From contig NIVC01000622.1 in NCBI GenBank assembly GCA_002269645.1, forward strand, positions 248,001 to 312,000: 64,000 bases of DNA. Reading direction: 5' to 3'. The position numbers and the translations under genes were made by a program. Positions 1 through 64,000 of the stretch are shown here, piece by piece. The stretch's first letter is position 1; each line of letters opens with the position of its first letter. Source of the stretch: Macrostomum lignano (Eukaryota). Under the pieces are notes generated by a model. That model had not been told where the DNA came from. It saw only the letters and a list, made by a program, of their open reading frames with translations, and made no database searches.

Positions 1-306
1 GTCCAGGAGACTCGCCAGAATTTCCTCACCGACTGCGACTTTGTTGAAGCCTCGCTGGTGAGCGAGCAGCTGGCCAATCTGTCCGACAGCGGCAAGAAGC
101 ACTTCATCGACCAGCTGCACCTGTCGCCGATTAAAATCAACTTGAGCTTCTCGCTCAGCTCAGCCGATGGCAACTCAAATCCATTTGTCAGTTTGGCAAT
201 TGCCACTGTGCTTGGTAGCGTGGCGAGGTGCTCGGATGTCCTGTTCCAGCTGAGCTGCCTGCACCGGGAGAACACCGCCTACTCAACTGCACAGCTCATG
301 GCTGAG
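1..306 (+). CDS. VPS13: VPS13A/C-like lipid transfer protein, internal exon (gene starts upstream of the window)
   Basis: Frame 1 reads ...KHFIDQLHLSPIKINLSFSL..., typical of the VPS13 C-terminal region. Donor GAG|GTGAGA at 306/307. Confidence 0.85.
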
Positions 307-318
307 GTGAGACTTTGA

Positions 319-1010
319 TTAGAATCTATAAACTAGATGAGATTCAGATCAAGTTAGGGTGAGATTCTGATCTAAGTAGGATGAGATTTTGATCACATTA
401 GGATGAGATTTTGGTAGACTTAAATGTGAGATTTTGATAAACCTGATGTGAGATTTTGATAAATCTGATGTGAGATTTTGAGAAACCTGATGTGAGATTT
501 TGATAAACCTAATGTGAGATTTTGATAAACCTGATGTGAGATTTTGATCAAATTAGGGTGAGATTTTTATCAGATTAGGATGAGATTTTGATCAAATTAG
601 GGTGAGATTTTGATTTAATTAGGAAGATATTTTGATCATATTAGGATGAGATTTTGATCACATTAGGATGAGATTTTAATAGAGGTAGGATGAGATTTTG
701 GTAGACTTAAATGTGAGATTTTGATTAAATTAGGGTGAGATTTTGATAAACCTGATGTGCGATTTTGATAAACCTGATGTGAGATTTTGATAAACCTGAT
801 GTGAGATTTTGATAAACCTGATGTGAGATTTTGATAAACCTGATGTGAGATTTTGATCAAATTAGGGTGAGATTTTTATCAGATTCGGATGAGATTTTGA
901 TCTAATTAGGGTGAGATTTTTTATCGAATTGGGGTAAGATTTTGATCTGAATAGGGTTAGATTTTAATCGAATTAGGGTGAGACTTTGATTAAATTATGG
1001 TGAGAGTTTA
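319..1010. repeat. Degenerate intronic minisatellite (about 20-22 bp unit, GATGTGAGATTTTGATAAACCT-like)
   Basis: Recurrent GAGATTTTGAT core filling this VPS13 intron. Confidence 0.85.
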
Positions 1011-1117
1011 ATAAACTTTACAATGAAATTTTGACCGCAGCAGAAAAAAGCCATTGCAATTCTACTTTAAGTAGTTTAAAAGCACCATATTCTCTATTTT
1101 TAAACCCTCACTCCCAG

Positions 1118-1267
1118 GTGAAGCGGCACTACATCCGACAGTTTGCCGGCCAGCTCTACAAGGTGTTTCTCAGCATCGACCTGATTGGCAACCCGCTCAG
1201 CGTGATCGGCGGCCTCCGCTCTGGTGCTCAGGACTTCTTCTATGAGCCCATTGCTGGCGCCATTCAG
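1118..1267 (+). CDS. VPS13: VPS13 exon
   Basis: Acceptor ctcccag|GTG and donor CAG|gtgcgc. Encodes YKVFLSIDLIGNPLSVIGGLRSGAQDFFYEPIAGAIQ, matching the VPS13A/C motif ...LGNP...FFYEP..GAIQ. Confidence 0.9.
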
Positions 1268-1276
1268 GTGCGCATG

Positions 1277-1692
1277 ACACTCAGTTTAGCGCCAATTCCG
1301 ACACTCAGTTTAGCGCCAATTCTGACACACTCAGTTTAGCGCCAATTCCGACACTCAGTTTAGCGCCAATTCTGACACACAGTTTAGCGCCAATTCTGAC
1401 TTACTCAGTTTAGCGCCAATTCTGACACACTCAGTTTAGCGCCAATTCTGACACACTCAGTTTAGCGCCAATTCTGACACACTCAGTTTAGCGCCAATTC
1501 TGACACACTCAGTTTAGCGCCAATTCTGACTTACTCAGTTTAGCGCCAATTCTGACACACTCAGTTTAGCGCCAATTCTGACACACTCAGTTTAGCGCCA
1601 ATTCTGACACTCAGTTTAGCGCCAATTCTGACTTACTCAGTTTAGCGCCAATTCTGACACACTCAGTTTAGCGCCAATTCTGACACACTCAA
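1277..1692. repeat. Intronic minisatellite, 26-28 bp unit ACTCAGTTTAGCGCCAATTCTGAC(AC)
   Basis: About 15 near-identical tandem copies. Confidence 0.95.
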
Positions 1693-1757
1693 TTTTGAAG
1701 CCAGAAAAACCCTACCGATATGTATCGAAAAGCAATTTTTACTTCACTACATTGCAG

Positions 1758-2069
1758 GGCCCTGAAGAATTCGTTGAAGGCGTGTACTCCGGCATGAAGT
1801 CATTTGTCGGCCACACAGTCGGCGGCGTGTCCGGTTTCCTGCAGCGAATGACCGGCACGGTCGGCCACCTGGCAGCCATCGCTTCGTTCGACTCGAAGTA
1901 TCAGCGCCGCAGGGAGGCGCACATTCGAGCTCGGGCCAACTACGGCACCGGCAGCAACATGGCCAAGGCAGCGCAGAACCTCGGCTTGGGCTTCGTGCAG
2001 GGCATCTCCGGGATCGTCACCCAGCCGTACGAGGGCGGCAAGGAGGGCGGCGCTGTGGGCTTCTTCTCG
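1758..2069 (+). CDS. VPS13: VPS13 exon (ATG2_C-like glycine-rich region)
   Basis: Acceptor ttgcag|GGC and donor TCG|gtgagt. Encodes GPEEFVEG...GHTVGGVSG...GISGIVTQPYEGGKEGGAVGFFS, continuing GAIQ|GPEEF in frame. Confidence 0.9.
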
Positions 2070-2082
2070 GTGAGTCTGGTAT

Positions 2083-2399
<317 letters not shown>

Positions 2400-2400
2400 G

Positions 2401-5400
2401 TCACGGCGTGTTTAAAAAAATCAAAAGACTAATTAATTTAATATGGGCTACCGGTTTCGAGCCTCTGGGCTCTTCGTCAGGCCAAAAAATCTGTGTGTGT
2501 CATGCAATTCAAGTTGGTCTTTTAAGTATTATTTTTCTTAGTCTGATAGAATTGATGAGTAGTTGTACATATGAGGGATGTACATTTAAAACCCTGTTTT
2601 GCCTAGCTCTAACTTGTCCCAGAGGCTTTCCACCATTAATTTTAAACGACAGTATATTTGTTATAAAAAATTGTTATTTCGAAGTACTATACGATATGCG
2701 ATACTATACGATTAGATGAAATGCCGGTATTGGGGGTAGGAGCATAAAAATCAATATTGAGCGTACAATTAAGCAGTTTGAATGAAATAAATTAAATGAC
2801 ACGTGAATAAATATTGTACTTTAATAGGGTAAAAATAGCGCATTGGTTAAAATGATTAAATGTTTCCTGGCTGAGACTTGAACTTATTGGGAGCCAGGAG
2901 GCTCTGTAAGTTACGTTGCCGTGTAAAAGCGGGCAGTATGCGGGAGCCTGGTTTATTTTGTAGCTTTTCAAAGTTTTTAGCTATCTCGTTGGCAAGCCAG
3001 ACCGTAGATGGGTGAAAAGGAAGGACCATTGGGATGGGTCGGAGAAGATGATTGTCGACCCTGATGTTCGTACCTGGCGGTTTGTCAGTCCCTAGTTTTT
3101 TAATCCAGATTTCTTCCCTTAGTTCGATTTTGTTGTTATTAAGAACTTGTTCAATAGCAATGGAGACAAAGTTTGCAATCGAGTGATTGGGGGTGAGAAA
3201 GTGCTCTGACCCCGAAGTTACGACTCTCCTGTTAATATTTGACCTGTGCTGGTTCCTTCTATCTCTCATTGTTCTTCTAGTCATCCCTACATAGAAGATT
3301 TTCCCAGGGTGGCACTGGTTGCAGGAGATGCCATAGATGATGTTCTTGGAGCCACAGGACAGGCTCTGAGAGATTAAAAAACCAGAAGCCGGTTTCAGCC
3401 CCTGGGCGGAGAGAGCAGGCGGTGTGTGGGTGCAGCATTTGCAGCGGGATGACCCACAGGGATGGAACCCTTTGGGAAGCAGACCCAGATTGGTCGTTGG
3501 TCCTGCAGTCCAGTTCATAAGTATGAGGACATCCTTTTTGCAGTTTCTAAGAAAAATCTTCGAGTAGCCTAATTGCTTGAGTTCCGATTTTAAAGAATTG
3601 AAAGCATCGTTGAAAGACTTGTAGTCATCACAGATACGAGCGTACCGAAGGATTTGGGATTTTACTACCCCCTTGAAGGTGTGTGACGGATGGAAGGACT
3701 GTCGGTGCAACAATCTATGAGTGTCTGTTTCTTTTGAAAACAGTTGTGTTGTGAAGCGGTTTTCAGCTTTCCTGATGGTCATGTCAAGGAAACTGACCTC
3801 AGTTGATGAGGAGCTGACGGTGAGTTTGATGTTGGGGTTGATTGAATTTAGGTGTACAACAAATTCTGTCAGAGTTTCAGCCGGGTGGTCCCAGTGAATG
3901 AAGATATCATCTATGTACCTAAAATAGATGTTCGGCTTATAAAGAGCAGTTCTCAGGGCAGTTTCCTCCCAGAGGCTCATGAAGAGACAGGCATAGCTGG
4001 GCGCAAATATGCGCCCCATGGCTGTGCCTCTAAGCTGTAGGAAAATCATTTTGTCAAATTCAAAGTCATTCCTGTACAAACACAATTCCAGTAGCTTTAT
4101 TATTTCAGCATCCGGTCTAATGGGATCCGGGTATCGGTTAAAGAATTCCTGGATCACTGCAATGCCCTGATCTATTGGGATCATGGAGTACAGACTCTGG
4201 ACATCACAGGTTGCCAGAGTCGAACCTTCCGTGCAGCTTTTATCCATAAGGTGTGCCTTGAAGTCATAGGAGTCCTTAATGAAAGTGGGTTGCGCTTGGG
4301 CAATCGGTTTTAGAAAGAAGTCTATGTACTTTTCTGCCCCAATTGCTTCAGAACTGCATCCGCTCACAATAGGTCTGCCTGCTGGGACCCGAAAGGGGAT
4401 CAGCCAGGTGGCCGGGTCCTTGTGAATTTTTGGGAGCAGGTAGAAATGCCGGGGACGGAAGTTCTCTCCGGGACAAAGAAATGCACACTGTTTCTTAGAT
4501 ATGAACTTTCTGTTACATAAATTGAGGAAGATCCCCCTAATAAGTTCCGCAGTCACGGGTTGCAATGGCTGGTCCAGCTGTTGATAGGCATTAGTGTCAA
4601 GCAATTGGTTGTAGGCTGCAAATTCGTAATCCTTGGGTGCATGATGACCACTGTGTTACCTTTGTCCGCCTTTTTTATAAGGACGGAGCTGTTTCGCTTG
4701 AGCCTCTGAATCGCCCTGGTCTCTGGTGCCTCTAGGTTGCCTTTGATCTGTCCCGTTGTCAAATTCTCTACCAGATTTTGGTTCTCAAGTACCAGCAAGT
4801 TGCACTCATCCCTTCTAAGTCTGAGGGGAACCTCCTTCCCTGATTTCCCGGTGAAGGGGGGCGGGCTGGTATTGGCGAGACCCCTCTTTTTGAAAAAGTC
4901 TTTCCAGAAAAGTTTACGATGAAATTCCGTCATGCAGTTCCTCAACTCATCGAAATCAAGGGCTTGGGTTGGGATAAAATTGAGTCCCTTATCTAGCAGC
5001 CTCGTCTCAGACTCGGAGAGTTTGAAGGTAGGGTGTAGATTTAAAATGTTGCCTTCCAGTTTGGGAGGCCTACAGTAGTCAGCTAGTTTAAAGTTCTCAG
5101 CCAGGAAGCCAGCGCCAGTATAGAGTCCGGCGCTGAGAAGGATACAATTGGTTTAAGGAGAGAAGAGGCAATAAGAGTAACAGGTGAGAGTTTCTTACTC
5201 AGAGATTGAGTCAATTCTTCACCGCTGGCAAAGGGCGGAACCAGAAGGATCTTACGTGTCAGACTGTCCGCTCTGAGTAGATCGATAGCCTCAGAGAGCA
5301 ACTCTCGCCAGTGGTCTGTGCTGAGCAGCTCGTCCGGCAGGACCAGCACCGTTGACTGAGCGCATTGCCGGTTCCGCAGGGCAGCCGACCTCAGTAGAGA

Positions 5401-5805
5401 TGGTAAGGCTGACAGTGAGTACTCATGTACCTCTGTGATTGCCGGCAGTTTGAGGCCCTCGAAAGGCTTTGGGCAGAGTACCAGGTTCCGGCAGTCCCTG
5501 CTGATGATGAGCGAAACAGGTTGCTCAAAGGTGCTGGGTGAGTCATTCAGATGCGGCCTGTGGCGTTCCGGACCCCCAGGGGAGTCTTCAGAGTCCGGCG
5601 ATGGTAAGCGGCGTTTGGCAGGTGAAGCAGGCAGTCCCACCCGTGGAAGAGGCGGGGTCACAAAGAGGTCGTCAGCTGCCGACGTACAGCCGTTCTCAGG
5701 TGAGGCGACTTCGGTGGTCCCGCCTGCCGCCGGACTGCCGTCCGAAGCCACAACCGCAGCCGCTGAGGGGTCGTTGCTGATCGTCGCATCGGCGCTCGCT
5801 GCCAC
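2401..5805 (-). mobile_element. Penelope-like retroelement (RT + GIY-YIG endonuclease; Neptune/Naiad-type endonuclease), 5'-truncated
   Basis: N-terminal LLDKGLNFIP and ADKGNTVVIM motifs; RT motifs GTAMG and FRYIDD; C-terminal GIY-YIG (NIIYGISCNQC...YVGMT...HRSNI...EHF) with a Cys motif. One frameshift near 4640. A separate upstream ORF at 5083-5805. (GA)n tracts on both sides. Confidence 0.93.
2446..2483 (-). ncRNA. Minimal type I hammerhead ribozyme motif in the Penelope 3' terminal region
   Basis: Minus strand reads GGC CTGACGA A GAGCC-CAGA-GGCTC GAAA CCGG TA GCC. It has the core boxes, a 5-bp stem II, a palindromic stem III (ACCGGT), a GUA cleavage triplet and a 3-bp stem I. Confidence 0.75.
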
Positions 5806-5813
5806 GAGAGAGA

Positions 5814-5861
<48 letters not shown>

Positions 5862-5864
<3 letters not shown>

Positions 5865-6050
5865 GCGCTCTGATGTGCCAGCGGCCCAGGCTCGATTCCA
5901 AGTGCCACACAGTGTATAGCATTAATTTTTTTGTGGGGGGGGGCTAAATTGAAATCTCGGCTTGGCTCTGCTCGACAAATAAAGTTAAGGGCCACTGTAC
6001 ACTCCTCTAGCCGGTTGTGCGCCAGTGTGACGAATGGAGGCTTAATTAAA
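5862..6050 (+). mobile_element. tRNA-derived SINE fragment (head truncated at a (GA)n tract)
   Basis: B-box-like GGCTCGATTCC. Body nearly identical to the copies at 36044 and 36995-37473. Confidence 0.75.
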
Positions 6051-6678
6051 GGGTAGGAATTAAGTGTACGTGACAGTCCTGGGTAGATATTAAATCGATG
6101 ATGTAGTGACAATTAATCACTAGATTAATAAGTAGATATAGGTAGTATAAGGTAGACACGAAGGTCGATAAGTATACTTGGCGATACTTTGTATACTCAT
6201 AAACTCATACATATACTAGAACTAAACAGGTTGAAATGTGAGCTAATTTACTCCACACAAATTTTGCCCTTACCTGTATTTAACTATCTTTCTGTATATC
6301 TTGCTGTCACCAATGCACGATATTACACATTGTACAGATCGCTCTATCAACAAACCCCTCACCTTTTACCGCACCGACCATCCACCCCCGCCCCCCTCTC
6401 AGTACAGTCGTTCGGGTGCACGAGTGTACGAGAGTTATGCGCTATTTTATTATCAACCTTAAATACTCGTACAACCAACTGGGGGGTTGAAGGTCGAGGG
6501 TGATAGGGAGAGAGCGAGAGAGAGAAAGAGAGAGAGACAGTGTACGACGCTCTGCTATAAGACGCGACTCTGTTTATTGTAGCAAAGCTTTACACTATAC
6601 TAAAGAAATAAATGCCAAAGTTAAAGGCCAGTCATATATTATACATCTATTTCTACATTATCGAACGGCTCGGAGTTC

Positions 6679-8481
6679 ATGTCGTCATCATCCTCCGTCT
6701 GTCCGTTCGCTTCGCTGCTGTTTGTCTATCGGCACAGCGCCGTACGCAGCGAAGCGGACGATCTACGCGACGCGATTTTGCTGTTCCATCCAGCTGAGAC
6801 GGCGTTGGATACGCAGTGCCTTCTAGCTGGCCAGCTGATGGGTCTGACTGGTTTTGTTCGATCAACTCTGCTCACTCAGCCTGTAGCTTTTGAGCTGGAC
6901 AGCCTGCGTGTTGCTTCAGTACATTGCGGTGATTTGACCCTGTGCGTTGCATCTCCCGGCGTTGGCGGGGAGGCGACCATCTGCGAAGCTGCTCGCGGTC
7001 TGCACCGAGCCTTCCAGTTCTATTGCGGCCCGCTCGCTCTGGCGTTTCATTCAGCTGCGCGACACTCGCCAGAGCTTCAGGCCCGACTTGAATGGCTGTC
7101 TGGCCGGCTGCTTGAGTTGTTCTGTCCGACCGATTGTCCGCCAGCTCTGCTGCAGATGGCTTCCGGTCACGTGACCGGATTCCCGCTCATGCCGACGCGG
7201 CAGCAGCAGCAGCAGCAGAAACAAGCCGGTCTACGTCGGAAGCGCGACTTTGCTCGACTCCTCCTAGCCGCTGACTGCCTCGCCGATCGCCTCATCAACT
7301 GTTGCAACTCCGACGTCGCATCGACATCAGCCTCCATTTTCGCTTTCCCCGCCTCCTCGCAGGCGTCATCTCGCCGTCGGCAGGTGGTTCTTGGCTGCGC
7401 CATCTTCGTGTCCGGCCAGTTGTTGACCTCGGTGAACCTGCCAGCGTCGGTCTGTACCGCCTTGTCGATTCTTGCCGATGCTGAACACGCCGCAACACTG
7501 CCCATGTCAGAGGCGATGTTTCGCATCGATCTGCAGCTCAAAGATGAAGACGACAAAGATCGGTCGATTTTTGCGTTTCACTCATTTGTCTCGTCTGATG
7601 AAGATTGGAACTCCCGCGCAGAGTTGGATGCTGACAGTGCTCAGAACGGCTGCTCAGGCCGCTGCGGTGGGCCTTCATCGGTGCCCCGGCTTACTAGCCT
7701 CTGTAGAGAGGCGCTGCTCGCTTATAGATTTCAAGAGATCATTAGCCTTGACCATTCTGGTGCGCCAGTTCGGCGCCTAAAATGCGTTGTGTGGCGCCGG
7801 CGCCAGAACGACATCTGCATTGTGGCGCTCGCCGCCGCCTCGGCCTGCCTCGGTTGCGTGCGCCGAGTAGCGGAGCCGCTCCTGTCACCGAGCCAGCTGC
7901 GACCCCTGACCGACGCTCTTGCCGCTGCTGACGCTGCAGAAGCCTCAACTTCTGCACCTGAGATTCAGCCTCCTGCACCTCCTACTCTGCTGCTCCGCTG
8001 TCCGCCGCTGCTCCTGACCGCCTCCTCAACCGACGTCGCTCGCCGATTTCCCTCCACCGATAGCGTCGAGTCCTCGGCAGCCGGCCTCGCCGTTGAGTTG
8101 ACTTCGCCCAGCCTTGGCGGCGAATTTGCCGCCCTGTCGATTCGCGTCGACGGTCGGCTCTGCGTCTCCGCTGCCCGCTCGGCTGGAATGCTCAGCGTTT
8201 CCGACAAGGTCGACTTGACCGTCCCGGACGGCAGTCCCGCGGCGGCCGCTGCCGTCTCTTTCTTTGACGAATCTGCCGCCGTCTCAGCAGCTTCAGTGGC
8301 TGGTCAACGAAGACTTCTGGGCGCGTCGATCGCTGCCACGCCGACGACGCTTCTGCCGAGATTTGCGCACCTTGGCGCCGCGGGCGTCAGCAGCGGGCTC
8401 AACATGCTGCAGGTGCCGAGCAAGCCGCGACGCACACGCAGCCTCATCGGCGGTTGGCGACCGTCCTCGCGCGGTTTTTGA
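6679..8481 (+). CDS. HPS4: HPS4-like (BLOC-3 subunit, longin-domain GEF subunit), intronless, nested in a VPS13 intron
   Basis: N-terminus LLFVY...DAILLFHPAETALDTQCLLAGQLMG and FQFYCGPLALAF resemble HPS4 FFLYD...[23 protein letters not shown] and FNFYNGPVSLAY. The later VLGCAIFVSGQLLTSVNLP resembles the second longin domain. 600-aa open frame. Confidence 0.75.
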   Translation: MSSSSSVCPFASLLFVYRHSAVRSEADDLRDAILLFHPAETALDTQCLLAGQLMGLTGFVRSTLLTQPVAFELDSLRVASVHCGDLTLCVASPGVGGEATICEAARGLHRAFQFYCGPLALAFHSAARHSPELQARLEWLSGRLLELFCPTDCPPALLQMASGHVTGFPLMPTRQQQQQQKQAGLRRKRDFARLLLAADCLADRLINCCNSDVASTSASIFAFPASSQASSRRRQVVLGCAIFVSGQLLTSVNLPASVCTALSILADAEHAATLPMSEAMFRIDLQLKDEDDKDRSIFAFHSFVSSDEDWNSRAELDADSAQNGCSGRCGGPSSVPRLTSLCREALLAYRFQEIISLDHSGAPVRRLKCVVWRRRQNDICIVALAAASACLGCVRRVAEPLLSPSQLRPLTDALAAADAAEASTSAPEIQPPAPPTLLLRCPPLLLTASSTDVARRFPSTDSVESSAAGLAVELTSPSLGGEFAALSIRVDGRLCVSAARSAGMLSVSDKVDLTVPDGSPAAAAAVSFFDESAAVSAASVAGQRRLLGASIAATPTTLLPRFAHLGAAGVSSGLNMLQVPSKPRRTRSLIGGWRPSSRGF

Positions 8482-9025
8482 CCTCTATTTGAGCCCGCGT
8501 GACCGCCATGTGACCTCTGTTGGACGATATGCTTTGGAATTCTATCAAGCCCCTATGATCTTCATTTGGTCCTAATGCGACCTCTATTTGTCCCCAAGCG
8601 ATCTTTCTTTGACGAGTCTAGTTTGCCCTTGTAACTTTGTTAGTCATTATTTGATTATTCTTCTTGATATTCTATAGCGCTGTACACATGCGGAAAACAA
8701 TCTTTACTCTTCTGAATCTACTACATGTTCATAATGACCAAGTTCGACATAAGATGTTCTTTAGTGATTTTTCTGCCGCATTTCTTGTTGAAAGTCTGGT
8801 GCAAGAATAAAACTATTTGAGCATTACTGGTGCAAGTTTGACATTTTTCTTTCTTGCAGTTTTTTATTTAGCCTTCAAGGGTGTAAAATCCAAATGCACA
8901 CTGGAGTGTCTAGAATTACCTATTTGATTTCAGAGCGTGTAGGTGACAAAAGGCGTGTTTACTAAAGCAAAAAGCTACCTCAGATTCAAATACGAACCTA
9001 CCTGCCAGTGTATATATTCAATCTA

Positions 9026-9462
9026 TAACCTACCAACCCTAACCTACCCAACCCTAACCTACCAACCCTAACCTACCCAACCCCAAACTACCCGACCCTA
9101 ACCTACCCAACCCTAATCTACCAACCCTAACCTACCCAACCCTAACCTACCAACCCTAACCTACCCATCCCCTATCTACCCAACTCCAACATATCTAATC
9201 TACCCAATCCAGCCTACCCATTCTACCCAACCCCAGCCTTCTAAACTTCAACCTACCCAACCCCAGCCTAATAAACTCCAACCTACCCAATCTACCAAAC
9301 GCCAACCTACCCAATCTACCAAACGCCAACCTACCCAGTCTACCAAACGCCAACCTACCCAGTCTACCAAACGCCAGCCTACCCAATCTACCAAAACGCC
9401 GACCTACCCAATCTACCCAACCCCAACCTACCCAACTCAGATCCTACCAAACCTGACCCTAC
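9026..9462. repeat. Minisatellite with a telomere-like CCCTAA core (ACCAACCCTAACCT unit and derivatives)
   Basis: Tandem 14-15 bp units that drift into CCAAACGCCAACCTACCCAGTCTA units. Confidence 0.85.
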
Positions 9463-9565
9463 CCAAAACATTCAACATATTTTTTCTAAATCGAACCAAT
9501 TCAACTTCGAGCCATCAGTACACACGCAACCCAACAACCCTTCTCAACTCCCCAACACCCCTCAG

Positions 9566-10074
9566 GCGTAGGCAAAGGTCTGGTCGGCGTAGTCAGCCGC
9601 CCAGTTGGCGCGGTCGTGGACTTCGCCAGCGACACATTCTACACTGTTCAGCGCGTGGCCGACCTGTCCGAGGTGCCAAGGCGTGTCCGAGATCCACGCT
9701 ACATCCGGCCGGACAGTCGCTTGGTGTACTACCGCAGAATGGAGGCGGCCGGGTACACCATTCTGCAGCAGGCCGTCAAGCCCATTCCCAAGGAGGTCTA
9801 CTGCCTGCACTGCCTGGTCAACGATCCCAAGTCGCGTGCCCCCGTTGCGGCTCTGGTCACCAACTTCCGTATCCTGTTGGCCCGCCGTGCCGACCTGCTG
9901 GCCACGTGGTCGTGCGACCAGCAATTCACCTGGAACCAAGTGGACGACGTGCGCGAAACTCGAACCGGATTTGAGCTTGTGCTCAAGTCTAAGAAACGAA
10001 AAAGCATCCTTGGCGGCCTGCGAGCGCCTTCTAACGAAGTCTTCAGCGTTCACACCTCACCGGACTGGGCCAGG
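9566..10074 (+). CDS. VPS13: VPS13 exon (ATG2_C end and PH-like domain)
   Basis: Encodes GVGKGLVGVVSRPVGAVVDFASDTF...RDPRYIRPD..., the direct continuation of GFFS. Donor AGG|gtgagt. The junction to the previous exon is 1 nt out of phase (see findings). Confidence 0.85.
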
Positions 10075-10182
10075 GTGAGTCTGCTGATCTACTGTTAGTA
10101 GTGTGCCAGCGCTGCTGCACTGCGGTTCTCTACATTGCATAATATAGACGGGCGATCAATGCGTGGGTCAAGAACTACACTC

Positions 10183-10830
10183 TCTTCTCCTCTTTCCCTT
10201 TCTTCCTCGTCTCCTCTCCTCTCCTCTCCTCTCCTCTCTACTCCTCTCCTCTCCTCTCCTCTCCTCTCTACTCCTCTCCTCTCCTCTCCTCTCCTCTCTA
10301 CTCCTCTCCTCTCCTCTCCTCTCCTCTCTACTCCTCTCCTCTCCTCTCCTCTCCTCTCCTCTCTACTCCTCTCCTCTCCTCTCCTCTCCTCTCCTCTCCT
10401 CTCCTCTCCTCTCCTCTCCTCTCTACTCCTCTCCTCTCCTCTCCTCTCCTCTCCTCTCCTCTCCTCTCCTCTCCTCTCCTCTCTTCTCCTCTCCTCTCCT
10501 CTCCTCTCCTCTCCTCTCCTCTCCTCTCCTCTCCTCTCCTCTCCTCTCCTCTACTCCTCTCGTCTCCTCTCCTCTCCTCTCCTCTCCTCTCCTCTCCTCT
10601 CCTCTCCTCTCATATCCTCTCCTCTCCTCTACTCCTCTCATCTCTTCTCCTCTCCTCTCCTCTCCTCTCTCCTGTACTGTCCTCTACTATTCTCTTCCCT
10701 CTCCTGTCATCCCCTCTCCTTTATCCTCCCCTCTCCTTTATCCTCTCCTCTCCTTTATCCTCCCCTCTCCTTTATCCTCCCCTCTCCTTTATCCTCTCCT
10801 CTTTCATCTCCTCTCTCCTCTCATCTCCTT
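10183..10830. repeat. (CTCCT)n pentanucleotide / polypyrimidine tract
   Basis: Fills most of the last VPS13 intron. Confidence 0.97.
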
Positions 10831-10989
10831 TTCTCTATCCCCTACATTTTCTCCCACTGTCACAACATTTTGGCGGTTAAAAGCCAGCTCTACAGTTTAA
10901 ACCCATCAGAAGTTTACCTGCCCCATAGAAAAATTCATTTCCAGTTGAGAGATGGTTATATTACTACACCAAATTGACTTCAATTTCAG

Positions 10990-11076
10990 AAAATCGTGAC
11001 CTGCATCAAGCAGCAGATTCGCGATAACGAACAGCGGGGCAGCATCAGCAGCTCGGACAGTCCGCCTACGGCCTAA
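10990..11076 (+). CDS. VPS13: VPS13 terminal exon (KIVTCIKQQIRDNEQRGSISSSDSPPTA*)
   Basis: Acceptor tttcag|AAA, phase 0 as required, 29 codons ending TAA. Confidence 0.7.
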   Translation, partial: KIVTCIKQQIRDNEQRGSISSSDSPPTA

Positions 11077-12649
11077 CACTGCAGAAGGATTTGAGGATGC
11101 ATGCGTGAATTAACAATAATTTTTGCTTTCTGGGTTTGATGGGGGACAAAGTTTTTTCATCTAAATTTCACTTAAACCGTTTCCTAGAACTATTATTAAC
11201 CCCCAATATTACTGTCGTTTTGTGGTTTGGTCATAAGTATATTTAACCTGCTCGTTTTGTATTATTCCGAATTGTTAAATTGTCGTTTTAATTGGTCAGC
11301 TAATTATATTAACAATTTAAACAACTTTTTTCTAGAAAAAAACAGTAATTTTATTGCTAGCCTACTTACAGTAAAAAGCTATGAAAATTGCAGTAAAAAA
11401 CTAGCAGACTATTAAAAACGGCAGAGAAATTCACGAGCGATTTTTTCGAAATAATCTACTGAATTACTCAATCTATCTTATTTAATTTAAGACGTTTTTT
11501 CGCAGTTGTTGTGATTTACTAAACATTAAAATGATTTATTATTTGCCACATATTATTGCTGTTTCTGCCGCTACTCCTTTGTCTGCACTCTCATCGCACA
11601 CAAACGCACTTGAGTGGAATCAAAAGCATATTTTTCTTTAGTTGTTTTTTTTTCAAAAAATCCCCAGTTCTCATTGAGTCATCATTTTTCTATTTTAGTC
11701 ATTATTGGTTATTCCGAATTTGATTGATTTTTTTCTATTGTTATTTCATTGAAAAAAATCAATTCACAATATATAATTGAACCTTTCATTTCATTCATTC
11801 ATCTTTATATATTCGTGAAACATAAATCTTAGTCTCAGTCTTATGGTTATGTTTTTCATCTTGGTTAGCAGGAATCTTTTGGAGCATGAGCGGTAAAGTT
11901 TAAGTTTACTGCTGGCATGACCTGTGAGTCGTGACTGACCGCCATTTTATAACATTAATTATTATTTTAAGAACCATTCCTATTCTTGAAAAATACACAT
12001 TAAATTATAGAAACAGACATTGTTTGTTGTTTTAAAAAATATTAGACAACCTAGAAATGTTTTATTTTAATTACATCAATTATTGTATTTTAGGGCCTAG
12101 ATAATACACTAATGTGGAATTAAAGCTGTTAGCGGTTTTATAGTGCTTTGATTTTGTAGCGAATCGATTTTTTAGGGTCTCTCTAACTTTGCGACTAATG
12201 TACATTTAGTCCTGTACATCTCTTCTCAGCCCAATATTCTCCGCTGGCCGGCCCAACTAGTTGTTAAATTGAGGAGGTGGGTTATTTGCGTACATTCCCC
12301 GACCGTCGTCCTCTCTCGTCCTTTTCTTTATCATCGCCACCCCACCCCCCCCCCCTCTAGCCAGCCTGGCCTTTTTTCACACCCTCGCGCACCCCCCTCG
12401 TCGCCGCGTTCTCAATCTGCCTTCCACTCCGCTTTCTCTCTCGCCTCTCTCAGCGCTCACTGCCAGGGCCGAGGGTTAAGAGGAAAGCCAACCCCAGTTG
12501 TCATAACAACACTCTACCCGCCCGCCCCTTATATTTCTCTAAAGCGTCTTTCTGAGGCGCGCCAATTTAAACAGACTATTTTAGTTGGCATTTTTTCCTG
12601 GTCTTAAAATTGAATTGAAATATACATACAGAAGTTGCTAAGAAGCCAA

Positions 12650-13294
12650 ATGACGGTAGAGAAACCGGAGGCCGATGCGGCTGCTGAGGCAGCGGCCGCG
12701 CCCGTGGCAAAACTGCGCGTCAGCAATCCGAAAGAGGAGCTGCTCTGCCAGGCGGCCGAGGATGGCGATTGTAAAACGATTGGCAAGCTGATCAGCGAAA
12801 TTGAGAATGTTGAGCTCAAATGGCCCAGGCTAGAGAATGTAAACTGCTTGGACGCATTGGGTCGCACGGCGCTGATGCGAGCTTCCCAAGCCGGTCACTA
12901 CGAGGCCGTGAAACTGCTAGTTGCCAACGGAGCCGATGTGAACTATCGCGACTGGAACGGAGTCACCGCTCTACACTTGGCAGCCAAGCATCACCAATTG
13001 CAGGTGGTGAAGTTCCTCATCATGTCCGAGGCGAGGCTGGACGCGCTGACCCGAACCGGCCTGGCACCCATCGACTTGGCCAGGTACAACTCGGACACCT
13101 GGACAGTCCTTCGACAGGCAGCCACGGGCACCATGCCGACGGTGGACCATCTGGTGCAGACCATCGAGGTGCCCCTGGTGCCAGCCTACGCCATCCCGAA
13201 GCCGAAATCGGGCGACGGTAAGAAGAAAGGCAAGAAAGGCGGCAAGAAGAGCGGCAAGAAGGGCAAGAAGGGTGGAAAGAAGAAGAAGAAGTGA
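12650..13294 (+). CDS. Ankyrin-repeat protein with Lys/Gly-rich C-terminal tail, intronless
   Basis: Ankyrin motifs GRTALMRASQAGHYEAVKLLVANGADVN and GVTALHLAAKHHQLQVVKFLI. Ends KKKGKKGGKKSGKKGKKGGKKKKK. ATG at 12650. Confidence 0.88.
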   Translation: MTVEKPEADAAAEAAAAPVAKLRVSNPKEELLCQAAEDGDCKTIGKLISEIENVELKWPRLENVNCLDALGRTALMRASQAGHYEAVKLLVANGADVNYRDWNGVTALHLAAKHHQLQVVKFLIMSEARLDALTRTGLAPIDLARYNSDTWTVLRQAATGTMPTVDHLVQTIEVPLVPAYAIPKPKSGDGKKKGKKGGKKSGKKGKKGGKKKKK

Positions 13295-14004
13295 AATGCG
13301 CTCAGTTCCACTCGTTTTGGAATCGCTGTTGTTTTTGCTTGACAGCATTTTGTCTTTTCCTATCGTTTACTTGAGCAACTTCTTTCACTATGGCGGGAGA
13401 TTATCATCTACCGGTATTTGCGAGCAACAGGTGAAAATAGCGGTTACTGGTTCTTGCGTTTTAATGTCATGTTCTCCAGTAAGCCGGCACTCCGAGCTGA
13501 AGGTTGTGACGTATTGCAGAAAATATAAGTTTTTTTACTCCCAGAAATAGTTAATTTGAAATTCTATCAAAAATCGTTTTGTTATATTGATAAGTTATTT
13601 TTGTACACAATTCAATTTTAAAGAGATTTATTATGCTAACCGTTATTGCAAATATAAAAATCAAAGCTAACTAAAATTTTTGTAGCGAGCGGTTCATTAT
13701 TTTAGTTGAATGACTTATTGCGTTTTTGTTTTGTTCAACGGTAATGTTTTAAAAGCTCACCTGTCTAATTTCAGTGAAAAAATAGGGCAAATGGCCCTTC
13801 TAATGCATCCTAATTGGCCCAAACTCGTGCCTCTCCCCCGGGTCAAATGTCGATCAATCACGCTCCCTGCGCAAGCGGTTTAGTCCATCATTTATTACCT
13901 ATTATTATTGGCCTGGAGTCCGACTGGGGACATCTGAAAATTAACCTGGACTGGGGGCTGTATGGCTGGCTCAATTTAAATAGCATTTATCTGGGGAGCT
14001 TTCA

Positions 14005-14358
14005 TATCTGCGAAATTTCCTGTCTCCGAAAGCACGTCTTTCACATCTCCAACATTTCATAAATCCGACTTTTCATATCCCCGACACTCCATACGAGCTA
14101 TCTCCGACACTTCATGTCTCCGACACTTCACATCTCCGACACTTCATGTCTCCGACGCTTCACATCTTCGACACTTCACATCTCCGACACTACATATCTC
14201 CGACGCTTTATATCTCCGACGCTTCATCTCTTCGACACTTCACATCTCCGACGCTTCACATCTTCGACGCTTCACATCTTCGACACTTCACATCTCCGGC
14301 ACTATATCTCCGACACTACATGTCTCCGACGCTTCACTTCTCCGACGCTTCACATCTC
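14005..14358. repeat. 16-bp minisatellite (TCTCCGACACTTCACA)
   Basis: About 20 diverged tandem copies. Confidence 0.9.
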
Positions 14359-15154
14359 CATCAAGCTTAACCCTAGCGGAGATATGAAGCCTGAAGCGTC
14401 GGAGTTGTGAAAGAAGTTGCTTTTCGTAGATATGTAACCCTCCTGTTCATCTTTCTAGAAAGTTTTTTATGCATAATTTTTTATTGTTAAATCAATATTT
14501 CAAATTTTCTTACATCTACGATCGTACGCACTGTAGCTAACTGTAGGCTGCATTCCTTTTGATGCCCTTCTTTAATTTGTTAAACCCAATCTGAACAACT
14601 GGCTCAATTTAATGATTTGTAAATTCGCCCCGGCGGTCTCTTTCAAAATTTTTTTAATTCTTCTTTATTCTGACTGTTGGCTTCCAATCCATGCGCCATG
14701 TGGGTTTTTAGCGGTCCCTGCCAACTCCGAGGACGATAGGAGAGAGAGAGGTGGAGAGCCAGAATCGCTCTGTGTTTGTTTTTCTACTCCACAAGCTGGC
14801 GCGCGCGGGGCCCCAGGGCGAGGCCCCGGGGTGGAGCGACTTCGACAGGCGAGGTCGATATTCGTCAATTAAAACGGGGGTGGTGGGGGCGAAACCGCAG
14901 TCCCAGCAGCAGCCGCCGCCACCGTTTGGGAAAAACCTACAGATAACGAAAATTTCCCCGTTTCTTCGAACAGAAATTGAAATTAGCCATCTATATTAGT
15001 CGGAATAAGAATTTTTGCGGATAGCGGAGAAAGCTTTCCGGAGGGTTTTGAAAGCGTTTGGCTGGGTTGTTGGAAAACAATGGATTGGTTTAGTAGATGC
15101 AGTTTGACAGTCTGCAAGCCCAAGTTGAATATTGTGTGTGGGTTTGTCTGCCAT

Positions 15155-20533
<5,379 letters not shown>

Positions 20534-22607
20534 GTTTGTCTGCCATGTTTTATCTCTGTTTTTTCATGCCTTTGTGTGTTGACATTTTTATCATACCTTG
20601 GCCTTGGCCCTGTTTCCCACTTCATAAGCAGGAGTCTGCGATGCCCACTTGTTAGTTTTGGCCTCCAGTTTGACTTGATCTTGCTTGTCTGCTTTTAACT
20701 TGGCAGAAAAAACGTGTGTTTTCAGCTTTTTGATTTGTGCTAGTAGATGTGTATGTTTGGTTAGCAACCGCATCCTAGACCAAACATTTGGTAGCACTTG
20801 TGAAAGTCACCGAATTCCATTACGGTTTTATCCGGCCTGATTTGACTTTATTGACAAGATAAATTTCACACGTTTAGGCTTCTTGTAGTATTGTAGTATA
20901 TTGGGTTGCTACCTAGCGACCAAATTGTTTTCAAAAATTGTATTTATGTATAGCCTGGCTGATTCCCCAGAAATATCCCCATCTTAGTGGTCGATTTCCG
21001 AGTTAGTTGCTCGTAGTTAACAATCTTCCCTTTATAATAATTCTTTCAGGTCGGACTTTTCGGCTATTCGAAGTTTGTGGCCAGATTTTTTTGTGTCCCT
21101 TTTATAGTCAATTTGGCCTGGCATATATGAAAACGGGGAACAGTTTTGACAAAGTGGATCGAGTATGTAGAAGGAACCTTGGGGTCAGTGGATTTTAGAA
21201 GTTCATCAAGGAGATCAGTTAGATCTAGAGTCTGGAAGGTAAAAATTAAAAAATTATAAGATCATTCTTCATTTCTGCTTATTATTCCTGCAAAATCCAG
21301 ATCCCATATTTGCGGCCTCCTTAACTCCGTGCACTGTCGGTCAGCCTCCTCCTGGACTGCTTCCACTTTTCATTTTTCTGTGAAGCAACCGCCGCAGCCC
21401 GGGATGGCATAAATTGGCAAATTTTGATGGGGGCCTAGCCATCCACCATCGGTTTCTTCCCGTATTTATTAGACAGGTATTTGACCGCCGCTGCCTTGAT
21501 GGGAATATTCTGTGTGACGTATTTATTAAGGACAGAAAAGGAAAGCATTATAGACTGACTCGAATAAGCTCGAGTGGCTTATACAGACTTCTGCCCTTAT
21601 TGCTGCTTGCAGTTCGATGTCATGGTTACCTGGCTTTGCTGGGATGCTGGACCTTTGATGCCGGATAGAATCCCTCTGTATCACTGTCTCTCCTGCTGGA
21701 CTTACCCCTATGCAATTCTGAGGGTTAATAAAACATGATGTGCCCCCCCCCAAAGGCATCATTTTGGATGACTTTTTGCCCCCCCCGCTGCCTGACAGGT
21801 GGCTGGAAGTCTCACACATTAAACTTGCGTAGCTAGGGCATTTCCCGTGAAATGTCGCGCCACCTATCTTATCCCTTCAGACTCTGCAGCCGCATCCCCC
21901 AGCTGGATTAATCCACAAATTTGTACACAAGAACCACAATAAGCTAAACATACCTAGTTGGCATTTCCTAGTCTGCAATTTTTACGAGTCTATATAACAT
22001 AATGTTAGAAAGTTTCCGCAATGTCACCCACTACTATATGCTGCAAACGATGTGTTGTTAATCTGGTGGTCACTTAGCCATGGTAACGCTTTATTATTTG
22101 GCTGGTTATAAGCTGTAGCTTTTTAACCCGCTCTCTTAGCAAGCCATAAAATATCCCCATCTCGATTGGGACATTTTTGCTTCTCGGGGCAGCAACGGAT
22201 TTTGTGTGTGTCTGTATGTTTTTTGCTTTTAAGATAAAGATTTATTAGCATTGGTTTTGATTACACTTTCCTATAGTACGAGATTTAGAATGCTTTGGCA
22301 AGATCTGTCCACCTGTTTATGCCTGTGTGTGCGGTTATAAAATTGAATTTTTTCACGCCGGATTATCAGATTGGAAAATCCCAACTTCAAGCCGAGGGGG
22401 TTGGATACTACTTTATGAGATTGTAGTTCATGCCCGGTATTTCCGCTCTGAAATGTAAACTGAGTGTTCTGATTCAAGTAATCATATGGTTGCTTTCAAT
22501 TTTCAACGGTGTTTTACACCTTCAGATAACCCATACAAAAGATTATTATTCTGTTGGTAAAGTCATTGTCCTTAGCCCATATCCATTGTATTGTGCAGGG
22601 ACACGCA

Positions 22608-22636
22608 GGCAGGCAGACAGACAGACCGACAGACGG

Positions 22637-22675
<39 letters not shown>

Positions 22676-22678
22676 CTA

Positions 22679-22714
<36 letters not shown>

Positions 22715-22745
22715 GAGTAGGCAGAAAGGCAGGCAGGCAGACAGA
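22608..22745. repeat. (CAGA)n microsatellite
   Basis: Direct inspection. Confidence 0.95.
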
Positions 22746-23054
22746 GGCAACCAGATAAAAAAACTTGATGCGTAAGATTCAAAGATACTAGGGTTATCAG
22801 ACACTTAAGACACTGGCATACCTAGGCAATTTAGAACACTATATATAAATAAGATACTAAAAGTACTAACACTCTTTAAACAGTTGGACACTGAGACGGG
22901 CATGCCGACTTCAGAAGATTAAGCACTGTTGCACACCCCTCCAATCATCCTATACCAAGAGCGCACCTGCAATGCGGCTTCTCTTGCGCATTCAAACAGT
23001 CAGTTATTGCGGCTATCAATTTCTTGTCTTCTGTTATCAAGATTGTTCAACGCA

Positions 23055-23098
<44 letters not shown>

Positions 23099-24096
23099 AT
23101 CCGAGTTTTCGCCATTAATGTCGATTTCATTACATTGGTTTTGACTAATTTCTTTCGATAACAACAGCCGCGGCTGGAGGGGGGCATTGAAGGTAAGACG
23201 CACAAAGGCTGGCTAGTGTTGGGAAATATATCCTCACCCCCCGAAATTGGCTATAGCGAAAGTTTTTGGCTCAGCTTTGTCTGCCACAAGCGGGAGGAGA
23301 TAAGATCTTAACTGGCCCGGCATTCAGGCTGGGGTAAGTCAGGTTTAGTTAGGCTAACTAACGGATATCCCCTAACTGCGGTATGCTTTAATTGACACAA
23401 GCGGCCTTGTTCTCGGCTTGAACAGTGTGTAAATAACAGGCAGTTGCGTATTTATTACCCGGCTTTGCCTATTTTAAGCTTTTGGGGGGAAATTCGCATT
23501 TTTGGCACCTTGGTTTCTTGTTTTTAATTAGGACTTCGTCTAACGCCACACTTCCAGGGAAGAAAAAAACGATTGCACAAATTAGCCATCACTTGACTGA
23601 CTGACTGAGGTACAGCCCCATCCCCCTAAGCTGCAAAGACAATATATTACTCTTAGTTGGAGTTGTAATCTTAATGGTTATCTAGCTATTGTGTTTTACA
23701 GTCTTGGTTACTTGGCTGGTGAAGCTAATAATTCATGGACAACTAAATTCGAATATGGACGAATATCAGTTGCAGCCGACTTTAGTTGCCAAATACATTA
23801 GCAAAAAAAGCGTTTCTTAGTGCTACAGGTAAATTGACCAGCAAGAAAAGCAAAGTTAGTGTATACTTTTCTATACGGGTTTTCCTCCATCGAGATTGTC
23901 TATGGTGAAGCCTCTTTAACACCGAAAAAAGTCTGCAACATCCGTCACAGAGAACACAATCATTGTATTTGACGCGTCGCAAGAATCTCGACCTCATGCA
24001 AAAGACACATCTGCTCCATTGACTTGTAATACTTCAACTTCAACTTCAGAAATCAAATCAAAAACCCCTAAAAGTGAAAGTTAAAAAAGAAACAAA

Positions 24097-25419
24097 ATGT
24101 CTTCATCAACGAACAGCGTCACTCTGGTACACTCTGCTAGCCAGCTGGTCCAGGTGGTTGCCGACGGTCGAACTCGACTCCGAGGCTCGGAGATGCGCCA
24201 TCCAGTGGTACATGGCGAGCCCGGAATAAATTACGCCCTAGCATTCGACATGGCCTCAGGTCGCATTGTCGACCTCGGCCCCACAGCGGCAGTTGAGAGC
24301 CGCCTACAGGCCAGCGGCTGCACCGTCCAGACCCGGGTTGACGCCACCGATTGCGTCATCATGCCGGGCTTCGTTGACGCGCACACGCACCCGGTCTGGG
24401 CCGGCGACCGAGTGCACGAGTTCGCCATGAAACTAGCCGGCGCCACCTACATGGACATCCACGCGGCTGGCGGTGGAATCCACTTCACGGTGCGCGAAAC
24501 CGCCCGGGCCACCGATCGGGAGCTGGCTGACCTGCTGAGCAGTCGCCTGGCTTCAATGAGTCGCCATGGCACCACCCTGGCCGAAGTGAAGTCCGGCTAC
24601 GGCCTCACGCTCGATGCCGAGCTGCGGCTGCTGCAGCTGCTGTGCGACGCCGCTGCAGATCCGCTCTGCCCAGTGCGGCTCTCCGTCACCTACCTGGCCG
24701 GCCACGCCGTACCACCGGGTCGCGACTCTGCTGAGTTCGCAGCCGAGGTGGCCTCGGAGCACGTGCCCCGCGTCCTGGCTGAGCGGAAGATCTCTGGCCG
24801 ACTGTCCGCTGTCCGACAGATTGACGTCTTCTGCGAGCGCGGCGTGCTCAACGCAGCTGAGTCGGCTCGGATTCTAGAGGCTGCTCTGCCCGATCTGCGC
24901 GGCAACGTCCACGCGGATGAGCTCAGCGATCAGGACGGCGCGGCGATGGCTTGCCGGTCCGGCGCAGCGGCCGCCTCGCACCTGGAGTTCGTCTCTGAGT
25001 CCGGCATCTCAGCGATGGCCTCGAACGACTGCAGCCCCGTAGCGGTGCTGCTGCCGACCACGGCTCGCCTGTTGCACCTGCCGGCTCCGCCGGCTCGTCG
25101 GATGATCGACAGCGGCTGCGCTGTGGGCCTCGGCAGCGACTTCAACCCGAACGCGCACTGCCTGAGCATGCCGCTAATTGGCCACATGGCCTGTGTGGAC
25201 TTCGGCCTCAGCATGGAGGAAGCCCTGGCCGCCTGCACAATCAACGCTGCAGCGGCGCTGGGCCTGTCGGACCAGACAGGCAGCCTGGAGGTTGGCAAAC
25301 TGGCCGACTTTGTCCTGCTGCGGGCGCCCCGGTGGGAGCACGCGTTCTACCAGGTGGGCGACTCTGACAGTCTGGTGAAGCTGGTGTGCTGCGGCGGACG
25401 GTTGGTGAAGAAGGGCTGA
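24097..25419 (+). CDS. AMDHD1: Imidazolonepropionase (HutI / amidohydrolase domain-containing 1), intronless
   Basis: PGFVDAHTHPVWAGDRVHEFAMKLAGATYMDIHAAGGGIHFTV, EVKSGYG, DVFCERG, HADEL, SHLE and GSDFNPN motifs. Complete 440 aa. Confidence 0.96.
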   Translation: MSSSTNSVTLVHSASQLVQVVADGRTRLRGSEMRHPVVHGEPGINYALAFDMASGRIVDLGPTAAVESRLQASGCTVQTRVDATDCVIMPGFVDAHTHPVWAGDRVHEFAMKLAGATYMDIHAAGGGIHFTVRETARATDRELADLLSSRLASMSRHGTTLAEVKSGYGLTLDAELRLLQLLCDAAADPLCPVRLSVTYLAGHAVPPGRDSAEFAAEVASEHVPRVLAERKISGRLSAVRQIDVFCERGVLNAAESARILEAALPDLRGNVHADELSDQDGAAMACRSGAAAASHLEFVSESGISAMASNDCSPVAVLLPTTARLLHLPAPPARRMIDSGCAVGLGSDFNPNAHCLSMPLIGHMACVDFGLSMEEALAACTINAAAALGLSDQTGSLEVGKLADFVLLRAPRWEHAFYQVGDSDSLVKLVCCGGRLVKKG

Positions 25420-25819
25420 GCATTGTTGGCTACCGATATGTTGTGTAAAATACATTTCGTATTTGAAACTTCAAGCCCTATCTGCAGTATGGAAATAATT
25501 ATTGTTTCCTTACATTTAGTGACTACCGATATGTATTGTAGTTAATTTTAATCTCTACTCGGAATCAGGTTTTCTTTTCAGATTTTTCTCGTTTAATTTT
25601 TTAGTTTCTCAGTTGCAATATTTCGTATTATTGTTTTTCCTCAATTTTGTAGTTTTATGCAGTCTTCGCTCATTAATATTTTTTGATCATTTTTATTTCT
25701 GAGTGACATAATGACGGACATTATTTTTTAGGATGTAAATGGTTTCCATTGGATGTTATAAGAGGCATTGAGGGATGTCAGAAGGTTTTATTTGTGTCAG
25801 TTTATAGTTGGGATGCCAA

Positions 25820-26228
25820 AAGAGGTCAAATGGCACACAGATGATGTCAAATGGCACACAGAGGAGGTCAAATGACACACAGATGATGTCAAATGACACA
25901 CAGATGATGTCAAATGGCACACAGGATGTCAAATGGCACACAGAGGATGTCAAATGGCACACAGAGGATGTCAAATGGCACACAGAGGATGTCAAATGGC
26001 ACTAGAGGATTGTCAAATGGCACACAGAGGATGTAAAATGGCACACAGGATGTCAAATGGCACACAGAGGATGCCAAATGCCACTAGAGGATTGTCAAAT
26101 GGCACAGAGGATGTCAAATGGCACACAGAGGATGTAAAATGGCACACAGGATGTCAAATGGCACACAGAGGATGTCAAATGGCACACAGAGGATGTCAAA
26201 TGGCACAAAGATGATGTCAAATGGCACC
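25820..26228. repeat. 21-bp minisatellite (GATGTCAAATGGCACACAGAG)
   Basis: About 19 tandem copies. Confidence 0.93.
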
Positions 26229-27111
26229 AAGAGGTCAGTCATTAGGCGTCAGAGGATGCCAGGGTCACTGGCAGGTCAGCGGATGCTTAGAATTACGCCA
26301 AGGTGCTTAACTCGAACAGCCACTCAGCCTGATCCCAATAATCCCTCGCTGCATTGCACACCCAATTTCCCTCACAAAGATGCAAAAAAGCGCACCGTAA
26401 TTCCACATGCTGGAACCATGGGAAGGGTCAGTGAGCGAGGGAAGGAAGAGCGGTTATCCCACACACAGAGGGAATGCAAGCCGACAAAAGGGGGTTTGCT
26501 GGTAAAGTTATTTTAACAAGCCCCGCTCCAGTAACTCTCCTGTATAGAGGCATCCGTGGCCCTTCCAATATTCGGACACACCTTAACAACAAGTTGCCTC
26601 TTTCTGCTTAGTTTATAATGGGAAGAAACCGCGGTGTTTATCCCACAGGAAATCCATTACTTTCAGTGTCTTCCATTACGCTTCGTTTGACACGGAAAGC
26701 AAGAGGCTTGCAGTCGGTGCAGTCGCTATGTAGTGTGTGCAATCTTTTCACAATAAATCTTCCGTTAACTGGTTTTACCGACTGTAATGCGTTCGAGTTT
26801 TGTTAATCTGTGACTTTGTAATTTTACATGCTTTTATTCTCTTTTTTCAATTGGTGCTGTTGCTTTTATGGGCAAGGTTTTCTGCTAATTTTATCGGCTA
26901 ATATACTAAAATACTAAAATACAAACTGCCACACTGTAGTGTTTCTTTATTTAAATAGCGTATCTAAGAATCCGAGAATTCATTTTAAGACTGCCAATCA
27001 TTTTACCAATGTGGTTACTTTCGTCTATGGCTAAAACACTGCTCATGGTCTGGGGCACAGGCACAGCCAGAGCATTGAGTTTGACACAGAGCATTTAAAG
27101 GGCCTGTCAAC

Positions 27112-27430
27112 TTAAGCTCATAAAGTGGAGACTGAGTAATCTAATACGTCATTCCACTCACAGTAGCAATAGGAAGCTGGATTTGGCAAAAAAGTGACCA
27201 TGGACCATGAGATATAAGTGAACAAGCAAGGGAATAATTAGGGACTTCATCTTATGAGCTTACATGTAAGTTTATATAATAGTCCCTAATTATCATTTTG
27301 CTTGTTCTTTCCTATCACAGGTCCAATTTTTGTCGCCTTTTTGCCAAATCCAGCTTCCTGGTGTCGCTGTAAGCAGAATGACGTATTGTTTGTGTACATA
27401 GGTTACTCTGGCTCCACTTTATGAGCTTAA
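27112..27430. mobile_element. Foldback MITE bounded by TTAA
   Basis: TTAAGCTCATAAAGTGGAG at the left end and CTCCACTTTATGAGCTTAA at the right. Internal inverted blocks AGGAAGCTGGATTTGGCAAAAA and ATAATTAGGGACT also pair. Confidence 0.8.
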
Positions 27431-27464
27431 TCGCTGTGCAAATGAAGCTGGAGACTCCTGCCAG

Positions 27465-27992
27465 GGGCCGATTTCACAAAGAAACTACAAGTGACAAGTG
27501 ACAAGTCGACAAATGACAAGTGACAAGTGACATGTGTCAACGATTTTGGTTTCATAAACATGGGTCCTTGCTCGTGTTAAAAATAACTCAATTTTATGTC
27601 TATGGTTGAGATACCATATGAAATCGATCCAGCCTTTAGACCACAGACCACAATTTTAGGATCTGAGTTTTAGACAGACTTGCTTTCAAGACGGCCTCTG
27701 CGTTCTTTTCGGGCTTGAATACACAGCTTTAATAAAGCTACAAGTGTCACAGCGACTTGTCAAAAACACAAGACAAGAGGAAGTATTTTCTCACAGAAGC
27801 ATCCAGCTTAGTGCATGTCTATGGACGAAACCCCGAAGGAGCGCTTGTAATTTGTCAAATTTCGCTTGTCACTTGTCCCTTGTAACTTGTCGATTTGTCA
27901 AGTTGTAGCTTGCTTTTATGAAACGCATTATTTTGAGGAATTGTCACTTGTCACTTGTAATTTGTCAGACAAGTGCTTTATAAAATAGGCCC
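27465..27992. mobile_element. Non-autonomous PIF/Harbinger-like MITE
   Basis: Imperfect TIRs GGGCCGATTTCACAAAG / reverse complement GGGCCTATTTTATAAAG. 3-bp TSD CAG. Subterminal GACAAGT repeats inverted between the two ends. Confidence 0.7.
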
Positions 27993-28520
27993 CAGATGAA
28001 ATCAATCTACTTAAGGATTGGCGTTCCATGGTACTGCAGAGAATTGCGCGGAGTCGCCGGTGTGGATATCCAACCCCCGCTAGCTATGGTAGTATCTCAA
28101 TGGTCTTGATGACCGAATTCTCAAGTCAGCTGCTCCGCAGACCCCCATTTTGGGCCATAGACAATGAAAAAGCAAATCCTCCATATAGCTTGATTCCTCC
28201 CGCTAAGGACTGAATAGCGTAAGTTGGCTTGGAAATTGCAGTAATATGAAAAACCCAGGTGATGATGAGGAGACTGCAAGGCGACATGCCACACAGACAG
28301 CGGAGCCAATGACAGACTCCGTAGCCCCAAAGTCACCATAGGAATCCAGCGAATGGATCCACCAGCCAATGGTGAAGCAGTGTTCAACCAGCAGCTTCAA
28401 CGCATGGCCGATTGGAAAGACGCGCCATACTTATTATAGATAGGAACCAGAAGATTGAATGGTGGAGTCAGGACTAAACCGGTAGGCAAAGGGTACTTCA
28501 GCGTTATCGCGGCGCGTTTC

Positions 28521-28664
28521 TGATAACACAAGAGAGCCAAAGCAGCAGAGCGATCTGTTTAAATCCGTCTATCTGACCTGTCCGTGCTGTGACCCCCAAT
28601 TTTATCAGCTTGCCCCAACAACTACTGCGGCGCTTTGCTATCTGTGAGGCCGCTTCCTCTATCA
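28521..28664. promoter_or_regulatory. Cluster of five WGATAR motifs just upstream of the GATA gene
   Basis: TGATAA at 28521, CTATCT at 28569, TTATCA at 28602, CTATCT at 28638, CTATCA at 28659. Confidence 0.4.
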
Positions 28665-28754
28665 ATCTATAATCCATCTCTTACCCAGTCAAGCCCCTTA
28701 GCTCTCTCTCTTTTTCTCTCTCTCTCTCTCTCTTCCGGTATAATATCCGCCACA

Positions 28755-31700
28755 ATGGCATCCGCTTATTATCATCCTTGGTCAACTCGAATCGGCAGCC
28801 GCGACTATCCCCAGCAGCAGCAGCAGCAGAGTTTTCACCGTCCGACCGATGGCTCTGAGAGTTCCTCGGGTCCTGCAACACTGGCAACTAACGATCCATA
28901 TGCTGGCTATCGAGCTGGTGAGTTCAAAAAGAGGCCTTATAAATTTGGCCTGTACCTGAATCCTTAGTTTACTGACACCTGAATCCCAGTTTACTGACAC
29001 CTGAATCCTTAGTTTACTGACACCTGAATCCTTAGTTTACTGACACCTGAATCCTTAGTTTACTGACACCTGAATCCTTAGTTTACTGACACCTGAATCC
29101 TTAGTTTACTGACACCTGAATCTCAGTTTACTGACACCTGAATCCCAGTTTACTGACACTTGGATCCTTAGTTTACTGACACCTGAATCCCAGTTTACTG
29201 ACACCTTGATCCTTAGTTTACTGACACCTGACTCCTAGTTTACTGACACCTGAATCCTTAGTTTACTGACACCTGACTCCTTAGTTTACTGACACCTGAA
29301 TCTCAGTTTACTGACACCTGAATCCCAGTTTACTGACACCTGAATCCTTAGTTTACTGACACCTGAATCCCAGTTTACTGACACCTGAATCCTTAGTTTA
29401 CTGACACCTGACTCCTTAGTTTACTGACACCTGAATCCTTAGTTTACTACTGACACCTGACTCCTTAGTTTACTGACACCTGAATCTCAGTTTACTGACA
29501 CCTGAATCCCAGTTTACTGACACCTGAATCCCAGTTTACTGACACCTGAATCCCAGTTTACTGACACCTGAATCCTTAGTTTACTGACACCTGAATCCCA
29601 GTTTACTGACACCTGAATCCCAGTTTACTGACACCTGAATCTTTAGTTTACTGACACCTGAATCTCAGTTTACTGACACCTGAATCCCAGTTTACTGACA
29701 CCTGGATCCTTAGTTCACTGACACCTGAATCCTAGTTTACTGACACCTGAATCCTTAGTTCACTGACACCTGAATCCTAGTTTACTGACACCTGAATACT
29801 TTGTTTACTGACACCTGAATCCTAGTTTACTGACACCTGAATCCTTAGTTTACTGACACTGAATCCTTAGTTTACTGACACCTGAATCCTTAGTTTACTG
29901 ACACCTGAATCCCAGTTTACTGACACCTGAATCCCAGTTTACTGACACCTGAATCCTTAGTTTACTGACACCTGATCCCAGTTTACTGACACCTGAATCC
30001 CAATTTACTGACACCTGAATCCTTAGTTCACTGACACCTGAATCCCAGTTTACTGACACCTGAATCCTTAGTTCACTGACACCTGAATCCCAGTTTACTG
30101 ACACCTGAATCCCAATTTACTGACACCTGAATCCTTAGTTTACTGACACCTGGATCCCAGTTTACTGACACCTGAATCCTTAGTTTACTGACACCTGAAT
30201 CCCAATTTACTGACACCTGAATCCCAGTTCACTGACTCCTGAATCCTTAGTTCACTGACACCTGAATCCCAGTTTACCGACACCTGAATCCCAGTTTACT
30301 GACACCTGAATCCCAGTTTACCGACACCTGAATCCTAGTTTACTGACACCTGAATCCCAGTTTACTGACACCTGAATCCCAGTTTACCGACACCTGAATC
30401 CTAGTTTACTGACACCTGAATCCCAGTTTACTGACACCTGAATCCCAGTTTACTGACACCTGAATCCCAGTTTACTGACACCTGAATCCCAGTTTACTGA
30501 CACCTGAATCCCAGTTTACTGACACCTGAATCCCAGTTTACTGACACCTGAATCCCAGGTTTACTGACACCTGAATCCCAGTTTACTGACACCTGAATCC
30601 CAGTTTACTGACACCTGAATCCCAGTTTACTGACACCTGAATCCCAGTTTACTGACACCTGAATCCCAGTTTACTGACACCTGAATCCCAGTTTACTGAC
30701 ACCTGAATCCCAGTTTACTGACACCTGAATCCTTAGTTTACTGACACCTGAATCCCAGTTTACTGACACCTGAATCCCAGTTTACTGACACCTGAATCCC
30801 AGTTTACTGACACCTGAATCCCAGTTTACTGACACCTGAATCCCAGTTTACTGACACCTGAATCCCAGTTTACTGACACCTGAATCCCAGTTTACTGACA
30901 CCTGAATCCCAGTTTACTGACACCTGAATCCCAGTTTACTGACACCTGAATCCTTAGTTTACTGACACCTGAATCCCAGTTTACTGACACCTGAATCCCA
31001 GTTTACTGACACCTGAATCCTTAGTTTACTGACACCTGAATCCCAGTTTACTGACACCTGAATCCCAGTTTACTGACACCTGAATCCTTAGTTTACTGAC
31101 ACCTGAATCCCAGTTTACTGACAACTGAATCCCAGTTTACTGACACCTGAATCCCAGTTTACTGACACCTGAATCCCAGTTTACTGACACCTGAATCCCA
31201 GTTTACTGACACCTGAATCCCAGTTTACTGACACCTGAATCCCAGTTTACTGACACCTGAATCCCAGTTTACTGACACCTGACATGAATCCAGTTTACTG
31301 ACACCTGAATCCTTTAGTTTTTTTTCAGTTGAAACGGTCGTCCAGATCTCTGACAAAATCTCATCGAACGAAACCAGCAGGTCAACACGAGCAGCACCCA
31401 ACATGGCCAAGCCATTGCGCGCTGCCCACAACTCCAGACTCAACCATCATAGACCAGCTTCATCAACAGCAACAGCCCCAGCAACAGCATCATCAGCACT
31501 ACCAGCTGCACCAGACTCCAACTGCAGTTCATCCGTACCAGGCATGGACTGCAGGGGCCTACCAGCAGTGCGGGTCCGCAGCCGTCTTCCCGCCCGACTG
31601 TGAGCTGCACAGACACCCATGTTTTGCAGTCTTTCTATCTCTCACCATTCTATCTCTCACCATTCTATCTCTCACCATTCTATCTCTCACCATTCTATCT

Positions 31701-34176
31701 CTCACCATTCTATCTCTCACTATTCTATCTCTCACCATTTCTTACTCTCACCATTTTATCTCTCACCATTCTATCTCTCACCATTCTATCTCTCACCATT
31801 CTATCTCTCACTATTCTATCTCTCACCATTTCTTACTCTCACCATTTTATCTCTCACCATTTTATCTCTCACCATTCTATCTCTCACCATTCTATCTCTC
31901 ACCATTCTATCTCTCACCATTCTATCTCTCACCATTCTATCTCTCACCATTCTATCTCTCACCATTCTATCTCTCACTATTCTATCTCTCACCATTTCTT
32001 ACTCTCACTATTCTATCTCTCACCATTTCTTACTCTCACCATTCTATCTCTCACCATTCTATCTCTCACCATTCTATCTCTCACCATTCTATCTCTCACC
32101 ATTCTATCTCTCACCATTCTATCTCTCACCATTCTATCTCTCACCATTCTATCTCTCACCATTCTATCTCTCACCATTCTATCTCTCACCATTTCTTACT
32201 CTCACCATTTTATCTCTCACCATTCTATCTCTCACCATTCTATCTCTCACCATTTCTATCTCTCACCATTTCTATCTCTCACCATTTCCATCTTTCTCAC
32301 TCTCTCCATCTCTCCTACTACATTTCTCTACCTTTCTGTACTCTTCATAACCCCTTTAACATGAAAAACGTATCAAAGTTTCCACACCCTCAACACCGCA
32401 GGGTACAGCAGCATCTGCAGCCCAGCAGCAGGTCACCAGGTGGCTTCATCAACGAGTCACTGCTCCGCCACTGCTGCCGCTGCCGCCGTAGCGGCCGCAG
32501 CTGCTTCAACCAGACAACAACCAGAGTGCGCCTCTTGCGGCTCCCTGATCCCATTTCCCATGGCAACCGCCCAGAGACTGCGCTGCAGAGAGCAACAGCA
32601 ACAGCGACTTCACCCAGACAGTCCTTCAACCAGCTCTGCTGAGCACTTCCTCTGCTCCAACTGCTCACTGTACGCTGCTGGTGGCGGCGCTTCTCAACCA
32701 ATGATGCAATTTCCGCATCCTGTGCCTCATCAGCAGCATCAGCAGCAGCTGTACCAGCAGCCTCATCATCAACCACAGCCACATCATCAGTTTCAATCCA
32801 GCCATCTTCAACATTCAAAAGCGATTAAAATGGAGGCCCGTTCGAACTCCAGCGCGACAACTGCGAATTTGCCTGGCAACCAAAATTCGAATCAGTCCAC
32901 GAGGAGACACGTGAGTTGAGTTGATTTGCTGAAGAAATTCTCTGCCCAGGTGTCATCGGGGCCGTTCCACATTCATGTTAGTAGTGCTTTTCGAGCATGG
33001 ACAGAAAAAAGCTGAAAATCCCCTTCTGAAAATACCCCTTCTGAAAATACCCCTTCTGAAAATACCCCTTCTAAAAATACCCCTTCTGAAAATACCCCTT
33101 CTGAAAATACCCCTTCTGAAAATACCCCTTCTGAAAATACCTCTTCTGAAAATACCCCTTCTGAAAATACCTCTTCTGAAAATACCTCTTCTGAAAATAC
33201 CCATTCTAAAAATACCCCTTCTGAAAATACCCCTTCTGAAAATACCTCTTCTGAAAATACCCCTTCTGAAAATACCTCTTCTGAAAATACCCATTCTGAA
33301 AATACCCCTCTCTGAAAATACCCCTTCTAAAAATACCCCTTCTGAAAATACCCATTCTAAAAATACCCCTTTCTGAAAATACCCCTTCTGAAAATACCCC
33401 TTCTGAAAATACCCATTCTACAAATACCCCTTCTGAAAATACCCCTTCTGAAAATACCCCTTCTGAAAATACCCCTTATGAAAATTCCATCTCCAGCTAT
33501 CCAGGCGGGTCGGCACCGTGTGCTCAAACTGCCAGACAGCTCAATCAACTCTCTGGCGCCGCAGCCCCCACGGTCTCACCGTCTGCAACGCCTGCGGCCT
33601 TTACGAGAAGCTGCACGGGGTAAGCGGGCTGGGACTCGTTGAGGGGATCGGAGAACTCTGATTTATGGGAAAATACCTCACATTCACATCAACTCACACT
33701 ATCGTCTTGCTTCATACAGACTCCTCGCCCAGCATCGCTAAAGAAAGACGTCATTCAGACCAGAAAGCGAAAGTCAAAGAAGGTCAAATCGATTGCCAAA
33801 ACTAACGGATTAGTGACAGGTGAGAACATTGCCATGTGATTGCTTCACTGTTCAATGGCTTCATCCCTACCTGCTCAAACCCTTCCCTACTCCAACCCTT
33901 CCCTGCTTAAACCCTTCCCTGCTCCAACCCTTCCCTGCTCAAACCCTTCCCTGCTCCAACCCTTCCCTGCTCCAACCCTTCCCTGCTCAAACCCTTCAAC
34001 CCCTCTCTCACTCAACCCTCCTCCACTCAAACCCTCCAAAAATCTCTCCAAAATTTGCAGAGCCAACAAAATCGTCTCCAACCCAGGCCGTTGGCTGCAG
34101 TTTTGCCCCGCCGATCCTGACGCCAAATGGTTTCTCCCCGGACTCAAAGCTCTTCCACACTGAGAAGTTTGCCTAA
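28755..34176 (+). CDS. GATA4/5/6: GATA4/5/6-type zinc-finger transcription factor, 6 exons (28755-28917, about 31329/31378-31599, 32402-32910, 33497-33619, 33720-33819, 34061-34176)
   Basis: C-finger [41 protein letters not shown] (C-x2-C-x17-C-x2-C) followed by [28 protein letters not shown] and TRKRK are GATA456-type. GT-AG junctions and phases are consistent except for the exon 2 acceptor. Confidence 0.88.
28965..31318. repeat. 22-23 bp minisatellite (GTTTACTGACACCTGAATCCCA/TTA), about 100 copies, GATA intron 1
   Basis: Head-to-tail copies with no spacers. Confidence 0.98.
31633..32290. repeat. 15-bp minisatellite (TCTCACCATTCTATC), GATA intron 2
   Basis: Direct inspection. Confidence 0.97.
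33017..33482. repeat. 15-bp minisatellite (AAAATACCCCTTCTG), GATA intron 3
   Basis: Direct inspection. Confidence 0.97.
33855..34035. repeat. 16-bp minisatellite (ACCCTTCCCTGCTCCA), GATA intron 5
   Basis: Direct inspection. Confidence 0.9.
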
Positions 34177-34671
34177 CTGTCTCCTTAACTGCAGCTTGAA
34201 CATGTGTTTTCTGTAACTATAATTTCGATACATGTCGGTGCATCATTGCTTTGATGTCTTCTTCTACGCAATCTAATTTTACAAGCGTAAATAATTGGTT
34301 ACTCATAAATCTTAACTGGGTTTCAATCAACCGAACACGTCAGTGAATGAAATGTAACATAAATTTATTTTCCAAGTTTGTCTACTCGTGCTGATTATTG
34401 TGTCAAAGTCATTTTCTAATAGTCATACTAGTCTTGTAAATTATTTAACTAACATTTTTTCAAAGCGCATGCTTATGTATAAAAATAAAAATATGTGTAC
34501 CTGTATTTATCGCGCAGTTACCAACATGCACCCTGCAATAAATACTACTGTTTAATTAAGTAGCTGAGTGAGAAACTTTACAGCCATTTTGTAACAACTT
34601 TACAATCTGATTTTACGCGCTGATGACCTGCGGATCCATGAGAATAGCGATAGGCTAGCAACTGGGAATCT

Positions 34672-35432
34672 AAGAGGCTGGCCCAGCAACTGAGGATCTG
34701 GGAGGCTGGCCCAGCAACTGAGGATCTGGGAGGCTGGCCCAGCAACTGAGGATCTGGGAGGCTGGCCCAGCAACTGACGATCTGGGAGGCTGGCCCAGCA
34801 ACTGACGATCTGGGAGGCTGGCCCAGCAACTGACGATCTGGGAGGCTGGTCCAGCAACTGAGGATCTGGGAGGCTGGCCCAGCAACTGACGATCTGGGAG
34901 GCTGGCCCAGCAACTGACGATCTGGGAGGCTGGCCCAGCAACTGACGATCTGGGAGGCTGGTCCAGCAACTGAGGATCTGGGAGGCTGGCCCAGCAACTG
35001 AGGATCTGAGAGGCTGGCTAGCCCAGCAACTGACGATCTGGGAGGCTGGCCCAGCAACTGACGATCTGGGAGGCTGGCCCAGCAACTGACGATCTGGGAG
35101 GCTGGCCCAGCAACTGAGGATCTGGGAGGCTGGCCCAGCAACTGAGGATGTGGGAGGCTGGCCCAGCAACTGAGGATGTGGGAGGCTGGCCCAGCAACTG
35201 AGGATCTGGGAGGCTGGCTAGCCCAGCAACTGAACATCTGGGAGGCTGGCCTAATGACTGAGGATCTGGGAGGCTGGCCCTGCAACTGAGGATCTGGGAG
35301 GCTGGCCCAGCAACTGAGGATCTGGGAGGCTGGCTAGCCCAGCAACTGAACATCTGGGAGGCTGGCCCTGCAACTGAGGATCTGGGAGGCTGGCCCAGCA
35401 ACTGAGGATCTGGGAGGCTGGCCCAGCAACTG
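34672..35432. repeat. 28-bp GC-rich minisatellite (GATCTGGGAGGCTGGCCCAGCAACTGAG)
   Basis: About 27 tandem copies. Confidence 0.97.
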
Positions 35433-36043
35433 ATGCATGCGGAGGCAGCTTATCTTCGATTTGCAACGGGTAATTTTTCCCAAAAAAATTTCCCAGCCTT
35501 CTGAGTGCCCGACAAGCTGTCAGACTTTTTTGCTTCACACGCTAAATTCTCAATATGATTCCACAGCTGCGCAGAACTTTGTTTGTCGAAAGTGAAGGAT
35601 TTTTATCCAGATTTGCAGCTGCTCAACTTCCCATTTCATATTGCAATTAGCTCAGAAACTGCCAGCTTTTGCTTTTTCTCGCGAACTGGGGATGCTAAAA
35701 AGCTTGATTAGCTGGTATGAGTTGCCCCTAAAGTGGATCAGGCGACAAGCAAGTGAAATTGGAACAAAACGTGAGTGAGATGAGAGTAGAATTCGGGTGA
35801 GAATGGAGTAAGACCTGCGTAAGATTGGAGTAAACATGAGTGAGATTGAAGTGAGTCCAGATCGAAGTTGGGTAGAGTTAGGTGAGATTGTGACATAAGT
35901 GAGATTAGAGTGAGACAGGAGTTAGATTGATTTTTTGGCTATTCGATCTTATCCGCACATGCAGCTCATATTATGATCGTTAAGATCGTACTCATGCTGA
36001 GACAAGAAATATCTTTCTTGTTGATTGTTACGATATTCATGAG

Positions 36044-36420
36044 AGCTGTAGCCAAGTGGTCTACGTAGTGCGGTGCTCTGATGTGCCAGCGACCCAGGCT
36101 CGATTCCAAGTGCAGTCGCATTAATTTGGGGCTAAAGTGGAATCTCGGCTTGGCTCTGCTCGTGCAATTAACGACCTTGAGGCCCAACCCCAAGGTGCAG
36201 TGAAGTGTACATGCTTAACGATAAATAAAGTTAGGGCCGCTTTGCATTCCTGTGTGAGTGTGAGCCTGTGTGTGTGTGACTGCGTACGTATCCGCACGCT
36301 TGTGTGCCTGCTCAGGGGAGTCGGCGGAATGGGTAGTGTGACAATGTCGCTTAAAGTGCACCAGGGTTCGCACAGACCCCTCTGCCTCTGATAGAAAGAT
36401 CTCACAAGATTCGGTGTGAC
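36044..36420 (+). mobile_element. tRNA-derived SINE, near full length
   Basis: A-box TAGCCAAGTGG and B-box GGCTCGATTCC, followed by a non-tRNA body. Homologous copies elsewhere in the window. Confidence 0.8.
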
Positions 36421-36994
36421 CGAAAATACACCTAAGCCCAGGCCAGTCTGCATTCCTGTGCTACCATTCGTGCCCCTAGTTAATGATGCAGTCATTTTTT
36501 TGTAACTTTTAAGGAGCAGATTAAAAGTACTTTTCCGAGGTCCGCATCGTTTCCTCGCAGATTCCAACCGGAGTGCTTCTTACAACATTTGCAGTCAGCA
36601 ACTTGAACTGGCAAACATTCAACAACCAGATGACAACAGCAAAGGGTTGCAGCTTAGAGGAAAATATGATATGGGAGCCTTCTGCAGGTGTTTCAGTATC
36701 AGTTTAGGTTTTAGCAAACATGGAGCATTCTCCCGGCTTTCACTTGGTCAAATGTGTTTAGCTAATATTTAACGTTTTGTTGAAAAGATTTCAAGAATTT
36801 TCAGCTTTCGCTAGCAAGAATTATAACTATTTGTTGCTAATAAGGCGAATGCGACTCAGGTTGATTGCTGGATGTGTGCTTTGTAATTGTTGGCAGTACC
36901 TCACCTGGAGTGCCGAATTCCAAATGAATCGAGTATGCTAGACAGGCTAGCAGGTGTATTTTGTTAAATTGAGGTCACTTTTTATCAACATCGA

Positions 36995-37473
36995 ATTTCG
37001 TAAGATCTTTCTATCAGAGACAGGGGGTCTGTTTGAACCCTGGCGCACTTTAAGCGACATTGTCACACTACCCATTCCCAGAGTCATACGCACAGGCACA
37101 CTCGCACAGGAGTGTACAGCGGCCCTAACTTTAATTTATCGTTAGGCATGTACACTTTAAGTCCCGTGCCTTGGGGGTTGGCCCATAGCTGCTGGCGACA
37201 CTGGGGGACCTCCCTGGGCGGCGCCAACCCTTCGTCCATAGCGACGCGTCGGCCGTTCAGGGATTAGCGGAATGGGCGTTCGCACCTTCCCGCTGTGTCC
37301 CCCCGGGACAGCCCTGCAGCTAAGTCAAGTAAGTCAAGGGGATTGGCCCTCAAGGGCGTTGATTGCACGAGCAGAGCCAAGCCGAGATTTTAATTTAGCA
37401 CTTGGAATCGAGCCTTGGCCACTGACATATCAGAGCTACTTTGGGCTACGACGTGCCACTAGGCTACGACGCC
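36995..37473 (-). mobile_element. tRNA-derived SINE copy (inverted relative to 36044) interrupted by a short LINE 3' fragment at about 37187-37338
   Basis: Reverse complement gives A-box TAGCCTAGTGG, B-box GGCTCGATTCC and the same body. The insert ends in the tail AAGTCAAGTAAGTCAAG, with target duplication GGGGTTGGCCC / GGGATTGGCCC. Confidence 0.8.
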
Positions 37474-37731
37474 TTCTCCTGAATAGGGTTCTGCAATAGG
37501 CAACTTCGGTGGAGAAAATCCGCACAAGGAAATAATCCACTAAAGAGACACTAAAGAGAATTTCCTTTGAGCTTTGCTATAGCTTTTCTGTCTCTGGTAG
37601 AATATTGTGGGGTAAAATGACTTGTTTAACAATACATTTAGCAGCGAACGCCGCTCTTTAAAGCGAAATTTTATCGGCAATTGTAATTCAGTTAATTCAG
37701 CCGCAGTTGCTATGAAGTGCCTCGCGCGCGA

Positions 37732-38560
37732 TCAGCCACGCTGGTAGAGAGTCCAGTCAGGTCCGGTCAGGCTGGCTGGCGGGTAGACGAACGCCAGCAG
37801 GTGGCAGGCGAGCAGCCGCTTGGAGAAAACGGCGGCCTGGCAGTCGGCTCTGGCGCTGCACTGGAGCAGGCAGTCGGCGTCAGACTGGGCAGCGGCGGGC
37901 CAGACGGAAGTCGATTCGGATGTCACCGGAGGGCTGGACTGTCGCACCACCGTGTAGGTGTTCCTGTCTGACACTGTTTAATTTGAAGTCAGAATTTGTT
38001 TAGCATTTTGATAGTTCTGTACCCAGCAACTGCCAACCCGCTATCTGATGATGTCATTGGTGATTTTGATGCTAGACTTCATAGACTCTATTCCGTAAAT
38101 TGATATTGACATTTTGATGATTCTTTGATAGATTTGATGATTTGAGCAACTTACCGAGATATGTCAGAGCAAACACCGAGTTTCGCCGCGACCCGCCGCA
38201 ATTCTGCAGCGTATTTCCTGGACACGAGTAGTGGCAGTCGGTCTTGTTGGCTTTACCATAGGAACCGAACGAGTTGCCGCAAAAGCACTGTCTGCGGCTC
38301 TGCAGGCCGAAGTACGCAAAGCTGCCTAACGAGCAGATGCCGCTGCAAAACTCGTGCGTTGTCTCACTACCGGTTTGCACGAAGCCGTCAGCAGCCACGC
38401 TAAATTCGCCGAACGTGCAGCTGGCGTTGAGACCGTTCAAATCTCTAGCACTGATTCTGTCCACATAGCAGCCCAGGTAAGAAAATTGAACGGATCTGCC
38501 AGCAACGTTGGTGGTGAGAAGAGCGGCAAAGAAAATAAGTGGCAGTTTCGGGCGAACCAT
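37732..38560 (-). CDS. Secreted WSC + PAN/apple-like protein, copy 1 (exons 38560-38155 and about 37973-37732)
   Basis: Hydrophobic leader; WSC motifs YLGCYVD...RDL...FC...C...YFGLQ...CFCGN...C...C.G....CGG..RNSVF; phase-1 intron; exon 2 with C-x3-C-x5-C...C.LL. Confidence 0.85.
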
Positions 38561-39559
38561 ATCTCTGAACACTGGGTGATTTGGTGATTAGAAGGTATCT
38601 TAGGGAAGTTGACATGTGCAGCTCACAGTTTTTTTGGTCCTACATTTGCTTCTTTGGATCCAATAGTATTGAGTCAATTTTTCACAATGGCAAATTTCTT
38701 TCAACCAATAGAGGTTTAAGAGAACTTTCTCATTGGCCATATTTGATACGAAGAAATTTACTTATGTAGTGAGCCAATAGATTAGCCTGCTAGGTGAATC
38801 GGTAGTTGAACTCAAATTTGTGCGAAAATATGTTATTAGTGACGAAACGTAACAGGAAAACAACAAACAAACGACGAAGGAGGAGTTAAAATGAGTCTAA
38901 TAGCTTTAGTCACTTGGACGACAGTGTCCGACAGTTATATTTACAGCTAATAGTACTCAATACAATACATGATGTTGCCAAACACATAATTTTGATATAC
39001 TTACATGTATACCATAAAAATTCGAAATGCGACTCATCCCTTTTAAATATCTCGTCCAGGGCCCCCTAGTTCGATTGGATGATCAATAAGTACTGATCAA
39101 GAAGAGTTTGTTTGTTTGCTTGCACTTGTTGAGCAGCTTCTTTTTGAGCATGCAAAGGTTCGAAGCCTTAAACTATCTGTCCGCTTTTTCCCTCTCATTG
39201 ATTGTTCTCGGCTTTAAAAGGGAGTTTTTTACCTATTTATAACGTAAAATGATTCCCGTGACAGCCTTTCGCCATTTTCCGTGTCCTTTTTCAAACGCAG
39301 TAAGAATGTTTCACAGGAGTTATTACCTAAAACTACTTCCGGTGAAGCTCCTCAGACTATAAGTACGGACTCCCATAGGCTTGTTTCGGTCAGGCGCTTA
39401 ATCCGAGCAACACCTTTCGTTCTGACTAAGCTTCCATTTGATCCACTGTTGATCTGCACACTTCTGAAAAATTCTGCTTAGAAACTAAAAAAAACATTTG
39501 CTCCCAACGCCGTTGTCACCACTCGGATCAACCAGTGGGTGGCTTCAAAGCACAGGGAG

Positions 39560-40020
39560 AGGTAGACTAACGCGCCCGACTGCCGGCAATTCCGCGCGGC
39601 TTTTCCCTGTCCTTCATCCGCCCTGCGCAAGGCCCTGCTTGGACTCAACCGCAGGGACATCGGGGTGGTGACCATGGCCCTCTTGGGCATGCCAGGCATC
39701 GTTACCTCCAGGGAAAAATCCATAGCGAGAAATTCCCCTCTGCCTCTTCAGTGTCGACAATGAGGAGCACTTTATCTGTAAATGTCCCGTCTCTACTCAG
39801 GACAGGCTCACCTACCTCGGCTCAAACTCGGATCTCTCAGACGTTTTCAGGCCCGAGAATCTCTGCCAGCTCGTCCGCTACCTAAGGGCTACCGGGCGAG
39901 CGACTATCCATCTCCTGGACTCTCCGGAGGGGGACCGCGCTGCAGACACCGGCACCACCGGATCTCCCTGCGCGACACCGCAGCACCAGCTGCCTGTGGT
40001 CGCCAGGGGTTAGCGAAATG
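39560..40020 (+). mobile_element. Decayed 3' fragment of a LOA-like LINE
   Basis: Strongly similar to 63235-63660 but carrying indels. Confidence 0.8.
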
Positions 40021-40574
40021 GACGGCAACGCCTTCTTTCTGCATCCGGTAACTGCACGGTCAGCGGACTTTCACAGGTCCAACAGACCTGAAGGAACTGG
40101 TGGCAGGGCCAAACTGCCCGATGCTACACCCCAAGCTTGAGCTTAGAACGAACTCATGAACAGGAGGTTGAGTTAGACGCAGAGCATCACGCTTATAATT
40201 AGCCAATATTTTAAAAAGACACTACTAACTACGCGTAGTGCCTTAAATGCGAGCGTAAAATAACGAAAAACACAACATAAAAATTTCTTAAATTCATAAA
40301 CTTTGATTATATACCCACTTTCAGTGATCTTTGTCCTCATTATTAATCATCCGGATCGTTTGATAGCAGAGCAATGAACTGACTACTGACTAACAACGAC
40401 CATTGCTACTGTGACTGCTAAAGTAGTAAGTGCTGATCATACTTCAAATAGGTTTCATTTTCAAGATCCTGTGATGCCATGCACTTTGTAACTCAGAGTT
40501 TATTTTAGCAACATTATTGTCCAAAGTTAGTTCGAATGTCTAAAACTCAAGCTCAAAACTCTAACATGAGGCCA

Positions 40575-41309
40575 TCAGGCGCGGGGGAAGAACTCCCCAG
40601 TCACGTTCGCCAGAGATGGCGGCACTCCAGCGAACGGCAGCAGGTAGCACAGGCGCTGATGCTGCGAGAACACCACAGCCTGACATTCGTCGGTTGAGGT
40701 GCACTCAATCAGGCAGGTGACCAGCTGCTCAGATTTAATGCTGCGGTAAGCTGGTCGGGGGAAAGAATCTCCGACAGTGAAGCTGGCGCGATCCACAGGG
40801 ATGTTGAAGCTTTTCATTGCTGAAAATTGATAGGAGCCATGACTTTTGTGCAGTGTTCTGGTAGTATTTAAAAAAATAAAGAGTCACTCACACAAATACG
40901 TCTGAGAGTAGACAGAGTTTCGATTTCGACTGCCGCAGATCTCGCTTGGTTGACCGGCGCAGGTCATTTTGCATTCGGCTTGGTTGGCCGCTCCTTGGGA
41001 GCCGTACGACAGCCCGCAGTAGCACTCCTTGCCGAACTGCAGGCCGAAGTACGGGAAGCCGCCCAGAGAGCAGATGTGGCTGCACAGCTCCAGCGTCATG
41101 GACATCAAGGAGACGCAGCCGATGGAGAGCATGGAGAACTCGGCCAGGCTCTGCACTCCCCGCAGTCCGTGAAGGTCCCTAGTATCGTTCGTCGCGTCCA
41201 CGTAGCATCCGCGATACTCAAAACGGGCGAGTCTCCCAGTAGCGCCCAGAAGCAAGAGGCTCAGGAACAGTGCCACAAAGATCAGTTGCCAGTTTCTCAA
41301 TGCCTTCAT
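40575..41309 (-). CDS. Secreted WSC + PAN/apple-like protein, copy 2 (exons 41309-40892 and 40819-40575)
   Basis: MKALRNWQLIFVALFLSLLLLGATG leader; YRGCYVD...LCSHIC...YFGLQFGKECYCG; phase-1 GT-AG intron; CLIECTSTDECQAVVFSQHQRLCYLL. Confidence 0.87.
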
Positions 41310-42367
41310 GGTCTCCAGTGACAAGCAGCAGCGCTGAGTTTTGTGCTGTTTTTCCGGAAAAGCTTCTGTCAAATCAGCTCGGCTATGATCAAGCGAATTT
41401 ATCCCCAAAAGCCGAATGAGTGAAGTGCAGGACACGGTAAACAATTCAAGCTAACTGGCTGAGTTTGTGAAAGGCGATGGATGGATAGAAAATTGCGATA
41501 ATGAAAAGCAAATAGTTCCAATCAACTCAACCTGACGTACATGCTAATGAAAGACTGATTAAAATATCTGCTGTATATTTGTAGTTGAGTGGCCTAAAAG
41601 CCAGAGTTGTGCAACCCACTCTATCAGCTCGAATGCTTGCTTCACACGTGTGTCAATAAATTCTCATGTGCCAGGACCTGATGCTAATGAATATTAAGTG
41701 TGGCAGTCATCGCACTTAACTGATGTACAGAAAAAAATAATGTTGTACGATCCCCGATTCGCCTAAAAGCAAATTTGAATGAAAGGTCGCTTAATTTGCA
41801 CGAGTAAGTATAAAATGGGCCTCGAGTATTCAGACTATGAAGTCGCCGATGGGACACAGAGAAGCATGTCCCACCCCAGTAAAAGCTGTGGGGGTCATGC
41901 TAATACTTTATTGACCGAAAACAACCTCTTAAACTAACACAGCCTAACGGAAATCTAACAACATTTTAGCACGGGGAGCCAAAAGCATCAAAGAAGTATT
42001 GAACGCTGTAGCAATCTGGCCTATAATGTATGATGCGGCAGCGGTAGGCCGGACTGAGGTTCTTGAAGGCGTCACTGAAGTCACTCAACAATCGGACTGC
42101 TTCACCGCTATGAGGGTGCTTCTGTATGAGACTGTTTTTTTACCTGTAGTGGTGAGGTTCAATAGGTCATTCATTGTAGTTACTGTAGTTAGTTGACTTT
42201 ACATGTGTATTTAGCCAAAGGTCAACTTGGTCAAAACGCGTCAGTTACTTGATCTATATCAGTTGTCGGATTTTATTTGTAGTGTCAAAAGAATACACGT
42301 TTAAGTGAGTTTTAGAGACATCATGACGCTGTAAAATGTAGCTGGGATTATACGGATATGGTTGCAC

Positions 42368-42835
42368 ATGCTATATGGGTATTTCTCTGTATGCAATTGT
42401 CTATGGAAATTTGTCTATGGGTATTTGTCTGTATGCAATTGTCTATGGAAATTTGTCTATGGGTATTTTTCTGTATGCAATTGTCTATGTAAATTTGTCT
42501 ATGGGTATTTTTCTGTATGCAATTGTCTATGAAAATTTGTACATGGGTATTTATTTGTACATAGGCCTTTGTCTGAGTATTTGTCTGTATGCAATTGTCT
42601 ATGGAAATTTGTCCTTGGGTATTTATTTGTCCATAGGCCTTTGTCTATGAGTATTTGTCTGTCGGCAATTGTCTATATGGAAATTTGTCCATGGGTATTT
42701 GTCCATAGGCCTTTGTCTATGAGTATTTGTCTGTATGCAATTGTCTATGGAAATTTGTCCTTGGGTATTTATTTGTCCATAGGCCTTTGTCTATGAGTAG
42801 TTGTCTGTAGGCAATTGTCTATGGAAATTTGTCAA
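42368..42835. repeat. 42-bp minisatellite built from three 14-bp subunits (TGTCTATGGAAATT / TGTCTATGGGTATT / TGTCTGTATGCAAT)
   Basis: Direct inspection. Confidence 0.9.
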
Positions 42836-44404
42836 TAGGTTATGTTCATGTTACTGTGGCTTTTCCTCTTTGCGCCTACCAAAACTGAGCACAAAACTGA
42901 AAAAAATGAAATGAAGGCAGTCAGACAGGTAAATATACTCATTCAACTTGGTCCATCTAGGCTCCATTTTTTTATCACTAAATATTACATTACCTATAGT
43001 AGTCTAAACAAGAAATGGTTTTCTAAAAATATTTTACTACTCCACAGACCAGGGAGTTCTTCCATTGACTTGGCTATTTATCTGTAGCTGCAGTCTATCG
43101 AGTCAAGTAAGTGAATCGATTGAGGCGGCAATCAATGAAATGGGATTTTCTCTTTTTTCCAATTTCAAATTTCAAGGTCTTCCCACTTTCAGCTCAGCTC
43201 CTGACGTCTGTCTCTGAGACAGCAAAAACCTCTGAACTTCGGTGACTGTCGTGCGAGACAGGTTGGTCGTGCGATTCACACCAACGATAGGAAGGTCGGG
43301 GCCGCTTGTACACCTTGTGTGAGCGTGTGTATGAGTGCGTGTCTGCGCACAGCATTGATGCGCTTGCATTGTGCTCAGGAGACAGCGGAATGAGCAGAAT
43401 TGTCGTCAGAGCAGCTTGCGGGACAATGTCTCCGAAGGCGCTGCGCCAGAATGTCCACGGCTATCCTGCAAATGTTTTTTAGCTGCAGCTTGCTTCGAGA
43501 AACAGAATTTTCGAGCTACTCTTTGACAACCTATTTAAACAAAGGTTAGTTGACAAACTGCAAAGAGGTGATGCTTTTGATGCTTAAGTCTCACGATCTT
43601 AAGAAGGCTGCTCACTGCTGATTACACTCCGGAAACTGATTGACAGCAGAAAACTCTAAAGCACTACTTCACAATTCAAAGCAATTCTCAATTCCAGAGT
43701 CAAGTATCCATGTTACTAGATTATTGTTATAAAATAATTCAATTGAGCATTTCTCAATTAATTCGAATTAAAAGCTGAATTGAGTGAAATCGATTACCTA
43801 ACTGACGTTCGAATTTAACAGCAGTGAAATTCTTGTTTCCAGACATGGACTCCTAGATTCTCCTAGGTGCTTAAATATAGTCCTCCATATTCTAGGGCGC
43901 ACTTGTTGAACCCGGCTCTCGGAGGAACAAAAAATTCCTAGTAAAATTAAATAGGCCGGTGTTTCGTCTGTCAGGCTGGAAGAAAAACAACCACCGGGGC
44001 CAGGGACCAACACACTAATTAACTGGAATTGACCTCTACTTACACCCCTAAGCATATCTTATGCAGTTAGCAAATTGGTCAATATTTAATTTTTGAAAAA
44101 TCCCAACGTAGATGGGCACAGGCAAACAAAACAGCACGCTGGAAAGTCCACCGGTTAATTAATTAACAATTACTTTAAGTAAAATATGCAGAAACTGACT
44201 TTGTAGAAGCTTTGGATCCAACAAACGCCGTTTTACTTAAATATGCACTGATCAAACAGAGAACGCCAAAAAGCATTTTCCACCTGACTCTTGTCGAGTG
44301 GTGTGTTTCCGTATTGGTTGGTGAAAAGCTCAATCAAGCTGAAAGCTACTCGTGGCGCTTTGGAATGTTAGATTGATCGAAAACGAGACTGTTTCAAAGC
44401 GAGC

Positions 44405-45133
44405 TCAGCCGCGCTCAAAGAAGTCTCCATCGGTGCTGCTCAGGCTGGCAGGTGGGTAGGCGAACCTCAGCAGGTGGCACAGGCGCTGCTGGCCAGAGAA
44501 AATCACAGCCTGGCAGGCAGCTGAGGCCTCGCACAGCCCCATGCACTCGACGTCGGTTCGGGCGCCGCTGGTCCAGTAGGTGCTCTGGGTGGACTCCACC
44601 GTCTGGTTGGGTCTTTGCGACGGCACAAAATACTTACTATCTACAAAATTTACATAAAATTTTACAAAATTAACCGAACTCAGGATTGAAAGTCAAATAA
44701 AATGATTATAATAATTACAGGACAGACTCAAAAACTCACTCGGATAGGTCAAAGCAAACACGGAGTTGCGCCACGTGCCTCCGCATTTAGGAGCTCCGTT
44801 CCCAGCGCAGACACGGTTGCAGTCGGTCCCGCTAGCAGCTCCCAGAGATCCGTAGGAGGTGCCGCAGAAGCACTCTCTACCGATTTGCACACCGAAGTAC
44901 GGGAAGCCGCCCAGAGAGCAGAGGCTGCTGCAGAGCTCGTGCGTCATATTAGCACTGCTCAGCATGAGGCGGCCGGTGTTGAAATGCCCGATTCTGCTTA
45001 CTCCGGTGAGTCCTCTCAGGTCTCGGCCTCCGTTGTCCACAAAGCAGCCAATGTAGGACACCTGAGCTACCCTACGGGCAGCACAAAGCACTGGGACGGC
45101 GAGACCCACAATGCAGACGATTGTCTTGAGCAT
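44405..45133 (-). CDS. Secreted WSC + PAN/apple-like protein, copy 3 (exons 45133-44740 and 44640-44405)
   Basis: Leader MLKTIVCIVGLAVPVLCAA; YIGCFVDNGGRDL...YFGVQIGRECFCG...CGGTWRNSVF; phase-1 intron; CMGLCEASAACQAVIFSGQQRLCHLL. Confidence 0.87.
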
Positions 45134-45149
45134 AGTTACTTGGGTAGAT

Positions 45150-45764
45150 CACAGATACTAGAATAACTAGATGTGTCACTCGCAAAAAATGCGTTTCTCT
45201 ACTTTTTTTTCAGTAGCAAAATTAGCGTTTTTTGCCTTTATAAAAGTGAAATTAAAATTTATCTACTTCTGAACGAAATTTAAAGTTTTTAAAGCTGCAA
45301 AATTTGTCTGTGCCTGATTCTACAAGCAGGCTAATTAAATAAGCATGTCTGCTGAGTTTTACCGGTTCAAAAATAAACGAATTTAAGACTTAAGACTGTA
45401 GAAAACTACAAAAATGTAAAATTCCCAAATTCAGTGCTTGGCATAGAGAGCAACAGAGAATAGTGCTGGCGCCCAGACATCTCTACTGCTCTCTCATTGG
45501 CTGAGCTAGATTGGGCCTGCCCCCCCCCCTAGGCTGAGTTTCGTCCGTCTTGCGTTCATTTGTGTACATTGAGTTAGCAAATGCTTGTTGATTCTTAACC
45601 CCATATGCTCTTGAGGCCGCAAGCCCTGAGGAAGAAAAGGAATTTTACCTTCTACATCAAATTTAAATTACATTAGCGCAGACAACTACTGAAAAAAGAG
45701 TAGAGGCTCTACTTTTTCACAATTTTAATTGCGAGTGACATATCTAGTTATTCTAGTATCTGTG
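45150..45764. mobile_element. hAT-like MITE, 615 bp
   Basis: TIRs CACAGATACTAGAATAACTAGAT(G/A)TGTCACTCGCAA. 8-bp TSD GGGTAGAT at 45142-45149 and 45765-45772. Confidence 0.88.
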
Positions 45765-46072
45765 GGGTAGATGGGATTTCAGTTCTCCTGTTGCTCATAG
45801 GAGTGTAGGAAGAGATGAAAACTGCAGTACTTGCTTTTATACCGATTTTAAAAAATGATCTGGTTTGATAAAAACCAGTGCACTAATGAGCGCAATGCAT
45901 TAGTTCCAGTAGCTTATGTAGCTTCTAAGAGTAATTTTAACTTCACTTGATGATATTTTCTGAGCAGCCCGCAGCTCTCCAGACTCTAATTTAGATGCCA
46001 GCAAATAAAAAACAATTCTCATTTAATTTTTGCTTACTCGAAATGCTTATTCAAGAAACCAACTCCCACTGT

Positions 46073-46475
46073 AAAGACCCTGTTGCTAAAGACCCTGGCG
46101 CTAAAGCCCCTGTTGCTAAAGACCCTGGCGCTAAAGCCCCTGGTACTAAAGATCCTGGCGCTAAAGCCCCTGTTTCTAAAGACCCTGGCGCTAAAGCCCC
46201 TGTTGCTAAAGACCCTGGCGCTAAAGCCCCGTTGATAAAGATCCTGGCGCTAAAGCCCCTGTTGCTAAAGACTCTGGCGCTAAAGCCCCTGTATCTAAAG
46301 ACCCTGGCGCTAAAGCCCCTGTTGCTAAGGCCCCTGGCGCTAAAGCCCCTGTTGCTAAGGTCCCTGGCGCTAAAGCCCCTGTTGCTAAGGTCCCTGGCGC
46401 TAAAGCCCCTGTTGCTAAGGTCCCTGGCGCTAAAGCCCCTGTTGCTAAAGACCTTGGTGCTAAAGCCCCTGTTGC
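46073..46475. repeat. 30-bp (2x15) minisatellite GCTAAAGACCCTGGC-GCTAAAGCCCCTGTT
   Basis: Direct inspection. Confidence 0.93.
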
Positions 46476-48139
46476 AGAGGCATTTTTGAATTAATCCAAT
46501 AATTTTTCGATCGGGTATACGCCAGAAGTTCGGCTCTGCTCACGGTACGGGCAAGTTACTAAGCAAACATAATTTACGTAAGGTTCTAGTTGTCCACGGG
46601 CTTGGCTATCTTGAAAAGAAAAGAGTCGAAGGTCAGCGGCGGAATGAACACCCAGTCAGGGAGATAGATATATTTACGTCAATTCAAACCTAATTACGTT
46701 GATTGATTGATTGATTGATTGATTGAAAACAAAGGCCGGGTAAAAAAGTATCTTAGCTTACTATGGTGCAAGTCAACCACTTTGTACTGAGTACTGTCAA
46801 TACGACTTCAATTCCGGATCACCAACTGAACATAATGCATAGCTCGTAGGCTACCATTTTCTTGATTTTTTCAAGCGCAAGTCAGGGGCAGCCAGTAATA
46901 ACGATAGAAAGTTAGAGTGCTACTTTACGCTAACAAAACCACGGCAGGACGAAGAGAGCATAGGGAGGATTACGCCACTTGTAGCCCGTCAGAGGGTAAT
47001 AACAGAGGAGAAAACAAAAATGACTTCAGACGATATCGAGACACGTTCCAGTCTCAACGCCAGCCAAAACCGACTCACAACTTATGCAACTGACCAGTTA
47101 AGTATGTAGAAAAATGATAGAGCTGCCTAAAAGGCACTAGATTAGTCAGAATGCTATCTACTAAGATTTTCATATTTAGCCAATACATTGAATCATGTCT
47201 TAGATTTCTCAAGCAAAAAAGGTTGAGAAATCTTTTTTTGAGGTTGAGAAATCTTTCTTCAAAGACATCTGTCTGTGATGCGTTCCTTACTACCAAGACT
47301 TTCTCAGTAATCAAGGAACAATCACTTCTAGCTACTTGCTAGGCAACCCAGTTATCAATTAAAGGTACTTCTTACCTTGACGTCGTTTGGAGATATCTCT
47401 TCTGTAGACTTCGAGTAGAACTCGCGTGGATCTCTTTGTGATCTCGTAGATCAGGCGCCTTGATTCTTCAGTTGCTCTGGTCCTGGTTCTTCTTGTACTT
47501 CCGATGAGGTTCCTTCCGGCCGGTGTCTTCAGTCAGGACCAATCAGAGGCCTCGTATCAAACAATAATGGGTACCCTGCGCCGAACAGCGGTTTCTCGTT
47601 AGCCTTCTCCTTCTAGCAGTGCCTCTATGCACTCTAGGTAATGCTCCGGTTATCTCTAATAGATCCTCTAAGATCTATTAGGGTAGTCCTTCGGGTGACT
47701 ACTGCCAATGGAGTCTCAATGGACTCAAGAGTCTCAACAGACTCAACTAGACTCAAGAGTCTCAACAGACTCAACTAGACTCAAGTCACACTAGACTTGA
47801 GCGAGACGTCTCAAACACAGGCGCAAATGAGAAAGGCTTACCGCAACAACTCGACCGAGTCTCCATTGACTTGGTAACCAGGAAGTCTTGCTAAGGGCTT
47901 CCTCTTCGGAGCGCTCCTCTTCCGTGGGGAGAATGACTCCGGTACCGCTTTGGACCGCTTGTATTTATAGACGATTTTGTGGGCCAAAAATAGTAACATG
48001 ACTCATGTGTTGCGCTAGAAATAGTAACATGATTCATCTGCTAAAAATAGTAACATGAATCATCCTTAAGTTTAGGTGCGCATGCGTGCACTTACTTACT
48101 TATAGTAGCATTCTACGATTCTCAATTTACTTCTTTGCG

Positions 48140-48331
48140 GGAGGTAGAACACTCTACATCTGGCCCGCCGCTGCCCAGTCTGACGCCGACTGCCTGCTCC
48201 GGTGCAGCGCCAGAGCCGACTGCTGGGCCGTCGTTTTCTCCAAGCGGCTGCTCGTCTGCTACCTGCTGGCGTTCGCCTACCCGCCAGCCAGCCTGACCGG
48301 ACCCGACAGGACTCTCTACCAGCGTGGCTAA
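48140..48331 (+). pseudogene. Orphan 5'-truncated PAN exon of the WSC-PAN family, inverted orientation
   Basis: WPAAAQSDADCLLRCSARADCWAVVFSKRLLVCYLLAFAYPPASLTGPDRTLYQRG*, nearly the same as exon 2 of copies 1 and 5. No WSC exon is visible upstream. Confidence 0.75.
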
Positions 48332-49458
48332 ACGCGGGACACTGCATGGAAACTGGATGGCAACAGATGATGCAAGTACTGTCAATCCTTGAAAAATTGA
48401 ATTCTGGAAAATTTTCCATGGTATCCGAGCCCCAAGACACAGATAGTGTTACACATACACGCTTGGCACTGAGAAAGTCCGGGCCGCTGTACACTCTGCA
48501 TGCGTGAGCGTTTTATGAGCATATCGGCAAAATGGCGTAACTTTTACGGGTCAGCTGTTGAATTGACTTGCGGCAGTGCCCCAAGACCCCTACAAAACAG
48601 GCAATCGAGAAATTTTAGACATTGCCTATTAGACGGAGGCCAAATGAGAACAACCCCAATGGCTGTCAGTGTATTGTTTCGCTTTACCTAACATGGGCAG
48701 AGACTTACTTTGTAAAGATTTGCCACTGGTAAACAGAATTGGCCTGTGGCAAACAGCAAACTCCCAGTGTAGGGTGTATCCTAATTTCCGTTCCACCATC
48801 TTTAATTGAAGTTAAAAAGTCACGTTTCACATTTTGGTTTTAAACTTCCTCCCAACCCAAGACTAACAAAACCGGAACGATATTTATGCCTCTGACTTAA
48901 GTCAGCTTTCAAGGAAAGAACTGTATTTCAGAAATTAGCTAAACCTACAATGACAGATGCCTACTTACATATATTGAGTGATGAAGACGCGAAGAAAAAG
49001 TTTTATAGTTAACCAAATTTACATCGCAGTAAGGGAGAAATCAGCTTCCTGAAGAAAAATTTCACTGTTCCTAGCTAAAAACGCACTGACAATGGCAGTG
49101 ACAATGGCCCAGACCAACTTCGAAAAAAATAGAAAGTCCGCCATGGTTTCCGCTTCTTTCATAACTTTCGCGGATCCTGAAACGGGATAGGTTCTATCTA
49201 CCTATTGACAATTCTTTTCTGTAGGGCGAAACCCCTTCTCTTTCATCCAGAAGTAAGGCAGGAGTTCACACTACTGAGTATAGCGTGAGAACTCTTCTGA
49301 ATTTCTTCGATTGTTAATCGATTCCAGCTTCAAATTCAATGCGTAGAAACGTGCTACGAGCTAATTTTGTTTCTCTGCAATCTTTCTGCAATTTTTAGTT
49401 TGCTGATTAAAAAAATCCGGGCAAAACGTTTGACTTAGAGTATGGCTGTAAGCTAAGC

Positions 49459-49635
49459 GCTAAGCCACGCACGAACAGGGTGTTCTCAGTCCGGTCGGGT
49501 AGGCGAACGCCAGCAGGTGGCAGGTGAGCAGCCGCTTGGAGAAAACGGTGGCCTGGCAGTCGGCTCTGGCGCTGTACTTTTCCGCCGACTGGAACGTGAA
49601 TTCAGAAGTCGACGACTAACGCACCTGGAAGACAA
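49459..49635 (-). pseudogene. Degenerate orphan PAN exon with internal deletions
   Basis: Contains the SARADCQATVFSKRLLTCHLLAFAY block. Flanking segments are deleted relative to the intact copies. Confidence 0.7.
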
Positions 49636-50221
49636 AAGACTTTTTTTACCACCTGTCTAGATGTTCTTAGCCAAACTTGTGTAAAGACGCAGCGAATGTG
49701 CGCCGTGCAAGTGGGATTTCAACCTACTATATACGCCCATATACAACAAAAGCAAAATATTAGATCAAACCAACTAAAATCGATCACTGGTTCCAGGTCT
49801 AGCAATCGCAGTTTTTCCGGTAAAACTTGCTTCCAATGCAATAAAGCCATCATGATTTGGAAATTTAGCATAATCCTACTTAAGTACTGCATGGGGAAAC
49901 GCAGAAATATTTTGAAACTCTGCTAATTATGATATTTGAATAACCCAGGAGAATTCTACATTTCAGTAAAGTGATAGCTGCATGGTGTGTATTATTTTAG
50001 CAACGCTTAGGAAATATGCGTAACATGTTTCAACATGCGTAAAACCATTTAAATCCAATACAAAATTCATCAAACCATGATTTTGCTTAGCTAATTCTAG
50101 TCTCTGTTTACAAAGGATGCGCGAATGTAACAGTGCAGATAAAAAATCTGCTAGTGAAGCGTGTCGAAAGAGAGCAGATAAGAAGACACAATATAGCATA
50201 GTATAATATAATGCAGCATAG

Positions 50222-51107
<886 letters not shown>

Positions 51108-51645
51108 TTCCTGCTGAGTTGAACTCTGCGAGAGCTCGTTTGGAGCTCGATTTTTCCGATCGCTGACTTTCCATAGTTATTTTTTTCATTGCCAACAATT
51201 TGTTTTTCACTTTTTGGAAACCACGGCAACATTCCTTGTTTTTCTCCGTTTTTTATCACAATCCCCAAAAGCAGAAAAAATGCTTCAACATGCAGTTCTG
51301 TTAAAATTTTCTACACAATTAAACCAATCCAATGGGAATTGTCTTCCGCTGTTTTGGGAAACTTGCTGTATTGATGATTCCAATCCCGGATGAAAAAAGT
51401 TTATCGAAATCGAAATTTCCAAATCATTAAACTGCATCATTGAAATGTTAGCTATAGTATTTTTTTGGGGTCTCTGACGACTTCCTTTTGTTTCAGTCAT
51501 GTAGTTTTTATTCTTTCAGTGTTTTAGCTAGCTCTGCCGATGATAGAAGAATGGACCCCACTTAAATAATGTTCACACTCGTTACAACTCGTTGCAAAAG
51601 TTATCGATTTTAAGTTTCCAGTTTTGTTTCAACAGGTTTCCGCGC

Positions 51646-52396
51646 TCAGCCACGCACGTAGAGAGTCCAGTCGGGTCCGGTCAGGCTGGTTGGCGGGTAG
51701 GCGAACGCCAGCAGGTGGCAGTTGACCAGTCGCTTTGAGAAGACAGCGGCTTGGCAGTCGTCTCTGGTGCTGCACTTGGCCGCGCAACGAAGAGCCGAGT
51801 TGGCAGCAACCGGCCAATGCACAGTCAGATCGCACTTCACCGGTTGATTGGACTGGTCAATCATCATATAGGTGTTCTTCGAAGCTTTTTGGTGAAGAGT
51901 ATGTCGATTTTTATTGTTACATGTAAGTACATAAGTCAATACCTTAATTGAGCATATAGTAGATTCAGCACATACCGAGGTAGGTCAGAGCATAAACCGA
52001 GTTTCTGTTGCTGCCTCCGCAAATCTTCGTAGCGTCACCTGCGCATGGCTTGTTGCAGTTGCTCTCAAGGTCCCTATCCAGCGATCCGTACGAGTTGCCG
52101 CAGTAGCAGTCGAAATTGTTCTGCACTCCCGAGTACCCAAAATTGACCAGAGCGCAGATGGCGCCGCATAGCTCTGGCGTCATCGCTGTGCCATCAGTTA
52201 CGCGCGTGTTGGAGACGCTGTAGGGCCCGATCTGGCTAAAGCCGCTCAGCCCGTCCAAATCAATATCGTCATCGTCATCGTCGTCGTTGTAGCAACCCAG
52301 GTAGGTGAGGCGAGCAAACTTTCCAGCCACGCATGTCAAGAGAGCGCTAAGAAGCAGTGTCTGCAGGCGGATTCTGCAGCTCATTTTTGCACTCAT
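51646..52396 (-). CDS. Secreted WSC + PAN/apple-like protein, copy 4 (exons 52396-51976 and 51884-51646)
   Basis: Leader ...RLQTLLLSALLTCVAG; YLGCYNDDDDDDDIDL...LCGAIC...DCYCGN...CGGSNRNSVY; phase-1 intron; CAAKCSTRDDCQAAVFSKRLVNCHLL. Confidence 0.85.
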
Positions 52397-53042
52397 GAAG
52401 CACTAGGCGGGTTTTTCAAGGCTTAAAATTGGAATGAAATTTGAAACCAAGTATTAGAATAAATTTAAACAATGTGCCTCATCCAATAGGATGAGGGAAA
52501 TTCAAGGGCATTTCTTCCAAAATGCTTCTATTGGACTTAAAACTGTGACACTTGAAACTGGTAGGAAATTATTTGCCAATAGAGTTACATTTTGAATGCT
52601 TTTCTGAGACTGTTTTTCACCTCTGTGTCAACTAAAAACCCAAAGGAAAGTTCTAGTTGATGATTATTAAGCTGAATTTTGAAAGTCGAAATTGAAAATC
52701 GTTTCAAAATTTTTTAGAGAGATTCATCAATACCGAGAATCTACTAATCAGATAGAAACATCGATGCTAATATTAAAGTTTTTTGTTTTACAATGGCGCT
52801 TGTACTAACACAGACCATAGTGGCAGTGTTTGTCAGTCAAATGGGCGTGAGCCAGATTTGACAGTAATATTTTATTGCCTATGTAGCGACACAGGTGATA
52901 TTTCAGTGCCATATTATTGCTGCATGCGTGAATATTTTGAGGCAACATGGCATTACATTTTTCTCACCAAGAGAGGAGGAAGAGATGCTTTGCATCTGCC
53001 GACAAAATCTTCTTGACATTTCCTGTGGTAAAGTTGCGCGTC

Positions 53043-53445
53043 TGACGAAAAGCAAAATTGAGAACGTGAGCGCTATCATTTTTGTTATGCGAAATGTTTC
53101 GCCTCGCGTCAGGCATCGTCAGGCTCTTAAAATTTTTGTTACGATGTATTTCTTTATTTACTTATATTAAGCAATTTAGACAAAAACGGGTCGATAAAAG
53201 TCAGAAAATGTATGTAAATTAACAATGAGGGGGAGAGATGGAGAGAGAGAGAGAGATGAGCACAAGTGTACACCTAGAATACTCTAAGGAGGGCACTTTG
53301 TCTAAATTGCTAAATATATGTAAATAAACAAATACATCGTAAATAAAATTTTAAGAGCCTGACGATGCCTGACGCGAGGCGAAACATGTCGCATAACAAA
53401 AAATGATAGCAGCGCTCACGTTCTTAATTTTGCTTTTCTTGACAT
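53043..53445. mobile_element. Foldback (inverted-repeat) element of about 400 bp with a hammerhead-like motif in each arm
   Basis: 53043-53183 is the reverse complement of about 53298-53445. The spacer contains a short (GA)n. Confidence 0.8.
53357..53392 (+). ncRNA. Minimal hammerhead ribozyme motif
   Basis: GC CTGACGA T GCCT-GACGCG-AGGC GAAA CATG TC GC: core boxes, 4-bp stem II, palindromic ACATGT stem III and a GUC triplet. Stem I is weak. Confidence 0.6.
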
Positions 53446-55019
53446 TTTGATAACACATGAGCAAAGTCTACGTCGTAGCTGCAATGACATCAATTTTCAA
53501 GTTTAAGTAAAACTCTGCCAAGTACGAGCTCAAATGGTTAACCTCAGTTAATGTTCCGGAAACTGCACTGAGAACTGAACATTTTTGTTCAGAGAATGGA
53601 AGGCAGAGAAACTCAGCGGTAAACGCTCCTGACTCTCGCGTCTTGACCCCTGATTCGATTCGATTCTTGGCTTGATTCGAGGCTTGCGCACAACGAAAAT
53701 GGTCCATTGGGTTTGTCGTGCGATTCATAATCATGATGGCCAACCCCCAAAACACGGAGAATGTACATGCCTGACGATTAGAAAGTCAGGACCGCTGTAC
53801 ACCCCCGTGTGAGCTTATGTATGAGTGCGAGCTCGCCTGTGTGCTCGTATTGGCAGCAGTATTGGTGTGCTTATATGTACTCAGGAGTCAGCGGACTGGG
53901 CAGAATCACCGTCAACGCTGGTTGTGGGAAGTTAGCACCACACGCACAGACAAAAGCACAGGCCAGCCCCCCCCCCCGGTACTAAAGCTGGGTTGCACAT
54001 CGGCTTGCCTCGATGCCAATGTCTACGGCCCCATTGCAATTAGTATTATTATTCAAGAAATGAGCAACAAAATAACAGCATAATATTCAGGAGCAATACT
54101 TATAATATTCAGTATCATTAATTAATTATAGCTTAGTAGTATTCTCAAGTAGCATATGAGTAGCAGACTAAATTGCAGACTAATTTTAGGTAATTTTTCA
54201 TATGACCACGAGGCTTTCCTATCCTACGAATTTGACGCCAAAACACTAAAGCTGTTAAATGCAAAGATTGGGTCTAAGCCAGATGAAATTTATCAAAGGA
54301 TATTGTCACTCTTCATCAGCATAAAGCGTTTAGGCAATTTGTCTGGATAATGCCTAGTATTCATGTCGTGTCGTAGCAATAAGAAGGACTCTTTTCTATT
54401 TAAGAGAGCTCTTAGCTGAGCATAGAATACGAGACTGCAACTGATAGCCAAACCGGCCTTTAAATTAACTTGAAAACGACCGACGGCAACATGCCGCCTA
54501 CATTACGAGTACAGCGCGATCAAAATTTAAGCTTTAGCATATAGATAGAAAGATGCAACGTGCTGCGCGTGCACACTAAGTACATTGTTAATGAGTACAC
54601 TAGATATTAAGTGCGCAGATACGCAAGGCGAGTCAGAGATAGTTGACGAGCCCCGGCAAGCGGCGCCACAATTCAGAAATACTTCCCGTACTATAATTCA
54701 CCGGCATTCGTAGACCGAACAGTATCATCCTAACTTAAAGTATGGATGCTAAGTGTTGCTAAATGAGGACCATTTATGGTCCGGGAGTGAAAAGTAGCTT
54801 TATGTACTCAGGCAGGTAAAGGGCCTATGAACTTAAGCAACAAATGAATGAAACACTCAACTAGTGACAAGTTTTCAGTGCGAACCACTTCAAATTTGAC
54901 CCAGGACTACTCCGTTGGAGGTTAAAAGTCCGACTTAACCTCATCCGTGGGAACGGACTTCTGTGCGCAGAGCTGTGCTACACCTGATGCAGTGCAACTA
55001 TCACGATCGAATCTGCTTC

Positions 55020-55560
55020 GTGCACAAAAACGGGTTGGCATTAGTTGTGACTTGTACGTCGTCACATTTCAGCCAGTCTCCTCCCTGCAGCACGCAGCAG
55101 GTGTAGTAGCCGTGCGCGAGAGAGCTTCCGTGATGCGACAGTGTGGAAATGGGGTATTCGAGGCTGGACACGCTGCCAGCACAACTGCACCAGTTGATGC
55201 TACTGTAAAGCTTCTGGCCACGCTGTCCTGTTCAGTCGAAGTGAAGCAACGTCACTCGACCAGTGGACACCCGCACCTCCTTCACGCATTGCTCTGCACA
55301 GCTCGCAGTGCTACACGGCACTCGCTGTGGTGCTGTGGCCACTGTGTACAGGCCATCGAGACTGAGCGGCTGGCTGGTGAACTGGTGCAGCAGGATGGTG
55401 AGCACACGGCTGTCTGTGGATTCTGTGGTGGAATCCACAGCTGTGGCAGCCACTGCACGGGCGAAGTATCGAAAACTCAGTGAGGCAGCTGCCTTTGAGC
55501 GTGAGATGCGGAATGATGCACTCCAACAGCTCGTTCGTGCAGTGCTGCTACCTCGGCTGA
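55020..55560 (-). pseudogene. Degenerate ubiquitin-specific protease (peptidase C19)-like fragment
   Basis: Minus strand SHHGSSLAHGYYTCCVLQGGDWLKCDDVQV resembles the USP His box (H.G.S..GHY....W..CDD..V). Upstream CxxC-like remnants. Stops and frameshifts present. Confidence 0.5.
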
Positions 55561-55978
55561 AACTTCTGCAGGAACTGCAGCCTCACTGCTGCCAGGGCCA
55601 GTTGCCATGGCAGCCAGCAGACTGCGCAGCGAGTTGTCGATTTCACTGCCTCGCTAAATCCACTAAATCCAAAAAGCTTTCTACTGAAGTTAAACAACTA
55701 ACTCCACAGTAAGTCAGTCCCCGGCTACCTGAAAAATTTTTTAACTTTGTTTAGAAAAAATGCACTGGCAATGCCTCTGTTTTTCACGAACACATTCACA
55801 GGAAATAGGAAACCAGGCATACGAATTCAGCTCGTATAAGTAAATTTTGGTGTTAAACTTCATTTTTCTATTATTTATTAAACGACCATCGCTACCAGCT
55901 TTTGAGTTAATCGATAAAAAAAACTCCGGGAAAACGTTTGAGTTATAGCATGACCGTAAGCCTCTCGGAGTTGCGCGC

Positions 55979-56719
55979 TCAGCCACGCTGGTAGAGAGTC
56001 CAGTCGGGTCCGGTCAGGCTGGCTGGTGGGTAGGCGAACGCCAGCAGGTGGCAGGCGAGCAGCCGCTTGGAGAAAACGGCGGCCTGGCAGTCGGCTCTGG
56101 CGCTGCACTGAAGTAGGCAGTCCGCGTCAGACTGGGCAGCGGCCGGCCAGGCTGAAGTTGAGTCGGAAGTCACCGGAGTACTCGACTGCCGCACCACCGT
56201 GTAGGTGTTGTTGCCCAGACCTTTTAAAAAAAAATAAACTGTTTTGTCTCAGCTTTTATGCATTAATTCAGTGCATGTCACTGAATTCTATTAGGCTGAA
56301 AGGAGGTGCATACCGGTAAAAGTCAGAGCAAACACCGAGTTGCGATAACGTCCTCCGCACATCTTATTTGAGTTTCTAGGGCACTTCATGTTACAGTCGC
56401 TCTCGTTAGCCTTGCCGTACGATCCGTAGGAGTTGCCGCAGAAGCACTGCTTGCTGTACTGCAGCCCGAAGTAGGCAAAGCCGCCAAGAGCGCAGATAGC
56501 GCTACAAAACTCGGGCGACATCTCTCTGTCATTCCACACGCACATGGGATCAGTAACGCTGAACTCTCCAATGCGGCTGGAGTTACTCAGCCCGTTTATG
56601 TCTCTGCTGGCACCCTCTACGTCTACATAGCAGCCCAGATAGGATAAGTGCAACAGCCTGCCAGCGGCGCAGGCCAGGGCGGCGCAGAGCAGAAGCGATA
56701 GGCGAATCGTGCGTTGCAT
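55979..56719 (-). CDS. Secreted WSC + PAN/apple-like protein, copy 5 (exons 56719-56314 and 56220-55979)
   Basis: Leader MQRTIRLSLLLCAALACAAG; YLGCYVD...FCSAICALGGFAYFGLQYSKQCFCGN; phase-1 intron; DCLLQCSARADCQAAVFSKRLLACHLL. Confidence 0.88.
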
Positions 56720-58116
56720 TTTGATTCTTTGCAAGAGTCTAATGTGGCTGCTAATCTAGATTGCAGAAAAGTTGAGACTTAATAGAGGTTAAATACATAC
56801 TGCTTTTTAGTTAGCAGCCAATGGACACGCCATCCAATGACAATGACGGCCTATCACCCGTTTTCACGTCTTTCAAGGCCTATCAACATCGTTCGTCAGG
56901 TTGAGCTCTAAGTCAATAAGTATGGGTTTTAATGTCTGGAACCTAACGAGGCCTGTCAGATGCGTCTCATCAGGGGCATAGCCAGGACTCGTCATTGAGA
57001 GGCTGATATTCTATGCGCATTTTTCTAGTTTTGAATCGCTGTCTAATAAGTTGCTCAACTCGATTGGAAGATTTGAATTTATTTTATTATTTTTTTATTT
57101 TTTTTACATAATTTATCATAAAAATTGTTTCGCCATAGCGAGCGACGTCTGCCTGTCTCCGGTTGAGAGGAAGATGGATGAAGGTTGAAGGGAATGACGA
57201 GGCGAGGGAGCTTCCTTCATCTGGTTCAAGGGGTGTTTCATCGTACATGTACATCGAAGGGGGGCAAAAAACCAATTATTTATCATATACTATGAAGAAC
57301 GACATTGCTCGTATAAACACTGTACAGGCTAGTATTGCCAGTCATTGGGAAGATGGCACTCTATTGGTTACGCCCTCCGTGAACTGTCTCATACGGCAGC
57401 AGGATAAAAAGTCTTTGTTTCATTTGTTGTGCCCAAAAATGACTAATTTATAGATATAAGCGGTAAAGACGCTCCATAGCCCAATCGGCCTTTTTCATCG
57501 TTGACGCAGGCCAACAACTCTCCTTCAATTTCTTCATTTATGATCATCCTGAAAATTTGGATTTCTTCATGCTTCTCTTCGTAGAAGTCAAGCAACTCAG
57601 CAGAAATAAACTCCGACGTGTCTAGAGATGTTTTATTTTCCCCGCCAATTGATTCAGTTGAACAGCCAAGTAAACTATCTTTCTGGTCTCGCAGAATTTA
57701 AACCGCCGCCGTCTGCTCTGGTAGCTCGTTGCGCGAATTGACAGCCTTCTCTCCAGCCGGTGAAACTCCGACAACAATTGCACTCGTGTTCTTCTGCATT
57801 GACACAGATACACCGATGTGTCTCTCCACAGCGGAACTGGAATGTCCAGTCACGCGACATATGTCCGCACGCTGTACACCAGACACGAGTCCTCAGCCGA
57901 CTTCGTTTTGGGGGGTATTCCTTTTTGCGGCTTAGATGGTACTGCAAGCTTTCAATTTAATCATAGATACGGAAATCAGACTTGAGAGACAGAAAGTTTT
58001 TGTCTATGGTCGTCACTCGTTGACATAGCGGAGTTCAATTTAAGCCTGAGGGCATCAATTTGATTATTCTAATCATTTAACGTTAGATATCCAGTGCTAT
58101 AACACAAATCGTTTAC

Positions 58117-59330
58117 CTATCCTTGAGAAAAACTAAAAGTAGAACTACACAATAAACAAATAAACGCTTTTAGCGCTGGGTGTCGTCGAGTCAAAAAAGG
58201 TTTAGAGGACTGGCTGTCCGGCGATGCTGGGTGGAATAAACCCTCAGCATCTGCCGGTACAGCCTCCGAATTTTGCAGTAATTTTGCAGTCTGTAGGACA
58301 AGGATTTGCCACTCTCGTAGCGAATGAGTGTCAGGCGGAGTGTCAAGCTTTTGCAATTGTGGTTGAGCCATCTGGCGTTTGATGGCTGCCTTCAGGCAAG
58401 CGTGCGCGTTTTCCACAGGATTGAGGAATGGCAAGTATGGAGGCAATGTCACCAGGCGCAAAGCGGGCTGAAATTGATCTGGGATATTGTCACTCCATGA
58501 TGAAAACGGGTTCCATAATCAAACAGAACTCCTCGCCATCAGGTACATCACCAGATCGCTTTGCACCAGATCATTGATGAACGTCTGGAACCTGGCTGCC
58601 GTCATAGTCTCTCCGAGTATCGTATGATGTACCACGCCGAGATTAGGTGCAATTGCTTGCACAACGTTCATCTGCACTCCACGTTGCGTGTGAACTTTTG
58701 CGTCTAGGCTGCGACCTTGAGTCCGACGTGTCCAGATGTTAAAACTTGTCTCGTCGATGACAATCAAGTGAATCTCAGGGGACAATCCAGTCAACCTCTG
58801 AGCAAACTCTCAAAATTCGATTCTCTGCAGAATTTCTCGCGATTGGAATTTCGGCATCTCGGCTAAAGCATTTTAGAGTGATGAGCTGCTTGTCCAACAT
58901 TCGGCTTACAGTTGACTCACATACTTGCAACTCCGGATCCGCTTCACGAAGCTTAAGCTTCAGCTAGCAGAGGGTTTTCTTCAATTAATTCCAGTAGGTG
59001 CTGCACATGAGCGTCAGTAAGTTTCACTAGACGAGCACCTTCTCGACAATTAGTCGGTTCCTGCGACCAGTGAGTTCGTACCGCCTTCAAATCGAGCAAA
59101 CAGTACGGACTTTCACCTAAGTAGCCACTGAGAAATTTTCATCGGAACATCGCCGCGCTCTTAGGCGGTGACAATCGGACCGCACTTCTCATCGCTAATC
59201 TTGTTGTACTGAACGCGGTGTACTTAAGCTAGCTGGTCGATGTCGTCATTTGCTGGTCGATGTCGTTATTTGCAGTTTCAAAACTCCACTCACTGCCATC
59301 CTCTTCGAGTAGCTCGTCCAAATTACTCAT
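58117..59330 (-). mobile_element. Decayed Tc1/IS630-like DDE transposase
   Basis: LIVIDETSFN...GRS, TLPPYLPFLNPVE, and an N-terminal HTH-like ...LIEENP...CESTVSRML. Multiple stops and frameshifts. Confidence 0.85.
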
Positions 59331-61184
59331 TTAAAAAAACAGGCCAGGTAAAAACAACTTACGATGACAGTAAAAATGTTCATTGAATACATAGAATGAT
59401 CAAATTGATGTTTGATCTATGCCAACGAGTGTCGACGATAGACAGAAAATTCTCAGTCTCGCAAGTCTGATTTCCGTATCTATGATTAAACTGAAAGCTT
59501 GCAGTAACAACTAGGCCGCAATATTTGGCGTCGGCTACTAAAAAAACTTCTAAAATTCCCATTTTATTAACTTTAATAATAATATGGCGCGCTCTAAATA
59601 ACTACTCCTAGTATAGCGGAGAAAATGTCAGCCGTATTTTATTGTCTGTTTAAATTCATCTGACGTATCTATCTAGTGCACAGAGGCTCCACTGCAGGGC
59701 AATGCCGTCATTCTCTACTATGAGTTGAATTTGCGGCACATAAGTCGTAGTCTTTAGAGCACAGCATTAAAATGAAATTGAAATTCCTGCCATCGGAGGC
59801 TGCGACCAAAGCCACGATCCGTTCTGCAAATTTATGAGCAGCTCATTGCTTCTGTCTCCGTGCTTCTGTCTTCGCTCTCTTGAAGTGCCCAGGTGCTTAA
59901 TTTTTTGGCAGCCTATACTCATTTGAGGGCGTTCGGGGAGCCTTTGTGCTGCTCAGAATCTTTTCAAAGAACTTCTCCCCGTCCTCTTAGCCTGTCTATT
60001 TCTGAGAAGCGTGTGCTTGAATCTAATACAAAATGGCCGATCTCAGCTGAAGCGTAACAATGGCTCTTAGCATGAATGTCTCATCATGAGCTGTAGATAA
60101 AGCATGGAAGAGAAGCTTCCATAAATAGCCCGCGCTGAATGCTCTTCTTGGCTGCAGTCTCATATGAGCTACTGGAAACAAATAGGGGCATCTGTGAGCT
60201 TTGATTGTCTCCATCTCGTTTTCTTTCTAGCTGTCGTAATTGTATCGCATCATAAGTCTGGCAATCATACGGGTGGCTGCTGTTGTGTCTAACTGTCTGG
60301 ACTTGAAACGCATGCACTTCTGACCATCGTGTTTGTCCTGCAGTGTTTTGCCCGATTATTACTCTATTCGTCCCATCTCGCGTTCTAGCAAAAATTTAAA
60401 CTTGAGAACGCCATTATTTCTGATGAAAGACTTATTAGAAATTCACATTGAAGTGATGTTAAATATTTTTTTTCTAATTAGTGTGCTTATATTTGTAATT
60501 TGTATATTTTTACAATATTTCTCACGCTGGAGTCAAGAGTTCTACAGCATTGATAAAAAACTTAGTTTTTAATGATTCATAAACTTTATGCAGCTTGAAT
60601 TTAGGTATCAAATTTTTTAATTTAGGAAACTTGAGAAAGCGGTTTTAACTCCAAGTACAAGCTGCGAGGCGCGAGGCTAAAAGTCTAGAGTGTACATCTA
60701 AAAAATTGTCTTTTAATACAGAGCTGGAAGTATTATATATGGAAAGGGCCGGAAGTGGGACGGATGGAAGGAGTGCACAATGGCCACAGTAGGGAGAGCG
60801 CGGGTGAAACGATGGCTAATCTACAAGAGAAAAAGGTTGAAAATACAAAACAAATTTGAGATAACCACTGAGCTCTCGTTTGATCGCGAGCAGGATGCGA
60901 AAGTAAGACGGCTTGAAGAAAGTCGACATCAAGAATGAAGAGTGCCCCATAGCGGCGCAGTACTTTAATTACTGGCTCACGGGATAGAAGGTAAAGATCA
61001 TTGCGAAAAATTGGAGCGGACCACGATACGAGTATCAAATTAGGCTCAGAAAGCCGTTAGTTCATCATCCGTTCATCAAATCATACCGTGAATTTTATAG
61101 CGACCGTTGATATCAAAATTTGTTTCAAGTGCTTGCTGTCTTCCATTTTAGTCAGTTACTTAGCTCGTTTTGTTAAGTCCGACA

Positions 61185-64000
61185 TTATTCAGATAGGAAC
61201 TCGTGCTGCCACAGCTCCTGTGCTGAGCTTCTGTCCCTGCGGTCCTTGGCGGTGCAGCGGCTGTAGAAATCCCTCAGCTCTGCGGACCGGCCATCTGGAA
61301 GGGCAGGGGCACCGCTGTTAGCGATTCTCAATGCGACTTGATAGATGCTTTGGTTGCCTCTGAAGGGCCTCGCGCCGGAGGCCATCTGGAAGACCGAGCA
61401 GCCGAACGCCCAGATGTCCGACTCTCTGCTGTACTGCACGCTGTCCGACTCTCCCGCTCCGAGCAGCTCTGGTGCCATGAAGTTCAGAGTGCCTTTGGGT
61501 GACTGAGTGGAGGCTGAGATGTGGCTGACTGACTGCTCCAGCTTGATTGACAAACCAAAGTCGATTAGCTTGATGGTTATGTTGTCGGCGCAAATGATGA
61601 TATTGCTGCAGTTTATGTCTCTGTGGATCACGGGTGGCCTCCTATTGTGCATGTAGAGCAGGGCGCTGCAGATCTGCGAGCGGTCGGTCAGTGAGCAGTC
61701 ATCATTCATGGGAGCATGGAACAGAAGCATCAAGGATGCACAATGCTCACCTGCTTGCTGAAGTCTCGAATCTTCAGCTCGTTCAGAGGCCTGTGGTTGA
61801 TAAACCTCTCTAAGGTTTGGCCGTCCAGCAGCTCCATGAACACAACGACTGTGGCGGGCTCCGGCTGAGCGATGTGCAAGAACCTGACGATGTTGGGATG
61901 CCGCAGTCGGCACAGGTTTCTCTCGCTCTCGATAGCTCTGTGGATCTCCTTGCTCACAGAGTGCAGCTCATCACCGAGCTGCACAGGCAGTCTGAGAGTC
62001 TTGGCAGCGCACGTGACGTCAATGTCAGTGATGACTTCATGGACCTCACCGAAGCCTCCGCGACCAATGAATCGAACGACGTCCCAGCGCTCCCGGAATG
62101 GTGAGCTGAGTTAGGTTTGTTAAGGATGTTTGAACTGAAGCAACAAGGAACTATTTTCTGATTTTTCTGTGCTCCCAGCTATTTCTGCCTTAGTTTCCCC
62201 TGCGCGAAAATGCATGCACTCACAGAGATTCCTCGAAGAAAATCAAGTCCTTGAACCTGGAATAAACGAAATAAATGTAGTAACTTATCTTCGTGTCTAC
62301 ATGTAGTATTTTTTAAACCGCAGCTGGTTCATTCAGGAACTGAACTTGTCAAAGCAAACGTGCTTTGGACGCTATACATATTATATAATAATCAGCAAGA
62401 TATGAAATCGGCAGTCAAAGTGTACTGCAAACACCCACAATGCATCTCAATCAAAACTACTCATGCATGCACTTTAAAGTCGGAGTTTCTCCATTCTTCA
62501 TGGAAACTCACCCAAGCAGCAGATCAGCCAGTTCGGTCTTCTCATTCTGTCTGGCCAAATCCAGCGCAGTCTTGCCATCTTTGTTCTTCAGTCTCCAATC
62601 TGACCCGAGTCCAGCAGAACCTGGCTGACTGCAGCGGCGGTGGTGAGGGTCGCGGAAGTGGCTGCCTCCATGAGGGGCGTGGATTCCCAGTGATCTAACG
62701 CGTTGGCGGAGGCTCCAGAGTCCAGCAGAGCGGAGGCTGCGGCAGAATTGCCAGCCTTGGCTGCATGGTGCAGGCAACTGTCAGCCCATCTATCCGCATA
62801 GGTGGGGTCACCCAGCTGCATCAAATGTTTCAACAGAGCCCCATCACCGCTGCTCTGAGCTGCTAGCATCAACGCGGTTTGACACGACAAGTCAGGGAGG
62901 TCGCAACTGCCGCGGGTCGCCGCTCTCTGCAGCCCCGCCGAGTCGTCCGCCTTGGCCAGCCGCTGCAGTTCCTGTCGATCCGCTTCCTCCTGCAAAGGCG
63001 AGCGGGAAATTTGAGCACAGCTGCTCAGTTGCAGCCGCATCGGCACTGCAGATGCCGCTCACCTGGTCTGTCAGGCCGAAGATCATGCCGCTTTTGATAA
63101 CAAACAGTCGCATCTCCCTGCAACAACAAAACAAACTGTAATTTTTTGCCTTTCAATTTATGACAATTAATCATAATTATTTACTACTCATTACCCAATC
63201 TGCAAGCATATGAAGATTCTAAGTGGTTTTCAACCTTCCTCTGCCCTGCGCAGGGCCCTGCTTGGACTCAATCGCAGGGACATCAGGGCGGTGACCATGG
63301 CTCTCTCAGGTCATGGCTGTTTTGCCCGGCATCGATACCTCCAGGGAAAAATCCACAGTGAGGAATGCCCTGTCTGCCTCTCCGATGTCAAGAATGCGGA
63401 GCACTTCATCTATGAATGCCCCGCCTTTACTCAGGACAGGCTCACCTACTTCGGCCCAAACCCGGACCTCTCCGACGTTTTCAGGCCCAAGAATCTCTGC
63501 CAGCTCGTCTGCTACCTAAGGGCTACCGGGCGAGCGACCATCCACCTCCTGGACTCTCCAGAGGGGGACCGCGCTGCGGACAACGGCACCACCGGAACTC
63601 CCTGCGCGACACCGCTGCACTAGCTGCCCGTGGTCGCCAGGGGTTAGTGAAATCGGAGCCCCCTGCTCGATAAGTCAAGTAAGTCAAGTGGTTTTCAACA
63701 ATTAGCATGGCGATAGCGTTTCAGATTTCTCACACGAAGCTTATTAAGCTGTTTCCTTCGAAGCAGCATATACTGGCATTCACGCAAAAAAATAAGTAAT
63801 TTTAGTGATGATTTAACTAATCGACCAGTTTATTGACTGATTCTGGCTTACCCAGCGAATGCGGCAATATTGAGACTAAAATTAAACAAAACTGCTCACT
63901 CACCGCTCGATGTAGCTGGCCAGCTCTGAGTGGCCGCTGAGCCTTGCCAGATCCGAAGCCGTCCGACCCTCGCGATCCTTCAGTCCGAGCAGCCGTGACC
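61185..64000 (-). CDS. Ankyrin-repeat MEKK/STE11-like Ser/Thr kinase, 3' part (exons >64000-63904, 63117-63063, 62989-62512, 62105-61751, 61673-61185)
   Basis: Ankyrin motifs ([26 protein letters not shown]). Kinase motifs [41 protein letters not shown] and DIWAFGC. Splice phases are consistent. One 1-nt frameshift at a G-run near 62600. Confidence 0.88.
63235..63685 (+). mobile_element. 5'-truncated LOA-like LINE in a kinase intron
   Basis: ALSGHGCF...CPVC...EHFIYECP matches the ORF2 C-terminus of the LINE at 15-20 kb. Tail AAGTCAAGTAAGTC. TSD AAGTGGTTTTCAAC at 63221-63234 and 63686-63699. Confidence 0.9.

Follow-up and report, generated by a model that had tools for sequence, protein, structure and literature searches.

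A tandem array of five genes for small, predicted secreted WSC+PAN proteins in Macrostomum lignano, with divergent WSC exons and a PAN core nearly identical between several copies

Organization of the locus

We analyzed a window of 64,000 nucleotides from the flatworm Macrostomum lignano (contig NIVC01000622.1, positions 248,001 to 312,000). Five intact two-exon genes, here named g1 to g5, are all located on the minus strand at positions 37732-56719 of this window, between the g1 stop codon (37732) and the g5 start codon (56719), exactly the limits given in a preliminary description of this DNA. A tblastn search within the window returns exactly five full copies and two exon-2 fragments. The features are the following:

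38560-38155, minus strand: g1 exon 1, with ATG, predicted signal peptide and WSC domain (48.6 bits); donor TATCTCG/GTAAGT
37973-37732, minus strand: g1 exon 2, with linker, four-cysteine PAN domain (PAN_1, 25.0 bits) and stop codon; acceptor AAACAG/TG
37732-37903, minus strand: homogenised PAN core of g1, 96.5% nucleotide identity to g5 and m1
41309-40892, minus strand: g2 exon 1, with predicted signal peptide and WSC domain (54.5 bits); the most divergent copy
40819-40575, minus strand: g2 exon 2, PAN_1 22.9 bits, with a divergent, non-homogenised core
45133-44740, minus strand: g3 exon 1, with predicted signal peptide and WSC domain; 81% nucleotide identity to m5 (NIVC01000462.1)
44640-44405, minus strand: g3 exon 2, with a PAN domain of the subgroup common to g3, m5, P0016 and P0019
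48159-48329, plus strand (inverted): orphan PAN core of 171 nt that runs from the 'WPAAAQ' codons as far as the stop codon, found by tblastn
49496-49577, minus strand: second orphan PAN-core fragment, 82 nt, 96% nucleotide identity to g5
52396-51976, minus strand: g4 exon 1, with predicted signal peptide and a WSC domain carrying a poly-Asp insert
51884-51646, minus strand: g4 exon 2, PAN_1 22.3 bits
56719-56314, minus strand: g5 exon 1, with predicted signal peptide and WSC domain (60.6 bits)
56220-55979, minus strand: g5 exon 2, with linker, PAN domain and stop codon
55979-56150, minus strand: homogenised PAN core of g5, where identity changes abruptly at the W-P-A-A-A-Q codons

The products of g1 to g5 comprise 215, 220, 209, 219 and 215 amino acids and the corresponding introns 181, 72, 99, 91 and 93 nt, respectively. 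All five introns (72-181 nt) follow the GT..AG rule, are in phase 1 and interrupt the genes at one common alignment position. We infer the splicing of exon 1 to exon 2 from the sequence together with public gene models of paralogs. An AATAAA or ATTAAA motif lies 71-338 nt past each of the five stop codons. The preliminary description had read the locus as five same-strand WSC+PAN genes in 19 kb, and the open reading frames, splice sites, Pfam matches and the tblastn search of the window bear this out.

Domain composition and predicted fold

Both domains are recognized in each of the five spliced proteins. The WSC domain (PF01822) scores 48.6-60.6 bits against a Pfam gathering threshold of 27.8, and the PAN_1 domain (PF00024) 22.3-25.0 bits against 21.4, a small margin of approximately 1-4 bits for matches that span only profile positions ~12-58 of 76. 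The defining features of a WSC domain are eight cysteines and a CGG motif (PMC9024836). Correspondingly, C30, C72, C76, C92, C94, C109, C113 and C121 (numbered as in g5) show no or almost no variation across 16 aligned family members, and the CGG motif is present in four window genes and replaced by CGS in g2, with G122 being near-invariant across the same 16 proteins. Four further cysteines (C170, C174, C180 and C192), encoded by exon 2, are invariant across the alignment, and their pattern aligns with that of SML-2 and MIC4. Exon 2 thus carries four conserved cysteines rather than six, and the outer (third) apple disulfide of the factor XI/prekallikrein type is absent.

Each protein starts with a hydrophobic leader with small residues at positions -3 and -1, a predicted signal peptide, and no transmembrane segment is found in the five proteins, with hydropathy peaks in the mature region all below 1.6. 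The predicted mature product is a disulfide-rich protein of ~190 amino acids composed of two modules. No kringle or CUB domain is matched by Pfam in the five proteins, which sets them apart from a Kremen-type ectodomain. The layout put forward earlier, in which a signal peptide and a WSC domain are followed by a phase-1 intron and a minimal four-cysteine PAN domain without transmembrane segment, hence agrees with the Pfam matches (the second domain included, which passes the PAN_1 cut-off throughout), the cysteine alignment, the hydropathy and the splice sites. The secreted nature claimed with it is supported, as a prediction, by the five leaders and the missing transmembrane segment.

In the AlphaFold2 model of g5 the WSC part (residues 21-130) reaches block-mean pLDDT values of 75-92, and Foldseek relates it to the WSC domain of Kremen1 (5FWS, E 3e-6) and to yeast Wsc1 (7PZ2) with a target-normalised TM-score of 0.68-0.74. 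The model of the exon-1 domain accordingly has the predicted WSC fold, a PAN-like core with a long wrapping loop. The C-terminal domain is modeled with moderate pLDDT (60-75) and shows a predicted PAN fold at that level of confidence; its best Foldseek match is the galactose-binding PAN lectin SML-2 (2YIL; probability 0.98, rmsd 2.2 Å over 51 columns), followed by weaker matches to MIC4, the N domain of HGF and the PAN domain of plasminogen (probability about 0.4-0.5). A profile of this domain searched against PDB sequences retrieves SML-2 (E 8e-7), MIC4 (5.6e-5) and HGF N (2e-4), and the agreement between profile search and structural comparison indicates a PAN domain.

Relatives of the array

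Seven further copies, six of them intact, are organized in two arrays on contig NIVC01000462.1 with the same intron. All ten full-length matches of an exhaustive profile search that were looked up belong to M. lignano. The profile of the C-terminal domain alone, run against a word-indexed database, matched only one family member and carries no weight here. In the non-Macrostomum matches that run past the WSC domain, Pfam shows WSC only. The WSC+PAN family is, in the searches made so far, restricted to M. lignano, which together with the arrays on NIVC01000462.1 supports the lineage-specific tandem expansion suggested in the preliminary description. Its remark that no named family has such an architecture also holds, as public relatives are titled only 'WSC domain-containing protein' or 'hypothetical protein' of Macrostomum lignano. 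These relatives (A0A1I8GNZ2, A0A1I8GI38, A0A1I8FU86 and PAA47794.1) share the layout of signal peptide, WSC and PAN in ~210 amino acids, the intron position and the occurrence in tandem arrays, with 46-62% identity to the window proteins; they are paralogs of g1-g5 rather than the same genes, and no function has been described for them.

The exact g1-g5 proteins are absent from a collection of 15 billion proteins. The nearest public relatives of g1, g2, g3 and g5 are at most 62% identical, while g4 is 98.6% identical over 138 amino acids to the public model PAA47794.1 (P0245, BOX15_Mlig009878g1) with the same exon junction. Exon 2 of g5 is 100% identical to the C-terminal 80 amino acids of a chimeric public model (P0154). 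Two public models, P0245 and P0185, are frame-shifted, and pseudogenised family copies lie elsewhere (L001 6500-7300).

Possible sites of function

Carbohydrate binding by WSC domains, as assumed in the preliminary description with Kremen among its examples, applies to fungal WSC domains, which bind xylan, chitin and beta-1,3-glucan (PMC11611005). The example of Kremen does not stand equally, since its WSC domain is known from a co-receptor for Dickkopf, a protein, and not as a lectin (PMC5014086). For the secreted WSC+PAN proteins we infer a lectin-like binding.

It is possible, though we would not favor it, that the genes encode seminal-fluid proteins of prostate gland cells that are transferred at mating, with sexual selection or conflict driving the expansion and the divergence of the WSC domain. 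Many of 76 prostate-limited, mostly secreted M. lignano transcripts have WSC BLAST matches, 'WSC' appearing 17 times in Table S1 of the respective study (PMC5977470); Mlig-pro46 is similar to WSCD2, and two WSC domains are present in Mlig-pro5. Such candidates (Mlig-pro4, -pro5, -pro11, -pro46 and others) resemble the window family in being secreted, WSC-containing M. lignano proteins that likewise map to multi-copy loci. However, they appear to represent other subfamilies whose members seem to carry at least two WSC domains, and a PAN domain has not been reported in any of them. Of the 18 candidates tested by RNAi in the prostate-limited lists (Weber et al. 2018/2019), none maps to a family gene id, and 36 primers used for RNAi or in situ hybridization (PMC6953679; bioRxiv 10.1101/734301) find no match with up to three mismatches in the window or in the two arrays on NIVC01000462.1. 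For three WSC-type candidates, the peptides translated by eye from their primers (LHGCYL, QGCYLHS and GCYFHSK) differ from the YxGC[YF]xD start of the family, which suggests that they belong to other subfamilies, and two of these amplicons (455 and 771 nt) exceed one WSC domain. Family gene ids are also without match in a full-text search and in the supplements of PMC7336406 and PMC10092323. Furthermore, the dN/dS of 0.2-0.4 in the WSC exon carries no signature of positive selection. One id, Mlig025595.g1, is listed as 'Ubiquitously expressed' at low expression in a 20-species orthogroup (PMC8662610, Table S1); we have set it aside as unreliable, because the orthogroup alignment of ~304 codons makes its mapping to an exon-1-only NCBI protein of 136 amino acids doubtful.

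The reading of the preliminary description, that the proteins are lectins of the epidermis or of glands with a role in mucus, in adhesion to the substrate or in the recognition of microbes, appears to us similarly tentative. It is in line with the predicted secretion, with glycan-binding relatives of both modules and with a galactose lectin as the nearest PAN structure, and pattern recognition would be well served by a diverse set of WSC domains. Yet, nothing sets it apart from a role in seminal fluid, and two M. lignano adhesion proteins, Mlig-ap1 and Mlig-ap2, are large and have different domain make-ups, which counts against adhesion. Published work points towards secretions of glands, seminal fluid among them, at least as much as to roles in mucus, adhesion or microbe recognition.

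Divergence of the WSC exon and near-identity of the PAN core

Synonymous divergence of the WSC exon is saturated in divergent pairs (dS 1.2-2.0), with a dN/dS of 0.20-0.38 in most pairs and 0.69 in the most similar pair, m6-m7. By these estimates the WSC exons are old and diverged and are held under purifying selection. The PAN core of ~170 nt, in contrast, is 94-96.5% identical at the nucleotide level among g1, g5, m1, m3 and m4, that is in five out of eleven intact copies in the comparison, distributed over three arrays on two contigs, while the WSC regions share 56-64% nucleotide identity. Among codons for identical amino acids, 4 out of 46 differ in the core versus 31 out of 66 in the WSC domain (Fisher p=1e-5). 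Other copies deviate to a different extent: the core of g4 is 83-84% identical to those of g1 and g5, and that of g2 reaches 51-61% with all other copies. The grouping of copies by their linker differs from that by other segments, and no similarity is detected between the flanks, introns or UTRs of the copies compared. The identical block has a fixed 5' start and its 3' end coincides with the stop codon. GC at third codon positions (GC3) is 0.77-0.87 in the core and 0.64-0.77 in exon 1, the high value of the core fitting GC-biased conversion.

The two orphan fragments, which have a common 5' boundary and together form the inverted repeat I1, add to this picture. The longer one is 93-95% identical to g1, g5 and m1 and has several non-synonymous changes; exon-1 relics are found beside neither fragment, even at E<=10. 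Since these evidently non-coding fragments are still 93-96% identical to coding copies, the copying appears to be recent. The mosaic evolution of exon 2 and the two orphan core fragments are new points beyond the preliminary description.

Non-allelic gene conversion would best explain the near-identity of the core, judged from these sequence comparisons. The very low synonymous divergence could alternatively reflect constraint at the nucleotide level, and conversion tracts do not usually end as sharply as the identical block does at its stop codon. Nevertheless, we regard a functional element in the last 170 nt of the coding sequence, for example a structured RNA, a target site of small RNAs or a second, overlapping frame, as improbable. 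The uniform start and end of the identical block, together with alternative-frame and antisense ORFs that several copies keep open throughout exon 2, would suit such an element, but the high GC3 accounts for the open frames, the RNA of the core is not predicted to fold more stably than its dinucleotide-shuffled versions (z = -0.05 and +0.53), g2, g3 and m5 keep the PAN protein domain without the identical block, and the orphans retain their identity while evidently non-coding. Equally improbable is that the five copies, or some of them, are duplicates that are silent or in decay and for that reason unannotated. The missing exact proteins in public sets, the pseudogenised copies elsewhere and the frame-shifted models P0245 and P0185 might suggest this. 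However, open reading frames, splice sites and leaders are intact in all five genes and the 12 conserved cysteines are kept although synonymous divergence is saturated, dN/dS is well under 1, and the public model nearly identical to g4 is spliced at the predicted junction.

Discussion

In this study, we propose that the array consists of five functional paralogs for small, secreted, lectin-like WSC+PAN proteins whose tail is homogenised by gene conversion, which taken as a whole is the probable explanation of the locus. The proteins would work extracellularly as lectin-like adaptors. Their variable WSC 'head' may bind differing glycan (or protein) ligands, whereas the invariant PAN 'tail' may dock all of them onto one common partner (a component of the matrix, a receptor or another protein of the family), with non-allelic gene conversion presumably keeping this tail uniform. 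Gland secretion is the likely site, seminal fluid being one candidate among several. A more far-reaching proposal, which we put forward as speculative, is a flatworm-specific lectin repertoire with a 'variable head, constant tail', in which dozens of WSC heads of ancient divergence are combined with one PAN module. Copying of a ~170-nt cassette would keep this module identical genome-wide and leave strays in the array, and the gland secretion would meet foreign surfaces, be they microbes or, in seminal fluid, sperm or the tissue of the partner.

Each module has well-characterized counterparts. The WSC domain has its fold, in which a long loop wraps around a PAN/apple fold (PMC9024836), its eight cysteines and its CGG motif in common with the sensor domain of yeast Wsc1 (7PZ2), with Kremen1 (5FWS) and with WSC modules of fungal copper-radical oxidases. 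In contrast to these fungal and animal proteins, the window proteins have no transmembrane anchor and no kringle, CUB or catalytic domain, but WSC and PAN only. With Sarcocystis SML-2, Toxoplasma MIC4 and the N domains of HGF and plasminogen the family shares the C-x3-C-x5-C-x11-C pattern, the helix-on-sheet fold and significant profile matches; it differs from them by the missing outer apple disulfide, by a single PAN copy that is fused to WSC and by a sugar binding that is putative. The same design, a small secreted carbohydrate-binding module joined to PAN/apple, is found in oomycete CBM1-PAN/apple proteins of the CBEL type. Their sugar module is CBM1 and not WSC, they belong to another kingdom, and homology is confined to the PAN domain.

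The family is directly testable, since M. lignano is an experimental model in which RNAi and transgenesis are established and whose secreted proteins of reproduction and adhesion are the subject of a large literature. As four of the five genes seemingly lack a matching public gene model, annotation-based expression screens would miss them, and probes or RNAi constructs directed against exon 2 will cross-react among paralogs. WSC and PAN are well-known extracellular binding modules, but stand-alone, secreted and tandem-expanded WSC+PAN proteins constitute an undescribed family. Its exon-level mosaic, with saturated divergence in one domain and ~95% identity in the other, provides a clean natural case of partial concerted evolution.

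Organization of the WSC+PAN gene array

Five minus-strand genes (g1-g5) occupy positions 37732-56719, a region whose ends coincide exactly with the stop of g1 and the start of g5. The gene models are ORFs read from the DNA and joined at canonical splice sites. The exon-1 ORF of each gene starts with a hydrophobic N-terminal leader and ends a few codons past a conserved ...NSV(F/Y)xLxY... motif, and the cysteine-rich C-terminus is found in a second ORF, 72-181 nt downstream of the first.

Predicted genes of the array
g1: exon 1 38560-38155, exon 2 37973-37732; minus strand; 215 aa, intron 181 nt
g2: exon 1 41309-40892, exon 2 40819-40575; minus strand; 220 aa, intron 72 nt
g3: exon 1 45133-44740, exon 2 44640-44405; minus strand; 209 aa, intron 99 nt
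g4: exon 1 52396-51976, exon 2 51884-51646; minus strand; 219 aa, intron 91 nt
g5: exon 1 56719-56314, exon 2 56220-55979; minus strand; 215 aa, intron 93 nt

All five introns are of the GT..AG type and in phase 1, and they interrupt the aligned proteins at a single shared column; the ORFs and splice sites thus bear out the five same-strand, two-exon genes with a conserved phase-1 intron of the preliminary description. A tblastn search of the whole window with the five proteins returned these five full copies, two extra exon-2 fragments and no others. All five genes retain intact ORFs, splice sites and leaders, together with the conserved cysteines, despite saturated synonymous sites between copies, and polyadenylation hexamers lie 71-338 nt past the stops. 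The dN/dS ratio of the WSC exon is 0.20-0.38 in most pairs and 0.69 in the most similar one (the paralogs m6 and m7 from contig NIVC01000462.1).

Domain composition and secretion

The domain assignments of the preliminary description (a leader, a WSC domain and a minimal 4-Cys PAN domain, with no transmembrane segment) hold for all five proteins. Pfam WSC scores 48.6-60.6 bits (cut-off 27.8) in each of them, and PAN_1 exceeds its cut-off of 21.4 by a small margin (22.3-25.0 bits, 5/5). A 16-member alignment shows little or no variation at the eight cysteines of WSC and the four of exon 2, and most members carry a CGG motif, which is CGS in g2. When a profile of the C-terminal domain was compared with all PDB sequences, the top matches were PAN/apple proteins only: the Sarcocystis lectin SML-2 (E-value 8e-7), the Toxoplasma MIC4 apple domains (5.6e-5) and the HGF N domain (2e-4). 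In the AlphaFold2 model of g5 (mean pLDDT 71), the WSC part (block means 75-92, residues 21-130) superposes on Kremen1 (5FWS) and on yeast Wsc1 (7PZ2, target-normalised TM-score up to 0.74). The C-domain (60-75) superposes on SML-2 (probability 0.98, rmsd 2.2 Å over 51 columns) and more weakly on the PAN domains of MIC4, HGF and plasminogen. Since it lacks the outer disulfide typical of true apple domains, "minimal 4-Cys PAN" is an apt description. In the Wsc1 structure (PMC9024836), a long loop wraps around a PAN/apple fold to give the WSC fold, and the two helix-to-sheet disulfides are shared; the proteins are therefore a tandem of two related modules. Each predicted signal peptide combines a charged n-region with a hydrophobic core and has small residues at -3/-1, and no 19-residue window of the mature parts reaches a Kyte-Doolittle value of 1.6.

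Relatives and public gene models

Relatives of g5 with E-values below 1e-30 are all from M. lignano and named just "WSC domain-containing protein" or "hypothetical protein". When 1.84 billion representative proteins were searched exhaustively with a profile, the best 150 matches included many multi-WSC proteins from other organisms. Ten of these 150, mainly both-domain matches, were looked up, and those with both domains were all from M. lignano. Other Macrostomum species are barely represented, and weaker WSC+PAN proteins may exist elsewhere. Non-Macrostomum matches among the 150 that run past the WSC domain contain WSC alone and no PAN. Two further sites on NIVC01000462.1 hold four and three tandem copies, six of them intact with the same intron (m1, m3-m7) and one a pseudogene. 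A lineage-expanded tandem family, as first proposed, is consistent with this distribution, and a literature search retrieved no description of a WSC+PAN family in Macrostomum, in agreement with the earlier statement that no named family has this architecture. The closest relative of g3 is m5 (81% nucleotide identity in WSC), and m6 and m7 have the linker type of g1 (copies compared: 6043-6781, 10217-10955 and 17277-18017 of the second site). The 674-695 kb array of NIVC01000462.1 may correspond, as a paralogous product of duplication, to the g3-g1 portion of the window array.

None of the five exact proteins was found in a 15-billion-sequence protein collection, and the best public matches of g1, g2, g3 and g5 are just 40-62% identical. 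PAA47794.1 (BOX15_Mlig009878g1) matches g4 at 98.6% identity across 138 aa, has the same predicted junction (...ALTYL|A|SKNTYMM...) and is out of frame afterwards. Identifiers of the form MligNNNNNN.gN serve as transcript identifiers of the Mlig_3_7 assembly, so this model is probably transcript-derived. Exon 2 of g5 (55979-56220) occurs in public proteins solely inside A0A1I8J5B6, a chimeric 394-aa model. Besides this identical exon 2, the model contains a WSC exon 1 absent from the window and kinase exons that match the kinase at 61185-61913 with 92.6% identity. The chimera shows that automatic gene models mis-join the array, and its sequence points to another family copy, located in a duplicate region and upstream of the kinase gene there. 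The 1074-aa model A0A1I8IQU1, with several leader-bearing WSC+PAN units in one protein, is plainly a run-on of several family units. Each exon 2 is also spanned by antisense and alternative-frame ORFs (37717-37971, 44452-44673, 51735-51926 and 56026-56319 on the plus strand; 55878-56108 on the minus strand), most likely owing to a GC3 of about 0.8. Three public models (PAA47794.1, P0185 and P0017) are frameshifted and end in such alternative exon-2 frames; the frameshifts could be assembly indels or real pseudogenes.

Mosaic evolution of the PAN core

The coding sequences of the 11 intact copies were compared segment by segment. With two exceptions, g3/m5 and m6/m7, pairs of WSC exons are 54-66% identical at the nucleotide level (dS 1.2-2.0). 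Over the last 47 codons, identity among g1, g5, m1, m3 and m4 is 94-96.5% (dS 0.09-0.19), the three m copies lying on another contig; the cores of g4, m6 and m7 are intermediate (72-84%) and g2, g3 and m5 fall outside the block. A different grouping emerges from the 30-codon linker ahead of the core: g1/g5 are 76-82% identical to m6/m7, but just 60-66% to m1, m3 and m4. Pairwise alignments show a jump in identity, from roughly 55% to roughly 96%, at a single point, the W-P-A-A-A-Q codons, and identity stays high through to the stop. Codons for the same amino acid differ between g1 and g5 at 4 of 46 positions in the core versus 31 of 66 in the WSC exon (Fisher p 1e-5), and third codon positions have a GC content (GC3) of 0.77-0.87 in the core versus 0.64-0.77 in exon 1. 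No similarity was detected between the introns, upstream regions or 3' flanks of the copies. Two orphan core fragments without a partner exon 1 lie between g3 and g4.

Orphan core fragments
48159-48329: plus strand; same start boundary, ends at the stop; 93-95% identical to g1, g5 and m1
49496-49577: minus strand; 82 nt

One is inverted, and the pair makes up an inverted repeat of 82 nt with arms 1.2 kb apart. The first carries several non-synonymous changes, and a search for an exon 1 near it found none.

The simplest account of these sequence patterns is that, atop ancient WSC paralogs, a ~170-nt cassette has been repeatedly copied or transferred by non-allelic, probably GC-biased, gene conversion. 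Protein-level selection by itself cannot erase synonymous differences. UniProt proteins of an accession series unlike the NCBI/Mlig_3_7-derived entries (e.g., A0A1I8FU86) carry identical C-terminal cores as well. These entries probably derive from an earlier, independent assembly of M. lignano; if so, an assembly artefact is unlikely. A nucleotide-level functional element is a less likely alternative that nothing supports. The core RNA folds no better than shuffled controls.

Neighboring genes and repeats

The flanking sequence contains the following features.

2856-4604, with 4553-4945: minus strand; Penelope-like retroelement ORF, reverse transcriptase then GIY-YIG nuclease, both below Pfam cut-offs
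6679-8481: plus strand; protein with INTU/CCZ1/HPS4-type longin domain
12635-13294: plus strand; small ankyrin-repeat protein with lysine-rich tail
15245-19984: minus strand; LINE-type element (RT and RNase H domains), upstream ORFs without Pfam match
24097-25419: plus strand; intronless imidazolonepropionase gene, 440 aa, Amidohydro_1/3
61185-63046: minus strand; protein-kinase exon adjoining an ankyrin-repeat ORF
63210-63623: plus strand; C-terminal fragment of an element related to the 15245-19984 LINE

The neighboring longin-domain, ankyrin-repeat and kinase sequences look ordinary and give no functional hint for the array. Two contigs of GCA_002269645.1 encode a protein 100% identical to the imidazolonepropionase, whose other animal orthologs are just 44-53% identical, with no other flatworm ortholog among the top matches. 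Window 22097-27419 agrees with NIVC01000622.1:270097-275419 at every base, which places the whole window at NIVC01000622.1:248001-312000. On NIVC01000217.1 the identical protein is surrounded by different DNA (1002 ungapped mismatches over 5.3 kb, window 22097-27419), so at least two diverged copies of this region exist. The public family model P0009 has its N-terminus fused to a LINE fragment of the 63.2-kb kind. Satellites and microsatellites are dense (2086-2399, 10180-10829, 28954-31312, 31632-32286, 33012-33485, 34657-35433, 50218-51105), including a 22-nt unit x105, 15-nt and 28-nt arrays, (GA)x157 and, inside the gene array, (ATAG)x222; such repeats create long spurious ORFs, e.g., 49963-51210. 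Between g4 and g5, the GC-rich stretch 54947-55712 has overlapping ORFs of 149-178 aa (plus) and 56-73 aa (minus); the two longest, both plus-strand, were scanned and have no Pfam match.

Putative function and significance

The products of g1-g5 are shown by their sequences to be small, predicted secreted, cysteine-rich proteins of two binding-type modules. Fungal WSC modules bind xylan and chitin/beta-1,3-glucan (PMC11611005), and PAN domains make protein-protein and protein-carbohydrate contacts (PMC9024836). Kremen serves as a Dickkopf co-receptor, with a rigid kringle-WSC-CUB unit as its ectodomain (PMC5014086). In structure, the family's PAN domain comes closest to a galactose lectin (SML-2). 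We infer that the proteins may act as extracellular lectin-like adaptors, in which the divergent WSC domain would set ligand specificity and the uniform PAN core would provide a common docking or self-association surface.

Many prostate-limited seminal-fluid candidates of M. lignano carry WSC domains (PMC5977470), which makes seminal fluid a serious candidate, by analogy, for the secretion containing these products. Comparison of identifiers, primers and sequence (primers against the window and the two other arrays) revealed no link between the WSC+PAN subfamily and the published candidates; those characterized look like other, multi-WSC subfamilies. The roles in mucus, adhesion or microbial recognition suggested in the preliminary description are just as putative.

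Neither domain is new, and databases already list paralogs of the family, though under no name of their own. By design, the nearest analogues are oomycete CBM1-PAN proteins and apicomplexan PAN lectins, whereas by descent the nearest are the unnamed M. lignano paralogs. The interest of the family lies mainly in a tidy case of domain-level concerted evolution and in its testability in a tractable model.
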